Positions 1 through 64,000 of a DNA stretch of 64,000 bases are shown here, one piece after another. A program made the position numbers and the translations under genes. Within the stretch, counting starts at the first letter, position 1, and each line of letters opens with the position of its first letter. The stretch covers positions 67 through 64,066 of the forward strand of contig JAXHUQ010000001.1 in the NCBI GenBank assembly GCA_034189535.1, in the 5' to 3' direction. The notes under the pieces are model-generated. The model saw only the letters and a program-made list of their open reading frames with translations. It was not told where the DNA came from and ran no database searches. The DNA is from Halobacteriota archaeon. Lineage in GTDB: Archaea > Halobacteriota > Syntropharchaeia > DAOWMC01.

Positions 1-100
1 CAATATACAAAAAGAAGATCATACTCAAGGAAGCAATAGATAAGTACGGGAGTGTTTGATCTCAAAAGAGATATCAGTAATTGTATGTTTTTTATATCAA

Positions 101-370
101 CAATAACGCAGTATATTATGAAAAAGAAGTGTGATGCCGGACAGAGGATTCTATGACGTCAGCGTAGTAAATATGTTGAAAAATGTGGTATAAACTACTG
201 TTTATAAGACACCGAGCTAAAGCCACCGGATCAGTGATAGCTATAGTCGGATCCCAATTTTCCCCACATCCAAGACGTTATTTTGGGACGGTTAAGGGTT
301 GAATCCTCAGACAAAACAGAGATAGCTGTGCCATCAATTCTCAAGATTTGTGTTACTTGCCGAAGTACTG
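101..370. repeat. Copy A of a roughly 270-bp non-coding element; second copy at 53011..53281, direct orientation, about 93% identical
   Basis: Seen directly: near-identical blocks 'aataacgcagtata...gatgccggacagaggattctatgacgtcagcgtagtaaatatgttg...ggatcccaatttt(c)ccccacatccaagacgttattttgggacggttaagggttgaatcctcagacaaaacagagatagctgtgccatcaattctcaagattt'. Similarity stops abruptly at both ends. No convincing ORF is conserved across the two copies. Confidence 0.8.
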
Positions 371-781
371 TTCATTGAACCCCTTTGATCGCTCTGACAC
401 ATATTTTATCTTTCAAAAATCAGCCAAAAAAGTTTTATGTGTTGTTGATGAACTCTATCTCATGGTCGAAACTTGCCTTCTTATTTCCGATCTGTTTGGG
501 ATAATAGGAACAATCCTTTGTATAATTGCTTCCTTTGTCTTGATGGCGTTCAGCATCAACTTCAGCGTTGGCGAATCAAGTAGATTTACACTCTTCACAA
601 GGTTTCTAAGATTTATAAAAGATTCTGTGGTCACCCGCGGGCAGAGATACGGATATGAATTATTGGGCTTGGGCTTCATACTGATATTGATAGATCTTCT
701 GATATCATTTTTATGCACACACATCTTTCCCTTGATCGATCTGATATAAAATAGGCGGGATGTAGCTCTTTGCCCCAACTA

Positions 782-1711
782 TTAACGACCATTAATTAGC
801 CCAATTATAAACCTAGCAAGAGCTTCGCTCTTTGTAACATCAGTCATCATAGTATCAGTCTTTATTATCATGCTTCCGTCAGCGTAAATGTCATCCAAAT
901 CGTCGACTATCAGGATATCAAGAAACTCCTTGTAGCACTCATAAACTCCCGCGGATGAGACCTCAAAACCCCTTGCAGCCATCAGCTTCTCTGCAGGGCC
1001 ACTGACTGCCTTCTTTCCGATGATGGGTGAAACGCCCACAACGAACTTCTCCTTTAGTATGTTAACCATCCCTTCAAGATTCAGAATGGGCGAGATGCTT
1101 GTGATAGGATTGCTTGGCCCAATGAGAACAAAATCTTCAGATTCAAGAGCATCAAGTACCGCATCACTAGGTCTTGCACGGGATATCTCTTCAAAGGATA
1201 CGTTGATCACATCAGGCTCACCTTTCAGCTCAACCCAGAATCTCTGAAAGTGCATATCTTCGAAAGGAGTCTTTATTATCGTTGATACGTGTTCGTCTGA
1301 CATGGGTAAGACCTTTGCCTTTATGCCAAGTCCCAAAGCTACCTCTTCTGTTGCCTCGGTCAAGCTCATATTCTGTCTGATGAGTTCGGATCTTTTTATA
1401 TGTGTGGCCCTGTCCCTGTCTCCAAGCATCATAACCTCATCGTAGCCCATCGAAGTGAGTGTCGTATGGGTTGTGAATGTATCATCCTTGATACCCCACC
1501 ATTTTTCATCATCTATCAGGCCGGACAAGGTGTAAAGTACTGAATCGACGTCAGGACAGACAAGGTTTCCTGAGACAAAAAGATCTTCAGCTGTATTTAC
1601 AACCACAGTAATATCCTCTTCGGGGTAAACATTCTTCAGTCCGTTCAAAAGTTTTGGTGTTCCGGTACCTCCTGAAAAGATTATCATACTTGTACTCCAA
1701 CATACGATCAA
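782..1711 (-). CDS. cofD: 2-phospho-L-lactate transferase CofD (F420 biosynthesis)
   Basis: N-terminal 'IFSGGTGTPKLLNGL' CofD/UPF0052 signature and roughly 300 aa length, typical of CofD. Confidence 0.8.
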   Translation of the reverse strand: MIVCWSTSMIIFSGGTGTPKLLNGLKNVYPEEDITVVVNTAEDLFVSGNLVCPDVDSVLYTLSGLIDDEKWWGIKDDTFTTHTTLTSMGYDEVMMLGDRDRATHIKRSELIRQNMSLTEATEEVALGLGIKAKVLPMSDEHVSTIIKTPFEDMHFQRFWVELKGEPDVINVSFEEISRARPSDAVLDALESEDFVLIGPSNPITSISPILNLEGMVNILKEKFVVGVSPIIGKKAVSGPAEKLMAARGFEVSSAGVYECYKEFLDILIVDDLDDIYADGSMIIKTDTMMTDVTKSEALARFIIGLINGR

Positions 1712-2580
1712 TGGATGTTATATCTTTATTTGATCCATGGAATGATCCTTTGTGTAGTTGTCCGGTCAAGTATTCACTCAACCCGTACACTGGTTGCTCT
1801 CATGGATGTATATACTGTTACATCTCCTCATATATACCTCGTGCTTTTGAATCGCGGGTAAAAAAGGACATATTAATAAGGGTTGAAAGGGACATGAGGA
1901 AGTTGGACAGACTACCAATATCAATGTCAAACAGCTCCGATCCATACCCACCATTAGAGGCAAAAAACAAACTGACACGAGGCGTTCTTGAGATAATCAA
2001 GAGATATCGTCATCCACTTCTTATTGTTACCAAATCAGACCTAGTTACACGGGATATCGATCTGTTACGTGAGATGGACGCTGTTGTGATGATCACAATT
2101 ACCACCCTTGATCCGGTCCATAAGAAGACCGAACCCGGTGCACCCTCTCCGAAGAGAAGATTAAAAGCAATGGCTGAACTTTCAGAAGCAGAGATACCGG
2201 TTGGATTGAGACTGGATCCGATCATCCCAGGCATCTCAAACGATTATCGTGAGCTGATCGAGTCCACCTATTGTGCAGGTGCATCGCATGTGGTGGCCTC
2301 TACGTTCAAACCCAGACCGGACGGATGGAATAGGTTCAAAAAGACATTTCCAAAGCTCTCCTCTGATCTTAGACCACTGTACTTTGAAGAGGGCGAGGTT
2401 CACCAGTCTTCAAGGTACCTACCCAAAGAGCTTAGACGGAAGATATTATCAGAGTTAAAATACGAAGTAGAGGACAGGGAAATGACATTTTCCACCTGCC
2501 GCGAAGGGATGTTTAAGAATGAAAAAGCATGCTGTGACGGATCTTTCATGTTAAAAGAGCCCCGCCCAACCCAGGGTTGA
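1654..2580 (+). CDS. Radical SAM protein (SplB/DNA-photolyase-like family, COG1533-type)
   Basis: Cx3Cx2C motif 'CSHGCIYC' near the N-terminus; length about 300 aa. The family assignment is tentative. Confidence 0.55.
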   Translation: MVFRYLLKRLSYLYSNIRSMDVISLFDPWNDPLCSCPVKYSLNPYTGCSHGCIYCYISSYIPRAFESRVKKDILIRVERDMRKLDRLPISMSNSSDPYPPLEAKNKLTRGVLEIIKRYRHPLLIVTKSDLVTRDIDLLREMDAVVMITITTLDPVHKKTEPGAPSPKRRLKAMAELSEAEIPVGLRLDPIIPGISNDYRELIESTYCAGASHVVASTFKPRPDGWNRFKKTFPKLSSDLRPLYFEEGEVHQSSRYLPKELRRKILSELKYEVEDREMTFSTCREGMFKNEKACCDGSFMLKEPRPTQG

Positions 2581-2583
2581 AGT

Positions 2584-2922
2584 CTATAACTCCTGTACCT
2601 CAAGGACTTTTAATGGGGTGTCTTTCAATGCCTTACCTATCACCGATTTTGCGATCTGCGAAGAGTGTTTTTCATTGTTTGCATCGAATACTTTTAACTT
2701 GAAGAGTATCCCGACAAGTGCCGTCTCTGCTGCTACTATGACGTTATCCCTCTCCTCCTTACAGGATGGACAGATCCTCTTTCCTACCTCAAAATCAACG
2801 TATTTCAACTTTGGATTAAGTCTCTTTCCAATCTCGGATATGGCAATACTTGCGGCATCATCACTTGATACCACGTCTTTTACTACCCAAGCCCCTTCCA
2901 GTAAAACTTGAAAATCACCCAT
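2584..2922 (-). CDS. Small conserved archaeal protein with a CxxC pair (possibly UPF0212/DUF555)
   Basis: 112 aa with a 'CPSCKEE' metal-binding-like motif. The family call is from memory only. Confidence 0.35.
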   Translation of the reverse strand: MGDFQVLLEGAWVVKDVVSSDDAASIAISEIGKRLNPKLKYVDFEVGKRICPSCKEERDNVIVAAETALVGILFKLKVFDANNEKHSSQIAKSVIGKALKDTPLKVLEVQEL

Positions 2923-2924
2923 TA

Positions 2925-4478
2925 CTATACTCCTTCACTTCTTCGGAAGATCGAAGTGAGTAAACTTCCGTATTCATCTTTACCTTTACTACCCGTCTCC
3001 TCTAATATATTTATCGACTCTCCACCATGCATGCTCTTACGTACTCGAATATCAACAAGAATCGGTATCTCTATATTCCCACTGACAAGGACTGCAACAC
3101 CGGGTGGCAATCTCTTGATCTCCTCTTCGAGCTCCGAGCTTATCCCTTCGAGACCTTTGCTCAATGCTTTGAGATCATTTGCGTTTGTTATCTTTAGAAT
3201 GATCTGGGTGTGGCATTGTGATAAGACGTTCTTATCCACCCTTGCAGGTCTCTGAGATATTACCATCAGTCCAAGACCAAACTTTCTCCCCTCTGATGCT
3301 ATTGTTCGTATTATTTCCGAGCTCATCGTCTTCTTATAGCCCCTCTCGGGACAGAACTCATGTGATTCCTCAATTACAAGCATCCCCGGAGGTACACGAC
3401 CTATCTTCCTCGCCTCCCAAAGCTCACCGCATACCATCGAGACGACAATATCCTGAAGTTCGGGATCAACTCCATGCATATCTATTATAGAGGTTTTTCC
3501 CTTCTGCATAAGCTCCCGGATAGTTGTCGGATTCTCCGATAGGATTCCGGTGTTCATTATATTCTCAAGTGCGTCCATCACAGCCCATTTGGCATTGCTG
3601 AAGTCCTTATCGACCTCGGCGATTACGTCTTCAATTGAGTAGAACTCCTTCTGGGAAGAGGCTTTCTTAACCGCACGATATAGGACACCGGTTTGTGTAT
3701 TTGTAAGAGATGGAATCAATTGAGATAATAATTTTGCACTGGGATTGAATCCGTCGAGTCTGAAGACCTCATCTGCAGCGGGATTTAAAGCCAGATTGGA
3801 TGGCGTATACGTGACTACCGAATCATACCCTCTTGGCAAGACACCAAACTTATTCATAAGAAGATTATCCTTCTTGTTTCTGTTGACGTTCTTTAGCGAG
3901 GTATATTCGCCATGTGGATCGATGATTAGTAGAGGGACTTCTCTTTCGATGAGTTCTTCGATTATGACTCCGGCTGTGTATGATTTACCGCTGCCTGTCT
4001 TTGCCAGAATGCTGCAGTGCTGCTGGACCATCTTGTTCACATCAAGACGTACCTGAATATCAGTTCCTTCCAGAAGGCCGATATAAGCCTTTCCGGATGA
4101 AAGACCGAGTGTCTTCTTTATAAGGGCTTCGTCTGCGATGTAAACTTTGTTACCAGGGGAAAACGGTCTCTTCGGGGTAACAAGCATATCATTTTGATCT
4201 TTTGAGCCGATAGTTACTGCCTTTGCAACGATCTTCTCCTCGGTATCACTTACCCTCCTCCCCATAGCCACACCGATTGCGGCATCGAGTGATAATACGT
4301 CGCTCGACCTTGTGATCGATTCGACCTGTGCAAGCACCCAGATTGAGTTATGTAAGACCCTCACATAATCGCCCTTCTCAATATCAGCATCAGAAACGGC
4401 GAATTTAAACTCAAACGGACTGGTGTCTCCAAAGATTACTCCGACTAATTCCCTTACCAATTTTATCCCCTCCCACAA
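2925..4478 (-). CDS. herA: HerA-like (DUF87) FtsK/HerA-superfamily ATPase/helicase
   Basis: Walker A 'AKTGSGKSYT', Walker B-like 'MLVIEESHEF', an N-terminal HAS-barrel-like region, and about 500 aa. No NurA/Mre11/Rad50 neighbour is present. Confidence 0.7.
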   Translation of the reverse strand: MWEGIKLVRELVGVIFGDTSPFEFKFAVSDADIEKGDYVRVLHNSIWVLAQVESITRSSDVLSLDAAIGVAMGRRVSDTEEKIVAKAVTIGSKDQNDMLVTPKRPFSPGNKVYIADEALIKKTLGLSSGKAYIGLLEGTDIQVRLDVNKMVQQHCSILAKTGSGKSYTAGVIIEELIEREVPLLIIDPHGEYTSLKNVNRNKKDNLLMNKFGVLPRGYDSVVTYTPSNLALNPAADEVFRLDGFNPSAKLLSQLIPSLTNTQTGVLYRAVKKASSQKEFYSIEDVIAEVDKDFSNAKWAVMDALENIMNTGILSENPTTIRELMQKGKTSIIDMHGVDPELQDIVVSMVCGELWEARKIGRVPPGMLVIEESHEFCPERGYKKTMSSEIIRTIASEGRKFGLGLMVISQRPARVDKNVLSQCHTQIILKITNANDLKALSKGLEGISSELEEEIKRLPPGVAVLVSGNIEIPILVDIRVRKSMHGGESINILEETGSKGKDEYGSLLTSIFRRSEGV

Positions 4479-4571
4479 CTAAATTGCAATTTCATATAAA
4501 CATTTTGGATAGAATATCTTTGATGACCGATATTTATATATGTTGAGGTGTAATTAGTAGATTGATAAATA

Positions 4572-4922
4572 ATGCTCGTTAAGGAAGTTATCAGTGAAGA
4601 GTTGCTGACATTTGCAGAGGCAAAAGATATCCTGAACTCGATCAAAGATAAGCATAATGATGACAGAGAGTCATCATTTGAGAAGAGAAAAGCGATTACT
4701 CATGCAAACAAATTTGCCAAAACTGATGGAAAGACCTCGAGAGAGTTGGTTAACAAGCTTGCCGGTTTGGACAAAATGAAAGATGAGATCGCCATAAAAA
4801 TCGCAGATCTTCTACCTACGACGAAGGATGAACTCAGATCAATATATGCAAAAGAGAGGTTTACGCTCACGGAAGACGAGCTGGATAATATTCTTGATTT
4901 AGTAGAACCATATTGCGATTGA
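4572..4922 (+). CDS. rpoF: DNA-directed RNA polymerase subunit F (Rpo4/Rpb4-like)
   Basis: About 115 aa with a helical Rpb4/HRDC-like pattern, followed by a DUF655 gene, which is the conserved archaeal arrangement. Confidence 0.6.
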   Translation: MLVKEVISEELLTFAEAKDILNSIKDKHNDDRESSFEKRKAITHANKFAKTDGKTSRELVNKLAGLDKMKDEIAIKIADLLPTTKDELRSIYAKERFTLTEDELDNILDLVEPYCD

Positions 4923-4946
4923 ATAGATTCATATTTTGGAGGATGT

Positions 4947-5549
4947 ATGAGGTTCGGGGATTCTAAGAAAGTGAAGGAGGAGTACGCTTGGGTCTTAGAC
5001 TATCTACCATACGGATATCCCGAAGATAACAGGCCAGTCTATCAAAAGAAGCCCACAATCCAGGCAATCGGTGAGAATAAATTCATGCTGATGGAGATCA
5101 TTCCGAAAGAAGATAAAGTTCCGGAGATGCACGAGAAGTTATACATAGGAGAGGGTGAACGGGAGATAGTCGATCACGTCAAGCGACAACTCACGTATGA
5201 TGAACTTACCCACGGTGCCAAGATCGAACTACCCTACGTGATTGATGAAATCGTTCAAGAGAAAGAGAGTGATTTCATCGATGTCTATAACGAGTCTTAT
5301 GCGATAACAACTAGACTACATATGCTTGAACTGCTTCCGGGAATAGGTAAGAAGACCATGTGGTCTGTTCTCGATGAGCGAAAGAAGAGGCCTTTTACAG
5401 ACTTCAGCGACTTAGGCGAGAGGGTGAAAGGCATGCATCACCCTGACAAACTAATTGTGAAGCGAATCGAAGAGGAGCTAAAAGAAGAAGATATAAAGTA
5501 CAGGATATTCACTATAAAACATAGCAATACGCCACATCAACACAGTTGA
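4947..5549 (+). CDS. DUF655-family putative RNA-binding protein (S1-like plus helix-hairpin-helix), conserved partner of rpoF
   Basis: Conserved context downstream of rpoF. 'PGIGKKTMWSVLDER' is an HhH-like motif. Confidence 0.55.
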   Translation: MRFGDSKKVKEEYAWVLDYLPYGYPEDNRPVYQKKPTIQAIGENKFMLMEIIPKEDKVPEMHEKLYIGEGEREIVDHVKRQLTYDELTHGAKIELPYVIDEIVQEKESDFIDVYNESYAITTRLHMLELLPGIGKKTMWSVLDERKKRPFTDFSDLGERVKGMHHPDKLIVKRIEEELKEEDIKYRIFTIKHSNTPHQHS

Positions 5550-5565
5550 GACGAGAGCTTACACC

Positions 5566-6822
5566 TTATATCCCTTCAGGTATCATCTGCCTGCCCAGAA
5601 GATCCTCGAAAGTCTCCCTCTCACGTATAATTTTTGGTGATCCATTAGAGATCAGGACCTCTGCACATCTGGGCCTTCCATTGTACTGTGAACTCATAGA
5701 GAATCCATAGGCTCCCGAATCAAGTACAGCTATCAGATCGCCTTTTACGATCTCAGGCAAGTCTCTATCTTTTGCGATAATATCTCCCGTCTCACATATT
5801 GGACCTACTATCGAATAGGTTTCAACCGGTTCACCTGCTGCTTTGTTAGCCACAACTATTTCGTGGTACGAATCATACATTGCAGGACGTATTAGTAGAT
5901 TAAAACCTGCATCTATTCCCACAAAGTTCTTGTTTGCCCTCTTTACTGTGTTGACCCGGGAAAGTAGTATAGTAGTGTCCCCAACTATCGAACGTCCCGG
6001 TTCGATTATCAACTTAAATTTTTTCCCAAGTGACTCGGATCTCTTGCTTACGACTGAAAGCACAATCTCAGACAGTTCGGAAGGTCTTGGTACTTTGCCA
6101 CCTTTGTGATAATCTATACCCAGCCCGCCCCCGATGTCAATGAATTCGAGATCTACAAAAGAAGATACATTCCCAACCAGATTCATCATCCTCTCGGCAG
6201 CTTCTCTGTATACACTTATATCCAGTATCTGTGATCCAATATGGCAGTGAATCCCGACAGGATTTACATTTGGAAGATCTTTTGCCATCTCATACGCATT
6301 CACAACCTCTTCATGAGGAATCCCAAACTTTGAAGTCCGAAGTCCAGTTGATATCTTTGGGTGTGTGTCAGGCGAGACATCGGGATTAACCCTGAATGCA
6401 ATATCTGCCATCTTATCATTTTTAACAGCCAGCTCTGATATCGTTTTCAGTTCATCCAGAGAGTCGACCGATATCTTGACTGAAGAATTTATTGCAACCT
6501 CCAGTTCATCATCGCACTTTGAGTTTCCATTGAACAGTATCTTCTCCTTAGGTATACCAGCCTTGATTGCCATCAGAAGTTCTCCAGAAGAGAAAACATC
6601 GGCTCCAGCACCTTCTTTTGCAAGTATATTCAGAATTGTAAGGTTCCAGTTTGCTTTGGCTGCATAGTATATATCGGCATCAAGAAACGCAGAGACATAA
6701 TCTCTGAAGTTTTTTAAGAGCTTCTCTTCATCTGTCACATATAATGGAGTTCCATACCCTTTTGACAGTTCGACCGTATCAACTCCACCTATTGTAAGGT
6801 GGCCACCCTTTATATCCAACAT
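5566..6822 (-). CDS. lysA: Diaminopimelate decarboxylase
   Basis: Fold-III PLP decarboxylase motifs: 'YAAKANWN' with the PLP lysine, 'GGGLGI', and a C-terminal 'CETGD'. Confidence 0.85.
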   Translation of the reverse strand: MLDIKGGHLTIGGVDTVELSKGYGTPLYVTDEEKLLKNFRDYVSAFLDADIYYAAKANWNLTILNILAKEGAGADVFSSGELLMAIKAGIPKEKILFNGNSKCDDELEVAINSSVKISVDSLDELKTISELAVKNDKMADIAFRVNPDVSPDTHPKISTGLRTSKFGIPHEEVVNAYEMAKDLPNVNPVGIHCHIGSQILDISVYREAAERMMNLVGNVSSFVDLEFIDIGGGLGIDYHKGGKVPRPSELSEIVLSVVSKRSESLGKKFKLIIEPGRSIVGDTTILLSRVNTVKRANKNFVGIDAGFNLLIRPAMYDSYHEIVVANKAAGEPVETYSIVGPICETGDIIAKDRDLPEIVKGDLIAVLDSGAYGFSMSSQYNGRPRCAEVLISNGSPKIIRERETFEDLLGRQMIPEGI

Positions 6823-6826
6823 ACTT

Positions 6827-7147
6827 TCATCCGCTCAGTTTGATGATCGCCTCTGCAAGATCTCCATTCGATTCTTTCAACGCAGCAACTACATCTTCTT
6901 CACTTGCCCCTGTCTGTTCAATAACAAGTTTGACGTCCTCATTAGGTAGGGAGGATATCGATCGCTCTTCCGGTGTCCCGACGATCTGATAAGTCTTTGA
7001 ACCCATGGCATCCATTATCGTAACCTCTGCATCTTTGAAGACGATCTCACGATCAGACGTCCTTATTATGACTTCTTGAACATCTTCTACTGGGTCAACA
7101 TTGATACCCATCTGCTTCATCATCTGTTTAACCTTTCTCGGGTTCAT
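6827..7147 (-). CDS. nac: Nascent polypeptide-associated complex protein (archaeal NAC alpha, with a C-terminal UBA domain)
   Basis: 'MNPRKVKQMMKQMGI' NAC domain and a C-terminal UBA-like 'EEDVVAALKESNGDLAEAI'. The start was moved to the internal Met. Confidence 0.8.
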   Translation of the reverse strand: MNPRKVKQMMKQMGINVDPVEDVQEVIIRTSDREIVFKDAEVTIMDAMGSKTYQIVGTPEERSISSLPNEDVKLVIEQTGASEEDVVAALKESNGDLAEAIIKLSG

Positions 7148-7393
7148 TCCCCTTGTTCCACCTGGAAACACACATAACACCTCATTATACTTTCAACATG
7201 AATAATAGCACTCCGCTTTATTATCTACTTTTCCAATGGGATAGTGACAGAGATATTTTGATCTCCCTTAAAAATTGGTAAAGACAAAAAATGAAACTCA
7301 CAAAAATTGTGTATTAAGTGTACGAGTTGGTATTTTATGAAAAATATGTACCAATAGGTAAATTTCTACGAAAGGTTTAAATATGTGTCACTT

Positions 7394-7411
7394 GTAACCA
7401 ATAATGGTTAC
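7394..7411. promoter_or_regulatory. Perfect 18-bp palindrome GTAACCA-ATAA-TGGTTAC upstream of the fdh operon, a candidate operator. An A/T-rich TATA-like 'TTTAAAT' lies about 25 nt before the fdhA start.
   Basis: Seen directly in the sequence, about 70 nt upstream of the fdhA TTG start. Confidence 0.4.
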
Positions 7412-7478
7412 TTTAGCTGATATCAGTTACAGGAAGATGTCGGTTGAACCATCTATTTAAATTATTGGGGGTAAAAGT

Positions 7479-10262
7479 TTGGGAACGAAAACGAGATCAA
7501 TTCTCGGTGAGCTTAGTTTGACAAGACGTTCGTTCACTAAGATCACCGCAGCTGTTGCGGCTACTGCTGCAATGTATAAGGGATTTGGCAAACTCGCTAA
7601 ATACGCAAAAGATACCGGTTACATGGACGATGTGATGGTAGAAGCTGCAGACACTGCTAAAACAGAGCAAGTGAAGAGTATCTGCTCTTTTTGCTCGGTT
7701 GGCTGTGGATATATCGGCGTTGTGAAAGATGGAGTCTTCACTGGAATGGAACCATGGGAAGATCACCCCATAAATCAGGGTGGATTGTGTTCAAAAGGTA
7801 CGGCATTGGTAGATGTCACCAACTCTGAAAAACGACTGAAATATCCGATGGAGAAGGTAGGCGGTAAGTGGAGAAGGATTACTTGGGACGAAGCCATAGA
7901 GAAAGTTGGCACTCAGCTAACAAGCATAAGAGATACTTATGGCCCCGATTCTGTCTTCATGTGCGGACTTGTTCACGGATCAAATGAAGAAGCGTATATG
8001 TTCAGAAAGTTTGGTATGCTATTCGGGACGAACAACATCGACCACCAGGCTAGGATATGTCACTCAACGACTGTAGCAGGTCTTCTGAACACCTTCGGAC
8101 ATGGTGCGATGACAAATACAATTATCGCCATGCAACACGCAAAATGTCATTTCTTCTTTGGATCGAATGCAGCTGAGGCACATCCTGTCTTCATGCAGAA
8201 GATACTTGATTCAAAGGATCGGGGTGCTAAGATCGTCGTTGCGGACCCGCGATTTACAAAAACGGCTGCTAAGTCTGATTTCTACGTTAGGTTCAGGCCC
8301 GGTTCGGATATCGCATTCCTTTACGGCCTCATAAATGTGATACTCGAGAACGGATGGCAAGATCAAGAGTACATCGACAACAGAACCTATGGATTTGAGT
8401 ATGTAAAAGAGGCTGTGAAAGGCTATACCCCTGAAGTAGTTGAGAAGATAACCTGGGTAAGTGCCGACGACTTAAGAAAGGTTGCTGAGATGATCGCAAA
8501 GAATAAACCGAGTAATATCATCTGGTCGATGGGAGCAACCCAACACAGTGTGGGTTCTCAGATCATTCGAGCTGCGGCAATATTGCAGTGTATCCTTGGT
8601 AACCAGGGAGAATGGGGTGGAGGTTGTATACCAGTCCGTGGACATTGTAACGTCCAGGGTGTAACTGATATGTGTGTCCTGTCTCACTTCTTACCAGGGT
8701 ATTACGGCGTAACAAGTGAAGGTTCGTGGGATTGGTATTCGAAGGTCTTCACAGATACGCCAAGTACATCAGGCTCCATTACATTCGATGAACTCAAGGG
8801 GAGATTTGCAACCTACAATGGCGAGAGCATGATGACCAAGATCGGCTTTGCTGTCTCAAGATGGTATGAAGGGGTCTTGATGCCCGAATCTGATATTGAC
8901 CAGCCCCATAATATCAAAGCTGCAATCCTATGGGGTGAAGCCACAAGCTCGATTACCGAGATGAAGAGGGAGAAAGAGGCGATGGAGAAACTGGACTTGC
9001 TTGTTATCGTCGATCCATTCCCGACAAGCGCTTCTGCAATGCCTGATAGAGCTGATGGGATCATACTGTTACCTGCAGCGACAAGGCAGGAGGGTACCGG
9101 TAGTGTGACAACCACCGGAAGAGAGTGGCAATGGAGAGATGTTGTTGTACCGCCTCTCTACGAGAGCAAGACTGACATGGAGATATTCCAGCTTCTCGCA
9201 AATAAACTGGGTTTCGGTGCTCATTTCGATTACAGTAGCATAGAAGACGTGACCCGGGAGATAAACCTCGCATGCAGGCCAATTGGTCTTCAAGGGCAGA
9301 CACCTGAGCGGATGAAGAAGCAGAAGGCGAACGCCCATACATTTGAGACTGAGTATGGAAGAGCTGTAGGCGGTCCTTGTGATGGCGAATATTGGGGATT
9401 ACCGTGGCCATGCTGGACGACTGATCACCCTGGAACTCCGATACTTTACAATGACAACGCTCCGGTAATGGAAGGAGGGCATGATTTCAGGGCAAAGTGG
9501 AAGTATCCTGACGATGAGCCCAATGCAGGAGAGGAGATTGTAAGGGGCAACCTACCACCATCAGGTACGGGAGGCACCATACATTGGACATATAATTACG
9601 CAAAGGATCCATCTGGTGAGGTTAACAGACAGGCCCTCAGCGAAGGAAACCCGCCGACAGGTAGAGGAAGGGCTATGCTGAGAGTAGCCGGTTGGACTGA
9701 TGAGGTCCCCGTACACAGAGAGCCACTGGAGAGTCCCGAACCGGATCTTGTTGCAGCTTATCCTACTTATGAAGATAAGACGTTCTACAGGATACCAACC
9801 AATTTCAAGACTGAACAGCAGAGATCGATCGCTGAAGGACGTCACATTAAATACCCAATAGTACTTACAACAGGAAGACAGGTTGAGCATCACGGTGGAA
9901 GCGCTCAGACCAGAGGATCAAAATATCTGGCCGAACTTCAACCTGAGATGTATGTGGAGATAAACCCCGCACTAGCTGCTGATAAAGAGATCAAGCACTG
10001 GGACTTCGTCTGGGTTGAGTCTGCAAGAGGGAGATGTAAAGTAAGAGCCTATGTGACAGACAGAGTCAACGAGAAGACAGTCTTCATGCCATACCATTGG
10101 GCAGGTATCTTCGAGGGCGAATCATATGAAGACAGGTATCCTGATGGTTCCGCAGAGTTCAAAATTGGGGATTCAGCAAACATCATAGCTTCAGCAGGAT
10201 ATGACGAACAGACACAGATGCAGGAGACCAAAGCTGCTCTGGTTAATATCTATAAGGCGTAG
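7479..10262 (+). CDS. fdhA: Formate dehydrogenase catalytic subunit (Mo/W-bisPGD), Tat-exported, Cys-type rather than selenocysteine
   Basis: Tat motif 'TRRSFTKI'; N-terminal Fe-S motif 'CSFCSVGCGY'; 'HQARICHSTTVAGL...GHGAMTN' aligns with FdhF 'QARV-U-HGPSVAGL', with a TGT Cys codon at 8058-8060. No in-frame TGA over 927 aa. Confidence 0.8.
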   Translation: MGTKTRSILGELSLTRRSFTKITAAVAATAAMYKGFGKLAKYAKDTGYMDDVMVEAADTAKTEQVKSICSFCSVGCGYIGVVKDGVFTGMEPWEDHPINQGGLCSKGTALVDVTNSEKRLKYPMEKVGGKWRRITWDEAIEKVGTQLTSIRDTYGPDSVFMCGLVHGSNEEAYMFRKFGMLFGTNNIDHQARICHSTTVAGLLNTFGHGAMTNTIIAMQHAKCHFFFGSNAAEAHPVFMQKILDSKDRGAKIVVADPRFTKTAAKSDFYVRFRPGSDIAFLYGLINVILENGWQDQEYIDNRTYGFEYVKEAVKGYTPEVVEKITWVSADDLRKVAEMIAKNKPSNIIWSMGATQHSVGSQIIRAAAILQCILGNQGEWGGGCIPVRGHCNVQGVTDMCVLSHFLPGYYGVTSEGSWDWYSKVFTDTPSTSGSITFDELKGRFATYNGESMMTKIGFAVSRWYEGVLMPESDIDQPHNIKAAILWGEATSSITEMKREKEAMEKLDLLVIVDPFPTSASAMPDRADGIILLPAATRQEGTGSVTTTGREWQWRDVVVPPLYESKTDMEIFQLLANKLGFGAHFDYSSIEDVTREINLACRPIGLQGQTPERMKKQKANAHTFETEYGRAVGGPCDGEYWGLPWPCWTTDHPGTPILYNDNAPVMEGGHDFRAKWKYPDDEPNAGEEIVRGNLPPSGTGGTIHWTYNYAKDPSGEVNRQALSEGNPPTGRGRAMLRVAGWTDEVPVHREPLESPEPDLVAAYPTYEDKTFYRIPTNFKTEQQRSIAEGRHIKYPIVLTTGRQVEHHGGSAQTRGSKYLAELQPEMYVEINPALAADKEIKHWDFVWVESARGRCKVRAYVTDRVNEKTVFMPYHWAGIFEGESYEDRYPDGSAEFKIGDSANIIASAGYDEQTQMQETKAALVNIYKA

Positions 10263-10273
10263 GGGGCTAAAAG

Positions 10274-10786
10274 ATGAAATTCGTAATAAATATTGAGCGA
10301 TGTATCGATTGCGGTGGTTGCTGGGTTGCATGTAAACAGGCAAATGATGTCGATGAGGAGATCCAAAGAATCAGAATAGTGACAGTAGATGAAGGTGTTG
10401 CCGGGGAGAAGAGTATACCTGTCCCTTGTATGCACTGTAGTCAGCCTGCCTGCATGAATGTATGTCCGGGAGAAGCGATAAGCAAGAGATCCGACGGAAT
10501 CGTTCTTGTAGATCAGAGCAAATGCATCGGATGCAGGTACTGTAATATGGTGTGTCCATTCGGATCTCCACAGTTCAAAGAGTCCGGAAGTAAGATGAAC
10601 AAATGCACATACTGTGTTGAGAGGATAGACGCGGGACTCAGACCTGCGTGTGGTATCTTCTGTTCGACAAAGGCACTGTACGTTGGAAAATCTGAGTCTG
10701 ATATTGATTCTCACGCAACAAAGATCGGTGCTAGAAAGCTTGTCGAGATAACCGACCCGGATGTGTACATAAAAGGGAACATTTGA
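10274..10786 (+). CDS. fdhB: Formate dehydrogenase iron-sulfur subunit (4x[4Fe-4S] ferredoxin-like)
   Basis: Four Cys clusters (CIDCGGCWVAC, CMHCSQPACMNVCP, CIGCRYCNMVCP, CTYC...C...C); lies 11 nt after fdhA. Confidence 0.75.
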   Translation: MKFVINIERCIDCGGCWVACKQANDVDEEIQRIRIVTVDEGVAGEKSIPVPCMHCSQPACMNVCPGEAISKRSDGIVLVDQSKCIGCRYCNMVCPFGSPQFKESGSKMNKCTYCVERIDAGLRPACGIFCSTKALYVGKSESDIDSHATKIGARKLVEITDPDVYIKGNI

Positions 10787-10787
10787 G

Positions 10788-11315
10788 GTGAAAGAGATGA
10801 ATAGAAAACAAACAATAGCCTTCATGGCATCGATGATTGCACTTTTGGCTATAGGGTTTGCCAGTTCTGTCTCCGCTGAGACCTTCGGAGAGCACCATGC
10901 ATCAATAGGGCCTTCAATACCAGCCGATCCGACGAACGAAGATTGTCTTAAATGTCATTCGTCGATGCTCAAGGAGGGAGATACTGAAGGAGTAAAAGCA
11001 TTCCACATAAAACATGTGGAGACTCTGAGTATGAGTTGCATTCAGTGTCACAAAGTAGATGAAGAGTTACCAACTCTCAAACGGCTTGTTTCAGAGGACA
11101 CTTGTGTGCCCTGCCACGAAGAAGGCAGCATGGGTCGTGAGATCTTTACATCAGCAGATGACGATATGCAAACGACAACTGACGATAAGGAAACGACTAC
11201 TTCAGACACTACAACAGTTGGAGACGATGACGAAGAAACTCCGGGATTTGAGGTGATCTTCGCTGTGACAGGACTTCTTGCAGTCGCGTATCTTGTACTT
11301 AGAAGAAACAAGTGA
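10788..11315 (+). CDS. Secreted tri-heme c-type cytochrome with a Thr/Asp-rich linker and PGF-CTERM archaeosortase-A sorting signal
   Basis: Signal peptide; three CxxCH motifs (CLKCH, CIQCH, CVPCH); C-terminal 'TPGFEVIFAVTGLLAVAYLVLRRNK' (PGF, then TM helix, then basic tail). Start overlaps the fdhB stop. Confidence 0.75.
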   Translation: MKEMNRKQTIAFMASMIALLAIGFASSVSAETFGEHHASIGPSIPADPTNEDCLKCHSSMLKEGDTEGVKAFHIKHVETLSMSCIQCHKVDEELPTLKRLVSEDTCVPCHEEGSMGREIFTSADDDMQTTTDDKETTTSDTTTVGDDDEETPGFEVIFAVTGLLAVAYLVLRRNK

Positions 11316-11316
11316 A

Positions 11317-11344
11317 GGGGAAAACTACTTCCCCGTAATTTTTA
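11317..11344 (+). terminator. Hairpin GGGGAA-(6 nt)-TTCCCC followed by a T-rich tract, a putative terminator after the fdh/cytochrome operon
   Basis: Seen directly in the sequence immediately after the cytochrome stop. Confidence 0.4.
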
Positions 11345-11436
11345 GTCGCTTTAATTCCCCTTAAACAGATTGACGAGAGGCCGTTTTTATTGGGGGATCT
11401 GGGGAAAGATATATAACATATTTTAACCAAATTAAT

Positions 11437-11748
11437 AATGAGAGAGGAAGGGCGACTGCCGGTAGCAATCTTACATAGATTGTGGCTGAGGAAAGTCCCC
11501 CCACCATCTGGACACACGAACACCGATTGGTGTAGGGCGAGAGTCTTGGCTCTGGCACAGAAACGATACCACCGCATATATATGCAATGATACAGAAATG
11601 TTGAGGTCTTATGTTGGTGGGTGGAACGGCGAAACCTCGTGGGTGCAAGCGAAAAGGGCAGATAAGGCGTCCAGACGATGCTCTTTAAAATATGCGCTAA
11701 GATGAATGTCGCCTCGAACAGAAGGGGGCTTACTCTCCTCACTCGGGT
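11437..11748 (+). ncRNA. rnpB: RNase P RNA (archaeal type)
   Basis: Universal CR-I 'GAGGAAAGUCC' at 11488-11498 and CR-V 'ACAGAAGGGGGCUUAC' at 11718-11733; CR-IV-like 'GGUGGGUGGAACGGCGAAACCUCGUGGGUGCAAGCG'. The ends are approximate. The minus-strand ORFs called here are spurious. Confidence 0.75.
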
Positions 11749-11878
11749 ATTTGAGAGGGGATAGATATCGATTTAAGGAAGAGGGAATATTAATATAGGT
11801 AGTGCTAGTTAATAATAGGTGGTATCAATATCAGCTTTTATCTGATGGCATCACTTAATAACGTGGGAGAAACATGAT

Positions 11879-12589
11879 ATGGTCGAATATAAACTCGGCA
11901 TAAGCGGATTGGATGATGTGATAGGGGATGTGAGGGGCGGATCCAATATCATGCTGATGGGACCTCCAATGAGTAAAAAAGAGGTTATTATCAATAACAT
12001 CGCTTATCAGGGCCTTAAGACAGGGGAATCCTCTATATTTATTTCTACAGGAGAATCCGGCGAGAGTATAATTCGTTGGTTCAAAGATAACGGAAAAGAT
12101 ATCAATGGTTATATCGACAGGCTTGGTGTTATCGATTGCGTATCAAAGACTCTCGGGCTCAACGTCGAGGATACCGAATCTATAAAGAGGATATCTTCGC
12201 CGGTAAATCTGACCGGTATCAGTGTAAGTATTACTAACTTTTTTGAAGAATTCTGGATGAAGAAAGGAATCCAGAAATCAAGGCTTTGTGTGGATTCTCT
12301 CTCAACGATACTTATGTACTCAAATCTGCAGACTGTCTTCAGATTTCTCCATGTCCATACCAGGAGGATCAAGACTGCAGGAGCTCTTGGGGTATATATC
12401 ATCGAGAGTGGTATGCATGATGAACAGACAATAACCACTCTAAAACAACTTTTTGACGGAATCATCGAGATAGAAGAAGAGAACGAATCGTACTTTATCA
12501 GGGGTGTTGGGTTGACAAAAAAACCAACAAAGTGGTTTGAGTACGAGGCAGACGGTGCAGAGATGATCGTTAAACATAAGGAGAGGTGA
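11879..12589 (+). CDS. KaiC/RadA-like RecA-superfamily protein with a degenerate P-loop (probably inactive)
   Basis: 'GISGLDDVIG..GGSNIMLMGPPMSKKEV' has KaiC-type architecture, but the Walker A GxxxxGK[ST] is replaced by GPPMSKK. Confidence 0.5.
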   Translation: MVEYKLGISGLDDVIGDVRGGSNIMLMGPPMSKKEVIINNIAYQGLKTGESSIFISTGESGESIIRWFKDNGKDINGYIDRLGVIDCVSKTLGLNVEDTESIKRISSPVNLTGISVSITNFFEEFWMKKGIQKSRLCVDSLSTILMYSNLQTVFRFLHVHTRRIKTAGALGVYIIESGMHDEQTITTLKQLFDGIIEIEEENESYFIRGVGLTKKPTKWFEYEADGAEMIVKHKER

Positions 12590-13767
12590 GGATGATTGAG
12601 ATCGGAATCCCTAAAATAGATGATTATCTAAAAGGTGGGTTACCAATCGGAAAATCACTCCTGTATTATATTCATCCGGGTGTGGAAGGGGACATATTCG
12701 GCATGCAGACTCTTTACACCAACCTTAGGAAGGGGCATAAAGGGATATGTATAACTACGACAGCCAGTCCTGAGACTTTACGGGAGAGGTTCAGAGAGTA
12801 TGACTTTGACCTTGAGAAGTACGAAGAAAATTTTGAGATTATCGACGCGTACTCGGCTTTGATCGGTGCAAACTCGTCTGAAAAATATGTTGTTGACAAC
12901 CCGGAGGATATTAAAAACATCGATAAAGTGATAAGAGAAGCAATTGAGGATTCTTCTGGAGGGCTTATTATCCATGGATCTCTCTCGAATATTATGGATA
13001 TGTGCGGTGAAGAGGAGACGCTTGAGTATATAGAAGGCTGGAACAAGAGTATGCTATTATATGACGGCGTCGGGATATACAATTTTACAGCCTGGCCCTA
13101 CTCAGATGAGACCATTAAGAAGGTGAGGGATGAGTTCTTCAATGCCGTTGTTAAGATAGGCGGGGTTGCTGAGAAGGTGATATTCGGGCAATACTATTCT
13201 GTCTCCAAGTCCGACTGGACGGATGGTAATCAGAGCCATTCAATTCTATTCAAGATAATTAAGCCGGGAGGTGTAAGGGCTTACCTTCCGAAGATTCTCG
13301 TCACAGGTCCTTTCAATGCAGGAAAATCGACATTTATACATTCGCTTTCGACAAGATCCGTATCTGTTGACAGATTCGGGACGACTGTTGCTCTGGATCA
13401 CGGTCATGTGGACCATAACGGTTTCTCGGCAGATATCTTCGGAACTCCGGGTCAGGAGAGGTTCGACCCGATCCTTAAGACGCTTGGTGGTGAGGCAATG
13501 GGTGTTTTTCTTGTGATAGATTCGACCAAACCTGATGAGTGTGAAAGAGCCAGACAGATGCTTGACATTACTAAGACATTTGGGCTACCATCTGTTGTAG
13601 TTGCAAACAAGCAGGACATTCCAGGTGCATCAAGTGTTGATGATTTAAAGAGTGAGATGGCCATCTTGGATGAACAGATACCTATAGTACCAGTCGTTGC
13701 AAAGGATGGTAAGGGTGTTATTGAAGCGTTTGAAATGCTTATAGATCGGATTATGGTGAGGCTATGA
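12586..13767 (+). CDS. Fusion protein: N-terminal degenerate KaiC/RecA-like domain plus C-terminal small Ras-like (MglA/Arf-like) GTPase
   Basis: N-term 'GIPKIDDYLKGGLPIGKSLLYY' is KaiC-like without a GKT P-loop. C-term has G1 'GPFNAGKST', G2 Thr 'FGTTVA', G3 'FGTPGQERF' and G4 'ANKQD'. Confidence 0.65.
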   Translation: MRMIEIGIPKIDDYLKGGLPIGKSLLYYIHPGVEGDIFGMQTLYTNLRKGHKGICITTTASPETLRERFREYDFDLEKYEENFEIIDAYSALIGANSSEKYVVDNPEDIKNIDKVIREAIEDSSGGLIIHGSLSNIMDMCGEEETLEYIEGWNKSMLLYDGVGIYNFTAWPYSDETIKKVRDEFFNAVVKIGGVAEKVIFGQYYSVSKSDWTDGNQSHSILFKIIKPGGVRAYLPKILVTGPFNAGKSTFIHSLSTRSVSVDRFGTTVALDHGHVDHNGFSADIFGTPGQERFDPILKTLGGEAMGVFLVIDSTKPDECERARQMLDITKTFGLPSVVVANKQDIPGASSVDDLKSEMAILDEQIPIVPVVAKDGKGVIEAFEMLIDRIMVRL

Positions 13768-14129
13768 GTACGGTAAAAGATATGCTTGATAAGCTTTTGG
13801 ATGACCTCAAGAGGGTTGGAAATATCGAAGCTTCGGCAGTGGTCTCGCGTGATGGCCTTCTCATGGCATCGGATATCCCCGATGGTGTCCATGCCGAGAC
13901 ATTTGCTGCAATGAATGCGACGATGATGGGTGCTGCAGAGACGGCCATATCGGAACTTAATAAAGGAATCCCTGACAGGGTCATAATCGAATCAAAAGAA
14001 GCTAAAGTAATAGTCACTGGCGCCGGTCAGAAGGCACTTTTAGTTGTCATGTCGAGGCCCGAGGCCGGACTAGGATTGGTTCTCGTAGAGATGGAGAAGG
14101 TAACAGAGAAAATTAAAGGGTTGCTGTAA
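13764..14129 (+). CDS. Roadblock/LC7 (MglB-like) domain protein, paralogue 1
   Basis: 121 aa with the typical 'VEASAVVSRDGLLMASDIP...ETFAAMNATMMGAAE' Roadblock fold pattern; start overlaps the GTPase stop. Confidence 0.75.
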   Translation: MSTVKDMLDKLLDDLKRVGNIEASAVVSRDGLLMASDIPDGVHAETFAAMNATMMGAAETAISELNKGIPDRVIIESKEAKVIVTGAGQKALLVVMSRPEAGLGLVLVEMEKVTEKIKGLL

Positions 14130-14220
14130 AAGTTGGTCTTGATATTAAAAAATTAAAACTTGCCGAAAAAATCATGAGTAAAGAGATGCATAAACAATAT
14201 GGATATTCAAGTGTGATAGT

Positions 14221-14787
14221 GTGAAGGATAAAGTTTATTCTCAATTCTGGTACGAATCAGAAAAAGGTGCTGTGATAAGTAATACTATTAAAGGCAGATA
14301 CGTCATAACCCCACATAGCTTCCTACATATAGTTACGGAAGAGTACAAGAAAGTTGCAGGAAAGGGGGCAGCTGTAATACTTTATGCAATGGGTTTTGAG
14401 GATGGAATCAAGATAGGTCAGGCTATGTCAGATCAATTCGAGATCCATAACATAAAAAAATATAAAAAGGCAATCTCAGCATTTTCCGGGGTGGCGCAAG
14501 GTGCTGTAAATTTCTTTTTGGATTATTTTAAATGGGCAACCGTACTTGATCTTGATATGGATCTGGAAAATATGCGTGTCGTGATAAAGCTATCAGACCA
14601 TGTATTCACGAGATACCAAGAAGGAAAAGAAGAGTCCTACTGCGATTGGATACGTGGATGGATCGCGGGTTTGTTTACAGTCCTTCTTGATGAAGGCATG
14701 GCCTGTCAAGAGACCAAGTGTAAGACACTTGGTGATGAATATTGTGAATTTACTATTGGTAGAAAGGAGGAGATTCTACTTGGCTAA
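14221..14787 (+). CDS. V4R-domain protein (Bet3/TRAPP-like fold)
   Basis: C-terminal V4R Cys motif 'CQETKCKTLGDEYCEFTI'. Confidence 0.6.
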   Translation: MKDKVYSQFWYESEKGAVISNTIKGRYVITPHSFLHIVTEEYKKVAGKGAAVILYAMGFEDGIKIGQAMSDQFEIHNIKKYKKAISAFSGVAQGAVNFFLDYFKWATVLDLDMDLENMRVVIKLSDHVFTRYQEGKEESYCDWIRGWIAGLFTVLLDEGMACQETKCKTLGDEYCEFTIGRKEEILLG

Positions 14788-15262
14788 GACTGACCTCAAC
14801 AAAAATATCTTTGACGTCTACGGTGAGTACGCCATATATCACCCAGACCTTATTATAGTGAATCGTAAGGTCTCAAGTAGTATCATTGGCTCCATTTCAA
14901 AGACAGTCGATTATAATATTGGAAAGAGGATAGGAAAGATAGTTGCAGAAGAATGCAAAAAACTTTTCAAGAACAATCCACTGGATGCCTCTTTTGAGAT
15001 TATTGAATACAGCGGATGGGGGCAGATAAAGATCGACAGGAGTGAGAATGTTGTGAAGGTGCGTAACTCACTCGTCTCAAGGTACTATCTAAAACATGAA
15101 GGTGCTTCAAATGATACGATTGATGACATTATGAGTGGAATAATTTCCGCTATATTCGAAGAGATCGAGGGGAAGGAGTGCAAAGTTACCGAAACCAAGT
15201 GTATAGCGAAAGGCGATGAATACTGTGAATTTACGTTAAGTTTTGGTAATTTAAACGAATAA
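14780..15262 (+). CDS. V4R-domain protein, second copy; start re-assigned to TTG with a GGAGG Shine-Dalgarno 8 nt upstream
   Basis: V4R motif 'CKVTETKCIAKGDEYCEFTL'. The track ORF 14600..15262 overlaps the previous gene in another frame. AGGAGG at 14766-14771 precedes TTG at 14780. Confidence 0.55.
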   Translation: MAKTDLNKNIFDVYGEYAIYHPDLIIVNRKVSSSIIGSISKTVDYNIGKRIGKIVAEECKKLFKNNPLDASFEIIEYSGWGQIKIDRSENVVKVRNSLVSRYYLKHEGASNDTIDDIMSGIISAIFEEIEGKECKVTETKCIAKGDEYCEFTLSFGNLNE

Positions 15263-15339
15263 AATAGCAAAGTTTATATTATGTGTGTCCTTTGAATTGG
15301 ATACATCGAGAAATAGTATGCGGGGTCGCATGGGTTAAA

Positions 15340-15705
15340 ATGACAACGACAAAAGAGATGCTTGAAAAACTTTTGGATGACCTCAAGAGGGTTGGAAATA
15401 TCGAAGCTTCGGCAGTGGTCTCGCGTGATGGCCTCCTTATGACATCAGATATACCCGGTGGCGTCCATGCCGAGACATTTGCTGCAATGAATGCGACGAT
15501 GATGGGTGCTGCAGAGACGGCCATATCGGAACTTAATAAAGGAATCCCTGACAGGGTCATAATCGAATCAAAAGAAGCGAAAGTTATTGTTACAGGCGCA
15601 GGTCCAAAAGCACTTTTGGTTGTCATGGCGAGGGCAGAGGCCGGACTAGGTCTTATTCTGGTCGAGATGGAGAAGGTAACAGGGAAGATCAAAGAACTGC
15701 TCTAA
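15340..15705 (+). CDS. Roadblock/LC7 protein, paralogue 2 (near-identical to paralogues 1 and 4)
   Basis: Protein sequence nearly identical to the 13764 and 17399 copies; start at the internal Met 'MTTTKEM'. Confidence 0.7.
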   Translation: MTTTKEMLEKLLDDLKRVGNIEASAVVSRDGLLMTSDIPGGVHAETFAAMNATMMGAAETAISELNKGIPDRVIIESKEAKVIVTGAGPKALLVVMARAEAGLGLILVEMEKVTGKIKELL

Positions 15706-15854
15706 AGGTGTTGATCAGCTTTCTTTTTTGTACCACAAATTTATATATAAATAGTTCCATATAGCTACAAGGACTTTAGTTATCCTGTTGAGGGGATATA
15801 CCGAGCCATATATATGATTGTCGTATTGATCAGATATATCTGCAAGGTGAAATA

Positions 15855-16223
15855 ATGCCAACTATTATTGAGATGTTGGAAAAGATCTTGATGGATCTTA
15901 AGATGACAGGGGAGGTGAGCGGTTGTGCTATCGTCTCACGAGACGGGCTGTTGATGGCCTCAGATATTCCAAAAGAGGTGGATGGTGGTACATTCGCTGC
16001 TATGAGTGCAACCATGCTTGGTACAGCAGAGACCGCTGCTTCCGAGCTCGTTGAAGGAGTACCTGATAAAGTCATCGTTGAATCCCCCAATGGTAAGATA
16101 ATCATCTCCGGTGCTGGCTCCAGTGCTCTTATTGTCTGTACAACACCATCTGAAGCGAAGCTAGGTTTGGTGCTTGTTGAGATGGCACGTACTTCGGAAA
16201 AGGTCAAAAAAGTGTTGTTATAG
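15855..16223 (+). CDS. Roadblock/LC7 protein, divergent paralogue 3
   Basis: 'CAIVSRDGLLMASDIP...GTFAAMSATMLGTAE' is the same fold pattern at about 50% identity. Confidence 0.7.
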   Translation: MPTIIEMLEKILMDLKMTGEVSGCAIVSRDGLLMASDIPKEVDGGTFAAMSATMLGTAETAASELVEGVPDKVIVESPNGKIIISGAGSSALIVCTTPSEAKLGLVLVEMARTSEKVKKVLL

Positions 16224-17402
16224 GTGATGTTGTTGATCGAAACAGGGATAGAGCATCTTGACAGAAGTCTTGGTGGAGGCATACCTAATGGAAATACACT
16301 TCTTTATTACATACAGCCAGGTATCGAAGGAGAAATATTCGGTATACAGACGCTATTTCATAACCTGGAAAAAGGGTACAAAGGAGTCTTTATAACATCT
16401 TCGGCTCACCCTTCTGCAATTAAAGAATACTTTCTTGGCTTTGGATGGGATGTAGACAAGTACGAGGGTAAATTTGCTATGGTTGACGCATACTCTGCAC
16501 TTGTGGGTGCAGATTCCACTGAGAGATACGTGGTCGAGGATCCTGAGAATATTGAGAACATCAATGAGACCATCTCCGAAGCGATGTTGCATTTTCCCGG
16601 TGAGGTGATCGTATGTGGGTCACTCTCAACAATAATGGACCTGTGTGGTGAAATAGAGACGCTGAGATGTATTGAGAACTGGAATAAGATCATCTGCGTA
16701 AACGACAGCGTAGGAATCTACAATTTTACAGCGTGGCCTTACTCACAGGAGACGATTAAAAAGATTAGGGATGAGTACTTCAATGCCACGATAAAAGTTG
16801 GAGGAATAGCCGAGAGGGTCATCTTCGGTCAGTATTACGGGGTGCCAAAGGTGGACTGGACTGACACAATTATAGAATCCGTTTTATTCAGGATATACCG
16901 TCCTGGCGGAGTAAGGGTATATCTACCAAAGATACTGGTGACGGGGCCATTTAACGCTGGGAAATCTTCATTCATCCGCTCGCTTTCATCAAGGTCTGTT
17001 TCTGTTGATAGGTTTGGTACAACAGTGGCATTAGATCACGGTCACGTTGATCATAAAGGTTTCTCCGCCGAGATATTCGGAACGCCCGGTCAAGAGAGGT
17101 TCGACCCGATCCTTAAGACGCTTGGTGGTGAAGCAATGGGTGTTTTTCTTGTGATAGATTCGACAAATCCTTCAGAATTTTCTCGCGCAAAACGTATGCT
17201 CGACATCACCAAGACGTTTGGATTACCATCGGTTATTGTCGCAAACAAACAGGATATGCCCGGTGCATCAAGCATCGAATCTATCAGAACGCAGATGAAA
17301 CTTCCCGAAGACATTCCCATAGCACCAACGGTTTCAAAAGAAGGTGAAGGGGTAAAGGAAGCGTTTGAGATGCTTATTGATCGTATTATGGGAGGATTAT
17401 GA
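16224..17402 (+). CDS. Second fusion of a degenerate KaiC-like domain with a small Ras-like GTPase (paralogue of 12586..13767)
   Basis: Same architecture, with 'GPFNAGKSS', 'FGTTVA', 'FGTPGQERF' and 'ANKQD'. A stretch of about 75 nt (17093-17167) is identical to 13458-13532 apart from one mismatch. Confidence 0.65.
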   Translation: MMLLIETGIEHLDRSLGGGIPNGNTLLYYIQPGIEGEIFGIQTLFHNLEKGYKGVFITSSAHPSAIKEYFLGFGWDVDKYEGKFAMVDAYSALVGADSTERYVVEDPENIENINETISEAMLHFPGEVIVCGSLSTIMDLCGEIETLRCIENWNKIICVNDSVGIYNFTAWPYSQETIKKIRDEYFNATIKVGGIAERVIFGQYYGVPKVDWTDTIIESVLFRIYRPGGVRVYLPKILVTGPFNAGKSSFIRSLSSRSVSVDRFGTTVALDHGHVDHKGFSAEIFGTPGQERFDPILKTLGGEAMGVFLVIDSTNPSEFSRAKRMLDITKTFGLPSVIVANKQDMPGASSIESIRTQMKLPEDIPIAPTVSKEGEGVKEAFEMLIDRIMGGL

Positions 17403-17764
17403 GTACAGTAAAAAATATGCTTGATAAACTTTTGGATGACCTCAAGAGGGTTGGAAATATCGAAGCTTCGGCAGTGGTCTCACGTGATGGCCTCCTCATG
17501 GCGTCAGATATTCCTGGTGGTGTCCATGCCGAGACATTTGCCGCAATGAATGCGACGATGATGGGTGCTGCAGAGACGGCCATATCGGAACTTAATAAAG
17601 GAATCCCCGACAGGGTCATAATCGAATCAAAAGAAGCCAAAGTAATAGTCACTGGCGCCGGTCAGAAGGCACTCTTGGTTGCCATGTCGAGGCCCGAGGC
17701 AGGGCTCGGACTAGTTCTTGTTGAGATGGAGAAGATATCGGAAAAATTGGCGGAGGTGCTCTAG
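17399..17764 (+). CDS. Roadblock/LC7 protein, paralogue 4
   Basis: About 95% nucleotide identity to 13764..14129. Confidence 0.75.
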   Translation: MSTVKNMLDKLLDDLKRVGNIEASAVVSRDGLLMASDIPGGVHAETFAAMNATMMGAAETAISELNKGIPDRVIIESKEAKVIVTGAGQKALLVAMSRPEAGLGLVLVEMEKISEKLAEVL

Positions 17765-18427
17765 ATGGGGGATACGGAAAATTCCATACCATTTTTTGAT
17801 AGGGATGAGGAGTCGAGACACTTCAGGATAGGAGGTGTACCACATGCCCTGATCGATAACGAGACAATTGCAGAATTATATGTACTTCTTATCAGATCAA
17901 TCGGAAAAGAGATGACAAGAAGATTTTTTTACGATTCGGCCAAGAAAGCCGCGTTTAATCTGCAGAAAAGGATGATTGAAACATCTGATGCAATAACTGA
18001 TGATCCGGACAAGATCGTTGAGAGAATATCTATGTTTCCATATTATCTCTCCAGTTATGGATATGGTACTGGTGAGACCATAAAATCAGATGCGAGTTCA
18101 GGTAAGTATGTTTTCAGGATAGAACATTCCTTCATATCAGACGAGTTGAAGACCAGAGGTCTTGAAGATCCTACATGTTCATTCATAGCCGGTATCTTTG
18201 CCGGACTTGCCGAAGCTTGGACTGGAGAGGAGTACTCCTGTAGAGAGCTACATTGCGCCTCGAACGGATCTCCATTCTGTGATTTTGAACTCTTCCCCGG
18301 ATCTCTCACCGACAAGTTCTTCGGAGAGATTGAAAACATAAAAGACGTACTATCAAAACTGGATATTGCGGTGGAATCGATACATGAAACCATGCAGACA
18401 AAAAATGTGAGATCAAAAGTCAAATAA
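17765..18427 (+). CDS. V4R-domain protein, third copy
   Basis: C-terminal 'CRELHCASNGSPFCDFELF' V4R Cys motif. Confidence 0.55.
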   Translation: MGDTENSIPFFDRDEESRHFRIGGVPHALIDNETIAELYVLLIRSIGKEMTRRFFYDSAKKAAFNLQKRMIETSDAITDDPDKIVERISMFPYYLSSYGYGTGETIKSDASSGKYVFRIEHSFISDELKTRGLEDPTCSFIAGIFAGLAEAWTGEEYSCRELHCASNGSPFCDFELFPGSLTDKFFGEIENIKDVLSKLDIAVESIHETMQTKNVRSKVK

Positions 18428-19609
18428 AGACTTCTGAGAAGACCCGGGATTAGGCAGTTCTATGGTGCCGTACTTACCGCCACCACCCGGACGTACTATC
18501 ACCTTGTCATCTCTGAACGCCTGTATTGATTCGGCTATCCTCTTATCAACAACCATATCATTTGTGGGGATATCCACAAGGACGGTAGCCTCATTCCCAT
18601 ACTCGCTCACAAGAGAATTCCAATTCTTCTTTACTGTCTCCGAATTAGGCTTTAGACCGAGTGCCATCGCGATTATCTCTGCAAGCGGTATGAGGTGAAG
18701 ATACGGCGGTCTTTCATCAGGATGCTGTGTCTTGCACCCCACTGCAAGTTCATCAACTCTGTCACGAACACCTCTCACAATCTTTCCGCCGCAAGAACAT
18801 TTAAAACCACATTCCAACGAGTCTTTCAAAGGTTGATGTTTATAACATTTACTACAAGCTGTCTCGTTGTATTTACCTTCTTGCGGGGGCATTCCAACGT
18901 TGAGAGTAAGCCTCCTTCCACCTTCATTTTTGATGGCTTTTTCGACCTCTTCAAAACTGAGATGGCCTAACTTCATACGATTCAGCTCTCTTGCAAGCCG
19001 AATTGGCCATGGAGAATGTGCATCGGAGTTTGATAAAAAAGCTTTGCTTCTAAGCTCACTTATTCTGTCGGCATAATCGGAATCCGCACTCAAACCTAGC
19101 TCAATAAAAGATATGTAATCTCTCAAGTCTTTATAGCATTCATTGAGGGAATCATGATGTGCATAAAGTGAGGTCCATGGTGTGAAGGCATGAGCAGGAC
19201 CTATCAGTGCTGAGACATCTCTTGCATACTCGGCAACCTCCTCCCCATCAAGATCAATCCTTGGTCTACCGTCCGTATCGATGTTATGTGAGTACCTTAA
19301 AAATAGCTCATAAAGCTCTTCTCCTTTAGATATTGAAGGAATTATGAGCAAGTGGTGAACTCTATTTATATCTTCAACTTCTGTGGTCAGAATGAATTTT
19401 ATATCGTCCTGGGTAAAGATTCCATCTGATTCTTCCAGACGCTTTATCTCAGATAGCCATTTTGGGTGAAGGCAGTCACCGGTTCCGAGAAGCTCGACAC
19501 CTTTCTTCCGTGATCCCTCTGCAAGTGTCTGCAAGTCCATTCTTGAAGAAGTGGCAGCAGAATACTTGGAATGAATATGCAGATCCGCGGCTACTTCAAT
19601 AATGTCCAC
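18413..19609 (-). CDS. endoQ: Endonuclease Q-like protein (PHP domain plus C-terminal zinc ribbon), acting on deaminated-base DNA
   Basis: N-terminal PHP 'ADLHIHSKYSAATS', C-terminal 'CSKCYK...CGFKCSCGG' Zn finger, about 400 aa as in EndoQ. Confidence 0.55.
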   Translation of the reverse strand: MDIIEVAADLHIHSKYSAATSSRMDLQTLAEGSRKKGVELLGTGDCLHPKWLSEIKRLEESDGIFTQDDIKFILTTEVEDINRVHHLLIIPSISKGEELYELFLRYSHNIDTDGRPRIDLDGEEVAEYARDVSALIGPAHAFTPWTSLYAHHDSLNECYKDLRDYISFIELGLSADSDYADRISELRSKAFLSNSDAHSPWPIRLARELNRMKLGHLSFEEVEKAIKNEGGRRLTLNVGMPPQEGKYNETACSKCYKHQPLKDSLECGFKCSCGGKIVRGVRDRVDELAVGCKTQHPDERPPYLHLIPLAEIIAMALGLKPNSETVKKNWNSLVSEYGNEATVLVDIPTNDMVVDKRIAESIQAFRDDKVIVRPGGGGKYGTIELPNPGSSQKSLFDF

Positions 19610-19620
19610 AAATAACCATC

Positions 19621-20385
19621 TTATCTTATATATCCGAGATCCTCTTTACCCATGAGATCTTTCGGTGCCTGCATCATCTCCATCTCACGTATCTTTGCGA
19701 CGATCTTCTCCATATCTTTTGCCCTTTCTTCAAGTGCTTGCATATCGATCTCGATATCAAGTGCCCTTGATATAACACTCAAAACCGCCTGAGCGCTCTT
19801 AGGATCAACAAGATATCCGGAAGTTACACCCATGAGGCAGGCGGCCTCAATGTTACGTCTCTTGGCCATTCCAAGGAGAAGGCCGGATACGCCTACTATT
19901 CCACCTCCAGGCTCGTCCTCTCTGAATTCGACCCCATAACTCTTGATCTCCTTAATGAGATTGATATCGTTAACAGCTCCTAGTACGACCTGATCGTCAA
20001 CCAGCTGCCCAATACCGTACCCTCCCAGTGTGTAGATTCGCTTGACTTTGTACTTCTCGGCTACCTCGAGGAATGCATCTGTGAGTATATAGTGTCCAAC
20101 ATTTGTGGCACTCTGATAATCACCAACAAGCAGAAGCAAATCTACATTTTTTGAGCTCCATGCATAGATCTCGTTCTTGACGAGTCGCACCGATCCGTCT
20201 GCCATGACTAGAACCTGAGGAGGGAAATGTGTAGAATAGACATCTACCACCTTAACAGCATCTAACTCTTCAATCATATGCTCTGCAACAAGCTTGCCGA
20301 CATGACCGACACCTGGAAGACCCTCAATCATTATCGGTTTCTTCAACGACAAATTATTTACCGTAACAACTTCAACGTCTTTCAT
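19621..20385 (-). CDS. PAC2-family proteasome assembly chaperone (PbaA/B-like)
   Basis: 'IEGLPGVGHVGKLVAEHMIEEL' PAC2 signature. Confidence 0.7.
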   Translation of the reverse strand: MKDVEVVTVNNLSLKKPIMIEGLPGVGHVGKLVAEHMIEELDAVKVVDVYSTHFPPQVLVMADGSVRLVKNEIYAWSSKNVDLLLLVGDYQSATNVGHYILTDAFLEVAEKYKVKRIYTLGGYGIGQLVDDQVVLGAVNDINLIKEIKSYGVEFREDEPGGGIVGVSGLLLGMAKRRNIEAACLMGVTSGYLVDPKSAQAVLSVISRALDIEIDMQALEERAKDMEKIVAKIREMEMMQAPKDLMGKEDLGYIR

Positions 20386-20548
20386 AATGTATCAACTCCT
20401 TCTTCATCCTTCTTCTGTATTCCCCATACTTGTCTTCTATTGAGAACCGTGGTGGGCTTGGGTTACTCAAATATCCGCAACATTTCGGGCATACATCTTT
20501 AAGCGTGTAAAGGTTGCAGATGTCACATCTTTTAAGTCTGGATCTCAT
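20372..20548 (-). CDS. nop10: H/ACA RNP protein Nop10 (58 aa; absent from the ORF track)
   Basis: Hand translation gives 'MRSRLKRCDICNLYTLKDVCPKCCGYLSNPSPPRFSIEDKYGEYRRRMKKELIHYERR'. ATGA overlap with the eif2a stop; 3' end overlaps the PAC2 start. Confidence 0.7.
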   Translation of the reverse strand: MRSRLKRCDICNLYTLKDVCPKCCGYLSNPSPPRFSIEDKYGEYRRRMKKELIHYERR

Positions 20549-21339
20549 CTTTTCTGAATATTGTGCCTGTGGAACTCCCCACTACCGCCATATTTTTTTA
20601 TGACTTTGACTGCAGATTCCCCTGCTGCACGAAGAGCGTTCTCGGCACTCTTGTAATCCGGCGCTATAACATGGATCCTATATGTTGGGGCGCCTACATA
20701 ACTTGCCTCAAGATTTATATCTTCATCTTTCTTTCTAATTGCGGCCTTCAATGCCTTTTTTATGCAGCCAATACCGTCCGCCTCAGGACATGTTAGGTCC
20801 ACATAACCAGTTATTTCGACCTGAGGCATCTTTATATTTTCTACCGCAACCTCATAGATCTTAATCGCAATCTCTTCTTCCATCCCGCTATCTATGAGCA
20901 CCTCATAACCGTTGATCGCGGCGTCTTCAAATGCAGGATAGACGCTACCATAGACCTCATACATCTGCTCATAAAGTTTATTTAGCTTCGTAGAGTCAAC
21001 TTTTGTTGAGGCTGTGACAAAACCCATCCATTTCTTGGCTTTCGCCTCATTCTTCCAATCCTGGATTTTATCTCTTCTTTGATGCTCATTTACATCTTTT
21101 AAGGATAGGTCGATGTGAGCTTTCACAGGATCGACATTGAATACCTTACAGACTATCTTCTGGCCCTCACGTATGTGATTTCTGATATATTTAACCCACC
21201 CGGATGCAACTTCGGAGATATGAATGAAACCTTCCTTATCCCCATACTCATCCAGTGAAACAAAGGCACCAAAGTCCAAAACTTTCTTGACAGAGCAGAC
21301 AACCAGCTCCCCCACTTCAGGCCATCTCTTATCCTGCAT
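20545..21339 (-). CDS. eif2a: Translation initiation factor 2 alpha subunit
   Basis: N-terminal S1 domain 'PEVGELVVCSVKKVLDFGAFVSL' and the conserved L44e-S27e-eIF2alpha-Nop10 context. Confidence 0.85.
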   Translation of the reverse strand: MQDKRWPEVGELVVCSVKKVLDFGAFVSLDEYGDKEGFIHISEVASGWVKYIRNHIREGQKIVCKVFNVDPVKAHIDLSLKDVNEHQRRDKIQDWKNEAKAKKWMGFVTASTKVDSTKLNKLYEQMYEVYGSVYPAFEDAAINGYEVLIDSGMEEEIAIKIYEVAVENIKMPQVEITGYVDLTCPEADGIGCIKKALKAAIRKKDEDINLEASYVGAPTYRIHVIAPDYKSAENALRAAGESAVKVIKKYGGSGEFHRHNIQKR

Positions 21340-21347
21340 CCTTCACT

Positions 21348-21542
21348 CTACCCCATTACATCAAGTATCTGGGTTTTAATATTTGTCTTACCGCCAGTTG
21401 GTTCCGCAAGTGTACGTCCGCAAACAAGACACTCGATGAGCGTACTGGCATTACCGAATATAACCTGCTCGTTACCACAGTCGTTACACTTCACTTTAAG
21501 AAATTTACTTCTCGGAACCATCCCTTCGCTTGAACCTGTCAT
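21348..21542 (-). CDS. rps27e: Ribosomal protein S27e
   Basis: '[19 protein letters not shown]...CLVCG' C4 zinc ribbon; start trimmed to the internal Met to remove overlap with L44e. Confidence 0.8.
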
Positions 21543-21543
21543 C

Positions 21544-21822
21544 TTAATCCACCAACTCAAACTTGGATACTCTAAAACCTTTTCTCAGATGTGCCTTTTT
21601 ACATTCACCACATCTGTATACAACGTTCACCTTCTTTGTGGGTTTATCCCCACCGGGAACTTTCGAGAACTTTCCCGAGTTTCCTATACCTGTCTGCCTA
21701 TGTTTCTGTCTTGTTATACGGGTCATCGATGATGCTCTTCCTTTCTTCACCTTTTCAACACTGTGAACCGTATGCTTTTTGCAGAAAGGGCAATGTGTCC
21801 GAATATTCTTTGGCATCTTCAT
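21544..21822 (-). CDS. rpl44e: Ribosomal protein L44e
   Basis: '[13 protein letters not shown]...[10 protein letters not shown]' L44e zinc-binding pattern. Confidence 0.8.
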
Positions 21823-21893
21823 TTACTTCAACCTTCATTAAAAATCAAAAAATAAAAGAGATGCAGATAAAAAACCTGCATCTTGAAAGATTC

Positions 21894-22406
21894 TTATGGA
21901 AGAATTACAGATGCGGTACCTACAATTACCGTCTTCTGTATTCTGTACTTATTATCTCCTTCTGTGATGTACTCGTCGCCTTCCTTGAAGTAACCTTTCT
22001 CTTCCTTCTCAGGAGTAACAAGGGTCTTTGACTCTTGCCATACATCAAGGTCCACAATCTTCTTCCCGTCTTCTTCGTACTTCTTTGTTATTTTTCCTTT
22101 ACTGATCAACATGTCATCCGGTCGCCCCATACTTCTCATCTGGACATCGATCATCTTGACCATTCCATCCGGTCCTGCCCAGTCTGCAAGCATATGGTTT
22201 ACATGAGCCATGTTAAAAAGACCATGAGATATTACATCTCCGAGGCCTGCCTTCTCTGCTACCGCAGGGGTTGTATGAATCGGGTTCACATCTCCGGAGG
22301 CTTTGGCATACTTTTTCAGTTGATCCCTTGTGGTAGGACCTTTCTCAAGACTTATCTCATCACCAACATTTATCGCATCAAAATTGCCTATTTCCATCAA
22401 AGTCAC
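21894..22406 (-). CDS. MaoC-like (R)-specific enoyl-CoA hydratase/dehydratase, hot-dog fold
   Basis: 'GDVNPIHTTPAVAEKAGLGDVISHG' MaoC motif. Confidence 0.65.
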   Translation of the reverse strand: MTLMEIGNFDAINVGDEISLEKGPTTRDQLKKYAKASGDVNPIHTTPAVAEKAGLGDVISHGLFNMAHVNHMLADWAGPDGMVKMIDVQMRSMGRPDDMLISKGKITKKYEEDGKKIVDLDVWQESKTLVTPEKEEKGYFKEGDEYITEGDNKYRIQKTVIVGTASVILP

Positions 22407-22410
22407 CTCC

Positions 22411-22872
22411 TTAGAAACCGCCTGGTCTTATTCCTGCTGTAAACTCTGCAACCGTGGCCTTCTCTCCATCCTGGTTCACGAACGTGGACCTGAGAATGAT
22501 CCAAAGCATCTTGTTCTTCTCATAGACATCAACTATCTCGGAATCTGACTGAAGAACATCTCCCGGTCTGACAGGTGCATAGTATTCGTACTTCTGTCCG
22601 GTGTGTAGTAACTTGCTGAAGTTCTTAATAAGTCCTTGAACTGTTGCAAGACTTGTAAGCCCGGATATTGCATAGGCAGCTGCAAACTCTGGTGGGGCTA
22701 CAGGGCCACCCTCTACATTCTCATCCACATATCTCGGATCCATGTGATTTACAGCTTCACAGTATGCTGTAATCTTCTTCTGCATAACCTTGTACCGTCC
22801 ACCTTTCACATGCATCCCAATAAATTCCTTATACTTCTCTCTCGATTTTTCAACTTCCTCGTCCTCTCCCAT
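22411..22872 (-). CDS. MaoC N-terminal-type hot-dog domain protein, partner of the previous gene
   Basis: Hot-dog-like; 5 nt from the preceding MaoC gene, so probably a split two-subunit dehydratase. Confidence 0.5.
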   Translation of the reverse strand: MGEDEEVEKSREKYKEFIGMHVKGGRYKVMQKKITAYCEAVNHMDPRYVDENVEGGPVAPPEFAAAYAISGLTSLATVQGLIKNFSKLLHTGQKYEYYAPVRPGDVLQSDSEIVDVYEKNKMLWIILRSTFVNQDGEKATVAEFTAGIRPGGF

Positions 22873-22948
22873 ATAAAGTCAACTCCTTACAGTATCTGTG
22901 TATAATACAAAGTTCTACATTAAAACCATTTCGGATATGACTCACCCG

Positions 22949-23656
22949 TCATCTATCCCGATTAATCTTCCACTCGGTTCTGGATAAAATTCCACGGAGT
23001 GTGTTTACTTCTCTTCCTGTAAGTTCAGCCCTACCCAGTATCCTCCTAATCATGAGCAGAGTCTTATTTTTTTTATGCCGAGGGTAGTTGATCTCACTAA
23101 GCAGATGTTCACAGTGGTCATACAAGCGTTCTATATTCTCTTTCTTAACGAGAGGTATACTACCACTGCCGGCAACTATATCACTCAATTCATAAAGGAT
23201 AACAGAGACAGCATGTGAAAGGTTCATCACAGGGTAATTAGAGTCGGTGGGTATGTAAACCACCATGTCACACCTCTTGATCAGATCGTTGACAAGGCCA
23301 ATATCCTCCCTACCAAATAGTATGGCTACTCTTCCCTCTCTTTCATTCAACTTATCTTTTAACTCTTTTGGGGAAAAATAGGGCAATCGCATATGTTCGC
23401 CTGTGTTTGTTCCGATCTTGGATGTTGTTCCAATCACAAGGGCGGAATCACAGACCGCTTCTCTTATGGTGTTTACCCTTCTTGCACCTTCCAGGACATC
23501 AACGGCATGCGACGCCATAGCATACGCTTCACTCTCCAGCTCGCATGGGCTAACAAGGACAAGGTCCTGAAAGCCGAAGTTCTTCATCGCTCTTGCAACC
23601 GAACCAATATTTCCACAGTATATCGGCTCTACGAGAACGACCCTGAGATCGATCAT
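22949..23656 (-). CDS. SpoU/TrmH-family RNA 2'-O-methyltransferase (SPOUT)
   Basis: '[23 protein letters not shown]' SPOUT N-terminal motif; overlaps the tfb 3' end by 4 nt. Confidence 0.65.
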
Positions 23657-24615
23657 AAAACAATTTCTAGGCCAAGCTCCTCTGCCAGTTCCTTATACCT
23701 GTTTCGTATAGTTACTTCAGTAACTCCGGCTACGTCAGCAACCTCTCTTTGGGTCCTATGTTCACCGTACAGTATCGACGCAATGTAAATGGCTGCTGCA
23801 GCCACACCTGTCGGACCTCTACCACTCGTGAGTTCCTTCTCAGATGCCTGTCTAAGAATTTCGACAGCCTTCCCCTGAACCTCTCCCCCAAGTTCCAGTC
23901 CTGAACAGAACCTGGGCACGTAATCGATTGGTGAGGTTGGCATAAGCTTCAGTTTCATCTCCCTACTCATGAACCTGAATGTTCTTCCTATCTCCTTTCT
24001 ACTTACCCTTGAGACTCCGGCTATCTCATCAAGCGTCCTTGGTACGTTACACTGACGACACGATGCATAAAGTGCGCCAGCTGCCACACCCTCGATGCTC
24101 CTGCCTCTGATCAGGTTCTTGTTCACAGCCGTTCTATACACAACAGCTGCGTTCTCCCTCACATTCCTTGAGAGTCCAAGTGCTGATGACATCCTATCAA
24201 GCTCTGATAATGCAAAAGCAAGATTCCTCTCGGTTGCATTATTGACACGGATACGGCGCTGCCATTTTCTCAATCTATACAGCTGTGCCCTGTTCTCCGA
24301 TGATATCAACTTCCCATAAGAATCTCTATTTCTCCAATCGATCATGGTGCTTAGACCTTTGTCATGAATTGTGTAAGTCATAGGGGCTCCTACCCTTGAC
24401 CTCTTCATCCTCTGATCATGATCAAAAGCCCGCCACTCCGGGCCCATATCGATTAAATCCTCGTCTATGACGAGCCCACACCCGTCGCAGACGAGTTCTG
24501 CCCTCTCGTAGTCGTGGATGAGGTTCCGACTACCACATTCAGGACATTCAACTGTTCGCTCTTCATACCCACCTGTTTTCTCTTTAGTGGGTGCTTTCTT
24601 TTCAACTTGTTCCAC
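23653..24615 (-). CDS. tfb: Transcription initiation factor IIB
   Basis: N-terminal Zn ribbon '[24 protein letters not shown]' and two cyclin-fold repeats. Confidence 0.9.
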
Positions 24616-24630
24616 TTACGACCACCTTAT

Positions 24631-24909
24631 TTACGAAAGATAGACCCATTCATCCCGCAATTTTTGAATTTCACGCTCAGATAAGCCCGTAATCGGTTTG
24701 ATTGAGATATAAGGTTGCTTAACCGGGCCGAAGAGGTCATAAACACTACCGATCTCTTCCATCCTCTTTGTAACTACAGTAGATCCAATACTTACAGCTC
24801 GTATCGGATCCCCTCTATAATCTTCCTGTAATTTTCCCCTCAAGAGAATCTTGCCTTGGCCTGTTATATGAACGACTCTACCCAGCTTCTTCACTCTACT
24901 TAACCTCAA
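24631..24909 (-). CDS. gar1: H/ACA RNP protein Gar1
   Basis: Conserved position upstream of tfb; 'GRVVHITGQGKILLRG' Gar1-like barrel. Confidence 0.6.
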   Translation of the reverse strand: MRLSRVKKLGRVVHITGQGKILLRGKLQEDYRGDPIRAVSIGSTVVTKRMEEIGSVYDLFGPVKQPYISIKPITGLSEREIQKLRDEWVYLS

Positions 24910-25052
24910 GATTAATATAACGTCAAGGTTATACTATATAAAACTAACGCAAGCTTTATAAAGAGTTATGGCCATAGATATAAGACCGTCTATTTTATAC
25001 CAAAAGATAAGATGATAGAAAAAAACAGCAAGAAGCGGAGATAAATGACTGC

Positions 25053-26513
25053 TCAATAAAGTCTATTGATCCCTTGAATGAGCGCTTCGATCGATGCCAT
25101 AATTATGTCTATGTGTGCACCTCTAGCCGATATCACTTTGTCCCCCTTGCTCAGTCTCACGGAAACTTCAACGAGGGCGTCAGTACCTCCTTTTATGGCA
25201 TCGACATGATATTCTTCCAATTGGACCTCGGTGATATTTCGTGTCGCCTTCCTCAAAGCATTTATCGCCGCGTCAACAGGTCCCACCCCAGTTCCTGCCT
25301 CAATGACATCTCTCCCATCGATGTTAAGTTTGATCGAAGCCGTCGGCATAATCATCTTACCGGATACAACAGTAAGGTCGGATAGTTTGATCTTCGGCTC
25401 GTTTATCACTTCCAGAACTGTCTCTGCGATAGTTTGTAAGTCGGTATCAGTAATTCTGGTACCTTTGTCACCCATATCTTTAACACGATCTAAAATCAAA
25501 CCCATCTGCTCATCAGTTGCTTCAAGATTCATCTCCTTTAATGCCATCTTCACCGATGCCCCTCCGGTGTGTTTGCCGAAGATGAATCTTCTACGACGTC
25601 CAACCGTTTCAGGAGGCATTGGTTCGTATGTCGCCGTATCAGAACTGAGGCCATGTATGTGGATCCCCGACTCATGAGTAAATGCATTGTCGCCGACTAT
25701 CGATTTATTGGGGGCCACATCCATCTTTGTTAGCCTACTAACCAGTTTTGAGATATGGTAAAGATCCTCCTTGACTATCCCGGTATCAACATTGTAGAGG
25801 CTTTCGAGGATCATGACAACCTCTTCAAGACAAGTATTACCCGATCTCTCTCCGATACCATTCACGGTTACATGGACCTGAGAAGCGCCCGCATTGATGG
25901 CGGCAATGGAGTTTGCCGTAGCCAGTCCGAAATCATCATGGCAGTGCACGCTTGCGGGTACACCCAATTTGGAGAGCACACCAAATACCTCTGTTGCTCT
26001 TTCAGGTGTAAGAACGCCAACCGTATCACAGAAGCATATCCTCTCGGTACCTGCCTCGATTCCTTCGGAGTATAACTCAATCAAGAAGTTCAGATCAGCC
26101 CTGGAAGCATCTTCCCCGCTAAGTTCTACGATCAGTCCGTGATCTCTTGCGTACTCTAGGCCCTCAATAGCACCTCTTTTTACAGTCTCCCTATCTTTTT
26201 TTAGCTTCTTCTCAATGTGTAAGTCTGATGATGGAACTACGAGGTGAATGGAGTCTACATCGCAGTCGAGTGCAAGATCAATATCTTTGATCAAAGAGCG
26301 AGTGTATACGCAAATCTCTGCATCAAGCCCTTCACCAGATATAAGTTTTATACCTTCCCTCTCACCTTCGGATGTTGCAGGTGATCCGGCCTCGATTACT
26401 TTCACTCCAATTGCGTCAAGCTGCCTTGCGATCTGAAGTTTCTCTTCCGATGTCAACGAAACACCCGGTGACTGCTCACCATCCCTCAGTGTTGTGTCAA
26501 AAAAATTAACCAA
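25053..26513 (-). CDS. leuA: 2-isopropylmalate synthase / (R)-citramalate synthase family
   Basis: 'FDTTLRDGEQSPG' DRE-TIM motif, 'HCHDDFGLATAN', and a LeuA dimerisation C-term. Start probably TTG at 26513; the track ORF's N-terminal extension is unlikely. Confidence 0.75.
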   Translation of the reverse strand: MVNFFDTTLRDGEQSPGVSLTSEEKLQIARQLDAIGVKVIEAGSPATSEGEREGIKLISGEGLDAEICVYTRSLIKDIDLALDCDVDSIHLVVPSSDLHIEKKLKKDRETVKRGAIEGLEYARDHGLIVELSGEDASRADLNFLIELYSEGIEAGTERICFCDTVGVLTPERATEVFGVLSKLGVPASVHCHDDFGLATANSIAAINAGASQVHVTVNGIGERSGNTCLEEVVMILESLYNVDTGIVKEDLYHISKLVSRLTKMDVAPNKSIVGDNAFTHESGIHIHGLSSDTATYEPMPPETVGRRRRFIFGKHTGGASVKMALKEMNLEATDEQMGLILDRVKDMGDKGTRITDTDLQTIAETVLEVINEPKIKLSDLTVVSGKMIMPTASIKLNIDGRDVIEAGTGVGPVDAAINALRKATRNITEVQLEEYHVDAIKGGTDALVEVSVRLSKGDKVISARGAHIDIIMASIEALIQGINRLY

Positions 26514-26674
26514 AAGACCATACCTCGCGTTAGATAAACTCCATTTAACTAGGTGTAGTAATTTAAATATTTTGTGATTTAAAGAAGAGATAAATGCAGT
26601 ATTACTAATCGGCAAAATTAGTAAGAAGTAATAGGGTTTGTTGCCAATTCCTGATATGTCGATGGAGGGTAATT

Positions 26675-27109
26675 ATGTGCGATCTCACCGAATGTATAAT
26701 GGATATAGTAAAGGAATTTGAGGGGGACTCCCGGCTTAAAGAGGAATTCACACAAAAAATTGAGAAGTCTTCTAAGTATACAATCGGAACGACAAACCTA
26801 TACCCAGGGGAAGGGGAAGAGGTAGGTCTTTTTAATGATCTCGTCTCCCGTCTCGAGGATTACCTGAAGGATCGTCTCAATGAGTCAGGAGAAGTACAGA
26901 TACTTGAGATATCCTCCGGAGAAAATATAGACATAGGGATCAAACAGGCCGAGGTTCTTTGTGGCAGGCTCTTTGAGATATACTGCTACAAATGCTTTTC
27001 AATCACATTTCTTCGGGTGTGGTTGGAAGAAGGGATCTTCATTAAGAAGAGGTGGATAAGCGTGGACGTGGATGAACTCACAGGCACACCTTGGTTCAAT
27101 GAGGGATAA
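26675..27109 (+). CDS. Hypothetical protein
   Basis: 144-aa ORF with no recognisable motif. Confidence 0.3.
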   Translation: MCDLTECIMDIVKEFEGDSRLKEEFTQKIEKSSKYTIGTTNLYPGEGEEVGLFNDLVSRLEDYLKDRLNESGEVQILEISSGENIDIGIKQAEVLCGRLFEIYCYKCFSITFLRVWLEEGIFIKKRWISVDVDELTGTPWFNEG

Positions 27110-27119
27110 TAAAAGTTTT

Positions 27120-28019
27120 TTACCTTGAAGAGATGCAACGCTCAATACTGTCCCTTATTCCTGCATTTTTGGTAACTTGTGTGTAGACTGAGAGGTATCT
27201 GTTACTCTTCAAGTTTGCATCAAAACAGTTGAGGATTTTGCCTATTGCCATCTCATACCTCTCTTTGATCTCCCCTTCAAATTTTATGTGATTGTACTGC
27301 ACAAAACCGTCAAGATATACACTACAATCCCCAATGAGAACTGATATCTCGTCATTCATATCCTCTTCACTTCTGAAGACGTCTGATTTCTCGAAATCAA
27401 TGATGAACCACCTCCCTTCGCTATAAAGCAAGTGTTCTCCCTTCAGATCGTTATGCTTTACGCCTGATTCCCAAAGTGATGATAGTAGGTTGTTCAGGTT
27501 CTTCAACTTGAAACTCTCTTGTTCGCCGATGCAATACTTCCTCAGGGACTCTTCGATTCTTATGTGGTTGTCGATGAAACTCATCCAGAATATCCCTTTG
27601 ACATCGGAGAACTCTTCTTCCAGCTCCTCATCATACATATAATCGAAAGGTTTCGGTACATTCATAAACTTGTATAGGTCGGTAAGGACCGAAAACTCTT
27701 TTTCACCAAGTTTTCTGTCCATTATCTTCGCGATTATAAAATTACTCCCGTTTGGGATCTCATAAGTTATCCTGTACAGTTTGTGAGTTGCCCAAACTCC
27801 AAAGACCGGTGGATAGTATCCTTCAACAAGAATTGCCTTCTTCTCACCTTCATCAGGACGAATATTTGTTGAGTTGTTCAAGAGGTGATCCAGTTCCGTG
27901 AAGTTCAACAAGTTTATTGGAAGCGAAGCTTGCGGAAGCAACCTCTTCTGTTCGGGTGTCGGAAGGGTCTTGAAGTCATCTGATATTCCCAAATGCGAAT
28001 TTATCGCCACCCATGGCAT
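27120..28019 (-). CDS. Protein-kinase-like fold protein (Bud32/RIO/Kdo-kinase-like)
   Basis: Catalytic-loop-like 'HNDLKGEHLL' followed by 'IIDFEKS' (DFG-like). Confidence 0.4.
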   Translation of the reverse strand: MPWVAINSHLGISDDFKTLPTPEQKRLLPQASLPINLLNFTELDHLLNNSTNIRPDEGEKKAILVEGYYPPVFGVWATHKLYRITYEIPNGSNFIIAKIMDRKLGEKEFSVLTDLYKFMNVPKPFDYMYDEELEEEFSDVKGIFWMSFIDNHIRIEESLRKYCIGEQESFKLKNLNNLLSSLWESGVKHNDLKGEHLLYSEGRWFIIDFEKSDVFRSEEDMNDEISVLIGDCSVYLDGFVQYNHIKFEGEIKERYEMAIGKILNCFDANLKSNRYLSVYTQVTKNAGIRDSIERCISSR

Positions 28020-28088
28020 GACAGCTCACTCGATTGAAGACTCTACAACTCTTCTGATAAATAGATTGGTATAATGGAACCAAAGTTT

Positions 28089-28940
28089 TTAAATTCTGAG
28101 ACCGTCCAGGAGTGCAAGAAAGATTGCGGAAACGATGATGTCTGCCGTTGATCCGGGATTTATCCCTTCTTCTATCAGGCGATCATCAAACTCTCTTATT
28201 ACTTCCATATCAGGATCTTCCAACAGGGTTGAAGCCTCACGAGATACCGAAGCTGCCTTCTCTTCTCCAGCTTTGATTGCAATTAATGTGTCGGGTTCGG
28301 AAGCGAGGGCTTCAAGGAATGTTAGTACAATGGCATCATTGATCTTCATCTTCTCTGCCTTCTCCTTCAAGACGGATGCGTATTTGAATGACCTCTCAAA
28401 CCCCACTGTAAGTTCCCTTGCTATCTGATCATACGATGAGGATATCTCCATGAGATCAAAAAAAGTAACATCATCGCGCTTTATTTTTTCATGAATGCTT
28501 GGGTCATTCAGGTCAAGATCGTCCACCTCACCTACCTTCACTTCAGTAGTCTTAAAAGCCTCACAAAGGTAGATGGCATCTTTGTATGTCGTCTCCTTTA
28601 TGATCCTTACAGCCTCTATTCTCACATCATTTATCGTCTCACTGAAACCTGCTGCCATCAAGAGTGGCAAAAGTAAGAGAAAGGAACCGAAGTGAGTATT
28701 CCCCCCACTCTGCCATTTGCCACTCTCAATCGTAGCACTTTTTAGGAGTTTTCCAAGACCGCATCTCTTCTCTGTCGCCTTCAGTAGCACCGGATATACA
28801 GCTACTGCTGATGCAAGAAAATGTTCATACTTCGTATCGTCGTAGTCGTGATCCCTGTCAATATTCCCTGGTTTTGGTGTTGCTGAGACCTCAAGTAACA
28901 TGGCAAGCTCTGCGCACCTTGCTGCAAATTCTCGTTGCAT
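28089..28940 (-). CDS. Triphosphoribosyl-dephospho-CoA synthase (CitG/MdcB) family protein
   Basis: 'ATPKPGNIDRDHDYDD' CitG signature; start moved to the internal Met. Confidence 0.6.
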   Translation of the reverse strand: MQREFAARCAELAMLLEVSATPKPGNIDRDHDYDDTKYEHFLASAVAVYPVLLKATEKRCGLGKLLKSATIESGKWQSGGNTHFGSFLLLLPLLMAAGFSETINDVRIEAVRIIKETTYKDAIYLCEAFKTTEVKVGEVDDLDLNDPSIHEKIKRDDVTFFDLMEISSSYDQIARELTVGFERSFKYASVLKEKAEKMKINDAIVLTFLEALASEPDTLIAIKAGEEKAASVSREASTLLEDPDMEVIREFDDRLIEEGINPGSTADIIVSAIFLALLDGLRI

Positions 28941-29290
28941 AATCTTTCTAAGGGTAATCTGGCCAAATAGCAAAAAGGTTATCTTTGAAGGTATAGACAT
29001 TATCAACCAAGGCAATGACGTCGTTACTTCAGAAGCTAAGAGAAGAGGAGGATCAGAGGGCAAGACTCTTCCTTTTAGCATGGATCGCCTCCATATGCGG
29101 GACTGCATCGATTGTGATAGGCGGTATAGTCCTTATATACATCGCCCTTAAGAACTACGTGTCCTGAGATGCCTATTTTGACATCCAACTTTGTATAAAA
29201 AACATATTATTGTAGAGCATCCTTGCCCTACAATCGTTGATTATCTCTTATAACCAGATGTTACTATATTTAGCATAACATTGTATAACA

Positions 29291-29455
29291 TTAGTACATA
29301 CTATCGCCGACATTAATACTAGTCAGTTCTTTTTCCACGCATTCCGGACAAGTATTCTTGCCTTTTATCTTTGTATTACAGCTGCTACATATTGGTTTCC
29401 CACAGAGATCGCATTTTATATCCGTATCGACATCCGGATGATTTATACATTTCAT
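29291..29455 (-). CDS. 54-aa multi-Cys zinc-ribbon protein (absent from the ORF track)
   Basis: Hand translation 'MKCINHPDVDTDIKCDLCGKPICSSCNTKIKGKNTCPECVEKELTSINVGDSMY' has 8 Cys arranged as CxxH/CxxC pairs. Confidence 0.4.
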   Translation of the reverse strand: MKCINHPDVDTDIKCDLCGKPICSSCNTKIKGKNTCPECVEKELTSINVGDSMY

Positions 29456-29652
29456 ATCCAATCACCAATTTTGCTATAAATAGCTTTCATTGATCTCATT
29501 CTATAAATAGGTTTATATATCTCATGTAGGTTTATGGTTCATATATCTCACGTCTCCTATGCCATCTGTATCCATCTTTATTATTGTTCCAAGCAGACAA
29601 AACGAAACATTTAAAGAATTACAGCCTCATACCGATATAAGGAGCTTGGAAT

Positions 29653-30960
29653 ATGGCGAATATAAGTCTTGAAGATCTAGCAAAATTATTGGAGATGTAC
29701 GATGTTGAGGAGATATCCGGAGTCAATATTGAGGGTGACATCGAGATCGAATTATCAGAAGGAACAGATGGTGCCAGCATCGGACTGATGTTGGGTCAGG
29801 GGATAACACAGGCGGCTATGGGGCTGCTGAACCTTGCAAGATCTGCAGGTTATCCGGTTGATAGTGTTTTGCAGATGCCTGCGACTATGATGGGTATTGA
29901 ACAGATGGGGGCACGTGCAGCTAAGCTAGACTCACTTATACCAGCCAAATTCAATGTTGGAAAAGAAAAGTGGATTGATCGGGTAGAGGAAGTGACCATC
30001 GGTGCAACATCATCGGATGGAGGGTCAAGAGGTAATGTGATAACGATTGGTGGTCAGACTGCCATGCCATTCTACAGCTTCGACGGTGAGATTCCGAACC
30101 CCCCGGCGGTTACGATTGACTGTTTTGATATACCAATACCACTTGCAAAGGCTGTAAAGACTCATTATGAAGATGTAATGAGTGACCCTGGTGAGTGGGC
30201 AAAGAAGAATGTAGAGAAGTTCAAGGCAGACATGGTCACGATTCACTTGATTGGTACGGACCCCCTGATAAACGATACCCCAGCAAAAGAGGCCGCCAAG
30301 GTAGTGGAAGAGGTTCTTCAGGCAGTAAAAGTTCCAATCGTCATAGGTGGTTCGGGAAATCCTGAGAAAGATCCCGAGGTGCTTGAGAAGGCTGCAGAAG
30401 TTGCAGAGGGTGAAAGGTGTCTCCTTGCATCAGCAAATCTAAATATGGATTATGAGAGGATTGCAAACGCTGCAAAGAAGTACGGACATGTGGTACTTTC
30501 TTGGACCCAGCTCGACATAAATGACCAGAAGACCCTGAACAGGTATCTCTTCAAATTGGGAATAGAGAGAAGCGATATCGTTATAGATCCGACAACTGCT
30601 GCTCTTGGATACGGACTCGATTACGCTTACACAAACATGGAGAGGATAAGGATGAGTGGGCTGAAGGGCGATAAAGATCTATCATTCCCTATGTCATCCG
30701 GGACCACAAATGCTTGGGGTGCTCGTGAAGCATGGATGAAGGATTCACCGATAAAAGATGATTCTGACTGGGGTCCGAGGGAGTATAGAGGTCCGATTTA
30801 CGAGATTATTACAGGTCTGACACTTGCCCTTGGAGGTGGTGATCTCTTCATGATGATGCATCCTGGTGCGGTTGCGGTATTCAAGGAGATCACACAGACA
30901 CTATTTGGTGCGATAAAGAAGGATCAAGTGGATATATCCAACTGGATCACAAAGACCTAA
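29653..30960 (+). CDS. cdhD: Acetyl-CoA decarbonylase/synthase complex subunit delta
   Basis: About 435 aa with overall similarity to CdhD (TIM barrel). Assigned from recalled similarity. Confidence 0.55.
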
Positions 30961-30991
30961 TTATTTCTTTAAGATAGATAATGAGATGAAA

Positions 30992-31013
30992 AAGCCTGAG
31001 TCTTTTCAGGCTT
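30992..31013. terminator. Perfect 8-bp stem hairpin AAGCCTGA-(6 nt)-TCAGGCTT between convergent cdhD and hom, followed by a T-run; putative bidirectional terminator
   Basis: Seen directly in the sequence. Confidence 0.45.
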
Positions 31014-31015
31014 AC

Positions 31016-32014
31016 TTATTTTTTGTTTTTTGATATACTTATTATGTCACCGACTATTGTACTTGCGGTCTCTATAGATCCGGCACCTTTACCGGTAACT
31101 GTAATCTCACCTGCAAGATCGGTCTGAATTGATGCCACGTTGAGGGTTCCTCCTATTGAGAGTGGATCTCCAATGGGGATAAGTCTGGGTGCAACACTTA
31201 GAACATCTCTGCTCACTTCTCCTACAAGTTTTATCAGGTATCCCTCATCACGGGCAAGTTGAAGCGCATCGGTAGTGACGTGGCGTATACCTGTTACCTT
31301 CACATCATTGTAAGTAACATTGAGACCGAAGATGGAGTTTGCAAGTATCACAAGCTTACAGGCAGCATCTATTCCATCAACATCATAGGTCGGATCAGCT
31401 TCTGCTATGCCCAGATCCTGTGCCTCTGTTAGAACGTGTTCATAGGGTAATCCATCCTCAGCCATTCTAGTAAGGATATAATTACAGGTACCATTGAGTA
31501 TACCAGTTATACTCAAGATCTCATTACATGCAAGATCATCCCTGATCAGGTTAATGATCGGCATCGCACCACCTACAGTTGCTTCATACCTTAAGCCAAC
31601 ATCATTTGCTATTGCAAGATCCATCAACTTCTTATAGTTGAGTGCGAGTGGACCTTTGTTTGACGTGACAAGGTTCCTCTTATTCTCAAGAGCGGTGATC
31701 ATATGTGTCATTCCGGGTTCGCCGGTCTCTTTATTTGTCGGAGTGGTCTCAACCACAATATCATGATCGATCTCTTCAATCATTCGGACTCCGGCCATAT
31801 CGAGTGCTTCAATCTCCTTATTCTTTGCCTTCTTCAGAATATCCTCAAGATCTAAACCAGACTCATCCACAACGGTTCCCCATATATCAGAAATTGCTAC
31901 AACTTTGAGATCGATCCCCAATAATTTCATATAATCATATTTTTGCCGGATCACCTGTGCAACACCACGCCCTACAACCCCAAATCCGACGATTGAAACC
32001 CGTATCACTTTCAT
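31016..32014 (-). CDS. hom: Homoserine dehydrogenase
   Basis: 'VSIVGFGVVGRGVAQV' Rossmann motif and homoserine-DH catalytic domain. Confidence 0.8.
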   Translation of the reverse strand: MKVIRVSIVGFGVVGRGVAQVIRQKYDYMKLLGIDLKVVAISDIWGTVVDESGLDLEDILKKAKNKEIEALDMAGVRMIEEIDHDIVVETTPTNKETGEPGMTHMITALENKRNLVTSNKGPLALNYKKLMDLAIANDVGLRYEATVGGAMPIINLIRDDLACNEILSITGILNGTCNYILTRMAEDGLPYEHVLTEAQDLGIAEADPTYDVDGIDAACKLVILANSIFGLNVTYNDVKVTGIRHVTTDALQLARDEGYLIKLVGEVSRDVLSVAPRLIPIGDPLSIGGTLNVASIQTDLAGEITVTGKGAGSIETASTIVGDIISISKNKK

Positions 32015-32332
32015 GCTATACCTCTTCAGTTGCTAAACCCGTAAAGATGCTTAATACTTATATATCTGCCTATCTTCCTCATCGCCACCATTTTTACTGA
32101 GTCGAATTGAAATTTGTAAGTCAAATCTTTAGGTTATGAACATAGTTTTTGTAAAAGCATGTCCATTATATTTATAAGGGGGACAAGGCTTAGTATTATT
32201 AAAATATGGGTGTTGAGCCTAAATTTAATCGCATGTTTATTCACCTCTTGGAAAGCCTTATTCCTTTGTGCTCCTCACCCATTTTTATGCCCAATTTTAA
32301 AGGAACGATTTTGGCTTTAGAATCCACACTCT

Positions 32333-33442
32333 TTACTTCCAGGTCACAATAGTCAGTACGTCTTCATCACAGAGTTCATGATCAAGACCGACCTTCTGGC
32401 CTGCGTGTTTTGCAGATGGGCCCCAGACCATCGCATATCTGAACTTCTTCTCAAAGTTCCTGTGCAGTTTTTTACAGGCAACCTCTACCTTATCACCATC
32501 TTTCAAGATCAATGGTTCTTCGTAGTCTGTTTCCTTGCCTACCGGTTTCATATAAATCCGTTTTAGCTTTAAATGGGTGAATATGCTCTCTCTTGTCTCG
32601 TCCAAACCCTCACCATTTTTAGCAGATATGGCGATCACATCAAGGTCCCTGCCCTTTATATCTTTTACAGTCTTCTTCAGTTGTGCCCTTTCTATCAGAT
32701 CCGACTTGTTTATGATTGCAACAGCAGGCACGTAAATTTTATTTTGAGAGAATGAATCTATCAGTTGATCCTCTGTAATATCACCGCGTACAATGATCTC
32801 GGCATTTAATATGAACTCCGAAGCGATAGTCTTTATCAGGTCCTCGTTCAAGTGCGTAAGTTTCCCTGTAGTATTTATTATGAGTCCTCCCTGCCCTTTC
32901 TTCGTGACAAGAACATCTGGCTTTTTCCGGTTCAAACGTAACCCGGCATCGTAAAGCTCTCTTTCTATCACCTCAAGATCATCGGGACGTTGCCCATCCA
33001 CCATAAGTATAACTAGATCGACGTTTCTTACCGCCGATAAGATCTCCCGTCCCCTCCCTTTTCCCTTTGACGCACCGGTAATAAGGCCTGGTAGATCCAG
33101 AAGCTGAATATCTGCCCCCTTGTACTTCATCATTCCCGGAATCGCATCAAGTGTTGTGAAATCATAAGCACCGATCTTGCTCGAAGCCGCAGTCAGCTGA
33201 TTGAGAAGCGTGCTCTTTCCGATGCTAGGAAAACCGATAATTCCGACAGTTGCATCGCCAGACTTTTTGATCGAGAAGCCTTTACCCTTTGATCCTGAGC
33301 TTCTCGATATCTCAGACTCCTCTCTGAGCTTGGCAAGCTTTGCCTTTAGCTTTCCCAGATGGTGCATTGTGGCCTTGTTCTTCTGGGTTTTTAGGATCTC
33401 GTCTTCTATCTCCTTTATCTTCTCTTCAATTGATGGACTCAT
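32333..33442 (-). CDS. drg: Developmentally regulated GTP-binding protein (DRG/Obg family) with a C-terminal TGS domain
   Basis: G1 'GFPSIGKST', G3 'DLPG', G4 'NKSD' and a TGS C-terminus. Confidence 0.8.
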   Translation of the reverse strand: MSPSIEEKIKEIEDEILKTQKNKATMHHLGKLKAKLAKLREESEISRSSGSKGKGFSIKKSGDATVGIIGFPSIGKSTLLNQLTAASSKIGAYDFTTLDAIPGMMKYKGADIQLLDLPGLITGASKGKGRGREILSAVRNVDLVILMVDGQRPDDLEVIERELYDAGLRLNRKKPDVLVTKKGQGGLIINTTGKLTHLNEDLIKTIASEFILNAEIIVRGDITEDQLIDSFSQNKIYVPAVAIINKSDLIERAQLKKTVKDIKGRDLDVIAISAKNGEGLDETRESIFTHLKLKRIYMKPVGKETDYEEPLILKDGDKVEVACKKLHRNFEKKFRYAMVWGPSAKHAGQKVGLDHELCDEDVLTIVTWK

Positions 33443-33573
33443 AGTCTCTTCCGGTATTGCAAGTATGTATATAGTGACACATAAAATAATCTACTTTTTC
33501 ATGTTGACATAGCCTGTAACTTTCGGTCTGGATAATGCAAAGATAAAAATATAATGGTGATATATCTGCTATT

Positions 33574-34131
33574 ATGAAACTAGAAGTAAGCGACTACCCG
33601 AAGCTACTAGTAAGGCAGGTTGTGGTGATCTCTACCATATCAGATAGCGGAGTATCAAATGCCGCACCATTCAGTTTGAATTCACCGATATGTTTTAACC
33701 CACCTCTCTATGGATTCTCCACGAATCCGAATCATCACACATGGAAGAATATTCAAAAGAATGAAGAGTTCGTCGTGAATGTGGTTGGAAACGACTTTGG
33801 AGAGCTGATGGAAGTACTGGAATATCCATTTGATTACGAGGTCAGTGAGATCGAGAAGGCAGGTCTTACGGAAGAGAAGGCGGAGATGGTGAAGCCCCCG
33901 AGGATCGCTGAGGCAAATGCCTGGATAGAGTGTAAGCTCAAAGATTCTATAGTCTTGGGGGATCACGTATGGGTCGTCGGAGAGGTTGTCTGTACGGGTG
34001 TCAAGGACGGTCTCTGGACTGATCAAGCGGCACTTGATCTTAAAAAAGCAAATGCCCTCTGTCACATGGGCGGTAAATTCTTCGTCAGTGATTCGAGGAT
34101 AAAAGAGTTCAACAGGGCTCAAAGGAAGTAG
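33574..34131 (+). CDS. Flavin reductase-like FMN-binding protein
   Basis: Flavin_Reduct-type pattern 'VISTISDSGVSNAAPFS'. Confidence 0.6.
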   Translation: MKLEVSDYPKLLVRQVVVISTISDSGVSNAAPFSLNSPICFNPPLYGFSTNPNHHTWKNIQKNEEFVVNVVGNDFGELMEVLEYPFDYEVSEIEKAGLTEEKAEMVKPPRIAEANAWIECKLKDSIVLGDHVWVVGEVVCTGVKDGLWTDQAALDLKKANALCHMGGKFFVSDSRIKEFNRAQRK

Positions 34132-35192
34132 ATACCTGCGACATTGAACGCCATTGCAAGGTTTCCGATAACAAGTAGAGTCCCCATCAGAATGATTGCA
34201 CGTACCCCGTTTCTTGGGGTGGGGTTTCTTGCAAGGAGATAATACGGTATCAACTGGGCGGCAATGATAGGAAATGCCCATATCAAAAATCCACGGGTGA
34301 ATAGGTACTCAAAATAACATATCAACACTATTACGAGATCCGCCAGTGCTATGCATATGAAACCGAGATAGAACGAGTTCCGAAGCCCCAATCTTGTCGC
34401 AATTGTGGTTAAGCCTTCTTTCTTATCACCATCGTAATCTACTATTGTAGTTGGCATATAGACTGCGCCGGTTCCAAGGGCAACGATGACAAACCACCAA
34501 ACAAGTTCAAAAAGAGGTCTATCCTGTCCTGCTGCGGCCCAACCGGCGAGTGAGCAAATCACACCAGCGCCAATCATACATGTCAAAAGATCGAGTCCGG
34601 GACGCTCCTTTAATCTGAAGGGGGGTGCAGAGTATAATATGGAAAGAAGTAGGCATACCGCAATAAGCAGGGTGAACAATCCTGAAATACGCAGTGATAT
34701 CAAGATTGCCATAACCATCAGTATTACAGAACTCAACATTGCTATTCCCGGACTGAGTAGCCCTGTTACGAGCGGAAACTCCTCTTTTCTTATCGATTTG
34801 TCATATTCTCTGTCCCAGTAATCATTGAATAGGAGTGTTGAACCGCCAAGGAGTGGGCCAACGACTATCACTCCAAGGAAGAATGTACTCGAAGAAGAGA
34901 TCCATTCAGCTATCCATTCTAAGATCAGCCGAATCATTCCTGCGGTTGTGGGATCTCCACCATAGTTCTCTATCAGCCATCCCCACGTCTCTTTCTGCCC
35001 TGGTAGAACCACTCTGTTTGTATATGCCCAGCTAAGGTAGTACGGCCCCATAGAGACCCACCAGAAGAGCATGTTCATATGCTTCACCAGGTACCTTAGG
35101 GTATTGACAAATGAAGAGGCTATATCGATGACCCCGTCAAGATAACTTTCGGAACTGTAGTCTTCAATCATTCTAGGATCTATTCCATTCAA
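34119..35192 (-). CDS. UbiA-family membrane prenyltransferase with an N-terminal extension
   Basis: Eight or more TM segments; 'NDYWDREYD' UbiA Asp-rich motif. Confidence 0.65.
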   Translation of the reverse strand: MNGIDPRMIEDYSSESYLDGVIDIASSFVNTLRYLVKHMNMLFWWVSMGPYYLSWAYTNRVVLPGQKETWGWLIENYGGDPTTAGMIRLILEWIAEWISSSSTFFLGVIVVGPLLGGSTLLFNDYWDREYDKSIRKEEFPLVTGLLSPGIAMLSSVILMVMAILISLRISGLFTLLIAVCLLLSILYSAPPFRLKERPGLDLLTCMIGAGVICSLAGWAAAGQDRPLFELVWWFVIVALGTGAVYMPTTIVDYDGDKKEGLTTIATRLGLRNSFYLGFICIALADLVIVLICYFEYLFTRGFLIWAFPIIAAQLIPYYLLARNPTPRNGVRAIILMGTLLVIGNLAMAFNVAGIYFL

Positions 35193-36425
35193 TCAGAGCT
35201 TCGGGGACCTATTGGGATTTAGTATGTTGTACGGATCGAATGCCATCTTCATGTCTTTCAATGCTGTAACGTCTTCACCGGTGGATTTCCTGGTGCTGTA
35301 ATCATGAACTACACCCATAACAGAGCATCCGCCATATTTCGAAACGAGCTCGTCGACCTTCTTTCCAAGTGCCATGGCTGTAACCTGACTCTTAAGGTCA
35401 TCTCCACCTTGCAGGCAGTACGGCATAAGAAGAACAGAACTCCGATCGATTATCAGGCCATTAATGGATGATTTCAGTCCCATCCCGCTTGCGATATCAT
35501 ACACTCCTGCAATCATCTCACTCATGCGCGATACCGGTATCATTGCTTCGGGCACAACAATCACCGAACCCAATTTCCTTATGCAAGCATCAAAATATCT
35601 ATTGTCCCATTCCTGCTTTGCAACTTTTGCATCCTCTTTTTTCCCTTTTCCCATAAGCTGATCAATTATGCCCTCTTCATAATCCATCATCTCTTTTGAT
35701 CCCTTCAGTGTAATGTTTAGTATCGGACCTTCAGGAGCATCGGTACCGACATTACTGAGGAACTCGGAATGGTTCTTGTCTGTAAATGATATGTTGAAAG
35801 GTGTCACTTTTGCTCTTGTTAACACATAAGCAGCTTCGGATAGGCTATCAATATCCATAAATGAGTAGGATAACTGTCGCATCTCCTCCTTGTTGTATAT
35901 CTTCAAGGTGCTCTTGGTAATTATTCCAAGGGTTCCTTCCGCACCTACCATGAGCTCGGTCAGACTGTATCCAGAGCTATTCGAGGCCACGTCATCGAAT
36001 CCGGTGTTGATCACTTTACCGTTTGAAAGGACCACCTCAAGGGATCTTATCTGCTCCTCTATCCCGCCATACTTGTATGAACCTATGCCATAACCGCCGG
36101 TATTTATCCAACCACCGACGGTAGATGACGAAGCATTACTGGGACATGCTCCAAGAAGAAAGCCACTCTTGAGAACGGTATCATATAGCTTATCCCACCT
36201 GACTCCCGCATCTACAATAACCCTCTGATCCTCCGCGTCTACTTCGATCAACCGGTCAATATTCCCCATATCTAAGACAATGCCATCATCCGGAACCACA
36301 CCACCACTATAGATCCAACTATCACCGCCCATTGGTGTGATGGCCGTACCATCTCTCATGGCCTGCTTGACAATACTAGATACTTCTTCGGTTGTTTTCG
36401 GCTTTATGATATTAGCATTACTCAA
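35193..36425 (-). CDS. FAD-linked oxidase (PCMH-type FAD-binding; GlcD/DprE1-like)
   Basis: FAD-binding-4-like N-terminus 'AITPMGGDSWIYSGG...GIVLDMGNIDRLIEVD'; directly abuts the UbiA gene. Confidence 0.6.
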   Translation of the reverse strand: MSNANIIKPKTTEEVSSIVKQAMRDGTAITPMGGDSWIYSGGVVPDDGIVLDMGNIDRLIEVDAEDQRVIVDAGVRWDKLYDTVLKSGFLLGACPSNASSSTVGGWINTGGYGIGSYKYGGIEEQIRSLEVVLSNGKVINTGFDDVASNSSGYSLTELMVGAEGTLGIITKSTLKIYNKEEMRQLSYSFMDIDSLSEAAYVLTRAKVTPFNISFTDKNHSEFLSNVGTDAPEGPILNITLKGSKEMMDYEEGIIDQLMGKGKKEDAKVAKQEWDNRYFDACIRKLGSVIVVPEAMIPVSRMSEMIAGVYDIASGMGLKSSINGLIIDRSSVLLMPYCLQGGDDLKSQVTAMALGKKVDELVSKYGGCSVMGVVHDYSTRKSTGEDVTALKDMKMAFDPYNILNPNRSPKL

Positions 36426-36586
36426 AATACAGCCCCCTTGCGCAATATATTTTCAACTGATAAACCATAATTTAAACAACCTGCACATTAACATTTCGTT
36501 TTGTCATACCTTATTTGGCCTTATCCGCCAAGCAATATGAATTGTGGGGTCGGTTTTTTGGGATAATCGTTTCCATAAAAATAACT

Positions 36587-38203
36587 TCATACTCCGTCTA
36601 CTTTCTTGAAGTAAATTAGGAAATGAATTACCAGAAGAAAGACTGAGATAAATGCAAGAATGGGCAGATTAAACCACCTAAAGGAACTTTGTGAGCCAAC
36701 AAGAAGTGTTATACCCTCCCTTATATCAACATCGTCATAAGATATCCATATGTTGGCCAGGTATGTTCCGGATGAAGTGGATGAATGTGGAGTAACTTGT
36801 ATACTATGTGTAACAGTGCTTCTTGGTTGAATCAACCTTTTGTTTTCGTCAATTTTTACAGCCCAGTGAGCCGGTAGCTCCATATTTATGTCAATTTCTA
36901 CCGGATCATCGTTAAAGTTTGTTACTCTGAAGGTGACCTCACCGGATCTACCCGGAAGAAGGCTCGGAGAACTTATATCGGAGATTCTTATCTTATCCAA
37001 AGACTCATCGCTTGTCGGCTCATAATAATTGAATATATTCATCTGCTTGACCGGCCAATAGATATACAAGGAGCAATCCTCTAAAACCCATGGGATCTCA
37101 TAGTGAATCATATTTTTCTCATTTGGGATCAGATCATCAAACCTCCATTTCACGAGAGGGCCGTCGAGAAGTATCATCGGTTCTGTCTCAAACAATATCT
37201 CCCCTACAGATGGCGCCATTTCTTTCGGGATCTGCTCAATGATCTCGAGAGTCCTGATCGGTATTTCAGAGTTCTCGATATTAAGTGAGACTGATGTTAC
37301 ATTCTTCTTATTATCAATTACTACCGATCTCTTTATAATGGGGTGGCTATAATCGCTGTTTTTTGAACTGACTCTTAAGATGAAGAAGTTTTCATCTTCA
37401 AAGATCTCGTTACCCACTCTTATCAAAACAAGATAATCTTTGATTGATACATCCGTTGGAATAGAGACTATTATATTCAACTTTTTGGATTCGTTCGGGG
37501 GAATAGAGAGTGAGTCTGGTATAATTCTTACCATCTCACTCTCATCTTCCGAATCAATTCTTTCGATATTCGTATGAACATTCAGTTCTAAGGTCTCATT
37601 TGTTGGGTTACCGATCTCAATACTACTGAGAACGCAGTCTCCTGGCAGGGTCTCTATGAGTACGGGAATCTTCAAAAATTCAAGCACCAGTTCATCCTGA
37701 TTCGTAGGTATTATCTTCTTCTCTTCCAGGGTGTAGGTAAAGCCGTCAATGTTGTAATTCTTCGGTTTAAGTATTATCGAGAAGCTTCTAGTCACCTCTG
37801 AAGTTGTGAAATTCTCATAGGTAGCTTTTGATGTCGCATTGTACATTCCAATGGAATTATTCCCCGAGTTCCAGCTCTTTACGAACGTGACAACTCCAAA
37901 TGCAGGTATCTCTGTTGGATCAAAGATGAGTGTATCTACCAGATAACCTGAACTGTTGGTTATGTTTATCTGCGCTGTGGCGTTTATGGCAATGTTTCCT
38001 GTGTTCTCAATTACAACTATGAAATTTGTACTCATCAGACTTATTACAGGATCGTTATCCATATAAAGGTCTATCACCTCGGCATTTATTGTCGGAAGAA
38101 CACTCACATTAACAGGCACAGTATGAGCATATGCTTGTGAGATGAGCAGAAGAACAAAGAATAAAATTACAAGTACCTTTCTCATAAGAACACCAACATT
38201 CAT
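36587..38203 (-). CDS. Secreted cell-surface protein with a C-terminal TM anchor
   Basis: Signal peptide, many N-x-S/T sequons, and a C-terminal TM 'ILAFISVFLLVIHFLIYFKK'. Confidence 0.55.
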   Translation of the reverse strand: MNVGVLMRKVLVILFFVLLLISQAYAHTVPVNVSVLPTINAEVIDLYMDNDPVISLMSTNFIVVIENTGNIAINATAQINITNSSGYLVDTLIFDPTEIPAFGVVTFVKSWNSGNNSIGMYNATSKATYENFTTSEVTRSFSIILKPKNYNIDGFTYTLEEKKIIPTNQDELVLEFLKIPVLIETLPGDCVLSSIEIGNPTNETLELNVHTNIERIDSEDESEMVRIIPDSLSIPPNESKKLNIIVSIPTDVSIKDYLVLIRVGNEIFEDENFFILRVSSKNSDYSHPIIKRSVVIDNKKNVTSVSLNIENSEIPIRTLEIIEQIPKEMAPSVGEILFETEPMILLDGPLVKWRFDDLIPNEKNMIHYEIPWVLEDCSLYIYWPVKQMNIFNYYEPTSDESLDKIRISDISSPSLLPGRSGEVTFRVTNFNDDPVEIDINMELPAHWAVKIDENKRLIQPRSTVTHSIQVTPHSSTSSGTYLANIWISYDDVDIREGITLLVGSQSSFRWFNLPILAFISVFLLVIHFLIYFKKVDGV

Positions 38204-38264
38204 ATATTGAAAAGTGACATTTCACTAGCTCAATTTATATTACAGAAAAATTAAAAATTACTCC

Positions 38265-38945
38265 TTATTTGTACTCTTTTTCGTATTTCAATCTGTTACT
38301 ACCTTTTTCAGTCAATTTTAAACTACTAGGAGCTGTTACTTCTTCTCTTCTTCTTGATCTTATGAGGAAAAATACCAGGATGACAATAATTGCTAGCAGT
38401 ATTAGTGTGGTATTGCTTGCAAAGAACTCACTCATCATACCGGTGGACATTAAGGGTTCTTCACCAACCACTTCCACTGAAATTGGTATTCTGAATCCGG
38501 TCCAGGCGGCTACTCCGGGAGAGTCTTTAGCAGAGACATCCGCATCTCTGAAACAGACCCAAGTCCTCCTCTGGTACCAGTGTCCGGGGATTGGTGCGTC
38601 GGTAGAATTGACTCCATAGAGACCTGGTTTGGAATTTTCGGGAATCTCTATCGTAATTGTGAAGACTTCACTCTCACCTTCACTGAGTGTATATTCATTC
38701 GGCTCTATTTTGATCCAGGAAGTGATATTCATCTCTTCCGTATCCCCATTAAAAGGAGTGTACAGCGCATACCAGTAGCCATATCTTGTATCCTTGTCCC
38801 CAGTCAATTGTACTGTAAAAGTGAGTATTTCTCCCGGTTCCCCTCTCCAGCCGTAAGCGGTTATTGTATCTGTTTGTGTGGCTGATGCGGCTTGTATAGA
38901 TGAAAGAATAATCAACAATATCACAATGGATCTTATAGCTTTCAC
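38265..38945 (-). CDS. Secreted surface protein with a C-terminal TM anchor and basic tail
   Basis: Signal peptide; C-terminal 'LILLAIIVILVFFLIRSRRRE'. Confidence 0.5.
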   Translation of the reverse strand: MKAIRSIVILLIILSSIQAASATQTDTITAYGWRGEPGEILTFTVQLTGDKDTRYGYWYALYTPFNGDTEEMNITSWIKIEPNEYTLSEGESEVFTITIEIPENSKPGLYGVNSTDAPIPGHWYQRRTWVCFRDADVSAKDSPGVAAWTGFRIPISVEVVGEEPLMSTGMMSEFFASNTTLILLAIIVILVFFLIRSRRREEVTAPSSLKLTEKGSNRLKYEKEYK

Positions 38946-39052
38946 TGTATCTCTTTCTCCTTATATATCCACTCGGTAGATACAATATATAAACATTTCT
39001 CCCTTACCTCTTAAAAAGAGAAGAGGTACGGAGTGTTACCTCAGAAGATTAT

Positions 39053-39691
39053 TTAAGCTGCTGAACACTCCGTATAAAAGCTTCCTGTATAATCTGATGC
39101 CGATTCGGTACTCTGCGGTATGTCAAGACAGAGGAAAAGTGACTGGTTTCCTCCTGGTGCGAGACTTGATATCTGTGGACTTCCCGGCGAACTTTCGACC
39201 ATTGCAGTACTAATCGGACTCACGGCGCTACCATGAATACCTGCAGTACAGTTGTAGGTCTCTTGAGTGGACAGGTCAATATCCGTACTCGTTGTTGCCG
39301 ATGTTATATCGGTCCCGTAGAAGTATACATCCATCGCAACAGTTCCACTGTTGTTCAGTGTGACTTCATTTACACCACTAGAGGCGTCTTGCGCCCCACC
39401 AGCGTAAATTTGGGCATCTCCGGAATCATAGCATGTCGGCTCGTTGTCATATGACCCTGACTGTCCCGTGAAGTTCCACATTGCAATCTCGGTCCAATCA
39501 CCTCCAAACTCTCTGAAGTCGACAATACTGGTGTTCCTCTCTACGGTGACATTCTGAGTCACCGTATCTGCCCAAGTTGGCATCCCAAAAGCGACTAGTA
39601 GTAATAGCATAATCAAGGCTAAAATTGTGCATGTTTCAGTTTTCTTATTCATTAATTTCACCCCCTCCACAATTTGATGTATTATGGCCAT
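39053..39691 (-). CDS. Secreted protein homologous to the C-terminal domain of the adjacent giant surface protein
   Basis: Signal peptide. The C-terminal 'SPQISSLAPGGNQSLFLCLDIPQS...' parallels the giant protein's 'SPQISSLGQGTFKDIYLYLDIPLS...'. Confidence 0.5.
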   Translation of the reverse strand: MAIIHQIVEGVKLMNKKTETCTILALIMLLLLVAFGMPTWADTVTQNVTVERNTSIVDFREFGGDWTEIAMWNFTGQSGSYDNEPTCYDSGDAQIYAGGAQDASSGVNEVTLNNSGTVAMDVYFYGTDITSATTSTDIDLSTQETYNCTAGIHGSAVSPISTAMVESSPGSPQISSLAPGGNQSLFLCLDIPQSTESASDYTGSFYTECSAA

Positions 39692-39868
39692 TTAAAATTA
39701 ATTTTCCTAATTTATCCGAGTTTACATCACCATACAGATTAGAAATATGGCCATTTTTCTATGCATATATGTCTTATCTTATAGTATTTATAACTTGTGC
39801 TAAGGTACTAATATTGCTCTGAGATAACAATATTGGCTTTGATTATAAACACTTGCATAAAATGTGAT

Positions 39869-42800
39869 TCAGTAGGCTGCACTATCGACAAAAAAAGTGG
39901 CTGAATACTTACCTGGGGCAGCAGATAGAGGTATGTCAAGGTAGAGGTAAATGTCCTTAAAGGTACCTTGCCCCAGAGATGATATCTGTGGGGATATGGT
40001 AGATGCGTTTGCAACATAGATGCTAACGTCATCCCAGTATATCGTTGTTGCATTCCCATCCTCTCGAATAACTATCTTCTCATTTGACGATGGATCAATT
40101 ATGTTCGATCCATTTGTAAAGTTTGATGAGTATATCCAGACGTCAATATTTACACTTCCCGCGTTGTATATTGTGCAGGTCGGAGTGCCACTTGAGGAGT
40201 TCTGAGTGGGGACAGTGACTGCGGTTCCGAGTTCTCCTGTCGGAAAAGACCATCCTGAAAGGTTTGCTGTTGAACTACTGTTTCTTACCTCGACGAGTAC
40301 CTGCGATGAGGTGTACCAAGTAACATTCCAATCATGCAGGGTTGGAGTATAAGATGTATCTGTCGTGGATAGATTTGCTTGTAGTTTTATTGAGGTTGCG
40401 GATGAAGCGCATGAAGAGATGTCATAACCGGAATTTGCCTGGGCAGAGGTGATTGTACAGAGTACCGAATCATCTGAGGCATCTAAAATTTTGTAGGTGA
40501 TATTCGTATCCTGTGTTGCATTTATCGTATCGTTTGCATAAAACCTGTCCCAACACCCAAGAGAAGACGGAACAATTGGGGGGGATGTAATCTCTCCCGT
40601 GGAGTTATATATCGGATCAGAAGTGTAATCAACATCAACATAGGCCTGGGTACATCTCACCCTACTTCCCTGTAACAATAAATAATATCTTGAAAGACTA
40701 GTCCCTATCTCCAGATCATCCACTTCATCCCATGTCCAGGGTTGTGAAGTATATGGATTGTTTACCACTTCCTCTGAATAGTTATGCCAACTATCATCAT
40801 TACTATCAATTTGGTGGTAATCACCATCGTAAGTTGTGCCATAAGTCCTCAGGGAGGCTCTGGCACGACCGTCCCTGTTATTGTAGTACCTCTGGACACG
40901 ATAGTGAAGTGTGATATTATTAATTGTCCCACTGCCTTCCGTATGATCTTCGACATTGTATAGGTCTCTTGCCCAACTACCCCATCCGGAACCGCCTCCT
41001 GATCTATATACAAATGTGGAAGTATCATCAGGAGTGGCTTCATCTACCTTGTCCCAATGATCACCGGAGGACGGATCTTGGTCTAGGGCTGTCTCGCTTC
41101 CTTGAGCGTTAGGCCTTAAAGTTTCTATCCCGGACGAAGTATTACCCTTCAAATTCACAGCTCCACCACTTACCATGATATTTGATGACGAATCAATCCC
41201 CGAAGATCCGCCAAAATAGTCCATCCAGTGCTTCCGGTGCTCCTCCGCACCAAGATCTACAGTTGGTGTCAAAGAGACGTATTGGCGAAATCCTGTCCAA
41301 TTGACCGCACGTTCTATTAGAGTTTCCCCATCAGTATTAGTATTCCTGTAAATGAAACCCAAATGGACAATCCTTTGTCCGGTATTCACCGAGTTCAGAT
41401 CCGAGGTACCTGCCTCAATCACTTGAATGCTCGAGTAGGAGGTTTCACCTTCTCTGTCTGCAAGGGAATCTCCTATGCTACCTGTTTTTGAAGGAGATGC
41501 CATATAATCGGAACCTGTATATACTGCTAGACCTCCGGTAGGGAAAGGACTGGTAATGTAGTGGGTATTATCCAAAATTACAATCCCGTCATTATTATTT
41601 TCTTCTTTTACTTCATTTGTGAACTTAAGATCAAAAACCTCGAGGCCGGAGGTGTACGTCTGTTCAGTTGCACCCCCCTCGGGGCCGGTAATGATCGGTA
41701 TATTCTCGTTATCAAGATATGACCTCAACTTTTCACCAAGTCCATTGGCATCCATATGTGGCCTTCCATATGCGATCATGTCATATCCTGAGAGATCCGT
41801 TGCTCCACTTGCAACATCTCCATCGTCAACAAGTGTTACGTTGTAACCAGCGTCCTCTAAGATACCCCTAATATTGGTCGTTGCGGCATGAGTGGATGAG
41901 TCGTATACCTCTGCAATATCGTATATCTTTTGCCTCGTTGAATCGAAATCACTAACCGTGCTTGCACTGGAATTCCCATAATATAAATAAGCTGATATGG
42001 TAGAAGATGCAGGAATCTCTGTCACGTTGATCCAGATCACACTCTGACCGGATGTGTTCCATCTCTCTATATAGTGAGGGATGAGCGTCTCCGTATCGGT
42101 CGTTGAGTTGTAGAGTGTGAATCTTGTATCGTTTCCGTTTTGATCTGCCTTGGTGTAGTTAAAGTTACTTGAGTTGAGCGTAATCAGAATCTGATAACCT
42201 GTCAATTTTGATCCCGAGTTCTCTGTTATGTTGATCAGCATCCTATAGCCCCATGATTCGTTCCACCAGTGATCCCCGACGGCATAATTGTGTGCATAAT
42301 CGGAATCGCTACCAAAGCTGAACTGAAGGTGGTGCTTTCCCGGAGTTAATGCCCTGCACGTGAAGTATCCTGTCTCGTTGCAAGAATAATCGGAATAATA
42401 GACCTTTTTTCCGTCGTATTGGGGACTCAAGATCCTGTTCCCACATCTAAGCTCAAGGAACTCAAGATCCTTTGTAAAGAAGGTATTGTTTACGGGAGTG
42501 ATGGTCAGATCAGCACTTCCAATTGTAGTGAATTTTACCGTCCAGTTTCCTCCAACCGCCGGATAGGACTGTACGTTTATGATACTGATATCTGCCTCAA
42601 CTTCAAATGACTGATCAGAAAGTCTTGGAACGTTCCAGATTATCTTATCTAATATCTCGTTACCATTGGTATCTATTATGCTGACATTGAACCTCGGATC
42701 GTCTGTAACTTCCTCTCTTGAGCTATTGTTCAACCAGTAGAGCTTTATATCCGACTTCTCGATTTCACCGATATCAGTAGAAGTGGTAACATTATGATAA

Positions 42801-44188
42801 TGAACAGAAGCCTTCGAGTTAACATCCACTCTCTTCAGATAACCGGCTCCATTTTTGATGATACGCTCCTCTTTGAAAGGAGCAGGAGTCTCATAATTGA
42901 CAGAAAAGACCCTACTCTCTTTTGATCTTAAGGTGTAGTTGAAGTTGAACTCCTTCTCTTTGGTTTTATTGGTATGGGCATTAGCATTGATCTCATTTAC
43001 ACCGATATTCTCTTCAATACCTTTCAGATCTTTAACAAAAACCTCAGTTGCATCTTTGGGCAGCGTAAATGAGGTATTAAGGCTTTTAGAGACGTTCTTA
43101 TCGTTTCCTGTAAAGATTTTCTTCGTCCATTTCACGGGCTTTCCAATCTCGGCCTTTCCCTGTATAGCTTCTTCATGGCATTCTGCGGGAATAACTGAGA
43201 AATTAGCTGTTAAATTAATTGTTTCATTTAAAATAGTAATATTTGCTAGTACTGTGAAATTTCCAGTCATATGTGGGGTATAATTGTAAATTGATCCATT
43301 TATTTCTCCATGAAATAACTCTTCTTCCTGATTTTTGATGGTGAGAGTGACAGACGTATTATTTGGCCTTTTTAACTCAATATTTACCTTTTCGCATAAT
43401 GTAACCAGATCTTTTTTGGTACTGAGAGTAGCTGCACTCAATAAATTCTTCTTTGTCTCTTGAGATTCTAAATTCACCTCAAATTCAACAGATAGGTTGA
43501 TATCTTCGCCATATCTTGTGATATTTGCAGTAGCAGTATAATTTCCCGGAATGCCTGGGATAAAAGAGTATACGAAACTTTCGTTTCTTCTCTCGTTTAA
43601 AAGTTCCTGTGATCCGACACCTACTATCTTGAAATCAACGGTAGAATTCTCCGGAAGGTCGATTGTAATATTCACATTCTCGCCTGTGGTGTAGATATCT
43701 TTATCAGTCGTAACTGACGCGTTGAGAGGATCGTGATCTTGCAATATCGTCACTTCTTCTACCCCTATGATGGTTGGATATCCTTCAAAGAAGACGCTGG
43801 TGCTATTATTATTTTGAAAACTGATCTGTGCAGGTCCGAGGGTGTAATTTTTAGCCTCTTTTGCCTGCAATTTATACTCAAGGACCACCTCACCACTTAT
43901 GTCGATATTCCACCTAAGCTCAGTGAAGCCTCCCCAGTCTATGACTTCGGCGACTCCAGGGTCTGTGACCACAAGGCCTTCGGGTAAGAAATCGATAACT
44001 GTGGAATTATTAATCTCGCTTGTAGAACTTAATAAAAGCTTTATTGGAAAGGTCTCCCCCAAGTATAAGTTGCCAGGGGCGTCTCTTGATATACATACCA
44101 CATCTAAAGGAGCGCTTGTTGGGCCACCATAGATCGCAGGTGATACTATCAGGATAATAAAAATGATCGATAGTATCTTCTCCCACAT
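39869..44188 (-). CDS. Giant (1439 aa) secreted cell-surface glycoprotein candidate, S-layer/adhesin-like
   Basis: N-terminal signal peptide, very high density of N-x-S/T sequons, Ser/Thr-rich with beta-rich repeats. Confidence 0.6.
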   Translation of the reverse strand: MWEKILSIIFIILIVSPAIYGGPTSAPLDVVCISRDAPGNLYLGETFPIKLLLSSTSEINNSTVIDFLPEGLVVTDPGVAEVIDWGGFTELRWNIDISGEVVLEYKLQAKEAKNYTLGPAQISFQNNNSTSVFFEGYPTIIGVEEVTILQDHDPLNASVTTDKDIYTTGENVNITIDLPENSTVDFKIVGVGSQELLNERRNESFVYSFIPGIPGNYTATANITRYGEDINLSVEFEVNLESQETKKNLLSAATLSTKKDLVTLCEKVNIELKRPNNTSVTLTIKNQEEELFHGEINGSIYNYTPHMTGNFTVLANITILNETINLTANFSVIPAECHEEAIQGKAEIGKPVKWTKKIFTGNDKNVSKSLNTSFTLPKDATEVFVKDLKGIEENIGVNEINANAHTNKTKEKEFNFNYTLRSKESRVFSVNYETPAPFKEERIIKNGAGYLKRVDVNSKASVHYHNVTTSTDIGEIEKSDIKLYWLNNSSREEVTDDPRFNVSIIDTNGNEILDKIIWNVPRLSDQSFEVEADISIINVQSYPAVGGNWTVKFTTIGSADLTITPVNNTFFTKDLEFLELRCGNRILSPQYDGKKVYYSDYSCNETGYFTCRALTPGKHHLQFSFGSDSDYAHNYAVGDHWWNESWGYRMLINITENSGSKLTGYQILITLNSSNFNYTKADQNGNDTRFTLYNSTTDTETLIPHYIERWNTSGQSVIWINVTEIPASSTISAYLYYGNSSASTVSDFDSTRQKIYDIAEVYDSSTHAATTNIRGILEDAGYNVTLVDDGDVASGATDLSGYDMIAYGRPHMDANGLGEKLRSYLDNENIPIITGPEGGATEQTYTSGLEVFDLKFTNEVKEENNNDGIVILDNTHYITSPFPTGGLAVYTGSDYMASPSKTGSIGDSLADREGETSYSSIQVIEAGTSDLNSVNTGQRIVHLGFIYRNTNTDGETLIERAVNWTGFRQYVSLTPTVDLGAEEHRKHWMDYFGGSSGIDSSSNIMVSGGAVNLKGNTSSGIETLRPNAQGSETALDQDPSSGDHWDKVDEATPDDTSTFVYRSGGGSGWGSWARDLYNVEDHTEGSGTINNITLHYRVQRYYNNRDGRARASLRTYGTTYDGDYHQIDSNDDSWHNYSEEVVNNPYTSQPWTWDEVDDLEIGTSLSRYYLLLQGSRVRCTQAYVDVDYTSDPIYNSTGEITSPPIVPSSLGCWDRFYANDTINATQDTNITYKILDASDDSVLCTITSAQANSGYDISSCASSATSIKLQANLSTTDTSYTPTLHDWNVTWYTSSQVLVEVRNSSSTANLSGWSFPTGELGTAVTVPTQNSSSGTPTCTIYNAGSVNIDVWIYSSNFTNGSNIIDPSSNEKIVIREDGNATTIYWDDVSIYVANASTISPQISSLGQGTFKDIYLYLDIPLSAAPGKYSATFFVDSAAY

Positions 44189-44292
44189 TGGTCACATCCC
44201 CCAAATCCCCTATATACTTTATTATTGTTAAGCGTTTTGGAGAAAAAGATAAAAATTGGCTTTAGTGATGGAAAGGATATGAAGCTGAGTGG

Positions 44293-45195
44293 CTATAAAA
44301 GATCTCTTAGATAAATCTTATGTTTTCCGAGATTTCCACCGTAATTACCCGCAGATATACGTGAAACACCATCAATATTGCGTACACTATATATAGCGGC
44401 CTTCATAGCCTCTTTGAGAACCTCGGTGGTTGTCGCATTGATCACAATCTCCGGTATCGATGAGACCCCATCCGGGACTTTTGATTCAGAGATATTTTCT
44501 TTGAGTGTGGGACAGAAAATGTGATTGGTGGTCGGACCGATTTCGGGGTATTTTGTCTCCGGTTTCGAACCGGCAGAACATATATCAAAAGAAGTTATGG
44601 CACCCTCTAACTCACCTATGGCTTCGACTGCGCTGTCTCCTGCCTCAAGCGCCACATCCATATTTTTGCAGAAGAACCAGACATTTCCCCCCATTATACC
44701 TTTTGCATAGCCAAGGTATCTCTCTATCAAGAACTCTCCCATCATCAATGGGATATTAATCATATCTTTTCCGAAGCGCTCCTCTGTGGTCTCATATCCA
44801 TCTCCGCAGTGGCCCACTCTATCCATAATATCTATCTTATCATCCGAATCTATGAGGTTAAAGATCGTTGTCGTTGGTGTTACAAGAATTCCCTGCCTGA
44901 TACGCTTCGACATCTCATATTCCAGGGTATTTACAGCGTCTTTTCTGTTGTTCACCCATATCTGTATGATGGCTCCTATGCGCCCGTCGGGTGTATCGCC
45001 CTCATCAACAAAACCTTCGATTCCACCCTCTGCCTCACCAAAAACAGTTGAAGGTAATGCAGTTGCACTCCTGATTGCCCCAAGCAACCTAGGCTCGTCT
45101 TTTGCAGTGACAAGTAGCCTTGCAAGAAGACCGTCAAACGCTTCACAGTAAGTGTCGTCCACCTCTATTCCGTTGATTCCAAGTCCCATTGGCAA
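44293..45195 (-). CDS. ftr: Formylmethanofuran--tetrahydromethanopterin N-formyltransferase
   Basis: N-terminal 'INGIEVDDTYCEAFDG' matches the Ftr consensus 'INGVEIEDTFAEAF'; about 300 aa. Confidence 0.8.
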   Translation of the reverse strand: MPMGLGINGIEVDDTYCEAFDGLLARLLVTAKDEPRLLGAIRSATALPSTVFGEAEGGIEGFVDEGDTPDGRIGAIIQIWVNNRKDAVNTLEYEMSKRIRQGILVTPTTTIFNLIDSDDKIDIMDRVGHCGDGYETTEERFGKDMINIPLMMGEFLIERYLGYAKGIMGGNVWFFCKNMDVALEAGDSAVEAIGELEGAITSFDICSAGSKPETKYPEIGPTTNHIFCPTLKENISESKVPDGVSSIPEIVINATTTEVLKEAMKAAIYSVRNIDGVSRISAGNYGGNLGKHKIYLRDLL

Positions 45196-45216
45196 TGATT
45201 ACTTCCTTTTAGCTTC

Positions 45217-45594
45217 TCAATAATTACCACTGACGACTTTGCTTCTATCTACTCTTACGTTGGAAGGAGTTATTATCAGCTTATCTTCCCCAAGCCCCGC
45301 TATGTCGCCTCTTACATCCCCCACAAACTGCTTCAGATCTTTAATCGCACGATCTATCAAGAGTTTATCGTTTTTCACGGAGGATATATCGATTATCATC
45401 ATATTTCCATTATATATCTCATTTTTTAGGCCCGGAAGGTCATTCAGGTTAGAAAGCTCAGCAATTCTCACATACATCTCAGCATCTGCATCTTCCATCC
45501 CACTTTCATACTCTCCTAGATCCAGCTCAACATAGTTACCAACATTTACCTTCTTCGGTCTACTTCCAAAAAGCGTATCTGTGAATTTTGCCAT
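45217..45594 (-). CDS. sepF: SepF-like (DUF552) cell-division protein
   Basis: 'NYVELDLGEY...NGNMMIIDISSV...LIITPSNVRVD' matches the SepF pattern; start trimmed to the internal Met. Confidence 0.5.
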   Translation of the reverse strand: MAKFTDTLFGSRPKKVNVGNYVELDLGEYESGMEDADAEMYVRIAELSNLNDLPGLKNEIYNGNMMIIDISSVKNDKLLIDRAIKDLKQFVGDVRGDIAGLGEDKLIITPSNVRVDRSKVVSGNY

Positions 45595-45619
45595 AACCAC
45601 CACTCTCACATAATTTATA

Positions 45620-46240
45620 TTAATCTTGTGCACATCTAATAAATCTTTTTCCAATGACATAGATTTCCGCGCTCTCCTTTCGGGAAGCATCCGGTGTATA
45701 TCCTTTTACAAACGCAAACCTTTTACTCATCTCTTTTAAGAATCCGTTATACAGATTCCCCTGAAATACCTTCACTGCGAAGTTACCATCATCCTTGAGA
45801 ATCTCTTTGCAAAGGCCAAGTGCGGTCGATGCAAGATCGATCGAACGGGCATGGTCGTAGCTCCAATTTCCTGAGAGATTCGGGGATGCGTCACAGATCA
45901 CCACATCTACGTAGGTTATCTCTCTTCTTATCTTTGTGAGTGTAAATTCAGAGAATATGTCGCCCTTGATGATCTTAACACCTTCAATAGGTTCTATCTC
46001 CTTTCTATCGACTCCAAGAACAACTCCACAAGAGATGTCCTTTGCGACCTGCAACCAGCCACCTGGTGCCGCTCCCAGGTCCAGCACGGTATCGTTTCGC
46101 TTTATTAGTTGGTACTTTGAGTTCATCTGGATAAGTTTGTACGAAGATCTTGCACGGTATCCTTCCCTTCGTGCCTTTCTGTAGTAGTAGTCCTTCTGCG
46201 CTTGTTTCATAAGTACCAGATCTATTATTACATTACGCAA
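45620..46240 (-). CDS. rlmE: FtsJ/RlmE-type rRNA 2'-O-methyltransferase
   Basis: 'VLDLGAAPGGWLQVA' SAM-binding motif and K-D-K-E-type catalytic residues. Confidence 0.8.
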   Translation of the reverse strand: MRNVIIDLVLMKQAQKDYYYRKARREGYRARSSYKLIQMNSKYQLIKRNDTVLDLGAAPGGWLQVAKDISCGVVLGVDRKEIEPIEGVKIIKGDIFSEFTLTKIRREITYVDVVICDASPNLSGNWSYDHARSIDLASTALGLCKEILKDDGNFAVKVFQGNLYNGFLKEMSKRFAFVKGYTPDASRKESAEIYVIGKRFIRCAQD

Positions 46241-46303
46241 CCTTTATATTTTTTCAATTGCTTTTGGGTAGGGGAATACTAAGAACAAAGAGAGGTTGAA
46301 TAT

Positions 46304-46945
46304 ATGGAACTTGGTTCATTTGTGAAGAGATATAAGCGCGCAAGGTATGGATTTTTCGACTGGAGAAGCGATCTGACTTTGATCAATAAAATTACTCTTG
46401 CTATCTTTTTTGCATCTTTGACAGGCCTCATGGCACAGATGAGGGTTTATTTACCATTTACGCCGGTGCCAGTAACCGGACAGGTCTTTGCGGTCCTTCT
46501 TGCAGGAGTACTCCTCGGAGGAAGATATGGGGGGTTAAGTCAGCTCTTTTATGCAGGCATCGGCGCTGCTGGAGTTCCCTGGTTTGCCGGAGCAGCAAGT
46601 GGTATTGGTTATCTTACCGGAGTGACCGGAGGGTATTTGGTCGGATTTATCATAGCCGCTTTTGTAATAGGCGAATTCACCGACCGATACGTGGCTTCTA
46701 GAGGGCTTATTCCTCAGATGCTTCTTATGACGACCGGTATTGGAATAATTTACACTCTCGGATCATTACAGCTCGCTTTAGTACTCGATCTTAGTTTATC
46801 TGAGGCTATCTTGATGGGTGCCCTACCATTCGTCCCGGTAGATCTCGTTAAGGCTTTTGCAGCCGCCACAATAGCCTTCGGTATTTTACCGAAGACATCA
46901 TATACTGAAGAGCTGGATGCTGAAAAGTATCCCTATGAGTTCTGA
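46304..46945 (+). CDS. bioY: BioY-family biotin transporter S-component
   Basis: 'TPVPVTGQVFAVLLAGVLLGGRYG...GVPWFAGAASG...GVTGGYLVGF' matches the BioY consensus. Confidence 0.7.
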   Translation: MELGSFVKRYKRARYGFFDWRSDLTLINKITLAIFFASLTGLMAQMRVYLPFTPVPVTGQVFAVLLAGVLLGGRYGGLSQLFYAGIGAAGVPWFAGAASGIGYLTGVTGGYLVGFIIAAFVIGEFTDRYVASRGLIPQMLLMTTGIGIIYTLGSLQLALVLDLSLSEAILMGALPFVPVDLVKAFAAATIAFGILPKTSYTEELDAEKYPYEF

Positions 46946-46946
46946 T

Positions 46947-48392
46947 TTAAATGAAACGTACGACACTCACACCCATAGTTTGAAGGTCAATGATCGGAAC
47001 TTTTGCAGGATCGGGTTTAATATTCAGTCTCTTCTGAAAGTCCGTCTGGTCCTGCCACGTTCCTGAATTGATGAGTGTCACTCCTCTATATTTGGATATC
47101 CCTACCGTATGGACGTGCCCGCAATGTATGATGTCCGGTATCGTCTCTATCACAAAATGATCGGTATTCTCCGGTGCAATAGAGACGTGGGCGCCGTAAA
47201 CCGGAGATATGTGCCTGCGCCTCAACATCTCGACCATTCCGATCTCAGGACTATCATAGGATGCTCCCGGAACCGATGTTATCAGATCCTCAAGAGAGCG
47301 ACCGTGATATACAAGTATGCGGATCCCACTGATCTCAATAAGAGACGGGTTACCAATAAATTCGACATTCTTCTTAAATAGCCTTCTTATCTCTTCAGGA
47401 AGCGCTGGTTGCGGTTCCGCCTGCCTCACAGCATCATGATTTCCCGGTGAGATGATTATACGAATCCTTTCAGGTAATTCTGCTAGGTGTTCTGCTGCTC
47501 TCTTATACTGGTCATATATATCTGTAATTGCGAGTTCAAACTCTTGGTTTGGGTATATTCCTACCCCATCCACAATATCTCCCGCAATCACCATGTATTG
47601 GATCCTCTCAGCAAATGCCTTCTGTTTCTCATTTCCGACATCCAGATTTAACCATCTAACGAATCGTTCCCAGGCTTCTTCCAAAAAGACATCGCTTCCG
47701 ACATGCAGATCTGAAGTTAGAATGGCTGATGAAGGGACCGGTGATCGGTTTGGGGAGTTTGTAATGGGGATCTCAGGATACGTGATGTGCTTGGCGATTA
47801 TGAGGCCGTCGTTTGTGCTGAAACCGGTGATTCCAATGACCTCATCCAAGATTATGTTGCTGTCAAAAACCTCCTTATCTTTTAATAGAAGGACCGAGCA
47901 GCTACCTGTCAAATCGTCCAAGGTAATGATCTTATGACCGTTTGTTGTGGTGGCAAAATCCGAGACCATCCCAACCACGCAGACGTCATTTTTACCATGA
48001 CCGTTTCCATTACGGTTGATTGTGTCTATGGGCTGGGGACTGATTCGTTTCTTAAGAATGCCACTCAACCTCTCATACCTATCTCTGAAATAGTTGACAA
48101 ACTCCTCATAATCTCCCACACAAGTGGAAATATCTGTAATATCTTTGAGTATCTTGACTTTTATATCCGTTCGTGGTTGAAAAGGTCTTACATGGTCAGG
48201 ACTTACCACGAGGACAGAGTCGTCAAGCGAGTTTATTATGTTCTCTATCATATTGATTGGTGCACCATACTGTTTTATGATCCCAATAGCATCTGGGTGA
48301 ATATGAAATCCCTCCTCAATAAATTTTTGAACAATGCTATCCGTCTCACAATCCATATCGGAAACATATTTACCTTTGAAGATATAAACCAT
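46947..48392 (-). CDS. polD1: DNA polymerase II (PolD) small subunit DP1
   Basis: C-terminal calcineurin-like phosphoesterase motifs ('DLHVGS', 'GDIVDG', 'GNHD', 'GHVH') and an OB-fold middle region; about 480 aa. Confidence 0.75.
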   Translation of the reverse strand: MVYIFKGKYVSDMDCETDSIVQKFIEEGFHIHPDAIGIIKQYGAPINMIENIINSLDDSVLVVSPDHVRPFQPRTDIKVKILKDITDISTCVGDYEEFVNYFRDRYERLSGILKKRISPQPIDTINRNGNGHGKNDVCVVGMVSDFATTTNGHKIITLDDLTGSCSVLLLKDKEVFDSNIILDEVIGITGFSTNDGLIIAKHITYPEIPITNSPNRSPVPSSAILTSDLHVGSDVFLEEAWERFVRWLNLDVGNEKQKAFAERIQYMVIAGDIVDGVGIYPNQEFELAITDIYDQYKRAAEHLAELPERIRIIISPGNHDAVRQAEPQPALPEEIRRLFKKNVEFIGNPSLIEISGIRILVYHGRSLEDLITSVPGASYDSPEIGMVEMLRRRHISPVYGAHVSIAPENTDHFVIETIPDIIHCGHVHTVGISKYRGVTLINSGTWQDQTDFQKRLNIKPDPAKVPIIDLQTMGVSVVRFI

Positions 48393-48409
48393 ACGATAGG
48401 GGGTATAAA

Positions 48410-48928
48410 ATGGGAGAAGAGAAGAGTTCTTTGATTGATGTCATAAAGGATGTAGGATCATCTATTCTGATAGTGGGTGCGATAGTGCTCACGGCTTATC
48501 TCATCTCCGGAACGTGGCCCGTTGTAGTCGCAGTGGAGTCTTCGAGCATGGAGCCTAATATATATCCAGGGGATCTAGTATTTCTTCAAGGACCACAAAG
48601 GACAGAAATAAACACAAATGAAGATGAGGATGACATGTCTTTTAATGACTATGGAGATGTAATCGTATTCAATCCGGATGGAGATACCAAGCGTACACCT
48701 ATAATACATAGGGCGATGTACATAGTCGATGAGGGTGAAATAATACCTAGTGGGTCGAAAGCCCCTCATGAGGGGTATATCACAAAGGGTGACAATAATC
48801 ATCATCCTGATCAGGCAGGCATGCTGGACCCGGTAAAACAGGATTGGGTAGTTGGTGTAGCAAGATTTCGAATTCCATACCTCGGGCATATCACACTTAC
48901 CATGAGGGATCTCTTTATACCGGAATGA
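48410..48928 (+). CDS. Signal peptidase I (archaeal S26 type)
   Basis: TM helix then 'VVAVESSSMEPNIYPGDLVF' with the catalytic Ser. Confidence 0.7.
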   Translation: MGEEKSSLIDVIKDVGSSILIVGAIVLTAYLISGTWPVVVAVESSSMEPNIYPGDLVFLQGPQRTEINTNEDEDDMSFNDYGDVIVFNPDGDTKRTPIIHRAMYIVDEGEIIPSGSKAPHEGYITKGDNNHHPDQAGMLDPVKQDWVVGVARFRIPYLGHITLTMRDLFIPE

Positions 48929-49037
48929 AGGAGTCTTATATGATTAAAAGGGGGTACTCAATGCTGTTTTGTATAACATTGTCAATATCAATAGCTATAA
49001 GTATCCAAACACAAAATTGTGTGGGGCGGGGTTTGGC

Positions 49038-50090
49038 ATGAATGAAAATAAACTTATTCCATCAATGTTCATAGGCGTGGATGGCGGAAATTTAATATCT
49101 TTTGGTTCCGGTCAGCCGGATCTGCCCCCTCCGAAAGAGATATATGAGATGGTACCTAGGTTCAATGGTTTCAAGTATGGCCTCATACAGGGAAATGCTA
49201 ATTTGCGAGAGGCACTTGCAACACAATATATGGGATCGGATGAGAATAATTTCGTGATCACGAATGGGGCTTCCGAAGCGCTTGATCTGACTTTTAGGAC
49301 ACTTGGAAATAGTGGAGGCAAGGTGCTTGTACACAAGCCTTACTATTACTCCTACCCCCCCCTTATTGAGGCAGCAGGTTTGGAACCGGTATACACCGAA
49401 ACCGTGGACGGTAAAATTGATATTGACGATTTTCACAAGAAAGTAAGTGATTGTAAGGCAGTTCTGATAAATTCACCGGGAAATCCAACCGGAAGGATAC
49501 AGGATATAAATACGCTCAAGGAGATCGAGAAGGTGACTGAAGACCTCGGTATCGTTCTGATCTCGGATGAGGTATACAAGGATCTGATCTACGAGAGAGA
49601 GAATTACCTTCTTAGGGGGCCCCATGTGGTCACCGTAAACTCATTTTCAAAAACATTTGCGATGTGCGGTTTCAGGGTGGGATTTCTATACTCTAACGAC
49701 AGGTCGATAGTGGATAACGTCATCGGACTCAAGACTCACACCTCAATGAATACGAACATTCTTGCTCAGGAGATGGCTTATACTGCTGCGAATGCTCCAA
49801 GAGGCTATGTGGATGCGCAGCTAAAGATATGGAAAGAAAGGCGCAATCTGATCTGCGAAGGCTTAGAGGATCTGGGCCTTGAATTCTCTAGGCCTGAAGG
49901 TGCGTTCTATGTCCTTCCGAAGGTAAAAGATCCAGCAAAGGCAGTATGGAATCTCTTCAAGAGATATGACGTCATCACTTATCTTGGGGATTGGTTCGGC
50001 GCTCCTGACAGGATACGGTTGAGCTATGCCCTAGATACCGAAAAGATTGAGGAAGGATTGAGCAAGATAAAGAGATATCTGGACGAATGA
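49038..50090 (+). CDS. Class I/II PLP-dependent aminotransferase (aspartate-aminotransferase-like)
   Basis: 'NSFSKTFAMCGFRVGF' PLP-lysine motif; start moved to the internal Met. Confidence 0.75.
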   Translation: MNENKLIPSMFIGVDGGNLISFGSGQPDLPPPKEIYEMVPRFNGFKYGLIQGNANLREALATQYMGSDENNFVITNGASEALDLTFRTLGNSGGKVLVHKPYYYSYPPLIEAAGLEPVYTETVDGKIDIDDFHKKVSDCKAVLINSPGNPTGRIQDINTLKEIEKVTEDLGIVLISDEVYKDLIYERENYLLRGPHVVTVNSFSKTFAMCGFRVGFLYSNDRSIVDNVIGLKTHTSMNTNILAQEMAYTAANAPRGYVDAQLKIWKERRNLICEGLEDLGLEFSRPEGAFYVLPKVKDPAKAVWNLFKRYDVITYLGDWFGAPDRIRLSYALDTEKIEEGLSKIKRYLDE

Positions 50091-50131
50091 TGATAAAATA
50101 AGTCTTATTAGTGATGAATTAGGGATTCAAC

Positions 50132-51517
50132 GTGTCTGAAGAAAAAAATGATATTTTTGAGGCAATATTTAATCCAAAATCAGTAGCTGTTGTTGGAGCA
50201 AGTTCAAATGTGAGAAAGGGTGGTCACAGAAGGTTTGTGGCCATACTTGAGAACTATAAAGGGAACCTCTATCCTGTAAATCCAAAGGAGGATGAGGTTG
50301 CAGGAATAAAAGCCTACACAAGTGTTTTAGAAGTTCCTGAGGATCTTGACCAGGTTATCATCTCAATTCCCTCAGGTGGCGTTCCCGCAGTTATGGAAGA
50401 ATGTGTGAAGAAAGGTGTAAAGATTGTTACTGTCTTCACATCTGGTTTCAGCGAATCTGGCGAGGAAGGGAGAGTTCTTGAGCGCGATATCGTTGGTATT
50501 GCACGCAAAGGGGATACACGTGTTGTCGGTCCCAACTGTATCGGTGTTTATTGCCCTTATAGTGGCCTATCATTCTACCCTACCCTTCCCAAAGAGGAAG
50601 GTGATATTGCATTTGTTTCTCAGAGTGGCGGTCTTGCAATGGTCTTTGTTCAGACAGGTACGCTCTATAATCTTGGATATAGCCGGGTGATCAGCTTCGG
50701 AAATGCAGCCGATCTCGACTGCACGGACTATTTTGAGTATCTTACAAATGATCCCAAGACCGAGATCGTAGGCGCTTACCTGGAGGGTGTGAAGGATGGG
50801 AGAAGGTTCACAGAAGTTATTGGAAAACTTGCAAAAAAGAAACCACTCATCATCTGGAAGGTTGGTAGAACCGAAGTTGGTGCAAGGGCGATATCCTCTC
50901 ACACAGGATCTATTGCAGGTGAAGATCGCATCTGGGACGGTCTCTTCAGGCAGCACTGTGTGGTCAGGGTAAGTAGCTTCGATGAGATGATCGATACTGT
51001 TATGCTCTTCAAGTTTGCGCCCTCGGTTGGCCCAAGGATTGCAATTATCACTATTGGTGGCGGTGCAGGGGTTGCGACTGCGGATATCTGTTCCAGTATG
51101 GGGCTTGAGATGGCGACCTTCAGTTCACACACGTCCGAAGAATTAAGAAAGGTTGTTCCTGCGGCCGGAACCAGCGTAAAAAACCCGGTCGATCTTGCAG
51201 CAACAGCACTTAACCCTTCTGCGATGAGAAGGGTGATGGAGCTGGTCTCGGAAGACGAATCTGTAGATACAATTATGACTCTGGGACTTCCTGATGCGAC
51301 AATGAGTCTTTTTGTGAGGGAGTTGAATCGCTTCAAAGGAGGTAAACCGCTCATTGTTATAGCGCCGATATCATCCGAGGCGAGCATAAAGGCCCACAAG
51401 ACTATCTCAAAGGGATATATTCCTGTATATTCAAGCGAGGAGAGGGCGGCAAGGGCGATTTCTAATGTAGTCTGGTACAACGAAAAGTTAGGAAGGTATT
51501 TTAAAGGTGGTCCTTAA
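50132..51517 (+). CDS. acdA: ADP-forming acetyl-CoA synthetase, alpha/CoA-binding subunit
   Basis: 'PKSVAVVGASSN' CoA-binding motif and succinyl-CoA-synthetase-like flavodoxin domain; about 460 aa. Confidence 0.7.
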   Translation: MSEEKNDIFEAIFNPKSVAVVGASSNVRKGGHRRFVAILENYKGNLYPVNPKEDEVAGIKAYTSVLEVPEDLDQVIISIPSGGVPAVMEECVKKGVKIVTVFTSGFSESGEEGRVLERDIVGIARKGDTRVVGPNCIGVYCPYSGLSFYPTLPKEEGDIAFVSQSGGLAMVFVQTGTLYNLGYSRVISFGNAADLDCTDYFEYLTNDPKTEIVGAYLEGVKDGRRFTEVIGKLAKKKPLIIWKVGRTEVGARAISSHTGSIAGEDRIWDGLFRQHCVVRVSSFDEMIDTVMLFKFAPSVGPRIAIITIGGGAGVATADICSSMGLEMATFSSHTSEELRKVVPAAGTSVKNPVDLAATALNPSAMRRVMELVSEDESVDTIMTLGLPDATMSLFVRELNRFKGGKPLIVIAPISSEASIKAHKTISKGYIPVYSSEERAARAISNVVWYNEKLGRYFKGGP

Positions 51518-51599
51518 ATGCCTGGATGATTTGGCCCGGAACAAAACCTCATGAGATAAACGCAGTTGTTTATTATGATCCATAGTAAGGTTCCAACGA

Positions 51600-51990
51600 T
51601 TGAATGTGTACTTCGTGGCTGTCCCTAATCTGGCATCAATCAAGACGATCTTGAGGGTTTTGAAATGAGTCCTTACGATACCATTTGCCTTTACCCGAAG
51701 TTGCGACCGAAGGTGTCAATTTGGGTGAAGCGACCAACAGGAGTGAAACCAGGTGACGGCTGTTGTATGCAGTATGTCAACCTTAGTATGGTCTAATCCA
51801 TCTTCTTTATTATAAGCCATTTCAAGTACAGATTTGCCATCAGGCATCAATACACATAATATTTCTTTTAATGCTTTATTTGGTTCGGGCCAGAAAAAAT
51901 GTCTCAATTGCAGCGATTGCTGCGAATTCATTATCTTGCTAAGGTTGTCAAAGAATCCAGTGGGTTTTGCAAATTGTGACATTATTACCT
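51600..51990 (-). pseudogene. Degraded IS630/Tc1-mariner-like transposase remnant (C-terminal DDE region only)
   Basis: 'FFDNLSKIMN...FFWPEPNKALKEI' resembles the 'LDNASIH...LPPYSPDLNPIE' DDE block; the reading frame is broken upstream. Confidence 0.35.
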
Positions 51991-52191
51991 CTTCGATTTA
52001 AATATTTTAAATTTGGCGGGCATATTCCATAAAACGTCTGGCGGATTTATAACGTTTTTGCAGTAGCGATAGCAGAGATAAAAAATGTGGCGAAGCCCGA
52101 AGCGACCATCTAAAGGGGAGCATTTATGCACTCTTGTACGATGTTAACCCGACTCCTTAATAAATCGCCAACCATGTTTATCCTATTTGTT

Positions 52192-52839
52192 TTATTCAAG
52201 AAATGCTCGTACAGCAATTGAAAATTCCTCCTGAGATGCCCTATACTCCTTATTTTTCCTGGGAAACTGGTCATCGAAAATTTCGACTTCGGAAGCATCT
52301 AGCTCATACACTGAACTGTAATAAAATTTCCACTTCTTCCCTTCAAAAATTCCTTTTTCAAGCTCAAGTACCAGTTGACCATACGGAAAATTTCCTTCAC
52401 CATTACTTATATTGAAATCAATGGAATTTTTAAAACCGTGTTTACAATAATTATGAGGGTGACCGAAAATGATGATTGCATTCAATTTATCTCTTAAAGC
52501 AATCTCTTTTGTGTAATTTATCAATGCGGTACCGATACCTTTTCTTTGATATTCAGGTAAAACAGATAAAGGCCCGAAGGTGATTGTTTCAATTTTATTT
52601 TGATCTTCATCTACCACAAAGGATTTTGTGTACATTATGCTACCAACAACTTTACCTTCAATTTCGGCCACATAATCCAACTCCCGGATAAAATCAGGAT
52701 GTTTTCTCAAGCAATGTACAAGGTAATGCTCTTCGCATCCGGGAACATTCAAATTCCAAAATGCTTCCCTTGTAATCTCTTCAACAACTCGATGGTCAGT
52801 TTCTTCTTCTCTTCTAATAGTTATATTCATTTCAGTCAT
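52192..52839 (-). CDS. GNAT-family N-acetyltransferase
   Basis: 'QRKGIGTALINYTKEIA' acetyl-CoA-binding motif. Confidence 0.7.
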   Translation of the reverse strand: MTEMNITIRREEETDHRVVEEITREAFWNLNVPGCEEHYLVHCLRKHPDFIRELDYVAEIEGKVVGSIMYTKSFVVDEDQNKIETITFGPLSVLPEYQRKGIGTALINYTKEIALRDKLNAIIIFGHPHNYCKHGFKNSIDFNISNGEGNFPYGQLVLELEKGIFEGKKWKFYYSSVYELDASEVEIFDDQFPRKNKEYRASQEEFSIAVRAFLE

Positions 52840-53010
52840 CCTTTTTCTGATTCATCACTACTTCGGAATGTAAACTTTTATACATCCCTCAATTGACTTT
52901 TGAGTGAAAAATCAACAACCATTGATGGAACGGATAGTGAAAAGTATTGTTAGAGGAGTACTTAATAGTTTCCACAAGCTTTTTGCAAAGCGTATAGACC
53001 CTAATATCAG

Positions 53011-53281
53011 AAATAACGCAGTATACTATGAAAAAGAAGTTTGATGCCGGACAGAGGATTCTATGACGTCAGCGTAGTAAATATGTTGAAAAAATGTGAT
53101 ATAAACTACTGTTTATAAAACACCGGGCTAAAACCACCTGATCAACGATAGCTATAGTCGGATCCCAATTTCCCCCACATCCAAGACGTTATTTTGGGAC
53201 GGTTAAGGGTTGAATCCTCAGACAAAACAGAGATAGCTGTGCCATCAATTCTCAAGATTTTTGTTACTTGTCGAAGTACTG
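53011..53281. repeat. Copy B of the roughly 270-bp non-coding element
   Basis: About 93% identity to 101..370 in the same orientation. Confidence 0.8.
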
Positions 53282-53343
53282 ATAAATTAAAAATTCGCTA
53301 CATTTTTGCTTATTAAAATAGACACATTATCAAGGAACTGCAG

Positions 53344-54510
53344 ATGACTAGTAACAAACCGGAGACCGAGGAGATGCTGAAAAGCCTCCTCGATTTGACC
53401 GACCCCAGATTGACAAAAGCATTCTTTTCATGGGCACAGGATAATCCAAGGTATATGCAGACTTTTATACGCCTGATCCGAACACATTACAAGACAAGGA
53501 AACTGCGTGCCGATTGTAGGGCAGAGGGAGTCGTTGTACCCGCTTTTTTAATTCTCAGCATAACATCTCAATGTAACCTTGGTTGTGCAGGATGCTTTGC
53601 AGCAGCCACGGGTACCCTATCAGATAGTGATACAAAAAGAGATCCGCTAGATTACGATCAGTGGAAAAAGATACTTACAGAGGCTTCGGATATGGGAGTT
53701 TTCTTCTTTGTCATCGCAGGGGGAGAACCTTTCATGTATCAGAGAGTGCTGGATCTTTGTGAATCTTTTGACGATAGGTTCTTTCTCATCATAACAAACG
53801 CAACTGCGATCAAAGAGGATGATTATGAGCATCTTAAGCACATCTCAAACGTTGCAATAATAGCAAGCATAGAGGGTGACAAGTCACTAACTGATGATAG
53901 ACGTGGAAATGGCACCTATGATAAGGCGATGACGTCACTTAATTACCTCCAAGATATCGGGGCTCTGACAGGGATATCCGTTACAATAACCAGGATGAAT
54001 TATGAGTACTGGATGAAAGAGGAGCATCTTGACACCTTCGTAGAGGACGGTGTAAGACTCATAGCATTCCTTGAATATATCCCTCTTTCATCATCTAGTG
54101 ATGAAGATGGTAGTGATCACTTCCTAATGCTCACGTCAGACGAACGTAAAGAATTCCGCTCAAGGATACTCGACTATCGGAAGAGAAAGCAAGTATATAT
54201 CATCCATTCCCCTGGAGATGAAGAGTTCTTTGGAGGATGCGTTTCCGCAGGAAGGGGATTTGCGCATATAACACCTTCAGGAGACCTGACCCCTTGCCCG
54301 ATTTCAAACATCGCCACTCACAACCTGACCAAGTCCACACTTCGTGAAGGACTTGCAAGTCAGCTCTTCGAGGAGATACGAAGAGATGATCGTCTTCTTG
54401 AGACGGATGGTATGCCATGTGCACTATTTGCTCACCCAAAAGAGGTGGATGCTCTTGCAAAATCTGTGGGCGCTTATAGAACCGGATACAAGGGAAAGCA
54501 CTTGCCTTGA
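53344..54510 (+). CDS. Radical SAM protein with a SPASM/twitch-like C-terminal domain and a 75-aa N-terminal extension
   Basis: 'CNLGCAGC' Cx3Cx2C; 'GGCVSAGRGFAHITPSGDLTPCP' SPASM-like. Confidence 0.6.
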   Translation: MTSNKPETEEMLKSLLDLTDPRLTKAFFSWAQDNPRYMQTFIRLIRTHYKTRKLRADCRAEGVVVPAFLILSITSQCNLGCAGCFAAATGTLSDSDTKRDPLDYDQWKKILTEASDMGVFFFVIAGGEPFMYQRVLDLCESFDDRFFLIITNATAIKEDDYEHLKHISNVAIIASIEGDKSLTDDRRGNGTYDKAMTSLNYLQDIGALTGISVTITRMNYEYWMKEEHLDTFVEDGVRLIAFLEYIPLSSSSDEDGSDHFLMLTSDERKEFRSRILDYRKRKQVYIIHSPGDEEFFGGCVSAGRGFAHITPSGDLTPCPISNIATHNLTKSTLREGLASQLFEEIRRDDRLLETDGMPCALFAHPKEVDALAKSVGAYRTGYKGKHLP

Positions 54511-54699
54511 AACCGTAATGTTTTGTTAGAAATCGGCCCAACACCATCGTTACCTTTTTGATAAATAAGGCTATTACAAGATGAGGTGTGCAAGACCTCT
54601 TTGCCAGAAGAATGAAAGGTGCACACAACTCGTTTACCAGAGAGATTCTGAAGATCGCTTCCGATCCTAAGAGATGCTGCAATAAAAAACGATGTAGCA

Positions 54700-54834
54700 T
54701 CTGTTCCAGGAATAGCTTTTTATGCCGGAGAGGTTGACGAAGGCACATTCAGACTGAACTTCTCAAATACGAGTGAAGAAGTGATAAAAGAGGGAATCAA
54801 AAGACTCGGATGCATCATGAAAGACTTAATTTAG
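54700..54834 (+). pseudogene. About 45-codon C-terminal remnant of an aminotransferase gene
   Basis: 'GIAFYAGEVDEGTFRLNFSNTSEEVIKEGIKRLGCIMKDLI*' is a typical class-I aminotransferase C-terminus, preceded by in-frame stops. Confidence 0.5.
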
Positions 54835-54898
54835 GGTAAAAGGATTTCACCAAAAACTATATAATCTTATAAGTTAGATGTACCTATAAGTTTTAGGT

Positions 54899-55150
54899 AT
54901 GCCTAAATATTCGGAGAATAATATGGAAACTTCACTGATAGATATGGAAAACGGCGATTCGGGTAAGATTAAACGCATCACAGGAGGGTATGGTCAACAG
55001 AGACATATGAGGTCACTGGGTGTTCGTGAGGGAAAAGAGATAAATATCGTTGCAAAACAACCAATAGGTGGCCCGATAATCGTTGACATTGGTGGGAACA
55101 GAATCGCCATAGGAAGAGGTATGGCTAATCGAGTTATGGTGGAAACGTAA
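54899..55150 (+). CDS. feoA: Ferrous iron transport protein A
   Basis: FeoA SH3-like 'GDSGKIKRITGG...RHMRSLGVREGKEINIV...GPIIVDIGGNRIAIGRGMA'. Confidence 0.8.
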   Translation: MPKYSENNMETSLIDMENGDSGKIKRITGGYGQQRHMRSLGVREGKEINIVAKQPIGGPIIVDIGGNRIAIGRGMANRVMVET

Positions 55151-55151
55151 A

Positions 55152-56861
55152 ATGAATATACTGCTCATGGGTAATCCCAATGTCGGTAAGAGTGTAATAT
55201 TTTCAAGGCTTACCGGGGTAAATGTCATCTCATCAAACTATCCCGGAACAACAGTCGGTTTCAAGGAAGGAACAGTTAAGTTTGGTGGTGAGAAAGCCAG
55301 GTTGATCGATGTTCCCGGTTCTTACACGCTAAATCCCACGTCCAGTGCAGAAGAGGTTGCAGTCGAGATGCTTGATAAGGGAGATATCGTTATCAATGTA
55401 GTTGATGCAACAAACCTTGAGCGAAACCTTCACCTCACTCTTGAACTTCTGGAATATGGTTTACCAACAATTATTGTCCTCAATCTATGGGACGAGACCA
55501 AGCACAAAGGGATAACAATTGATATTGATAAACTTAGGGAACACCTCGGTGTGCCCGTAATACCGACGGTTGCGGTTACCGGTGAAGGGATAAAGGAGCT
55601 GATGGGATCAACTCCTGAGAGGCCGACACATCCCAGACGGACTGAGGACGAGAGATGGGGCGAGATAGGAAGAATAATCGGGGAGGTACAGACAGTAACG
55701 CATCACCATCATACGATCCTGGAGTTACTTGGTGATGCAAGTATCAAGCCCTTGAGTGGAGCAGTTATTGCTGTCATGGTCATGGCAATAACATTTGAAT
55801 TTATAAGACTAATCGGAGAGGGACTCATAAATTTTGTATTTGATCCGTTATTTGAGATATATTATAAACCACTGATGATGCAGCTTGGAACTGCTCTTGG
55901 TGAAGGTATCTTATTTGACTTGGTGATAGGAACTCTGATCGGAAGTGAGATAGATTTTGTTCAGTCCATGGGTCTACTTACTACCGGTCTTTATGTTCCT
56001 TTTGCAATGGTCTTGCCCTATGTCTTTTCTTTTTATCTGGGCCTGGGACTACTCGAGGACAGTGGATACTTACCAAGGCTTGCGGTCCTAGTCGATACCA
56101 TAATGCACAGGATTGGATTGCACGGACTATCGATTATTCCCATGTTCCTCGGACTTGGTTGTAATGTACCAGGTGCACTCTCGACAAGAGTCCTTGAGAC
56201 GAAGAAACAAAGATTCATAGCATCAACCCTGATGGCAGTTGCAATCCCGTGTATAGCCCAGATCGCAATGATTGCTGGGCTTGTTGGCCAGTATGGGGCT
56301 ATGGGATTCGGTGTGGTATTTCTCACCCTATTTCTTGTATGGCTCACACTCGGGCTGATACTCAGCAGAATTATAAAAGGAGAGAGCCCTGAGATATTTC
56401 TTGAAATACCTCCTTACAGGATTCCGGTCCTTGTGGCTACATTAAAAAAGCTTTGGATGAGAATTAGAAGCTTTCTCATGGATGCAATACCTTTCATGCT
56501 GCTTGGGGTTCTGATAATCAATGGGCTATACTCATTTGGGATAATCCGATTCATCGGTGATCTCACCGAACCTGTTATAACCGGCCTTCTCGGCCTTCCT
56601 TCAGAGGCAGTTGGTGCATTGGTTGTCGGTTTTCTCAGAAAGGATGTGGCAATTGGTATGCTTATGCCACTTAACCTAAATATGAATCAGGCTATTGTCG
56701 CAAGTGTCGTTCTCGCAATGTACTTCCCATGCGTTGCAACTTTTGTTGTGATGGTAAGGGAGCTAGGTGTAGTTGATATGCTCAAATCTTCTGTGATTAT
56801 GATCCTATCTGCCTTTATCGTTGGCGGACTACTAAATTTGATTTTGGGGGTGGCAACATAA
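55152..56861 (+). CDS. feoB: Ferrous iron transporter FeoB, short form (G-domain plus membrane domain)
   Basis: 'LMGNPNVGKSVIFSRLTG' G1, 'DVPGSYTL', 'NLWDE' and a polytopic membrane C-terminus with 'LEDSGYLPRLAVLVD'. Confidence 0.8.
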   Translation: MNILLMGNPNVGKSVIFSRLTGVNVISSNYPGTTVGFKEGTVKFGGEKARLIDVPGSYTLNPTSSAEEVAVEMLDKGDIVINVVDATNLERNLHLTLELLEYGLPTIIVLNLWDETKHKGITIDIDKLREHLGVPVIPTVAVTGEGIKELMGSTPERPTHPRRTEDERWGEIGRIIGEVQTVTHHHHTILELLGDASIKPLSGAVIAVMVMAITFEFIRLIGEGLINFVFDPLFEIYYKPLMMQLGTALGEGILFDLVIGTLIGSEIDFVQSMGLLTTGLYVPFAMVLPYVFSFYLGLGLLEDSGYLPRLAVLVDTIMHRIGLHGLSIIPMFLGLGCNVPGALSTRVLETKKQRFIASTLMAVAIPCIAQIAMIAGLVGQYGAMGFGVVFLTLFLVWLTLGLILSRIIKGESPEIFLEIPPYRIPVLVATLKKLWMRIRSFLMDAIPFMLLGVLIINGLYSFGIIRFIGDLTEPVITGLLGLPSEAVGALVVGFLRKDVAIGMLMPLNLNMNQAIVASVVLAMYFPCVATFVVMVRELGVVDMLKSSVIMILSAFIVGGLLNLILGVAT

Positions 56862-56890
56862 CCTCAAAGACTGTTGAAGATTACCTTGAA

Positions 56891-57298
56891 GTGATCTATG
56901 AGTTGATCGAAGAGAAGGGATATGCAAGAACTGTTGATATCTCATCCCGTCTCAATGTGCAGCCTCCCAGTGTCACCGAGATGATACAGCGGATGGACGT
57001 GGGAGGTTATCTAATCTACGAGAAGTATAGAGGTCTGAAACTCACCCGGAAGGGGAGGAACCTAGCAAAAGAGATAAGTGACAGACATAAGACTCTTGCT
57101 ACTTTTCTTAAGATACTGGGCGTGGATGAAGAGATAGCCGAAGTGGATGCATGCAATATAGAGCATAATGTTAATTCAGAGACTATGTTGCGACTGACAA
57201 AGTTTGTTGAGTTTGTGGAGAACTCAAATCATGATGGTTCATGGATAGAACATTTTAAACACTACGCCCTAACAGGTCAGTTTTTGTGTGAAGATTGA
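56891..57298 (+). CDS. DtxR/MntR-family metal-dependent transcriptional repressor (short form)
   Basis: 'VEDYLEVIYELIEEKGYARTVDISSRLNVQPPSVTEMIQRM' wHTH; the true start may lie upstream of the GTG. Confidence 0.7.
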   Translation: MIYELIEEKGYARTVDISSRLNVQPPSVTEMIQRMDVGGYLIYEKYRGLKLTRKGRNLAKEISDRHKTLATFLKILGVDEEIAEVDACNIEHNVNSETMLRLTKFVEFVENSNHDGSWIEHFKHYALTGQFLCED

Positions 57299-57309
57299 TT
57301 GTGATAGAT

Positions 57310-57756
57310 ATGTTGTCTAGGAAAGCCGAGGATTATCTTGAGGCGATCGTCAATATAATGGAGTTTAAGGGATATATCCGCGTAAAGGACATTGCGTCTT
57401 CGCTGGATGTTTCATCATCAAGTGTCGTTGAGATGATGAAAAAATTGGATTCAATGGGCCTTGTGATATATAAAAAGCATGATGGTATAAGATTGACGCC
57501 GAAAGGAGGAGAAATCGGAAGGATGGTGAAATTCCGCCATAAAACGATAAAAGACTTCCTTGAGATTATAGATGTACCTGAAGATATCGCCGATAAGGAT
57601 GCGTGCACGATGGAGCATAACCTCAATACAGAAACAGTAGAGCAGATCAAAAAATTGGTGGAATTTGTAAAAACCGCTCCAGATTATCCGCAATGGCTCG
57701 TTCATTTTCAGATATTCTGCAAGACCGGAGAACATGGATGCAAAAAAGATAAATAA
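57310..57756 (+). CDS. Second DtxR/MntR-family regulator in tandem
   Basis: 'AEDYLEAIVNIMEFKGYIRVKDIASSLDVSSSSVVEMMKKL'. Confidence 0.7.
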   Translation: MLSRKAEDYLEAIVNIMEFKGYIRVKDIASSLDVSSSSVVEMMKKLDSMGLVIYKKHDGIRLTPKGGEIGRMVKFRHKTIKDFLEIIDVPEDIADKDACTMEHNLNTETVEQIKKLVEFVKTAPDYPQWLVHFQIFCKTGEHGCKKDK

Positions 57757-57867
57757 TCATATTAATTCGGTTTTTTAACAAAATGTAATTGAATTAAGTT
57801 TTTAATCAAAAACCGAGCTTTTTTTGGGCACATTTTTTATCTACCTAACGGCATATTTAATTTTGGA

Positions 57868-58113
57868 GTGATCCGTATGAAGATTAAAAATAAAAGGGGA
57901 ACTTACTCAGACGATAGTGGTATGAAAGTAATGGCGTTACTGGAATTAATCGTTGACGAAGAAAAGATGGATCAGATATTATCTGAGGAAGTCGAGGCAC
58001 GTGGATTAGACCCGAATAGTTCCTTGGTAAAAGCAAGTAGGGAAGTAGCAATCATCGCTATCAGACCGATGCTTGAATGTATGTTGGGCTGTGTGAAATG
58101 CCAGATAAAGTAG
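57868..58113 (+). CDS. Small hypothetical protein
   Basis: 81-aa ORF between the two feo loci with no recognisable motif. Confidence 0.2.
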   Translation: MIRMKIKNKRGTYSDDSGMKVMALLELIVDEEKMDQILSEEVEARGLDPNSSLVKASREVAIIAIRPMLECMLGCVKCQIK

Positions 58114-58966
58114 GAGGCTATCGAATGGATGATATGATGAGAATGATAAGGGAGTTGATGACGCTCTTTGAGAAGGCGTCTGATGAGGATATCAGCAAAC
58201 TCAATGAAAAGCTGGAAGATATAAAGAATGATCTGGGTGATTGCTTTATTGAAGGTTGGGAGCTTTACAAGGTATCATAATCACAATAAAGGGGACGTTC
58301 AAATACCCGAAAGAAAGATATGGGGATTTGAGAGTTTTACTCTCTGCGGGCTTTTGGGGCTGGCCTTTGACGATGTGGGGATGGTTAAGATCTTCAAGAG
58401 ATTGAGAGAGAGGGGTCTTTTATGCCGTACATAAAAGAGAGCACAAAGCACTGAGACTCTATGATTTCTTATCCAGGCAATTGCCCGACCGAAACGTGGA
58501 AAACGTTCTATGCAAATTATAATCTGCCACCAAGCTGAACGATAAGCTTAAAAGAAACTTAGATAGTTCCAATCGGAAAAGAAAAGAGTTATTCTCAGAA
58601 ATAAATAAAAATAGGGTCTGATAAATCGAGGATTATCTCTGAGTTGGATGAAAAGAAGCAAAGAAGCGGTTAAATGATAAATTGATGGAAGATTTTGAGA
58701 ATATGGGTGGCAAAGATACTCTCAGCTATTTTCTTAGAAGCTCGAGTTTGACAACTCTCAGGAATGTATTAATTGATTTTGCTGGAGATCACAGTGAAGG
58801 TAATGTTGGATTGATCTCTGGATAAATGGTATGGTTAATATAGGTTTTTTCATCAGATACCAACTTTATTCGGCTTTTTATTAAAAATCAAGATTTTTTA
58901 GGGTATATTATTTATAAACCTAACAAGCATATGAAATGTTAGGGCAACCTAAAAGGTGAAGAAATT

Positions 58967-59194
58967 ATGGAAAAACGGTTAAGCGAGATGAACCCCAGAG
59001 AAAGAGGATCAATTACAAGAGTAACTGGTAAAGAGAACCGTAGGATTATGGAAATGGGGATCATCAGAGGGACTGAAATAGAAGTGGTGAGAGTTGCACC
59101 ACTTGGCGATCCTGTGGAGTTTCTTTTGAAGGATTATAATCTGACACTAAGACGAGATGAGGCAAAGAATGTATATGTGGAGGTGGAACATTGA
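58967..59194 (+). CDS. feoA: FeoA-family protein
   Basis: 'GSITRVTGKENRRIMEMGIIRGTEIEVVRVAPLGDPVEF'. Confidence 0.7.
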   Translation: MEKRLSEMNPRERGSITRVTGKENRRIMEMGIIRGTEIEVVRVAPLGDPVEFLLKDYNLTLRRDEAKNVYVEVEH

Positions 59195-59613
59195 GGACTG
59201 GTGGGCGAATTTCAGGTTATAGAAGGGTATTAAATCACTTTAATGGAAATATAAAACACATTCATGACGATATAGACCACCTAGGGGACAGTCATGGTGA
59301 CAATGAAGAGATTAAATCCCACCGGGATGATGTTGATTCACATCTGCACGATCTGATGGCACACGGTAAAGACCTTGGCAAGGCAATACCTTTAGCACTC
59401 CTCTCGGAAGGGGAAGAAGGTGAGGTCATCGGGTTTAATGGTGGAAGAGGCATGCTACAGAGATTGTCAGAAATGGGTTTTACACCATTAGAGAAGGTAA
59501 AAGTTATAAAATCAAATTCATCTGGTCCAGTGCTTGTTGATGTGAAAGGATCAAGGATAGCTCTCGGAAGGGGAGTAGCGATGAAGATCATTGTAAACGG
59601 AGTTGAGGTGTAA
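59191..59613 (+). CDS. FeoA-domain protein with a His/Asp-rich N-terminal extension
   Basis: N-term 'HIHDDIDHLGDSHGDNEEIKSHRDDVDSHLHDLMAHGKD' carries 9 His in 40 aa. The C-terminal FeoA domain is 'GEVIGFNGGRGMLQRLSEMGFTPLEKVKVI...GPVLVDVKGSRIALGRGVA'. Confidence 0.6.
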   Translation: MRTGGRISGYRRVLNHFNGNIKHIHDDIDHLGDSHGDNEEIKSHRDDVDSHLHDLMAHGKDLGKAIPLALLSEGEEGEVIGFNGGRGMLQRLSEMGFTPLEKVKVIKSNSSGPVLVDVKGSRIALGRGVAMKIIVNGVEV

Positions 59614-59615
59614 AA

Positions 59616-61593
59616 ATGGCAATAAATGTTGCTTTGATTGGAAATCCAAATGTTGGAAAGACCGTGATCTTCAATTATCTGACCGGATCACGCCAGCATG
59701 TTGGAAACTGGCCAGGAGTTACAGTCGAAAAAAAGGATGGTAAATGCACTTACAAAGGAGAAGAGATGAATATGGTGGATCTACCAGGAACTTACAGCCT
59801 TACAGCCAGTGCAGTCGATGAAATGATCGCAAGGAACTATATTATAAATGAAAAACCAGATGTTGTCGTTGATATCGTCGATGCATCAAACATCGAGCGT
59901 AATCTTTATCTCACACTTCTTCTACTCGAGCTGGAGGCAAATGTAGTAGTAGCTCTTAACATGATGGATGTTGCGACTTCAAAGTATCAGATTGATGTTG
60001 ATATGTTGTCAAGATTACTTGGAGTGCCTGTAGTTTCTACTGTCGCAACCAAGGGAGAAGGTATGGAGGAGCTCAAAGAAAAGATAGTAATGGCTGCAAA
60101 AGGCAAAGATAAGAGAAGATTCATCACAATTGGATATGGGGAAAAGATTGAAAGGCAGATTAAAGGGGTAGAAGAGGTTATCTCAAAAGACAGGGATTTT
60201 TTAACAAATATCCTTTAAGATGGCTTGCGATTAAGATACTGGAGAAGGATAAAAATGTATTGGAGAATGTAAATAGTTCTACACATGCAGAAGAGATATT
60301 GGGGCTTTTATCATGAGTGATGTATTTTGTAATGAAGATCCGGAAGTTGTATTTGCTGAGAAGAGATATGATGCAATATCTGAAATACTTGATAAGACGC
60401 TAAAAAAGAAAAAGGCAGAGATGAGTATCTCCGACATGCTAGACAAGGTAATGCTCCATCGGTCTCTTGGAATACCAATATTTCTTGCATTGTTGTGGGC
60501 GATGTTTCAATTCGCTTTTGTCTTATCAGAGCCATTTATGGTGATGCTTGAAGGAGTATTTGGATGGCTTGGTGGCCTTTTTGGAGAGGTAGAAACACCG
60601 CTAGTATCCCTTTGGGCAGACGGGATATGTGGTGGACTTGGTTTTGTCCTAGTTTTTGTATTTCCGATATTTTTCCTGTTTCTTATACTTGCGATACTTG
60701 AAGACAGTGGATACCTCCCAAGAGCTGCTTTCGTGATGGATCGTTTGATGTACAAATTAGGTCTTCATGGAAAATCATTCATCCCGATGATCATGGGATT
60801 CGGATGTAATTTGCCTGCTATAATGTCAACAAGGAGTATAGAAGACGAAAGAGACAGGCTTATCACTATACTAGTAAATCCGTTGATTTCATGCGGTGCC
60901 AGACTTCCTGTATACGTTCTTATCGCAGGTGCACTCTTCGGTGCTTATGCAGGGTCTGCAATATTTTCGATGTACATCTTAGGCATAGGACTTGCGATCG
61001 TGATGGCATTACTATTCAGAAGAGTGATTCCCGGACTTAAAGGCAAACCTGCACCTTTTGTTATGGAGCTTCCGCCCTACAGATTACCGACCGCAAAGAG
61101 TGTCCTTTTACATATGTGGGAGCGAGGTGTTGTCTATTTGAAAAAGGCCGGAACGATACTTTTAGGAGGTGCAATTGTACTGTGGTTCATGTCTTCATTT
61201 CCTTGGGGAACTCCCCTCGAGATGAGTTATGCCGGGAGCCTCGGACATCTTCTTGAACCACTCGTCCGCCCGCTCGGTTTTGACTGGATGGCTGCATTGG
61301 CGTTATTCTTCGGATTCCTGGCAAAAGAGATTCTTGTTGAGACTTTCGGAATCCTCTACGGTGTTGCAGGAGAAGAAGCAATAATGGGTGCAGTTGGGAC
61401 ACACATGAACCCTGTTACCGGACTTGCGTTTATGGCCTTCACATTGATATACCTACCATGTCTTGCAACACTTGGTATAGTGAAGGCAGAGACAGGATCA
61501 TGGAAGTGGGTTGCATTTCTTGTAATCTATGAGTTGATACTGGCATACATTGTTGCTGCGATTATTGTGGGAGTGGGATCTTTCATATTGTGA
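59616..61593 (+). pseudogene. feoB: Second feoB interrupted by two frameshifts (frame 0 to 2 near 60197-60202, frame 2 to 1 near 60300-60313)
   Basis: G-domain ORF 59616..60218 with 'LIGNPNVGKTVIFNYLTG'. The helical domain 'YPLRWLAIKILEKD...' reads in a different frame. The membrane domain ORF is 60313..61593. The break points sit at a T6 run and a G4/T4 run. Confidence 0.55.
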
Positions 61594-61604
61594 GGTGATG
61601 AAAG

Positions 61605-62030
61605 ATGGGTTATAAAATATGGAGTATCTATGTGTTTGTATTCGGAGCCTTATGTCTATTTCTTGGCTCTATGGAGGTGGCTTCAGTTCCACTGGGTATC
61701 GACTCAGTGGTTCCTGCAGACCTATTTGGTGGATTTGTAATGTTTGTAACCGGTGCCGTCTACCTATCAGGTCTGGATGATCTCCTTTCTGAAAGGCAGG
61801 AAGGGCTCTCGTTTGCTATCGTTGGTACGTTGCTACTTGCCGTATTTGGGATTTTATATCTTCTTGTGATCGGTGCGGATGGTCTGATGTACCTAATAGG
61901 AGGGGCTGAAGAGTTCTCTTTTGCAAGTGGATTTAGGCCTGAGATATGGCTGTTTGCAGCATCACTTCCTGCCGCCATATATATTGTAAGGGGAAGAGAA
62001 GATCCAGGAAGGTTGGTAAATGGATTTTAA
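61605..62030 (+). CDS. Hypothetical small membrane protein
   Basis: Four predicted TM segments; starts 12 nt after the feoB membrane-domain ORF. Confidence 0.35.
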   Translation: MGYKIWSIYVFVFGALCLFLGSMEVASVPLGIDSVVPADLFGGFVMFVTGAVYLSGLDDLLSERQEGLSFAIVGTLLLAVFGILYLLVIGADGLMYLIGGAEEFSFASGFRPEIWLFAASLPAAIYIVRGREDPGRLVNGF

Positions 62031-62141
62031 AAAGTTTGTAAAGAAGGTAGGGGTAGCAGCATTCAAGCTTGCTACCACCACTGGTTGTAGTGGTTAACAT
62101 AGGAAATTGTTGTGGGATGACAAAAGAAGAAGAAAAAGAAC

Positions 62142-62837
62142 TCAATCCAAAGTAGGAATATCATCTCGGAAGCTGACCTCTATCGGATAAATAACGCTAT
62201 CGATTGTGATATCAAAGTCAATCACATCCGTCCAACCGTTCTCTACAAATACCCCACCGAAGGAGAATCCGATAATCCTTGCATCATTTGAGATCTCTTT
62301 TATAAGGCCCTCCACATCTTCAGCAGTTGTTTTGTATTTGGGTATCGCAAGACCTCCCAAGATTACAATTACATCACAATTGAAAGCATCTGCAAAATTT
62401 TCCATGATTTGGTACCCTACTCCCTCTATCATCTTCATCTCCCTTGCGTCCTTTGCAATCGCTTTGGGAATGAAGATTATCTTATAACCGCGATCTCGCA
62501 TCGCATAAGAAAGAAGCTGTGCAAAGGGACTACATATACCAACAGATCCAACAAATGCAATCTTGGAACCCTCTTTGATACCCTCTATGGACTCCATAAA
62601 CGCTTTTATAAGTCCATTAAGTCCTCTGTAACTCATATTTCGCTCCATTGTCTTTGTTAAACCCTCGATAAGATACATCGGTATCAAACCCGAAAAAGGT
62701 TCCTTATTATGCTCTATCATCCACGGTAATAGTAAGTTCAGCTTGGTCAAAGTAATTGTGCCCTGATCTATATTCCTCAATTCCTCATGAGATTCGGACC
62801 GAAATCCTCCGACTCTGAAGTACACCCCTTCAGGCAC
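62142..62837 (-). CDS. Conserved hypothetical protein
   Basis: 231-aa ORF with coding-like composition; no recognisable motif. Confidence 0.3.
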   Translation of the reverse strand: MPEGVYFRVGGFRSESHEELRNIDQGTITLTKLNLLLPWMIEHNKEPFSGLIPMYLIEGLTKTMERNMSYRGLNGLIKAFMESIEGIKEGSKIAFVGSVGICSPFAQLLSYAMRDRGYKIIFIPKAIAKDAREMKMIEGVGYQIMENFADAFNCDVIVILGGLAIPKYKTTAEDVEGLIKEISNDARIIGFSFGGVFVENGWTDVIDFDITIDSVIYPIEVSFRDDIPTLD

Positions 62838-63060
62838 ACTTTACTTTCATCTCTTCCTCCTTCTAAATTTGCGAGCATTTCATATAACGTTAAGGCATAT
62901 GTGACGTTTCCCCTGACCGAAGGAAAAAGGGAAATGTGGCGGAGCCCAAGTGAGGCTTTTACCGGACGCAGCATATATGCTGTGCCATCTGTTGTGCTGT
63001 GCCGTTCTCTTTTTATTATGGGCGAGAAAATTTTCTTTATCTGTGGACATTCTGCCTAAA

Positions 63061-63741
63061 TTATTTCATGAACAGTTCCATTGGGAATGGCTTACCATGC
63101 CCGGGATAAACGGTATTTATCTCTAAACTTTTCATCTTCTCAACACTGACATTCGCTGCTGATAAATCGTCCATAATAGAATTGAGAACAGGTTTGTCTT
63201 TGTTTTCGAACAGATCACCACAAAACAGGTCGCCATAGGCTGTCAGGATTCCGATTGACCCTTTTGAGTGCCCTGGAATATGGAGAACTTTAGCATCGAA
63301 TCCATATTCAGAGAGATCGTATCCATCTTCGATATATAAATCTGGTTGAAATCTTTCCTTTTTTCCAAACCTGAATAGGATGCGAGCTATCGTTCCAAGG
63401 AGAATATTGCCTTTTCTTCTATTCCAGAACATGTCCCCACGTTCGGCCATTCCTGAATCGTCTTGGTGCATGGCTATCTTTACATCGAACTTTTCATTGA
63501 GATAGGCGGCATTGCCAGTATGGTCAAAATCTCCATGTGTTAAAACGATAAGCTTGAGATTGCCGGGATTGCAGCCGGCGCTTTCAAGTTCTTTTTCAAT
63601 GTTTGTACGCTTATTTGAACCACCTGTGTCGATCAGGATACAGCCGGTGTCAGTTTCTATAAGGTAGCAATTTACAGTACCTAACTTACAAGGTAACGAT
63701 GAACTAATGGTTTTGATTTTTCCCATAGTCATGTTAAACAC
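63061..63741 (-). CDS. Metallo-beta-lactamase-fold hydrolase
   Basis: 'LTHGDFDHTGN' HxHxDH motif and a later 'HIPGHSKGS' metal ligand. Confidence 0.7.
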   Translation of the reverse strand: MFNMTMGKIKTISSSLPCKLGTVNCYLIETDTGCILIDTGGSNKRTNIEKELESAGCNPGNLKLIVLTHGDFDHTGNAAYLNEKFDVKIAMHQDDSGMAERGDMFWNRRKGNILLGTIARILFRFGKKERFQPDLYIEDGYDLSEYGFDAKVLHIPGHSKGSIGILTAYGDLFCGDLFENKDKPVLNSIMDDLSAANVSVEKMKSLEINTVYPGHGKPFPMELFMK

Positions 63742-64000
63742 CTTTTTAATTTTAAGATTTTTTACTCATCCTTTTTGTCTTTCTTAGGCACAGCATTTCA
63801 GATAACGTTTGCGGATATGAGAAGTTACGGAGCGAAGCGTAGCAATTTGGGTGAGCCCCGAGCCAAGGGGCGAACCTCACATCCGCTGTTATACGCCCCT
63901 ACGACTGAAAGGAGAAGAGCGCAGCGTGGCACGAAGCGTAGTGGGGTGAGTTCAAAAATTTTCTCGTTTTTATGTATTATGATAGGATTTCCTCAATTAT

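Follow-up and report, generated by a model that had tools for sequence, protein, structure and literature searches.

A three-gene operon of an uncultured archaeal MAG probably encodes a heterotrimeric formate dehydrogenase placed on the outer face of the cytoplasmic membrane. The operon lies in a 64-kb window, by which we mean the whole stretch of DNA analysed, and its three co-directional ORFs are tightly packed, with intergenic gaps of 11 nt between fdhA and fdhB and 10 nt between fdhB and the cytochrome gene. The following features were identified:

7358-7383, forward strand: conserved block GTAAATTTCTACGAAAG-G-TTTAAATA, putative promoter
7394-7411, no strand assigned: imperfect dyad GTAACCA-ATAA-TGGTTAC
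7466-7472, forward strand: Shine-Dalgarno-like TGGGGGT, read from the sequence, 6 nt upstream of the fdhA TTG start
7479-10262, forward strand: fdhA, 927 aa, catalytic Mo/W-bis-PGD subunit (Pfam, NCBIfam and PDB matches)
7524-7547, forward strand: FdhA twin-arginine motif TRRSFTKI, conserved across homologues
7683-7799, forward strand: FdhA [4Fe-4S] motif Cx2Cx3Cx27C
8058-8063, forward strand: FdhA Cys194-His195, active-site columns checked by alignment
8637-8639, forward strand: FdhA catalytic Arg387, checked in the same way
10274-10786, forward strand: fdhB, 170 aa, electron-transfer subunit (Pfam Fer4_11, 5.3e-24)
10785-10791, forward strand: Shine-Dalgarno GAGGTGA of the cytochrome gene, read from the sequence
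10797-11315, forward strand: triheme cytochrome c, 172 aa (motifs, Pfam/NCBIfam, family alignment)
10797-10877, forward strand: cytochrome Sec signal (...SVSA/ET)
10944-10958, forward strand: cytochrome CLKCH
11037-11051, forward strand: cytochrome CIQCH
11103-11117, forward strand: cytochrome CVPCH
11154-11240, forward strand: cytochrome Thr/Asp linker
11241-11312, forward strand: cytochrome PGF-CTERM (Pfam and TIGR04126)
11317-11344, forward strand: terminator-like hairpin GGGGAA-aactac-TTCCCC followed by a T5 run, at the operon end

FdhA is 100% identical to NCBI MDY6864350.1 and was observed to contain the Pfam domains Molybdop_Fe4S4, Molybdopterin and Molydop_binding. Its closest solved relative is PDB 9VAP_A, the FdhA1 of Shewanella oneidensis, which it matches over its full length (E 6.6e-255, 851 bits). 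The initial annotation had claimed a Cys at the position where FdhF/FdnG have selenocysteine. The TGT at 8058-8060 is indeed in frame, as codon 194 within the motif HQARICHSTTV, and in an ungapped alignment to E. coli FdnG (1kqf residues 175-215) Cys194 falls on Sec196; in the F420-dependent formate dehydrogenase 9t1s this column holds a non-standard residue (X). His195 and Arg387 (VRGHCNVQG) were conserved in 8/8 of the archaeal homologues compared.

The top NCBIfam match of FdhA, Fdh-alpha, scored 534.8 bits and fell short of its cut-off of 666. The missed equivalog cut-offs speak for FdhA being another enzyme of the DMSO-reductase family, for example a nitrate, thiosulfate/polysulfide or arsenate reductase, with the cytochrome as its electron donor. 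In the same direction, some haloarchaeal homologues with 46-47% identity are annotated just as 'molybdopterin-dependent oxidoreductase', and Chadwick et al. warn that the substrates of divergent FdhA homologues are unknown, a warning which covers the cytoplasmic Hdr-linked type (PMC9012536). This reading is nevertheless very improbable, since the formate dehydrogenase model scores far above NasC (323 bits), PhsA (223) and NapA (158), the nearest solved protein is a biochemically validated formate dehydrogenase, and the active-site Cys-His dyad and the Arg are all kept. Placement with nitrate or other reductases of the family had been named earlier as an outcome that would refute the reading, but FdhA was found to group with the formate dehydrogenases.

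The predicted Tat signal was also confirmed, the N-terminus of FdhA (...SLTRRSFTKITAAVAATAA) carrying TRRSFTKI and aligning from position 2 of the FdnG, NapA and PhsA models of NCBIfam. In relatives, NarJ/TorD-type chaperone genes adjoin the operon, which we counted as support for export. The 16 Cys of FdhB fall into four cluster motifs and would suffice to bind four [4Fe-4S] clusters; the protein matches PDB 9VAP_B (E 7.9e-36). Its hydropathy revealed neither a signal peptide nor a hydrophobic segment, so that FdhB is presumably exported together with FdhA. The earlier distinction from the F420-dependent FdhAB that classical methanogens have in the cytoplasm holds: this is a predicted exported, Cys-type, metal-dependent FdhAB with a dedicated small cytochrome c.

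The third protein bears all the elements previously ascribed to it. Counted along the 172-aa form, the three CxxCH motifs lie at residues 50, 81 and 103. Of the 29 linker residues, 10 are Thr and 9 are Asp, and the PGF-CTERM scored above the curated threshold with both Pfam (39.9 bits, cut-off 18.8) and TIGR04126 (36.8 bits, cut-off 24.5). Hydrophobic segments were observed at both termini only. Alignment of nine full-length family members revealed that the three CxxCH motifs and three extra His are invariant; His34, His70 and His73 are the probable distal heme ligands. Pfam puts the protein in the c3/c7 superfamily, no significant match was found among PDB sequences (the best being an MtrC domain, E 0.04), and its predicted structure, with a pLDDT of 51, is too poor to be of use. 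The family is rare: among 1.84 billion representatives only 8 were found at E<=1e-10 and 33 at E<=1e-3, several of the latter being repeats in giant multiheme proteins. Translation had been assigned to a start at 10788, but ATG 10797 is the most likely start, since the GTG at 10788 falls inside the Shine-Dalgarno GAGGTGA and the homologues all start with MNRK or MSRK. The overlap of GAGGTGA with the fdhB stop codon suggests translational coupling.

Upstream of the operon, an archaeal TATA-box-like octamer (7376-7383) lies within the putative promoter block. This block is identical, bar a single N position, in the window and in the related loci L005/L006/L007 and L001/L002, and no further occurrence was found in the window or in the other loci. 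Likewise, TGGGGGT and the first fdhA codons are conserved in L005 and L001. The 18-mer at 7394-7411 had been described as a perfect palindrome; however, it reads GTAACCAATAATGGTTAC and differs from its own reverse complement, GTAACCATTATTGGTTAC, so that it is an imperfect one, with perfect 7-bp arms around a 4-nt spacer (16/18). Repeats of this kind are common, with 39 in the window, and at least one arose in 22% of shuffles of the 298-nt intergenic region, so the dyad is not unusual by chance. It is still a reasonable candidate for a repressor operator over the expected transcription start, because it is placed 10 nt downstream of the conserved TATA box and because orthologous promoters keep its symmetry while its bases have changed (TAATTAATATTAGTTA in L005, TAATCAAAATTGATAG in L001).

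The cytochrome gene directly follows fdhA-fdhB in every locus with upstream sequence, namely the window, L005-7, L012/L019, L001/L002 and L017; L003 and L004 are cut, leaving an upstream fragment or FdhB only. L017 encodes a distant homologue of the cytochrome, in which an N-terminal lipobox anchor replaces the PGF-CTERM. In related operons, whose FdhA is 58-81% identical, the third gene is instead Ni_hydr_CYTB (L013-L015) or DmsC (L016); the sister operons with a cytochrome b or DmsC-like anchor reach FdhA identities of 76-81%. FdhB identity tracks the type of third subunit, being 63-84% among the neighbours of cytochrome c but 46-58% against the FdhB found beside cytochrome b or DmsC. FdhA has no such split: that of the window is 81% identical to L016, of the DmsC type, and 54% identical to L001, of the cytochrome c type. 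The conserved gene order and the co-inherited FdhB subtype argue for a specific FdhB-cytochrome interface, although neither proves a permanent complex. It is conceivable that the cytochrome is a freely diffusing, lipid-tethered pseudoperiplasmic shuttle which is merely co-transcribed and is not a stoichiometric subunit, in which case FdhAB would be a soluble two-subunit enzyme, comparable to the FdhAB of Desulfovibrio and its pool of c3. A wide reach would be possible on so long and flexible a Thr/Asp stalk, FdhAB of S. oneidensis remains stable and active when its third subunit is missing (PMC13066108), and small PGF-CTERM multiheme cytochromes have been proposed as CymA-like shuttles in ANME (PMC9012536). 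We regard this as unlikely in view of the strict gene order in all loci with upstream sequence, including the one that is anchored differently, and of the specific FdhB subtype co-inherited with the cytochrome.

The closest characterised homologue is FdhA1B1C1 of Shewanella oneidensis MR-1 (SO_4509-4511; cryo-EM 9VAP of FdhAB). Its FdhA1 is a W-dependent formate dehydrogenase for which both formate oxidation and CO2 reduction were measured, and its FdhAB holds five [4Fe-4S] clusters (PMC13066108). Common to both systems are a Cys-ligated FdhA with Tat export and the active-site motif ARICHSTTVAG, and in both FdhB has room for four [4Fe-4S] clusters. In Shewanella, a bacterium, the enzyme uses W and has an integral-membrane, quinone-reducing cytochrome b (FdhC) as its third subunit, whereas the window enzyme is archaeal, would use Mo or W and has a triheme cytochrome c predicted to be lipid-anchored; its FdhB is also smaller (170 versus 204 aa), and the loop of its fourth cluster motif is much shorter.

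Archaeal FdhABC operons with a cytochrome b561 or DmsC-like anchor occur in Methanocellales MAGs (L013-L015), the ANME-1-like L016, Methanoperedenaceae and 'Ca. Methylarchaeales', and have been described before (PMC7327174, PMC9478090, PMC9012536). They share with the window the order fdhA-fdhB-third subunit as well as the active site and the Tat motif, but their Ni_hydr_CYTB or DmsC connects them directly to the pool of quinone or methanophenazine and their FdhB is of a different subtype, 46-58% identical. Most of them adjoin genes for a polyferredoxin/MvhD protein and a NarJ-like chaperone, both of which are missing beside the window operon; the window as a whole lacks the chaperone and polyferredoxin genes too. 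The analogy to Desulfovibrio FdhAB-c3 drawn earlier holds functionally, as periplasmic FdhAB of D. vulgaris (FdhABC3, i.e. FDH3, or FdhAB with the c3 pool) feeds a small multiheme cytochrome c of class III that is dedicated to it. It does not hold as kinship, the nearest relatives being the Shewanella-type FdhABC and the archaeal cytochrome b/DmsC-anchored operons. The Desulfovibrio FdhA contains selenocysteine and its FdhB three clusters (PMC13066108), against Cys and four cluster motifs in the window, and its cytochrome is a soluble tetraheme c3 rather than a triheme protein. FdhA scored about 272 bits against the Desulfovibrio enzymes and 851 against Shewanella. The top NCBIfam match of FdhB was FDH3_beta, at 155.9 bits against a cut-off of 240, so that FdhB is no member of that family.

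Meyerdierks et al. 2010, as cited in PMC9012536, had already proposed for ANME-1 an exported formate dehydrogenase that is either free or anchored through a c-type cytochrome, so the concept of such anchoring is not new; Chadwick et al. 2022 favoured a DmsC-like anchor for most ANME-1 genomes (PMC9012536). Neither a triheme subunit with a PGF-CTERM nor a module pairing FdhB with a cytochrome was found described in the searchable literature. The small PGF-CTERM or C-terminally anchored multiheme cytochromes of ANME-2/Methanoperedens likewise combine a Sec signal, heme domain, linker and PGF-CTERM, the last processed by ArtA (PMC9012536, PMC5244752). However, they are encoded by orphan genes or in methanophenazine:cytochrome c modules, and do not occupy the third position behind fdhAB, and the window family is distinct from them in sequence.

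Scanning about 50 ORFs of the window, mostly of 150 aa or more, gave no Pfam match to ccm (heme lyase), artA, tat or pterin-cofactor families. The triheme cytochrome is the only c-type cytochrome ORF in the window, no electron acceptor or donor for it is encoded nearby, and nothing in the 64 kb speaks for the ANME-type extracellular electron transfer suggested by the initial annotation. The window also encodes Ftr and CdhD, of the C1 and acetyl-CoA pathways.

Based on these comparisons, we propose that FdhA would fold and be loaded in the cytoplasm with a Mo- or W-bis-pyranopterin, ligated by Cys194, and one [4Fe-4S], and that the Tat pathway would export it with the signal-less FdhB and its four [4Fe-4S] clusters carried along. 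The cytochrome would leave by Sec and acquire three covalent, probably bis-His-ligated hemes outside the cell, after which archaeosortase A would cleave it at the PGF-CTERM and join it to a membrane lipid via the stalk of about 30 Thr/Asp-rich residues. There it would stand in for the quinone-reducing membrane subunit of the sister operons (cytochrome b FdhC or the DmsC-like anchor), so that electrons taken from formate at the Mo/W centre would cross five FeS clusters and the three hemes before reaching a further redox partner encoded elsewhere, perhaps a different cytochrome or a membrane complex.

As the chemistry is reversible, the module could also work the other way and release formate made from CO2. 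It is possible, though less likely, that the architecture physiologically runs backwards as a CO2 reductase, with alkane, methane or acetyl-CoA oxidation feeding the outer-face cytochrome and the electrons leaving as formate that a syntrophic partner takes up. For the homologous FdhAB of S. oneidensis, CO2 reduction proceeds at 52 s-1 (PMC13066108), and it has been proposed that Methanoperedenaceae and ANME-1 release formate through a membrane-bound FdhAB that works reversibly (PMC7327174, PMC9012536). The presence of Ftr and CdhD in the window fits this direction, as do the related locus L012, which adjoins mcrB/mcrG, enoyl-CoA hydratase and acyl-CoA-handling genes, and the L001/L002 relative, which comes from a 'tar biofilm' MAG. 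However, the heme potentials typical of c3/c7 cytochromes would disfavour CO2 reduction unless formate is kept very low, and the sequence holds no direction-specific feature. In addition, AOM was not inhibited by added formate in experiments cited in PMC9012536. The preferred reading, in which a small triheme cytochrome has taken over from the customary membrane partner of a secreted formate dehydrogenase, would be a rare yet recognisable variation on a known respiratory enzyme.

The three genes of the fdh operon are co-directional and closely spaced, with intergenic gaps of 11 nt (fdhA-fdhB) and 10 nt (fdhB-cytochrome). The operon and its flanking elements are arranged as follows:

6827-7180 (-): NAC-domain gene, flanking the operon on its 5' side
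7479-10262 (+): fdhA, 927 aa, TTG start
10274-10786 (+): fdhB, 170 aa
10785-10791 (+): Shine-Dalgarno sequence GAGGTGA of the cytochrome gene, containing GTG 10788
10797-11315 (+): cytochrome c gene, 172 aa from ATG 10797; the ORF formally opens at GTG 10788
11317-11344 (+): hairpin GGGGAA...TTCCCC with a T5 run, 3' of the cytochrome gene
11440-11744 (+): archaeal RNase P RNA (Rfam RF00373, 201.6 bits, full length), directly 3' of the operon terminator

FdhA and FdhB are identical to the NCBI proteins MDY6864350.1 and MDY6864351.1, respectively. The cytochrome start was placed at ATG 10797, since GTG 10788 falls within the Shine-Dalgarno sequence and all homologues begin with MNRK or MSRK; the cytochrome as delimited from GTG 10788 was absent from the protein collection, as would be expected if the true start lies elsewhere. 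The predicted products are a formate dehydrogenase (FDH) catalytic subunit with a Tat signal, a signal-less four-cluster ferredoxin subunit, and a triheme cytochrome with a Sec signal and an ArtA sorting signal. We consider it probable that the operon has the architecture and mechanism of an exported FDH with a lipid-anchored cytochrome.

FdhA carries the N-terminal [4Fe-4S] motif and conserved Lys expected of the family (C69-x2-C72-x3-C76-x27-C104-S-K-G; Pfam Molybdop_Fe4S4, 53.3 bits). The initial annotation had read the TGT at 8058-8060 as a Cys in the position of selenocysteine, and the alignments bear this out. This is codon 194, within HQARICHSTTV, and in a gapless alignment of a 45-residue query with residues 175-215 of 1kqf (E. 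coli FdnG) Cys194 falls on Sec196. The same column holds a non-standard residue, X, in the F420-dependent Sec enzyme 9t1s. We take the Sec/Cys metal ligand and the accompanying His to be U140-H141 in FdhH and U196-H197 in FdnG, and the catalytic Arg to be R333 of FdhH, in the motif RG(Q/H)xNVQG. Arg387 of FdhA, in VRGHCNVQG, pairs with LRGQNNVQG of 7qv7 and is the counterpart of FdhH Arg333; it is kept in all eight FdhA homologues, and His195, the residue directly after Cys194, is also conserved.

On the equivalog models FdhA scores below the cut-offs (TIGR01591, 534.8 against 666.25; TIGR01553, 396.4 against 814.2), because insertions break the model match into three stretches. Were FdhA a nitrate reductase or another member of the DMSO-reductase family, models of those enzymes should align best with it; we found that the Fdh-alpha score of 534.8 bits exceeds those of NasC (323), PhsA (223) and NapA (158), and that among solved structures 9VAP, the complex of FdhA1 and FdhB1 from Shewanella oneidensis, comes closest, matching over the full length with an E-value of 6.6e-255. 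FdhB also matches 9VAP (E 7.9e-36). The FdhA1-FdhB1 enzyme of S. oneidensis MR-1 has been purified; it is tungsten-dependent, contains five [4Fe-4S] clusters, oxidises formate at 253 s-1 and reduces CO2 at 52 s-1, and is encoded in vivo with a cytochrome b subunit, FdhC (PMC13066108). Solely from this characterised homologue, SoFdhAB (PMC13066108), we infer that FdhA would have formate/CO2 oxidoreductase activity.

The Tat signal had likewise been called canonical, and we agree. FdhA begins MGTKTRSILGELSLTRRSFTKITAAVAATAA, and its L-T-R-R-S-F-T-K-I-TAAVAATAA is a textbook twin-arginine motif followed by a hydrophobic region; the twin-arginine is kept in all archaeal FdhA homologues examined. 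The Pfam TAT_signal family was not recorded for the window FdhA at E<=0.01, and was recorded for homologues at 61-81% identity. In relatives, a NarJ-like chaperone gene adjoins the fdh operon. The 16 Cys of FdhB fall into four cluster motifs, and the protein is without a hydrophobic segment; on the FDH3_beta equivalog model (NF038355) it reaches 155.9 bits against a cut-off of 240, with only residues 1-115 matched.

The third gene was described in the initial annotation as a secreted cytochrome with three CxxCH motifs, a Thr/Asp-rich linker and a PGF-CTERM signal, and each of these elements was recovered. The protein has a Sec-type signal (...SVSA|ET) and CxxCH motifs at residues 50, 81 and 103. 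It ends in PGFEVIFAVTGLLAVAYLVLRRNK-stop, comprising the PGF tripeptide, a hydrophobic helix and a basic tail, and this region scores above both curated cut-offs (PF18204, 39.9 against 18.8; TIGR04126, 36.8 against 24.5). The linker preceding it has 29 residues, among them 10 Thr and 9 Asp, and in homologues its length and composition are kept while its sequence is not. In an alignment of nine full-length family members, nothing is invariant apart from the three CxxCH motifs and His34, His70 and His73, a pattern that fits three bis-His hemes. Against the Pfam gathering thresholds the cytochrome scores 28.1 against 25 for Cytochrom_c3_2, a borderline 24.9 against 24.8 for Cytochrome_C7, and 20.3 against 22.9, below the threshold, for Cytochrom_CIII. 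A profile of the cytochrome gave no significant match in the PDB, and an AlphaFold prediction from a 6-sequence alignment reached a pLDDT of 51 and a pTM of 0.27. No internal transmembrane helix was found in the cytochrome, and among the scanned ORFs flanking the operon none matched the Ni_hydr_CYTB or DmsC families.

Beyond the gene architecture, the account that follows is inferred from sequence. From what is known of these families, FdhAB would be assembled in the cytoplasm and then exported jointly via Tat, and the cytochrome would be matured outside, where ArtA would attach it to a lipid by way of a flexible and probably glycosylated stalk. Formate would give its electrons to the Mo/W centre, from which five FeS clusters would carry them to the three hemes. 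Since the module is without a quinone-reactive membrane subunit, the hemes would give electrons to, or take them from, something that is not encoded here.

The cytochrome belongs to a rare family. Among 5.8 billion proteins a word-indexed search yielded five clusters, and a heme-domain HMM searched against 1.84 billion representatives gave 33 hits at E<=1e-3, 8 of them also at E<=1e-10; repeats within giant multiheme proteins account for several of the matches. A collection with a single genome for each species, scanned with the cytochrome alignment, returned one true relative, from a tar-biofilm MAG, and three weak matches to unrelated cytochromes, and a metagenome scan with the cytochrome added two contigs, both of already-known types. 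The cytochrome gene lies directly 3' of fdhA-fdhB in every locus having upstream sequence. The related loci, with identities to the window proteins, are:

L005, L006 and L007: syntenic with the window, cytochrome 65% identical
L012 and L019: cytochrome about 48% identical
L001 and L002: cytochrome 46-49% identical, tar-biofilm MAG
L003 and L004: same cytochrome as L001 and L002, loci cut (upstream fragment or FdhB only)
L017, 616-1658: distant cytochrome homologue P0261, following an FdhA C-terminus and a 171-aa FdhB
L013 and L015: cytochrome b561 (Ni_hydr_CYTB) as third gene
L014: cytochrome b561 as third gene, FdhA 58% identical
L016: DmsC-like anchor as third gene, with CcmF and c7-like cytochromes nearby

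The distant homologue P0261 has an N-terminal lipobox (LMAGC), a Thr/Pro-rich linker and extra C-terminal CxxCH motifs, and is without a PGF-CTERM. The same heme domain would have received two independent lipid tethers, PGF-CTERM and lipobox, beside the same enzyme, which argues that tethering to the membrane surface next to FdhAB is the property under selection.

In L012 (13893-19483) and L019 (4932-7653) the cytochrome gene is followed by two further genes, one for a 682-aa polyferredoxin that has an MvhD/FlpD domain and one for a NarJ-like chaperone. This pair lies 5' of fdhA in the operons of cytochrome b and DmsC type and is absent beside the window operon. Two types of fdhAB-cytochrome c operon occur together in two independent metagenomes, as L005 with L012 (ENA ERZ27237542) and as L006 with L019 (JGI 3300027852), and the FdhA proteins of the two co-occurring types are 81% identical to each other. 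This may reflect one organism with two paralogous copies, or two related species always found together.

Operons whose FdhA is 76-81% identical to that of the window have a different third gene. FdhA identity to the window is 81% in L016 (DmsC), 79% in L015 (cytochrome b) and 54% in L001 (cytochrome c), with no sorting by partner. In contrast, the FdhBs encoded beside cytochrome c are 63-84% identical mutually and 46-58% identical to those beside cytochrome b or DmsC. The loop of the fourth cluster motif is also much shorter in FdhBs of the cytochrome c type (CTYCVERIDAGLRPAC) than in those of the cytochrome b type and of Shewanella. Since FdhB identity sorts by partner and FdhA identity does not, FdhB and the cytochrome would form a co-inherited module on different FdhA lineages. 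The co-variation and the loop are the best available, indirect, indication of a specific FdhB-cytochrome interface; we found no description of this co-variation in the open-access literature. A further-reaching reading, which we put forward tentatively and think rather unlikely, is that FdhB and the lipid-anchored triheme cytochrome constitute a self-contained, exchangeable 'wiring' cassette recombined onto different FdhA proteins, uncoupling formate/CO2 chemistry from the quinone pool.

The cytochrome b-type operons of L014 (14729-18696) and L015 (13908-15662), the former and L013 being from Methanocellales MAGs, adjoin an ABC transporter with a TOBE-domain ATPase. In L014 this transporter includes a PGF-CTERM-tagged periplasmic binding protein of molybdate/tungstate type, and its position beside the fdh operons hints at a linked metal supply.

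We compared the leader of the operon in the window (7358-7570), L001 (6540-6760) and L005 (6530-6750). A 26-nt block, GTAAATTTCTACGAAAG-N-TTTAAATA, at 7358-7383 contains a good archaeal TATA box and is a putative promoter. The window, L005-L007 and L001/L002 share it without differences outside the N position, and it is absent from the rest of the window and from the other loci. The window and L001 are nearly identical in promoter, Shine-Dalgarno sequence, first codons and Tat peptide, the shared signal peptide being MGTKT[RK]SILGELS[LI][TS]RR[ST]FTKITAAVA, yet the mature FdhA proteins are only 54% identical. This suggests either exchange of the body of FdhA, leaving a mosaic, or a strong constraint imposed on the leader by a regulator and a signal-binding chaperone.

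Repressor sites in archaea usually sit over the transcription start. The dyad at 7394-7411 (GTAACCA-ATAA-TGGTTAC) begins 10 nt past the TATA box and therefore spans the expected start of transcription. The initial annotation had called it a perfect 18-bp palindrome and a candidate operator; the second description is a fair one, but the first does not hold, as only 16 of the 18 positions agree with the reverse complement, and the repeat taken alone is unremarkable by shuffling. The window contains 39 inverted repeats as good, and shuffling the intergenic region produces at least one in 22% of cases. The dyad and its counterparts read TAACCA-ATAA-TGGTTA in the window, TAATTA-ATAT-TAGTTA in L005 and TAATCA-AAAT-TGATAG in L001; in these three sequences of AT-rich DNA, the retention of the symmetry in orthologous promoters with partly compensating changes is suggestive. 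A reading of the dyad as an RNA hairpin was rejected, because, judged by the position of the TATA box, transcription would begin downstream of its 5' arm.

The window is archaeal, encoding TFIIB, eIF2-alpha, NAC, the PolD small subunit and archaeal RNase P. Genes of the H4MPT/acetyl-CoA pathway and of F420 metabolism are present (Ftr, CdhD and CofD), and the best named relatives of Ftr, 65-71% identical, are spread across Hydrothermarchaeota, ANME-1, Methanocellales and Syntropharchaeia. When about 50 window ORFs, mostly of 150 aa or more, were searched against Pfam, none matched ccm, artA, tat, chaperone or cofactor-synthesis families. The operon cytochrome is the sole c-type cytochrome ORF in the 64-kb window. 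Other gene groups of the window include two paralogous small-GTPase signalling cassettes resembling MglA/MglB-type systems (11879-18427, +), a short cluster at 33574-36425, a series of probable surface proteins (36587-44188, -), in none of which a PGF-CTERM signal was found, and two FeoB ferrous-iron transporters (55152-61593, +):

11879-12589 (+): KaiC-like DUF7504 protein, GTPase cassette region
12586-13767 and 16224-17402 (+): KaiC-like ATPase domain fused to an Arf/Ras-like GTPase, one per paralogous cassette
13764-14129 (+): Roadblock/LC7 protein, GTPase cassette region
14221-15262 and 17765-18427 (+): V4R-domain proteins, GTPase cassette region
33574-34131 (+): flavin reductase-like gene
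34119-35192 (-): UbiA-family prenyltransferase
35193-36425 (-): FAD-linked oxidase
36587-38203 (-): probable surface protein, 538-aa ORF with NPCBM-associated domain
38265-38945 and 39053-39691 (-): two ORFs with no family match, in the run of probable surface proteins
39869-44188 (-): probable surface protein, 1439-aa ORF with DUF2341 domain
55152-56861 (+): FeoB, intact
57295-57756: DtxR-type iron-dependent repressor, between the two FeoB
59616-60218 and 60313-61593 (+): FeoB, split into N- and C-terminal genes

The cluster at 33574-36425 could be linked to the synthesis of a membrane electron carrier or of lipids, and would then bear on the ultimate acceptor of the cytochrome.

FdhAB(C) enzymes that are exported have been described from ANME-1, Methanoperedenaceae, Methanocellales and 'Ca. 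Methylarchaeales' (PMC9012536, PMC7327174, PMC9478090), and small multiheme cytochromes with a PGF-CTERM are known in ANME (PMC9012536, PMC5244752). PMC9012536 cites a suggestion made in 2010 that an FDH of ANME-1 is 'anchored via a c-type cytochrome'. We found no description in the open-access literature of an fdhAB operon with a PGF-CTERM triheme cytochrome as its third gene. FdnGHI and FdhABC have an integral-membrane dihaem cytochrome b or a DmsC-type third subunit, whereas the third gene here encodes a cytochrome c. The likeness to FdhABC3 of Desulfovibrio drawn in the initial annotation stands as one of function, FdhABC3 being a bacterial analogue, but not of membership, since FdhB falls short of the FDH3_beta cut-off (155.9 against 240), FdhA has Cys in place of Sec, and the cytochrome has three hemes and not the four of tetraheme c3. 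The window system would be a rare form of exported three-subunit formate dehydrogenase, one with a lipid-tethered cytochrome c, and is not categorically new.

For exported archaeal FDHs both formate oxidation and formate release have been proposed (PMC7327174, PMC9012536, PMC13046784). A syntrophic role in which the complex releases formate is a serious rival to the oxidative direction. In its favour, the Shewanella homologue is reversible, L001/L002 come from a tar-biofilm MAG, and mcrBG and beta-oxidation-like genes adjoin L012. In that type of locus mcrB and mcrG are found farther along, with no adjacent mcrA, beside an enoyl-CoA hydratase.

The significance of the module as discussed here rests on reading its genes. 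Shewanella FdhAB is oxygen-tolerant and electrode-active, and is now used for CO2 electroreduction. As the window enzyme is a close relative, a natural version with a heme 'plug' could therefore interest bioelectrocatalysis. Cytochrome b, DmsC and cytochrome c replace one another as third subunit beside FdhA proteins that are 76-85% identical, with FdhB going with the partner each time, and this would be a clear case of modular evolution of a respiratory complex. The finding is relevant to specialists in archaeal bioenergetics and syntrophy; its interest would be moderate and specialist if this were just another periplasmic FDH on an ordinary respiratory chain. How electrons pass from methane- and alkane-oxidising archaea to their partners is debated between soluble carriers such as formate and direct transfer via cytochromes. 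An exported FDH on a lipid-anchored c-type cytochrome, and not on the quinone pool, would physically join these two routes. If FdhB and the cytochrome were an exchangeable cassette, the near-identical promoter, dyad and Tat peptide over a 54%-identical mature FdhA would be the mark of a shared regulon and a dedicated chaperone. Uncultured Mcr-bearing or hydrocarbon-associated archaea could then plug formate directly into a pseudoperiplasmic cytochrome network or, in the reverse direction, rid that network of electrons by releasing formate to a syntrophic partner.

What the first reader, a model, noticed from the sequence alone, without database searches (positions are those of the whole stretch)
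11879..18427. Tandemly expanded KaiC-like/small-GTPase/Roadblock/V4R cluster: a dense eukaryote-like GTPase-regulation module
Ten consecutive same-strand genes. The set is one degenerate KaiC-like protein, two fusions of a degenerate KaiC/RecA-like domain to a small Ras-like GTPase, four Roadblock/LC7 (MglB-like) proteins and three V4R-domain proteins. Roadblock/longin-like proteins are GAPs/GEFs for MglA-, Rag- and Arf-like GTPases. V4R is the prokaryotic homologue of the Bet3/TRAPP tethering subunits. Having all three together, duplicated to this extent and fused to a dead RecA-like ATPase domain, points to a multi-component GTPase switch that I do not recognise as characterised; cell polarity or membrane/surface remodelling would be the obvious roles to test. 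It sits between a periplasmic Fdh-cytochrome operon and surface-protein genes.
Basis: partly seen in the sequence, partly recalled or inferred. Interest (0 to 1): 0.85.

Follow-up and report, generated by a model that had tools for sequence, protein, structure and literature searches.

The report
Archaeal GTPase switch on dead-KaiC scaffold
Ten neighbouring genes in an uncultured methane-cycle-related archaeon encode an enlarged version of a widespread but unstudied archaeal switch: a small GTP-binding protein fused to an inactive KaiC-like domain, with Roadblock regulators and, in this lineage only, small-molecule-sensor-like V4R proteins.

Summary
All ten + strand genes (11879-18427) have the stated domains: one degenerate KaiC-like protein, two degenerate-KaiC/small-GTPase fusions, four Roadblock proteins and three V4R proteins.

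The ancestral unit is a three-gene core: a stand-alone inactive KaiC-like protein, the fusion, and one Roadblock. A scan of one genome per species found 406 places encoding a relative of the fusion. The full triad was present in 71 of the 79 loci I fetched (Methanoperedens, ANME-2, Methanocellales, Hydrothermarchaeota).

The GTPase carries the diagnostic MglA-family motifs (TT in G2, GTPGQ in G3). The Roadblocks carry the MglB-type Asp-Gly pair.

The V4R genes and the second fusion/Roadblock set occur only in this small clade and one neighbouring lineage. The modelled V4R resembles bacterial phenol-sensor domains at least as much as TRAPP Bet3.

A distant GC-rich branch links the triad to a response regulator and to type IV pilin or PilB/PilC genes. 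One Hydrothermarchaeota locus has a PilB-type ATPase gene directly upstream.

My best reading is an MglA/MglB-type switch on an ArlH-like pseudo-ATPase scaffold, with V4R proteins as inputs. The output is inferred, not shown. I found no experimental work on it. I rate it a new variant of a known kind, of moderate-to-high interest.

The parts
11879..12589 (+). g1: stand-alone inactive KaiC-like protein, iKaiC-A (236 aa; DUF7504/KaiC)
   Evidence: Pfam DUF7504 7e-26 and KaiC 3e-14. Weak FlaH/ArlH hit. The Walker A reads GPPMSKKE. In the family consensus the Walker A Ser/Thr is Glu and the Walker B Asp is mostly Asn. Orthologue present in 76 of 79 related loci.
12586..13767 (+). g2: fusion of an inactive KaiC-like domain (iKaiC-B, aa 1-~230) to an MglA-type small GTPase (aa ~231-393). 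The start may be ATG 12592.
   Evidence: Pfam KaiC and Arf/Ras. AF2 model pLDDT 82.9, pTM 0.80. The N-domain superposes on PH0284 with TM 0.86 and rmsd 2.4 A. Motifs GPFNAGKS, GTT, GTPGQ, NKQD, VAK.
13764..14129 (+). g3: Roadblock/LC7 (MglB-like), class I, the core partner
   Evidence: Pfam Robl_LC7 2e-17. SRDGLLM Asp-Gly pair conserved. 4-nt overlap with g2.
14221..14787 (+). g4: stand-alone V4R protein (188 aa) with a C-x20-C-x4-C-x7-C cluster
   Evidence: Pfam V4R 3.7e-12. Cys positions 141/162/167/175. Model matches PoxR/MopR sensors, then TRAPPC3. Orthologue in L030 at 46% identity.
14780..15262 (+). g5: second V4R protein (160 aa; TTG start after AGGAGG; 8-nt overlap with g4)
   Evidence: Pfam V4R 1.7e-10. 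Start fixed by an exact match to MDY6864357.1. Orthologue in L030 at 49% identity.
15340..15705 (+). g6: Roadblock, class I paralogue (90% identical to g3)
   Evidence: Pfam Robl_LC7. Start fixed by an exact match to MDY6864358.1. Identity matrix.
15716..15760 (+). oligo-T tract followed by an A/T-rich TATA-like box between g6 and g7: likely end of one transcript and promoter of g7-g10 (read by eye, inferred)
   Evidence: Sequence ...ctttcttttttgtaccacaaatttatatataaatag.... Not tested.
15855..16223 (+). g7: Roadblock, class II (58-59% identical to class I), specific to the second module
   Evidence: Pfam Robl_LC7 9e-12. Orthologues in L005 (93%) and L006 (80%).
16224..17402 (+). g8: second iKaiC-B~GTPase fusion (68% identical to g2; N-domain 59%, GTPase 80%). 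The public annotation starts at 16233.
   Evidence: Identical to P0011. Groups apart from the g2 clade in an NJ tree.
17399..17764 (+). g9: Roadblock, class I paralogue (93% identical to g3)
   Evidence: More similar to its in-genome paralogue g3 (93%) than to its L005 orthologue (83%), which suggests gene conversion.
17765..18427 (+). g10: third V4R protein (220 aa) with the same four-Cys spacing and a C-terminal helical tail. Its start abuts the g9 stop.
   Evidence: Pfam V4R 1.6e-11. Cys 138/159/164/172. Only five homologues found, all in the same small clade.

Best explanation
The cluster is a lineage-specific enlargement of a conserved, cytoplasmic, three-protein archaeal GTPase switch.

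Shown:
- The core is iKaiC-A (g1), iKaiC-B fused rigidly to an MglA-family GTPase (g2), and one MglB-type Roadblock (g3). These three genes are translationally coupled.
- The window's clade added a V4R pair (g4, g5), an extra Roadblock (g6), and a second, diverged set: class II Roadblock g7, fusion g8, Roadblock g9 and V4R g10.

Inferred mechanism:
- The GTPase domain cycles between GTP and GDP.
- Roadblock dimers act on its switch regions as GAP or platform, as MglB does on MglA. These could be homodimers, or class I/II heterodimers in the second set.
- The two catalytically dead RecA-fold domains form a hetero-oligomeric scaffold, by analogy with hexameric PH0284 and with ArlH. This scaffold would present the GTPase to a partner, most plausibly a hexameric PilB/ArlI-type secretion ATPase of a type IV pilus-like machine.
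- The V4R proteins are Zn/Cys-cluster, PoxR-like ligand or redox sensor domains. They would feed an environmental input into the switch through the Roadblocks, to which their genes are tightly coupled.

Net function: signal-dependent on/off or spatial control of a surface-filament or other ATPase-driven machine.
For: Domain content and motifs:
- Pfam and NCBIfam assignments.
- G1-G5 motifs invariant in 25 and in 82 family members. GTPGQ and TT are the published marks of MglA Groups 2-5. The Roadblock DG pair is the published mark of their MglB partners.

Structure of the fusion:
- Model pLDDT 82.9 and pTM 0.80. Beta-strands run straight from the KaiC-like domain into GTPase strand 1, with no flexible linker.
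- The N-domain equals the PH0284 RecA-superfamily fold, TM 0.86.
- The P-loop lysine is absent in iKaiC-B. In iKaiC-A the Walker A Ser/Thr is Glu and the Walker B Asp is mostly Asn.

Conservation:
- 406 places encoding a relative in a scan of one genome per species.
- Full triad in 71 of 79 fetched loci.
- With the GTPase domain as query, 79 clusters at 50% identity reach E<=1e-30, nearly all with the fusion length.

Link to type IV pili:
- REC-Robl-fusion-iKaiC-A is directly followed by Pilin_N genes (L092, L093) or by T2SSE plus T2SSF (L088).
- A T2SSE gene lies directly upstream of the triad in L021.
- Weak FlaH hits for g1 and g2.
- Published notes that KaiC-like and Roadblock genes recur in archaeal T4P loci (PMC4858521).

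V4R as sensor:
- Four-Cys cluster.
- Best fold matches are the PoxR, MopR and DmpR phenol sensors.
- Robl-V4R junctions of 0-1 nt in the window, L005, L030 and L084.
- The g4/g5 pair is orthologous in L030.

Other: no TM segments and no defence-system hits.
Against: - No physical interaction, nucleotide binding or GAP activity was tested.
- No complex could be modelled with the tools available.
- The 64-kb window holds no T2SSE, T2SSF or pilin gene.
- Only 1 of 79 close-branch loci has a T2SSE neighbour. The pilus link therefore rests mainly on three distinct distant loci (one of them seen in two assemblies) and may not transfer to this lineage.
- In most Methanoperedens and ANME-2 loci the neighbours are YhbY and S19e. 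In six places, counting the window, an RNase P RNA gene lies directly upstream. This points elsewhere, or to nothing.
- The GTPase domain's closest solved relatives by sequence are Arl/Arf and Rab8. MglA structures are not among the best 60.
- The V4R model is of modest confidence, pLDDT 65.6.
- Glu-for-Thr in the iKaiC-A P-loop does not exclude nucleotide binding.
Confidence: 0.5

Rival explanations
1. A prokaryotic TRAPP/Ragulator-like platform. Bet3-like V4R dimers and Roadblock dimers would assemble into a multi-subunit GEF/GAP platform for the fused small GTPase, working in membrane or envelope remodelling.
For: - The composition (V4R x3, Roadblock x4, small GTPase x2) parallels TRAPP, which combines Bet3-family and longin/roadblock-like subunits acting on a Rab.
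- The V4R model also matches TRAPPC3/Bet3 and Thorarchaeota TRAPPC3, TM 0.54-0.68.
- Robl-V4R genes are translationally coupled in three different V4R subfamilies.
- The GTPase's closest solved sequence relatives are Arl/Arf and Rab8.
Against: - V4R is absent from about 75 of the 79 related loci.
- The nearest branch, L007, lacks it.
- The catalytic motifs are MglA-type, not Arf/Rab-type.
- The best V4R fold matches are bacterial ligand sensors.
- No protein has a membrane anchor.
- In L084 the V4R-V4R-Robl trio sits next to putative wHTH regulators instead of a fusion.
Confidence: 0.12
2. A housekeeping GTPase module tied to RNA processing or ribosome biogenesis.
For: - An RNase P RNA gene lies 56-135 nt upstream, on the same strand, in the window, L005, L006, two Methanocellales loci (L017, L031) and a Methanosarcinales locus (L034).
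- In 60 of 83 loci the Roadblock gene is followed by a CRS1/YhbY RNA-binding protein gene, often with a 4-nt overlap. In about half of these loci an S19e gene follows.
Against: - Neither neighbour is universal. The YhbY loci belong to related Methanosarcinales families, so plain inherited synteny explains them.
- YhbY and S19e are absent in the window's clade, Hydrothermarchaeota and Methanocellales.
- RNase P RNA is adjacent in only 5 of 77 loci with room upstream.
- Nothing in the proteins themselves suggests RNA binding.
Confidence: 0.1
3. A KaiC-type phospho-timing or ATPase signalling hub. The KaiC-like domains would be active NTPases or autokinases, and the GTPase merely an output domain.
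For: - KaiC Pfam and NCBIfam hits.
- The family consensus of iKaiC-A keeps G-x4-GK.
- A genuine KaiC gene sits next to the triad in L021, L051, L054, L059, L064 and L068.
- A published proposal that KaiC-like ATPases are archaeal signalling hubs. I know this only through citations in PMC5847659.
Against: - The P-loop lysine and Ser/Thr are lost in every fusion examined.
- In iKaiC-A the Walker A Ser/Thr is Glu and the Walker B Asp is Asn in most members. The window's own copy also lacks the second P-loop Gly.
- KaiC hits cover only the N-terminal half of the model for the fusions.
Confidence: 0.08

Closest known systems
MglA/MglB polarity switch of Myxococcus xanthus and Thermus thermophilus (with paralogues SofG and MglC)
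   Same: A small Ras-superfamily GTPase lacking the G3 Asp, encoded next to a Roadblock-domain regulator. MglA and SofG position type IV pilus ATPases. MglB has a paralogue (MglC), much like the class I and class II Roadblocks here.
   Different: - Here the G2/G3 motifs are TT and GTPGQ (Groups 2-5 type), not RT and TVPGQ with an intrinsic Arg finger.
- The bacterial G1-G2 insertion appears absent: about 18 residues separate GKS from TT. I did not compare this against bacterial MglA.
- The GTPase is fused to a dead KaiC-like domain and partnered by a second one.
- No RomR/RomX equivalents are present.
Archaeal 'Group 4 MglA' GTPases (Wuichet and Sogaard-Andersen 2014, PMC4316618)
   Same: Same motif set, and the same host range of methanogen-related Euryarchaeota.
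   Different: That survey treated the Ras superfamily as single-domain GTPases and reported no conserved neighbours for Group 4. Here the GTPase is the C-terminal domain of a ~390-aa fusion with two strictly conserved neighbours.
Actinobacterial conservon (CvnA-D), a 'bacterial G-protein system'
   Same: A multi-gene operon that combines an MglA Group 2-type GTPase and an MglB-type Roadblock with a degenerate or atypical NTPase-fold signalling partner. It is often present in many paralogous copies per genome.
   Different: The partner there is a membrane histidine-kinase-like protein plus DUF742. Here the partners are two soluble inactive KaiC-like domains, plus V4R proteins in this clade.
ArlH (FlaH), the KaiC-like component of the archaellum motor
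   Same: A single-domain KaiC/RecA-fold protein without full catalytic motifs that docks on a hexameric T2SSE-type ATPase (ArlI). g1 and g2 give weak FlaH hits. Relatives of the triad sit next to T2SSE, T2SSF and pilin genes.
   Different: The scores are far below the FlaH cut-off (25 and 21 bits against 194). ArlH binds ATP. No arl genes are nearby. ArlH is not fused to a GTPase.
V4R sensor domains of PoxR/MopR/DmpR, and the V4R domain of the methanogen redox regulator MsvR
   Same: The whole-length fold match is best to the PoxR, MopR and DmpR sensor domains. A Cys cluster sits at the Zn site. Weak MsvR hits.
   Different: These are stand-alone proteins with no AAA+ or DNA-binding output domain, and their genes are coupled to Roadblock genes.
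Eukaryotic TRAPP core and Asgard TRAPPC3/Roadblock/GTPase proteins (PMC10933270)
   Same: The same three fold classes: Bet3/V4R, roadblock-like, and small GTPase.
   Different: In Asgard archaea these genes are reported as generally not in operons. Here they are contiguous, but the GTPase is MglA-type and the V4R link is confined to a small clade.

Membership tests
MglA family of small GTPases (Groups 2-5; archaeal Group 4) | G1 P-loop GxxxxGK[ST] | tested here: met
   GPFNAGKS in g2 and g8. G and GK[ST] conserved in 25 and in 82 relatives.
MglA family of small GTPases (Groups 2-5; archaeal Group 4) | G3 reads GTPGQ, with Thr in place of the universal Asp and the catalytic Gln kept | tested here: met
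   IFGTPGQERF is invariant. Criterion taken from PMC4316618.
MglA family of small GTPases (Groups 2-5; archaeal Group 4) | G2 has Thr-Thr instead of the Group 1 Arg-Thr (no intrinsic Arg finger) | tested here: met
   GTT(V/I)A(L/M)D, with T266 and T267 invariant.
MglA family of small GTPases (Groups 2-5; archaeal Group 4) | G4 [NT]KxD and G5 SA[KL]-like guanine-specificity motifs | tested here: met
   NKQD is invariant. G5 reads VAK or VAT (Val for Ser), so G5 is only approximately met.
MglA family of small GTPases (Groups 2-5; archaeal Group 4) | Single-domain protein | tested here: not met
   The GTPase is residues ~231-393 of a two-domain protein. Nearly all of its closest relatives are 370-415 aa.
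MglA family of small GTPases (Groups 2-5; archaeal Group 4) | Phylogenetic placement inside the published Group 4 clade | not tested
   No reference Group 4 sequences were available. By sequence, the closest solved structures are Arl3, Arf and Rab8, not MglA.
MglB / Roadblock-LC7 GAP family | Robl_LC7 domain above the Pfam gathering score | tested here: met
   45-63 bits against a cut-off of 23 for g3, g6, g7 and g9.
MglB / Roadblock-LC7 GAP family | Conserved Asp-Gly pair typical of MglB partners of Group 2-5 MglA | tested here: met
   SRDGLLM in all four paralogues and in more than 90% of 79 relatives. Criterion.
MglB / Roadblock-LC7 GAP family | Binds the cognate GTPase as a dimer and stimulates GTP hydrolysis | not testable with these tools
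   Needs biochemistry or multimer modelling.
KaiC / RecA-superfamily ATPases | RecA-like fold of the KaiC type | tested here: met
   The g2 N-domain model matches PH0284 (2dr3) with TM 0.86 and rmsd 2.4 A. Profile match 3e-26.
KaiC / RecA-superfamily ATPases | Walker A GxxxxGK[ST] and Walker B acidic residues needed for ATP hydrolysis | tested here: not met
   The fusions read PGVEG[DE][IV]F with no Lys. g1 reads GPPMSKKE. The family consensus is GPPMSGKE, and the Walker B Asp is Asn in about 70% of members.
ArlH/FlaH | Score above the NCBIfam FlaH cut-off, and an arl gene context | tested here: not met
   25 and 21 bits against a cut-off of 194. No arl, T2SSE or T2SSF genes in the window. The resemblance is functional analogy only.
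V4R domain family (PF02830) | V4R domain above the gathering score, with a Cys cluster | tested here: met
   46.6, 41.2 and 44.5 bits against a cut-off of 31. C-x20-C-x4-C-x7-C in g4 and g10. Three of these Cys positions are kept in g5.
TRAPP Bet3/TRAPPC3 subunits | Closest fold relative is Bet3/TRAPPC3, and the protein assembles with longin/roadblock-type subunits into a Rab GEF | tested here: inconclusive
   Bet3 and TRAPPC3 are matched (E 1.7e-6 to 1e-4, TM 0.54-0.68) but rank behind the PoxR, MopR and DmpR sensors (E 4.5e-8). The model pLDDT is only 65.6. Assembly and GEF activity are not testable here.
Known anti-phage defence systems (PADLOC) | Match to any defence-system protein model | tested here: not met
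   No hit better than E 0.0095 for eight proteins.

The most novel reading that the evidence does not exclude
The cluster may encode a true prokaryotic forerunner of TRAPP/Ragulator-type platforms. Bet3-like V4R heterodimers and Roadblock dimers would assemble on a ring of dead RecA-fold domains. Together they would control nucleotide exchange and hydrolysis of the tethered small GTPases in response to a bound hydrophobic or redox ligand. This would be the first operon-level, testable functional link between V4R/Bet3, Roadblock and a small GTPase outside eukaryotes. Asgard genomes do not provide such a link, because their genes for these proteins are dispersed.
Probability: 0.12. Interest if true: 0.9.

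Novelty: new variant of a known kind. Interest (0 to 1): 0.6.

Why it matters
- Small GTPases with Roadblock regulators are central to eukaryotic trafficking and to bacterial polarity. Their archaeal counterparts have no known function, and the published survey found no conserved partners for them.
- This work defines a conserved archaeal triad found at 406 places in a scan of one genome per species. The hosts include methane-oxidising Methanoperedens and ANME-2.
- The triad physically ties an MglA-type GTPase to a dead KaiC-like scaffold. In some lineages it sits next to type IV pilus genes and response regulators.
- The window's clade adds V4R (Bet3-like) proteins in tight gene coupling with Roadblocks. 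This gives a rare, experimentally approachable case for asking whether V4R proteins talk to GTPase switches.
- GC-rich, probably haloarchaeal, relatives may allow genetic tests.

Tried and rejected
- **KaiC-hubs paper not readable.** The paper of Makarova et al. 2017 (doi 10.1128/mBio.01959-17, PMC5717392) is not held. I therefore cannot exclude that the fusion is listed there. No other held paper combines KaiC with a small GTPase fusion, and none mentions DUF7504.
- **Podar 2008 V4R paper.** It mentions no GTPase or Roadblock context.
- **Wider V4R-Roadblock linkage.**
  - Word-indexed protein searches with g10 and g4 found only 5 and 6 relatives.
  - The single metagenome scan with the V4R alignment returned 2 loci of the same clade.
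  - The generality of V4R-Roadblock coupling stays open beyond the window, L005, L006, L030 and L084.
- **Defence system.** No PADLOC hits. Rejected.
- **Membrane complex.** No TM segments in any of the ten proteins.
- **RNase P RNA and YhbY-S19e neighbours.** I followed these up and kept them only as a low-probability rival, because neither is universal.
- **Searches that could not be used or found nothing.** The AFDB fold library was unavailable. A plasmid search with a haloarchaeal relative found nothing.
- **Source lookups.** Exact-sequence lookups of g2 and of P0011 found no contig. The source was identified instead through cluster members, as a 65,365-bp NCBI MAG contig labelled 'Halobacteriota archaeon'.
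- **Complex modelling.** Multimer modelling of GTPase-Roadblock, iKaiC-A/B or V4R pairs is not possible with the single-chain tool and its input restrictions. I did not attempt it.
- **Promoter/terminator scanner.** It uses bacterial sigma-70 models, so I did not use it. The archaeal TATA-like and oligo-T elements were read by eye only.

Full report
**1. What is there**

The region 11879-18427 holds ten consecutive + strand genes.

| Gene | Coordinates | Family |
|---|---|---|
| g1 | 11879-12589 | DUF7504/KaiC |
| g2 | 12586-13767 | N-terminal KaiC-like domain + C-terminal Arf/Ras-type small GTPase |
| g3 | 13764-14129 | Robl_LC7 |
| g4 | 14221-14787 | V4R |
| g5 | 14780-15262 | V4R |
| g6 | 15340-15705 | Robl_LC7 |
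| g7 | 15855-16223 | Robl_LC7 |
| g8 | 16224-17402 | N-terminal KaiC-like domain + C-terminal Arf/Ras-type small GTPase |
| g9 | 17399-17764 | Robl_LC7 |
| g10 | 17765-18427 | V4R |

I corrected two starts.
- g5 begins at TTG 14780, behind an AGGAGG. Its 160-aa product is identical to MDY6864357.1.
- g6 begins at ATG 15340.

The window corresponds to a 65,365-bp NCBI MAG contig labelled 'Halobacteriota archaeon'. PGAP names these genes only generically there, for example 'ATPase domain-containing protein', 'roadblock/LC7 domain-containing protein' and 'V4R domain-containing protein'.

Gene junctions are -4, -4, +91, -8, +77, +149, 0, -4 and 0 nt. The g4/g5 value uses the corrected g5 start; the rest come. 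An oligo-T tract followed by a TATA-like box lies between g6 and g7. By inspection only, this suggests transcription units g1-g5, g6 and g7-g10.

None of the ten proteins has a predicted membrane segment. None matches a known defence system.

**2. State of the catalytic motifs**

*GTPase domain.* It carries a complete set: GPFNAGKS (G1), GTT (G2), GTPGQ (G3), NKQD (G4) and VAK (G5). These are invariant or nearly so in 25 aligned relatives and in 82 relatives from fetched loci.

According to Wuichet and Sogaard-Andersen (PMC4316618), GTPGQ in G3 and Thr-Thr in G2 are the shared marks of MglA Groups 2-5. A conserved Asp-Gly pair marks their MglB partners. All four Roadblocks here have SRDGLLM, and so do more than 90% of 79 relatives.

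By motifs the switch is therefore MglA/MglB-type. By overall sequence, the closest solved GTPases are Arl3, Arf and Rab8. That agrees with the paper's remark that archaeal Group 4 MglA lies near the Arf/Sar lineage.

- Aligned to PH0284, the fusion's P-loop GPGTGKT has become PGVEG[DE][IV]F.
- In g1 it is GPPMSKKE. The family consensus is GPPMSGKE, with Glu for Ser/Thr, and the Walker B Asp is Asn in about 70% of members.
- These degenerate sites are themselves strongly conserved, so the domains are under selection for a non-catalytic role.

*Model of the fusion.* An AlphaFold model of g2 is confident, with pLDDT 82.9 and pTM 0.80. Only switch I is disordered. Beta-strands run directly from the KaiC-like domain into the GTPase, so the two domains appear rigidly joined. 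The N-domain superposes on the RecA-superfamily ATPase PH0284 with TM 0.86 and rmsd 2.4 A.

**3. What is conserved and what is an add-on**

The fusion is widespread.
- It has more than 1,400 relatives in the protein collection.
- A scan of one genome per species found 406 places encoding a relative. Hosts include Methanoperedens, ANME-2 (Methanocomedens, Methanogaster), Methanocellales, Hydrothermarchaeota and other Methanosarcinales.

I classified the ORFs of the 79 best loci with phmmer.
- 71 carry the same abutting three-gene unit: iKaiC-A, iKaiC-B~GTPase, Roadblock.
- V4R genes and a second fusion occur only in L005 (88% identical, same ten-gene order) and L006 (77%). Both are MAGs labelled 'tar_biofilm'.
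- L030 has the core plus V4R, V4R, Robl, V4R.
- L021 has a V4R gene loosely linked, 2 kb downstream.

An exhaustive HMMER search with the GTPase domain alone found 79 clusters at 50% identity with E<=1e-30. Nearly all were 370-415 aa long with the GTPase at the C-terminus. Stand-alone small GTPases become frequent only from about 1e-27. This GTPase subfamily is thus essentially defined by the fusion.

The published survey treated the Ras superfamily as single-domain GTPases and reported no conserved neighbours for Group 4 MglA. That may be why this triad is not described there.

**4. History of the expansion**

- The two fusions are 59% identical in the N-domain and 80% in the GTPase domain. 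Each has 86-90% orthologues in L005. An NJ tree gives separate g2 and g8 clades, and the single-core locus L007 groups with g2. The duplication therefore predates the divergence of the three related genomes.
- The Roadblocks fall into class I (g3, g6, g9) and class II (g7, 58-59% identical to class I). g9 is 93% identical to its in-genome paralogue g3 but only 83% to its L005 orthologue. This indicates gene conversion among class I copies.
- The three V4R paralogues are only 22-30% identical to one another. g4 and g5 have orthologues in L030 at 46% and 49%.
- In L084 a V4R(g4-type)-V4R-Robl trio occurs without any fusion, beside three proteins with weak wHTH and FilR1-like hits. The V4R-V4R-Robl set thus behaves as a portable sub-module.
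- Robl and V4R genes abut by 0-1 nt in the window, L005, L030 and L084.

**5. Nature of the V4R proteins**

g4 and g10 share a C-x20-C-x4-C-x7-C cluster. A model of g4 has modest confidence, pLDDT 65.6, with the core at 75-87.

It matches the full-length sensor domains of PoxR, MopR and DmpR best (E 4.5e-8, TM 0.60-0.65). TRAPPC3/Bet3 (including Thorarchaeota TRAPPC3) and MJ1460 follow. NCBIfam gives weak hits to the V4R end of the redox regulator MsvR.

The fold class is therefore V4R/Bet3, as published. Nothing favours a TRAPP-like role over a ligand or redox sensor role.

**6. Clues to the output**

The window itself has no type IV pilus genes.

*Distant branch.* In a GC-rich branch (62-71% GC, probably haloarchaeal) the module is REC-Robl-fusion-iKaiC-A.
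- In L092 and L093 it is directly followed, with overlapping stop and start, by Pilin_N proteins.
- In L088 and L089, the same locus in two assemblies, it is followed by a 758-aa T2SSE (PilB3_C) gene and two T2SSF genes.

*Close branch.* In L021 a T2SSE gene lies immediately upstream of the triad.

*Other pointers.*
- g1 and g2 give weak hits to FlaH/ArlH, the KaiC-like partner of the archaellum ATPase.
- Makarova, Koonin and Albers (PMC4858521) already noted that KaiC-family ATPases and arCOG02603 Roadblock proteins recur in archaeal T4P loci.
- From established knowledge of the Myxococcus system, MglA and SofG with MglB govern the placement of the pilus ATPases.

Together these make a T2SSE-type ATPase the most plausible target. 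This is inference from a minority of loci.

*Competing context signals.*
- An RNase P RNA gene lies directly upstream of iKaiC-A in the window (11440-11744) and in five other loci from three lineages.
- In 60 of 83 loci a YhbY gene follows the Roadblock gene, often with an S19e gene after it.
- I regard these as inherited synteny, and keep them as a 10% rival.

**7. Mechanism proposed**

Shown:
- domain content;
- intact GTPase motifs and dead ATPase motifs;
- rigid fusion;
- the conserved, translationally coupled triad;
- the clade-specific V4R and second-module expansion.

Inferred:
- Roadblock dimers act as GAP or platform on the GTPase. In the second module these may be class I/II heterodimers.
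- iKaiC-A and iKaiC-B form a RecA-type hetero-oligomer that presents the GTPase to a hexameric ATPase or another partner.
- V4R dimers (g4/g5; g10) sense a small hydrophobic or redox signal and act through the Roadblocks.

**8. Novelty and verdict**

Each ingredient is known: the MglA/MglB switch, inactive KaiC domains, and V4R. The closest described system in logic is the actinobacterial conservon.

What I could not find described:
- the conserved iKaiC-A / iKaiC-B~GTPase / Roadblock triad;
- its link to T4P and REC genes;
- the V4R-expanded form.

One caveat applies. The 2017 KaiC-hub paper could not be read.

I rate the finding a new variant of a known kind, with interest about 0.6. The 'eukaryote-like TRAPP module' reading remains a 12% possibility. 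It would be highly interesting if true, because Asgard genomes lack such operon linkage.

Noticed in passing
window 11440-11744 (+): Archaeal RNase P RNA gene (RF00373, 201.6 bits), 135 nt upstream of g1. The same arrangement, RNase P RNA 56-121 nt upstream of the iKaiC-A gene on the same strand, occurs in L005, L006, L017, L031 and L034, which represent three lineages.
   Followed up: yes
L001 9538-10660 and 59 other related loci: In Methanoperedens, ANME-2 and Methanosarcinales loci the core Roadblock gene is followed by a CRS1/YhbY RNA-binding protein gene, often with a 4-nt overlap. An S19e gene and a PDCD5-like dsDNA_bind gene then follow. This is either inherited synteny or a hint of a link to ribosome biogenesis.
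   Followed up: partly
window 7479-11315 (+): An exported formate-dehydrogenase-like molybdopterin oxidoreductase with a twin-arginine leader (RRSF). It scores below the Fdh-alpha equivalog cut-off. A 4Fe-4S subunit and a small three-CxxCH c-type cytochrome with a PGF-CTERM archaeal surface anchor follow. Together they look like an extracytoplasmic, surface-tethered electron-transfer module.
   Followed up: partly
window 13672-13971 / 15248-15547 / 17307-17606: Class I Roadblock paralogues are kept 87-93% identical within the genome. g9 resembles g3 (93%) more than its own orthologue in L005 (83%). The DNA repeat runs from the 3' end of the fusion genes into the Roadblock genes. This indicates gene conversion among tandem copies.
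   Followed up: partly
L084 343-7296 (ENA metagenome contig, 24.7 kb): A V4R-V4R-Roadblock trio without any KaiC-GTPase fusion. It is surrounded by three 270-305-aa proteins with weak wHTH (PadR) and FilR1-middle-domain hits, a UbiA prenyltransferase, a second Roadblock, and a divergent 210-aa GTPase on the opposite strand.
   Followed up: partly
L021 3212-10602 (Hydrothermarchaeota MAG): A genuine KaiC gene (239 bits, opposite strand) and a T2SSE ATPase gene precede the triad. After the Roadblock gene come several small multi-pass membrane proteins of unknown family and a membrane-anchored V4R protein. Similar paired ~112-aa membrane proteins follow the triad in L003 and L004.
   Followed up: partly
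window 18413-19609 (-): A TIGR00375-family protein (337 bits) with a PHP-like metal-hydrolase N-terminus. It is convergent with g10 and overlaps it by 15 nt. PAC2, eIF2-alpha, S27e and L44e genes follow it.
   Followed up: partly
L090 3893-4201: In one distant locus the fusion gene is followed by a second, canonical small GTPase (GDGAVGKTS ... WDIVGQ, that is, DxxGQ type), cut by the contig end. A response-regulator gene lies upstream on the opposite strand.
   Followed up: no
window 36587-44188 (-): Large putative surface proteins: 1439 aa with DUF2341, and 538 aa with an NPCBM_assoc domain. There is no evident link to the cluster.
   Followed up: no

Follow-up and report, generated by a model that had tools for sequence, protein, structure and literature searches.

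A degenerate KaiC-like domain joined to a putative MglA-type GTPase, and its conserved gene partners, in methane-cycling archaea

Described GTPase and KaiC-like systems

Both the Ras-like small GTPases and the KaiC-like ATPases of archaea have been put forward as signalling devices, and no link between the two was found in the literature. Among small GTPases, MglA groups 2-5 are marked, when coupled to MglB, by a GTPGQ G3 motif, a Thr in G2 and a Roadblock protein with an Asp-Gly pair; archaeal MglA has no insert between G1 and G2, and the study that described these groups covered only proteins under 240 aa (PMC4316618). Among KaiC-like proteins, "inactivated KaiC" (iKaiC) domains have been proposed as archaeal signalling hubs by Makarova et al. 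2017, as that work is cited in PMC5847659. Archaeal type IV pilus loci contain KaiC-family and Roadblock genes (PMC4858521), and the archaellum is regulated by the KaiC-like proteins CirA and ArlH (PMC10983859).

The window analysed here is a stretch of 64,000 nt from a Halobacteriota archaeon (assembly GCA_034189535.1, contig JAXHUQ010000001.1, positions 67 to 64,066 of the forward strand). It carries two genes, kG1 and kG2, in which a KaiC-like domain (k) is fused to a small GTPase domain (G). In the full-text literature searched, no paper treated KaiC alongside MglA, MglB, a Roadblock protein or a fusion to a GTPase, and the fusion family was found neither described nor studied by experiment; Makarova, Galperin & Koonin 2017 may mention it.

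The fusion genes and their two domains

Coordinates of the genes and motifs of the cluster are given in Table 1. The original prediction had described a KaiC-like domain fused to a small GTPase, with a second copy downstream. All the motifs that it quoted were found, with domain matches to KaiC and to Arf/Ras, and the second copy was a real ORF, 68% identical to kG1. Orthologues of kG2 occurred as second copies in two related loci (L001 and L002), under purifying selection there.

Table 1. Positions in the window of the genes of the cluster, their domains and motifs
Feature	Position	Strand	Description
K, stand-alone KaiC-like (DUF7504 type)	11879..12589	+	236 aa, single domain
K, degenerate P-loop	11960-11983		GPPMSKKE
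K, Walker B	12284-12304		LCVDSLS, Asp kept
kG1, fusion	12586..13767	+	393 aa; GTG start 12586, alternative ATG 12592
kG1, N-domain	residues 1-230		predicted inactivated KaiC/RecA domain
kG1, G domain	residues 236-393		predicted MglA-type small GTPase
kG1, Walker A position	12670-12693		IHPGVEGD where GGPGTGKT expected
kG1, catalytic EE position	12754-12768		TTTAS instead
kG1, Walker B position	12967-12987		IIHGSLS instead
kG1, G1	13306-13332		GPFNAGKST
kG1, G2	13375-13392		FGTTVA
kG1, G3	13438-13455		FGTPGQ
kG1, G4	13606-13617		NKQD
R1, Roadblock/LC7 (MglB-like)	13764..14129	+	121 aa; Robl_LC7 2e-17
V4Ra	14221..14787	+	188 aa; Pfam V4R 4e-12; C-terminal C141, C162, C167, C175
V4Rb	14735..15262	+	Pfam V4R 2e-10; 3 of four Cys kept
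R2, Roadblock/LC7	15340..15705	+	90% identical to R1
R3, divergent Roadblock/LC7	15855..16223	+	Pfam 9e-12; 57-59% identical to R1, R2, R4
kG2, second fusion	16224..17402	+	392 aa
kG2, Walker A position	16311-16334		IQPGIEGE instead
kG2, Walker B position	16608-16628		IVCGSLS instead
kG2, G1	16944-16970
kG2, G3	17076-17093
kG2, G4	17244-17255
R4, Roadblock/LC7	17399..17764	+	93% identical to R1; overlaps kG2 stop by 4 nt
V4Rc	17765..18427	+	220 aa; Pfam V4R 2e-11; four Cys

The family comprised 1453 database clusters and 469 matches in species-representative genomes, with at least 74 full-length fusion clusters at 27-48% identity, and is thus a large and old archaeal one rather than the uncommon architecture that had been supposed. 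It was abundant in Methanoperedens, ANME-2, Methanocellales and Hydrothermarchaeota, and the suggested check of its taxonomic distribution found it widespread in methane-cycling archaea; in a profile search with diverse members, the best 120 matches were all from the Methanoperedens/ANME-2 group. Counts of neighbouring genes refer to 82 fusion genes in 79 loci, drawn from the 469 genomic matches, of which 80 were retrieved.

The frame of kG1 and kG2 is genuine, because over 120 homologs (386-403 aa) matched it along nearly their full length and the ORF was uninterrupted in 79 loci, which confirmed the fusion as a single gene. Two homologs look "split" in public contigs (L080 and L081), as would be expected if an annotation or assembly artefact had joined two genes through a sequencing error. 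Such an artefact is next to impossible, since the 79 uninterrupted ORFs came from independent genomes and kG1 and kG2 agreed with each other, and since L080 has a frameshift inside a continuous coding sequence and L081 a run of N (scaffold gap); both were rejected as cases of separate k and G genes.

The Pfam KaiC matches (PF06745) in the fusions covered residues 5-124 with E 1.2e-17 and residues 5-139 with E 1.2e-20, NCBIfam also matched KaiC in the N-domain, and the Arf and Ras families matched residues 236-389. The AF2 model of the fusion (pLDDT 84.9; N-domain blocks 87-97) had a RecA-like alpha/beta fold of KaiC type in the N-domain, in agreement with the forecast of a RecA fold without a P-loop. 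In a residue-level alignment to PH0284, GGPGTGKT was replaced by IHPGVEGD, EE by TA and VVVDS by IIHGS. Walker A (GxxxxGK[ST]) was not found in this alignment in kG1 (IHPGVEGD) or kG2 (IQPGIEGE), and the catalytic Glu pair and the Walker B Asp were both missing; the KaiC-like domain had been said to lack its P-loop, and indeed the P-loop Lys/Thr, the Glu pair and the Walker B Asp were all gone. Because EE became TA and VVVDS became IIHGS, the N-domain is, as judged from its sequence, a KaiC-family member by structure and a pseudo-member enzymatically.

Loss of the P-loop from the KaiC domain is ancient and fixed, because P31, G32 and E34 were invariant among 49 fusion homologs and GK[ST] was missing in 61 of 62 diverse fusion representatives (26-48% identity). 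The Walker B Asp was a Gly in the clade of kG1 and kG2, and was kept (DSLS) in many distant members. Both domains of the fusion were under strong purifying selection (dN/dS 0.03-0.09). The homology to KaiC, together with one homolog named "circadian clock protein kinase KaiC" in its database record, could point to a KaiC-type timing or phospho-oscillator system, which is very improbable given that the ATPase and autokinase residues are missing, that the fusion has a single KaiC domain and that nothing resembling KaiB or KaiA was recognised among the genes of the cluster.

The Arf and Ras families matched the C-terminal domain with E about 1e-12, and TIGR00231 (small_GTP) with E 2e-16 (60 bits, cutoff 42.5). 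The domain had the size of a small GTPase (~160 aa) and G1 GxxxxGK[ST], the G2 Thr and G4 NKxD; with the TIGR00231 match, these features upheld the reading of an intact small GTPase. GPFNAGKST, the TT of G2, GTPGQ and NKQD were invariant among the 49 homologs. The G3 motif had been called "DTPGQE-like": FGTPGQ was present, but the diagnostic Asp was missing, so that canonical DxxGQ was absent and GTPGQ, with Gly for Asp, was invariant in the same 49 homologs. Because of this missing Asp, the motif set is the MglA-type variant of groups 2-5 and not the textbook one.

Other features of MglA groups 2-5 were found in the fusions, namely a Thr replacing the Arg finger of group 1 and, for both copies, an MglB/Roadblock gene with Asp-Gly within four genes. 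The fusion G domain had no bacterial G1-G2 insert. The fusions differed from MglA as delimited, a single domain of <240 aa, in having 392-393 aa and two domains. In BLASTP the G domain was 25% identical to Myxococcus xanthus MglA over the whole domain (E 1e-9). Arf/Arl outscored MglA in the PDB profile search, and in both sequence and structure the domain was marginally nearer to Arf/Sar than to bacterial MglA. Judged by its motifs, the G domain is intact for GTP binding and hydrolysis and is of the MglA type.

Partner genes and genomic neighbourhood

The original prediction had proposed the KaiC-like gene upstream of kG1, here K, as a partner of the fusion, and its conservation bore this out: K was directly upstream of 76 of the 82 fusion genes, and a DUF7504-type K adjoined the fusion also in distant members (L083, L084 and L085). 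In the window the stop codon of K overlapped the GTG start of kG1, and kG2 had no K gene of its own. K matched Pfam DUF7504 (7e-26) and KaiC (3e-14), and SSO2452 in the PDB (E 1e-7). Its motif among 77 orthologs was G-P-P-M-S-G-K-[E/D]; the Walker B Asp was replaced by Asn in 60 of the 77, and E59 was kept in 68. The K of the window kept one catalytic-site Glu.

These residues bear on another reading, in which the KaiC domain of the fusion is a non-canonical sensor of a nucleotide or phospho-ligand, PG-x-E-G forming with K a composite site at a subunit interface through which the sensing of ATP/ADP would be linked to the GTPase. Conservation of P31, G32 and E34 shows that the substituted P-loop is not decaying (dN/dS about 0.03-0.05), K retains GxxxxGK and a Glu, and many distant members retain the Walker B Asp. 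Such a sensor is nonetheless unlikely: the P-loop Lys is missing in the 61 of 62 representatives and both catalytic Glu from the fusion, the Walker B Asp has become Gly in the clade of the window, and K is acidic at the Mg-binding Ser/Thr position and has mostly Asn at Walker B.

Roadblock/MglB and V4R genes flank both fusion copies; they had been overlooked earlier and are key to the interpretation. All four Roadblock proteins matched Robl_LC7 (R1-R4, Pfam E 2e-17 to 9e-12). The first 4 nt of R1 overlapped the end of kG1, and R1 contained SRDGL, which was invariant among 85 Roadblock orthologs. R3 abutted the start of kG2, occupying the place that K has upstream of kG1, with the same order in L001 and L002. 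V4Rc abutted R4 and was the final gene of the same-strand cluster. Two genes had more than one candidate start: the V4Rb ORF was open from 14600 and may begin at ATG 14735 or TTG 14780, and the R2 ORF was open from GTG 15283, with the alignment favouring ATG 15340.

A Roadblock gene was directly downstream of 74 of the 82 fusion genes, and 70 had both K and Roadblock; the conserved core order is K, fusion, Roadblock. Fusion copies of Methanocellales occurred with no adjacent Roadblock gene. Apart from the closest relatives (L001, L002 and L026), no locus had V4R genes in the position of V4Ra, and L017 had one further downstream. The second fusion, the additional Roadblock copies and the three V4R genes appear to be gains of the lineage of the window; the V4R genes are lineage-specific and therefore outside the core mechanism. 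PADLOC gave no defence-system match for K, kG1, R1, V4Ra or V4Rc, and a sigma-70 promoter scan was uninformative, as is usual for an archaeon, with 15 sites against 16.6 expected.

No pilus genes were found near the fusion in the window or in most of the 79 loci, where the neighbours were instead housekeeping genes (for RNase P RNA, a PDCD5-like protein, YhbY and S19e). In 33-40 of the 79 loci, genes for YhbY/CRS1, for ribosomal protein S19e and for a DNA-binding protein of PDCD5-like type lay 3' of Roadblock in the same orientation, and in the window and 5 loci K was immediately preceded by RNase P RNA. A GTPase system associated with the ribosome or with RNA processing, tied to these translation genes, would agree with both arrangements, and is improbable: YhbY, S19e and the PDCD5-like gene were absent downstream in the window and in all distant members examined, RNase P RNA was missing from another 15 loci that were examined, and the G domain is of the Ras superfamily and apparently MglA-type, with a Roadblock partner, and is outside the GTPase families of ribosome assembly, matching Der, EngB and Era only below threshold. 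Conserved order among archaeal housekeeping genes, moreover, often reflects inheritance rather than function. Two candidate neighbours were rejected, namely RNase P RNA-K as conserved synteny (only 5 of the loci checked) and two 691-aa proteins beside distant members, which were unrelated (BLASTP E 0.28).

Proposed mechanism and comparison with known systems

The locus is probably an archaeal GTP switch of the MglA/MglB type, borne on a KaiC-like pseudo-ATPase scaffold and serving as a hub for signalling. Together with K, the dead KaiC domain of the fusion would form a homo- or hetero-oligomer like those of KaiC and ArlH, a platform and not an enzyme; such oligomerisation is suggested by the gene order and by the usual behaviour of KaiC-like proteins. 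K, with its P-loop Lys, could bind nucleotide, and turnover would be improbable because an acidic residue usually stands for Ser/Thr and Asn for the Walker B Asp. The tethered G domains would alternate between GTP and GDP states, and a Roadblock dimer may act on them as GAP and/or exchange factor, by analogy with MglB on MglA. In the lineage of the window, the module would have been duplicated and three V4R proteins acquired; V4R, a Zn- or small-ligand-binding fold related to TRAPPC3/Bet3, would probably provide chemical input or adaptors. The output would be signal transduction to other cell machinery.

As to output, the only recurrent hint was that some members were encoded beside assembly systems like those of type IV pili and the archaellum. 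The gene order was Roadblock, fusion, K, Ig-like protein, T2SSE, T2SSF in L083, and T2SSE, K, fusion, Roadblock and, further on, V4R in L017, and in L082 the four genes that immediately precede the fusion encode class III signal peptides.

A more specific and rather doubtful version of the switch would have K and the fusion assembled as a hetero-oligomeric ring of KaiC type, with GTP switching of the tethered MglA-type domains in place of ATP turnover, with Roadblock and, in this lineage, V4R/Bet3-like proteins as a GAP/GEF platform. If so, Ragulator-Rag/TRAPP-type GTPase platforms would have a counterpart in Euryarchaeota, outside the Asgard archaea, and in methane-oxidising archaea the proposed archaeal KaiC signalling network would be tied to the control, by a small GTPase, of cell-surface machinery, whether type-IV-pilus-like or other.

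Because the family joins KaiC and GTPase physically and keeps the Roadblock regulator alongside, K, fusion and Roadblock make a defined three-protein set for archaeal MglA-type regulation and for the role of a dead KaiC. The host organisms matter for the methane cycle.

Of the described GTPases, MglA groups 2-5, which include archaeal Group 4 (Wuichet & Sogaard-Andersen 2014, PMC4316618), resemble the fusion in GTPGQ without Asp, Thr-Thr in G2 and no intrinsic Arg finger, in having no bacterial G1-G2 insert and a coupled Roadblock/MglB with an Asp-Gly pair, and in their occurrence in methane-metabolising Euryarchaeota. Unlike those proteins, the fusion has its G domain, whose placement is by motifs and not by phylogeny, covalently joined to ~230 aa of dead KaiC, and has an obligate second KaiC-like partner. 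The actinobacterial conservon (CvnA-D/Mfp: sensor kinase, Roadblock, DUF742, MglA group 2 GTPase) is likewise a cassette around a GTPGQ GTPase and Roadblock, often duplicated within one genome, but the fusion locus is archaeal and has no histidine kinase or DUF742 protein, its accessory positions being taken by pseudo-ATPases of KaiC-like type and, in the lineage of the window, also by V4R proteins.

On the KaiC side, the single-domain archaeal proteins PH0284, SSO2452, ArlH/FlaH and CirA have Walker A intact, unlike the fusion. For archaeal KaiC-like proteins and iKaiC, a fusion to a small GTPase was not described in the literature found, with a mention possible in Makarova et al. 2017. The RecA-fold pseudo-ATPase rings of Elongator (Elp4/5/6) and of RAD51 paralog complexes share only their fold with the fusion (9-15% identity).

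Compared with Ragulator-Rag and TRAPP of eukaryotes and Asgard archaea (PMC10933270, PMC2253512), the locus shows no sign of a link to membrane trafficking and has V4R only in a narrow lineage, its GTPase is MglA-type by its motifs and not Rab/Rag, and the KaiC-like scaffold has no counterpart there. Three folds are nevertheless shared with those systems, the small GTPase, Roadblock and V4R/TRAPPC3-like with a 4-Cys site, and in the window they form one same-strand gene cluster; their presence together in a non-Asgard archaeon bears on the age of such GTPase platforms.

Architecture of the fusion proteins

Ten tightly packed genes occupied the + strand at 11879-18427 of the window, overlapping by 4 nt at each of the K/kG1, kG1/R1 and kG2/R4 junctions and abutting at R3/kG2 and R4/V4Rc. 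Both fusions (kG1 and kG2) were open reading frames with each KaiC-like and GTPase motif quoted in the original prediction found in its place, and the second copy, also proposed there, was real and 68% identical to the first. Anti-phage defence models had zero matches among five of the cluster's proteins (K, kG1, R1, V4Ra and V4Rc).

Genes of the KaiC-GTPase cluster in the window
Gene	Position	Strand	Product
K	11879-12589	+	stand-alone KaiC-like protein; Pfam DUF7504 match
kG1	12586-13767	+	KaiC-GTPase fusion
R1	13764-14129	+	Roadblock/LC7 protein
V4Ra	14221-14787	+	V4R protein
V4Rb	about 14735-15262	+	V4R protein
R2	15340-15705	+	Roadblock protein
R3	15855-16223	+	Roadblock protein
kG2	16224-17402	+	second fusion
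R4	17399-17764	+	Roadblock protein
V4Rc	17765-18427	+	V4R protein

Pfam KaiC (PF06745) matched residues 5-124 of kG1 (E 1e-17) and 5-139 of kG2 (E 1e-20). The AlphaFold2 model of the fusion, with an alignment of 49 homologs as input (pTM 0.78, mean pLDDT 84.9), had a KaiC/RecA fold in the N-domain, with pLDDT of 87-97 across ten-residue blocks, and disorder only at the interdomain linker (195-199) and GTPase switch I (258-269). The domain had been described as KaiC-like without GxxxxGK[ST], and HMMER alignment with PH0284, a single-domain archaeal KaiC-like protein with an intact Walker A, bore this out: IHPGVEGD occupied the Walker A site (GGPGTGKT), Thr-Ala stood opposite the catalytic Glu pair, and IIHGS opposite Walker B (VVVDS). 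GK[ST] was absent at the P-loop position in 61 of 62 representatives (26-48% identity). The N-domain is a KaiC/RecA fold without the capacity to be an ATPase. P31, G32 and E34 of the replacement motif were invariant across 49 homologs (55-92% identity); a non-canonical nucleotide-sensing role for the substituted P-loop is plausible, at a low probability. Against orthologs of two related genomes, dN/dS came to 0.03-0.05 in the N-domain and 0.05-0.09 in the GTPase domain (both approximate, dS being near saturation); the fusion is under purifying selection and its KaiC-like domain is not decaying.

Residues 236-389 matched Arf/Ras family GTPase domains (E about 1e-12), and the NCBIfam small_GTP match exceeded the model cutoff. 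The full motif set predicted for this domain was present, with G1 (GPFNAGKS), two G2 threonines, G3 and G4 (NKQD) invariant in fusion homologs; G3 was the variant GTPGQ, where Gly replaces the Asp that almost every P-loop GTPase has. GTPGQ is common to MglA groups 2-5, as is a Thr at the site of the group 1 arginine finger; MglA of archaea (Group 4) has no bacterial G1-G2 insert, and genes of groups 2-5 adjoin MglB/Roadblock homologs with a conserved Asp-Gly pair (Wuichet and Sogaard-Andersen, PMC4316618). The fusion had all of these marks, and SRDGL was invariant in its Roadblock proteins (85 sequences). That survey sampled proteins under 240 aa only, so fusions of this length fell outside it. 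Myxococcus xanthus MglA, with a query sequence that matched PDB 6hjh at E 1e-128, aligned over the whole GTPase domain (BLASTP, E 1e-9, 25% identity). By its motifs, the C-domain counts as an MglA-type small GTPase and is intact.

Six divergent members (P0254, P0272, P0331, P0355, P0360 and P0362) had also lost GTPase motifs, with G3 or G4 degenerate; P0362 was the sole member with an intact KaiC Walker A. Some lineages may have traded activity between the two domains.

Distribution and conserved partners

The fusion had been called an uncommon architecture, which was contradicted by 1453 matches in 5.8 billion proteins and by 469 genomic stretches encoding relatives (one genome per GTDB species); far from being an oddity, it is an old and common one. 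The best 120 of the 1453 matches had 386-403 aa, at least 98% query coverage and 56-92% identity, and were named, where names were given, 'ATPase domain-containing protein', 'GTP-binding protein' or 'small GTP-binding protein'. The best 79 of the 469 loci came from Methanoperedens, ANME-2 (Methanocomedens, Methanogaster), other Methanosarcinales, Methanocellales, Hydrothermarchaeota and unclassified 'Halobacteriota' MAGs, the closest relative among them (88% identity) from a tar-biofilm MAG. Among 50%-identity representatives, an exhaustive HMMER scan found 116 clusters at E <= 1e-30; of the best 150 HMMER clusters, at least 74 aligned end to end at 27-48% identity. One cluster was from a Thermoplasmata MAG, and another bore the JGI name 'signal recognition particle receptor subunit beta/KaiC/GvpD/RAD55 family RecA-like ATPase'.

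Two homologs appeared as separate KaiC and GTPase genes: L080 (4880-5000) had a frameshift, probably a long-read indel, inside a continuous coding sequence, and L081 (330-345) a scaffold gap of N. Neither is a true split into two genes, and an artefactual fusion has a negligible chance. Behind the fusion in L081 came two KaiC-like genes whose Walker A and B motifs were intact. Contigs labelled 'Anaerolineales bacterium' (L010, coordinates almost identical to L009 and L011) and 'Nanoarchaeia archaeon' (L040) carried an ANME-2-type K-kG-Roadblock operon, probably by binning contamination.

When the window's proteins were mapped onto every ORF of the 79 loci (82 fusion genes), K was immediately upstream on the same strand in 76, upholding its proposed partnership with the fusion. 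Roadblock was immediately downstream in 74, and both flanked the fusion in 70: a conserved K-kG-Roadblock operon. Of the other six fusion genes, two lay at contig ends; the four without K were second copies, like kG2. DUF7504-type K also adjoined the distant members L083, L084 and L085. K orthologs had the motif G-P-P-M-S-G-K-[E/D], a GxxxxGK followed by an acidic residue at the Mg-binding Ser/Thr site; Walker B Asp was Asn in 60/77, and one active-site Glu was retained in 68/77. From this pattern, K looks able to hold nucleotide and not turn it over. The window's K differed slightly (GPPMSKKE, Walker B Asp retained).

Methanocellales MAGs (L014, L025, L029, L071) had one K-kG copy without an adjoining Roadblock gene, followed in L029 by SPFH/stomatin-like and NfeD-like membrane proteins; L019, from the same MAG as L014, held a second kG-Roadblock copy without K. 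Partners seem divided between paralogs there. L085 (1-8910) was a dense KaiC neighbourhood: four KaiC-family genes (one two-domain) and a DUF835 protein lay on the opposite strand, and next came K-kG and another small GTPase, encoded as a stand-alone gene.

Genomic surroundings and lineage-specific duplication

YhbY/CRS1, ribosomal protein S19e and a PDCD5-like protein were downstream in 33-40 of 79 loci. An archaeal RNase P RNA gene (Rfam RF00373, 11440-11744, +, 201.6 bits) occupied the apparently empty 564-nt gap upstream of K; this order recurred in five loci (L001, L002, L013, L027, L030) and was absent from 15 others tested. This synteny suggests a role linked to translation or RNA processing, which is improbable; we take these neighbours to be housekeeping synteny passed on by inheritance. 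Fusion members in type-IV-pilus-like loci are a more suggestive functional hint: Roadblock-kG-K-Ig-like secreted protein-T2SSE-T2SSF in L083 (Thermoplasmata); T2SSE-K-kG-Roadblock in L017 (Hydrothermarchaeota), where small membrane proteins and a V4R protein came next and an intact KaiC gene lay divergently upstream; and KaiC, a large protein, four class III (pilin-type) signal-peptide genes, then kG in L082. No T2SSE gene was found in the window.

V4R genes, extra Roadblock copies and a second fusion occurred only in the nearest relatives L001, L002 and partly L026; L001 and L002 kept both fusions. V4Ra and V4Rc had four Cys arranged as described for PoxR and Thor-TRAPPC3. R1, R2 and R4 shared 87-93% protein identity, which points to recent duplication, and were 57-59% identical to R3, an older paralog; the kG1/kG2 duplication predates theirs. 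A DNA repeat family (13672-13971, 15248-15547, 17307-17606; 73-88% identity) arose because the Roadblock gene was recently duplicated locally.

Elsewhere in the window, 7479-11315 (+) encoded a 927-aa molybdopterin oxidoreductase (N-terminus resembling a twin-arginine signal), a 4Fe-4S dicluster protein and a c-type cytochrome of 175 aa that bears three CxxCH motifs and a PGF-CTERM archaeal sorting signal; the twin-arginine resemblance and the CxxCH motifs were read from the sequence. The three genes look like a respiratory module, and a role in extracellular electron transfer would suit an organism of ANME/Methanoperedens kind. The minus strand at 36587-44188 encoded large proteins predicted to be secreted or at the surface: one of 1439 aa with DUF2341, one of 538 aa with an NPCBM_assoc domain and two of about 220 aa without family match.

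Proposed function and relation to known systems

Tethered G domains would alternate between a GTP and a GDP state, with the Roadblock dimer in control, and V4R proteins of the window's lineage would supply ligand- or Zn-dependent input; for the output, the best lead is pilus or cell-surface machinery. A clock-like oscillator is highly improbable. KaiC-family and Roadblock genes occur in archaeal T4P loci (Makarova et al. 2016, PMC4858521), the KaiC-like proteins ArlH and CirA regulate the archaellum (PMC10983859), and in bacteria T4P-dependent motility is reported to be under MglA/MglB control. The covalent KaiC-GTPase union with an obligate second KaiC-like partner had no description in the literature searched, of incomplete coverage. 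The system is a solid finding, widespread and testable. It is no surprise in kind: its components and the MglA-MglB pairing are already known, and the idea that inactivated KaiC domains serve as signalling modules has been published (cited in PMC5847659).
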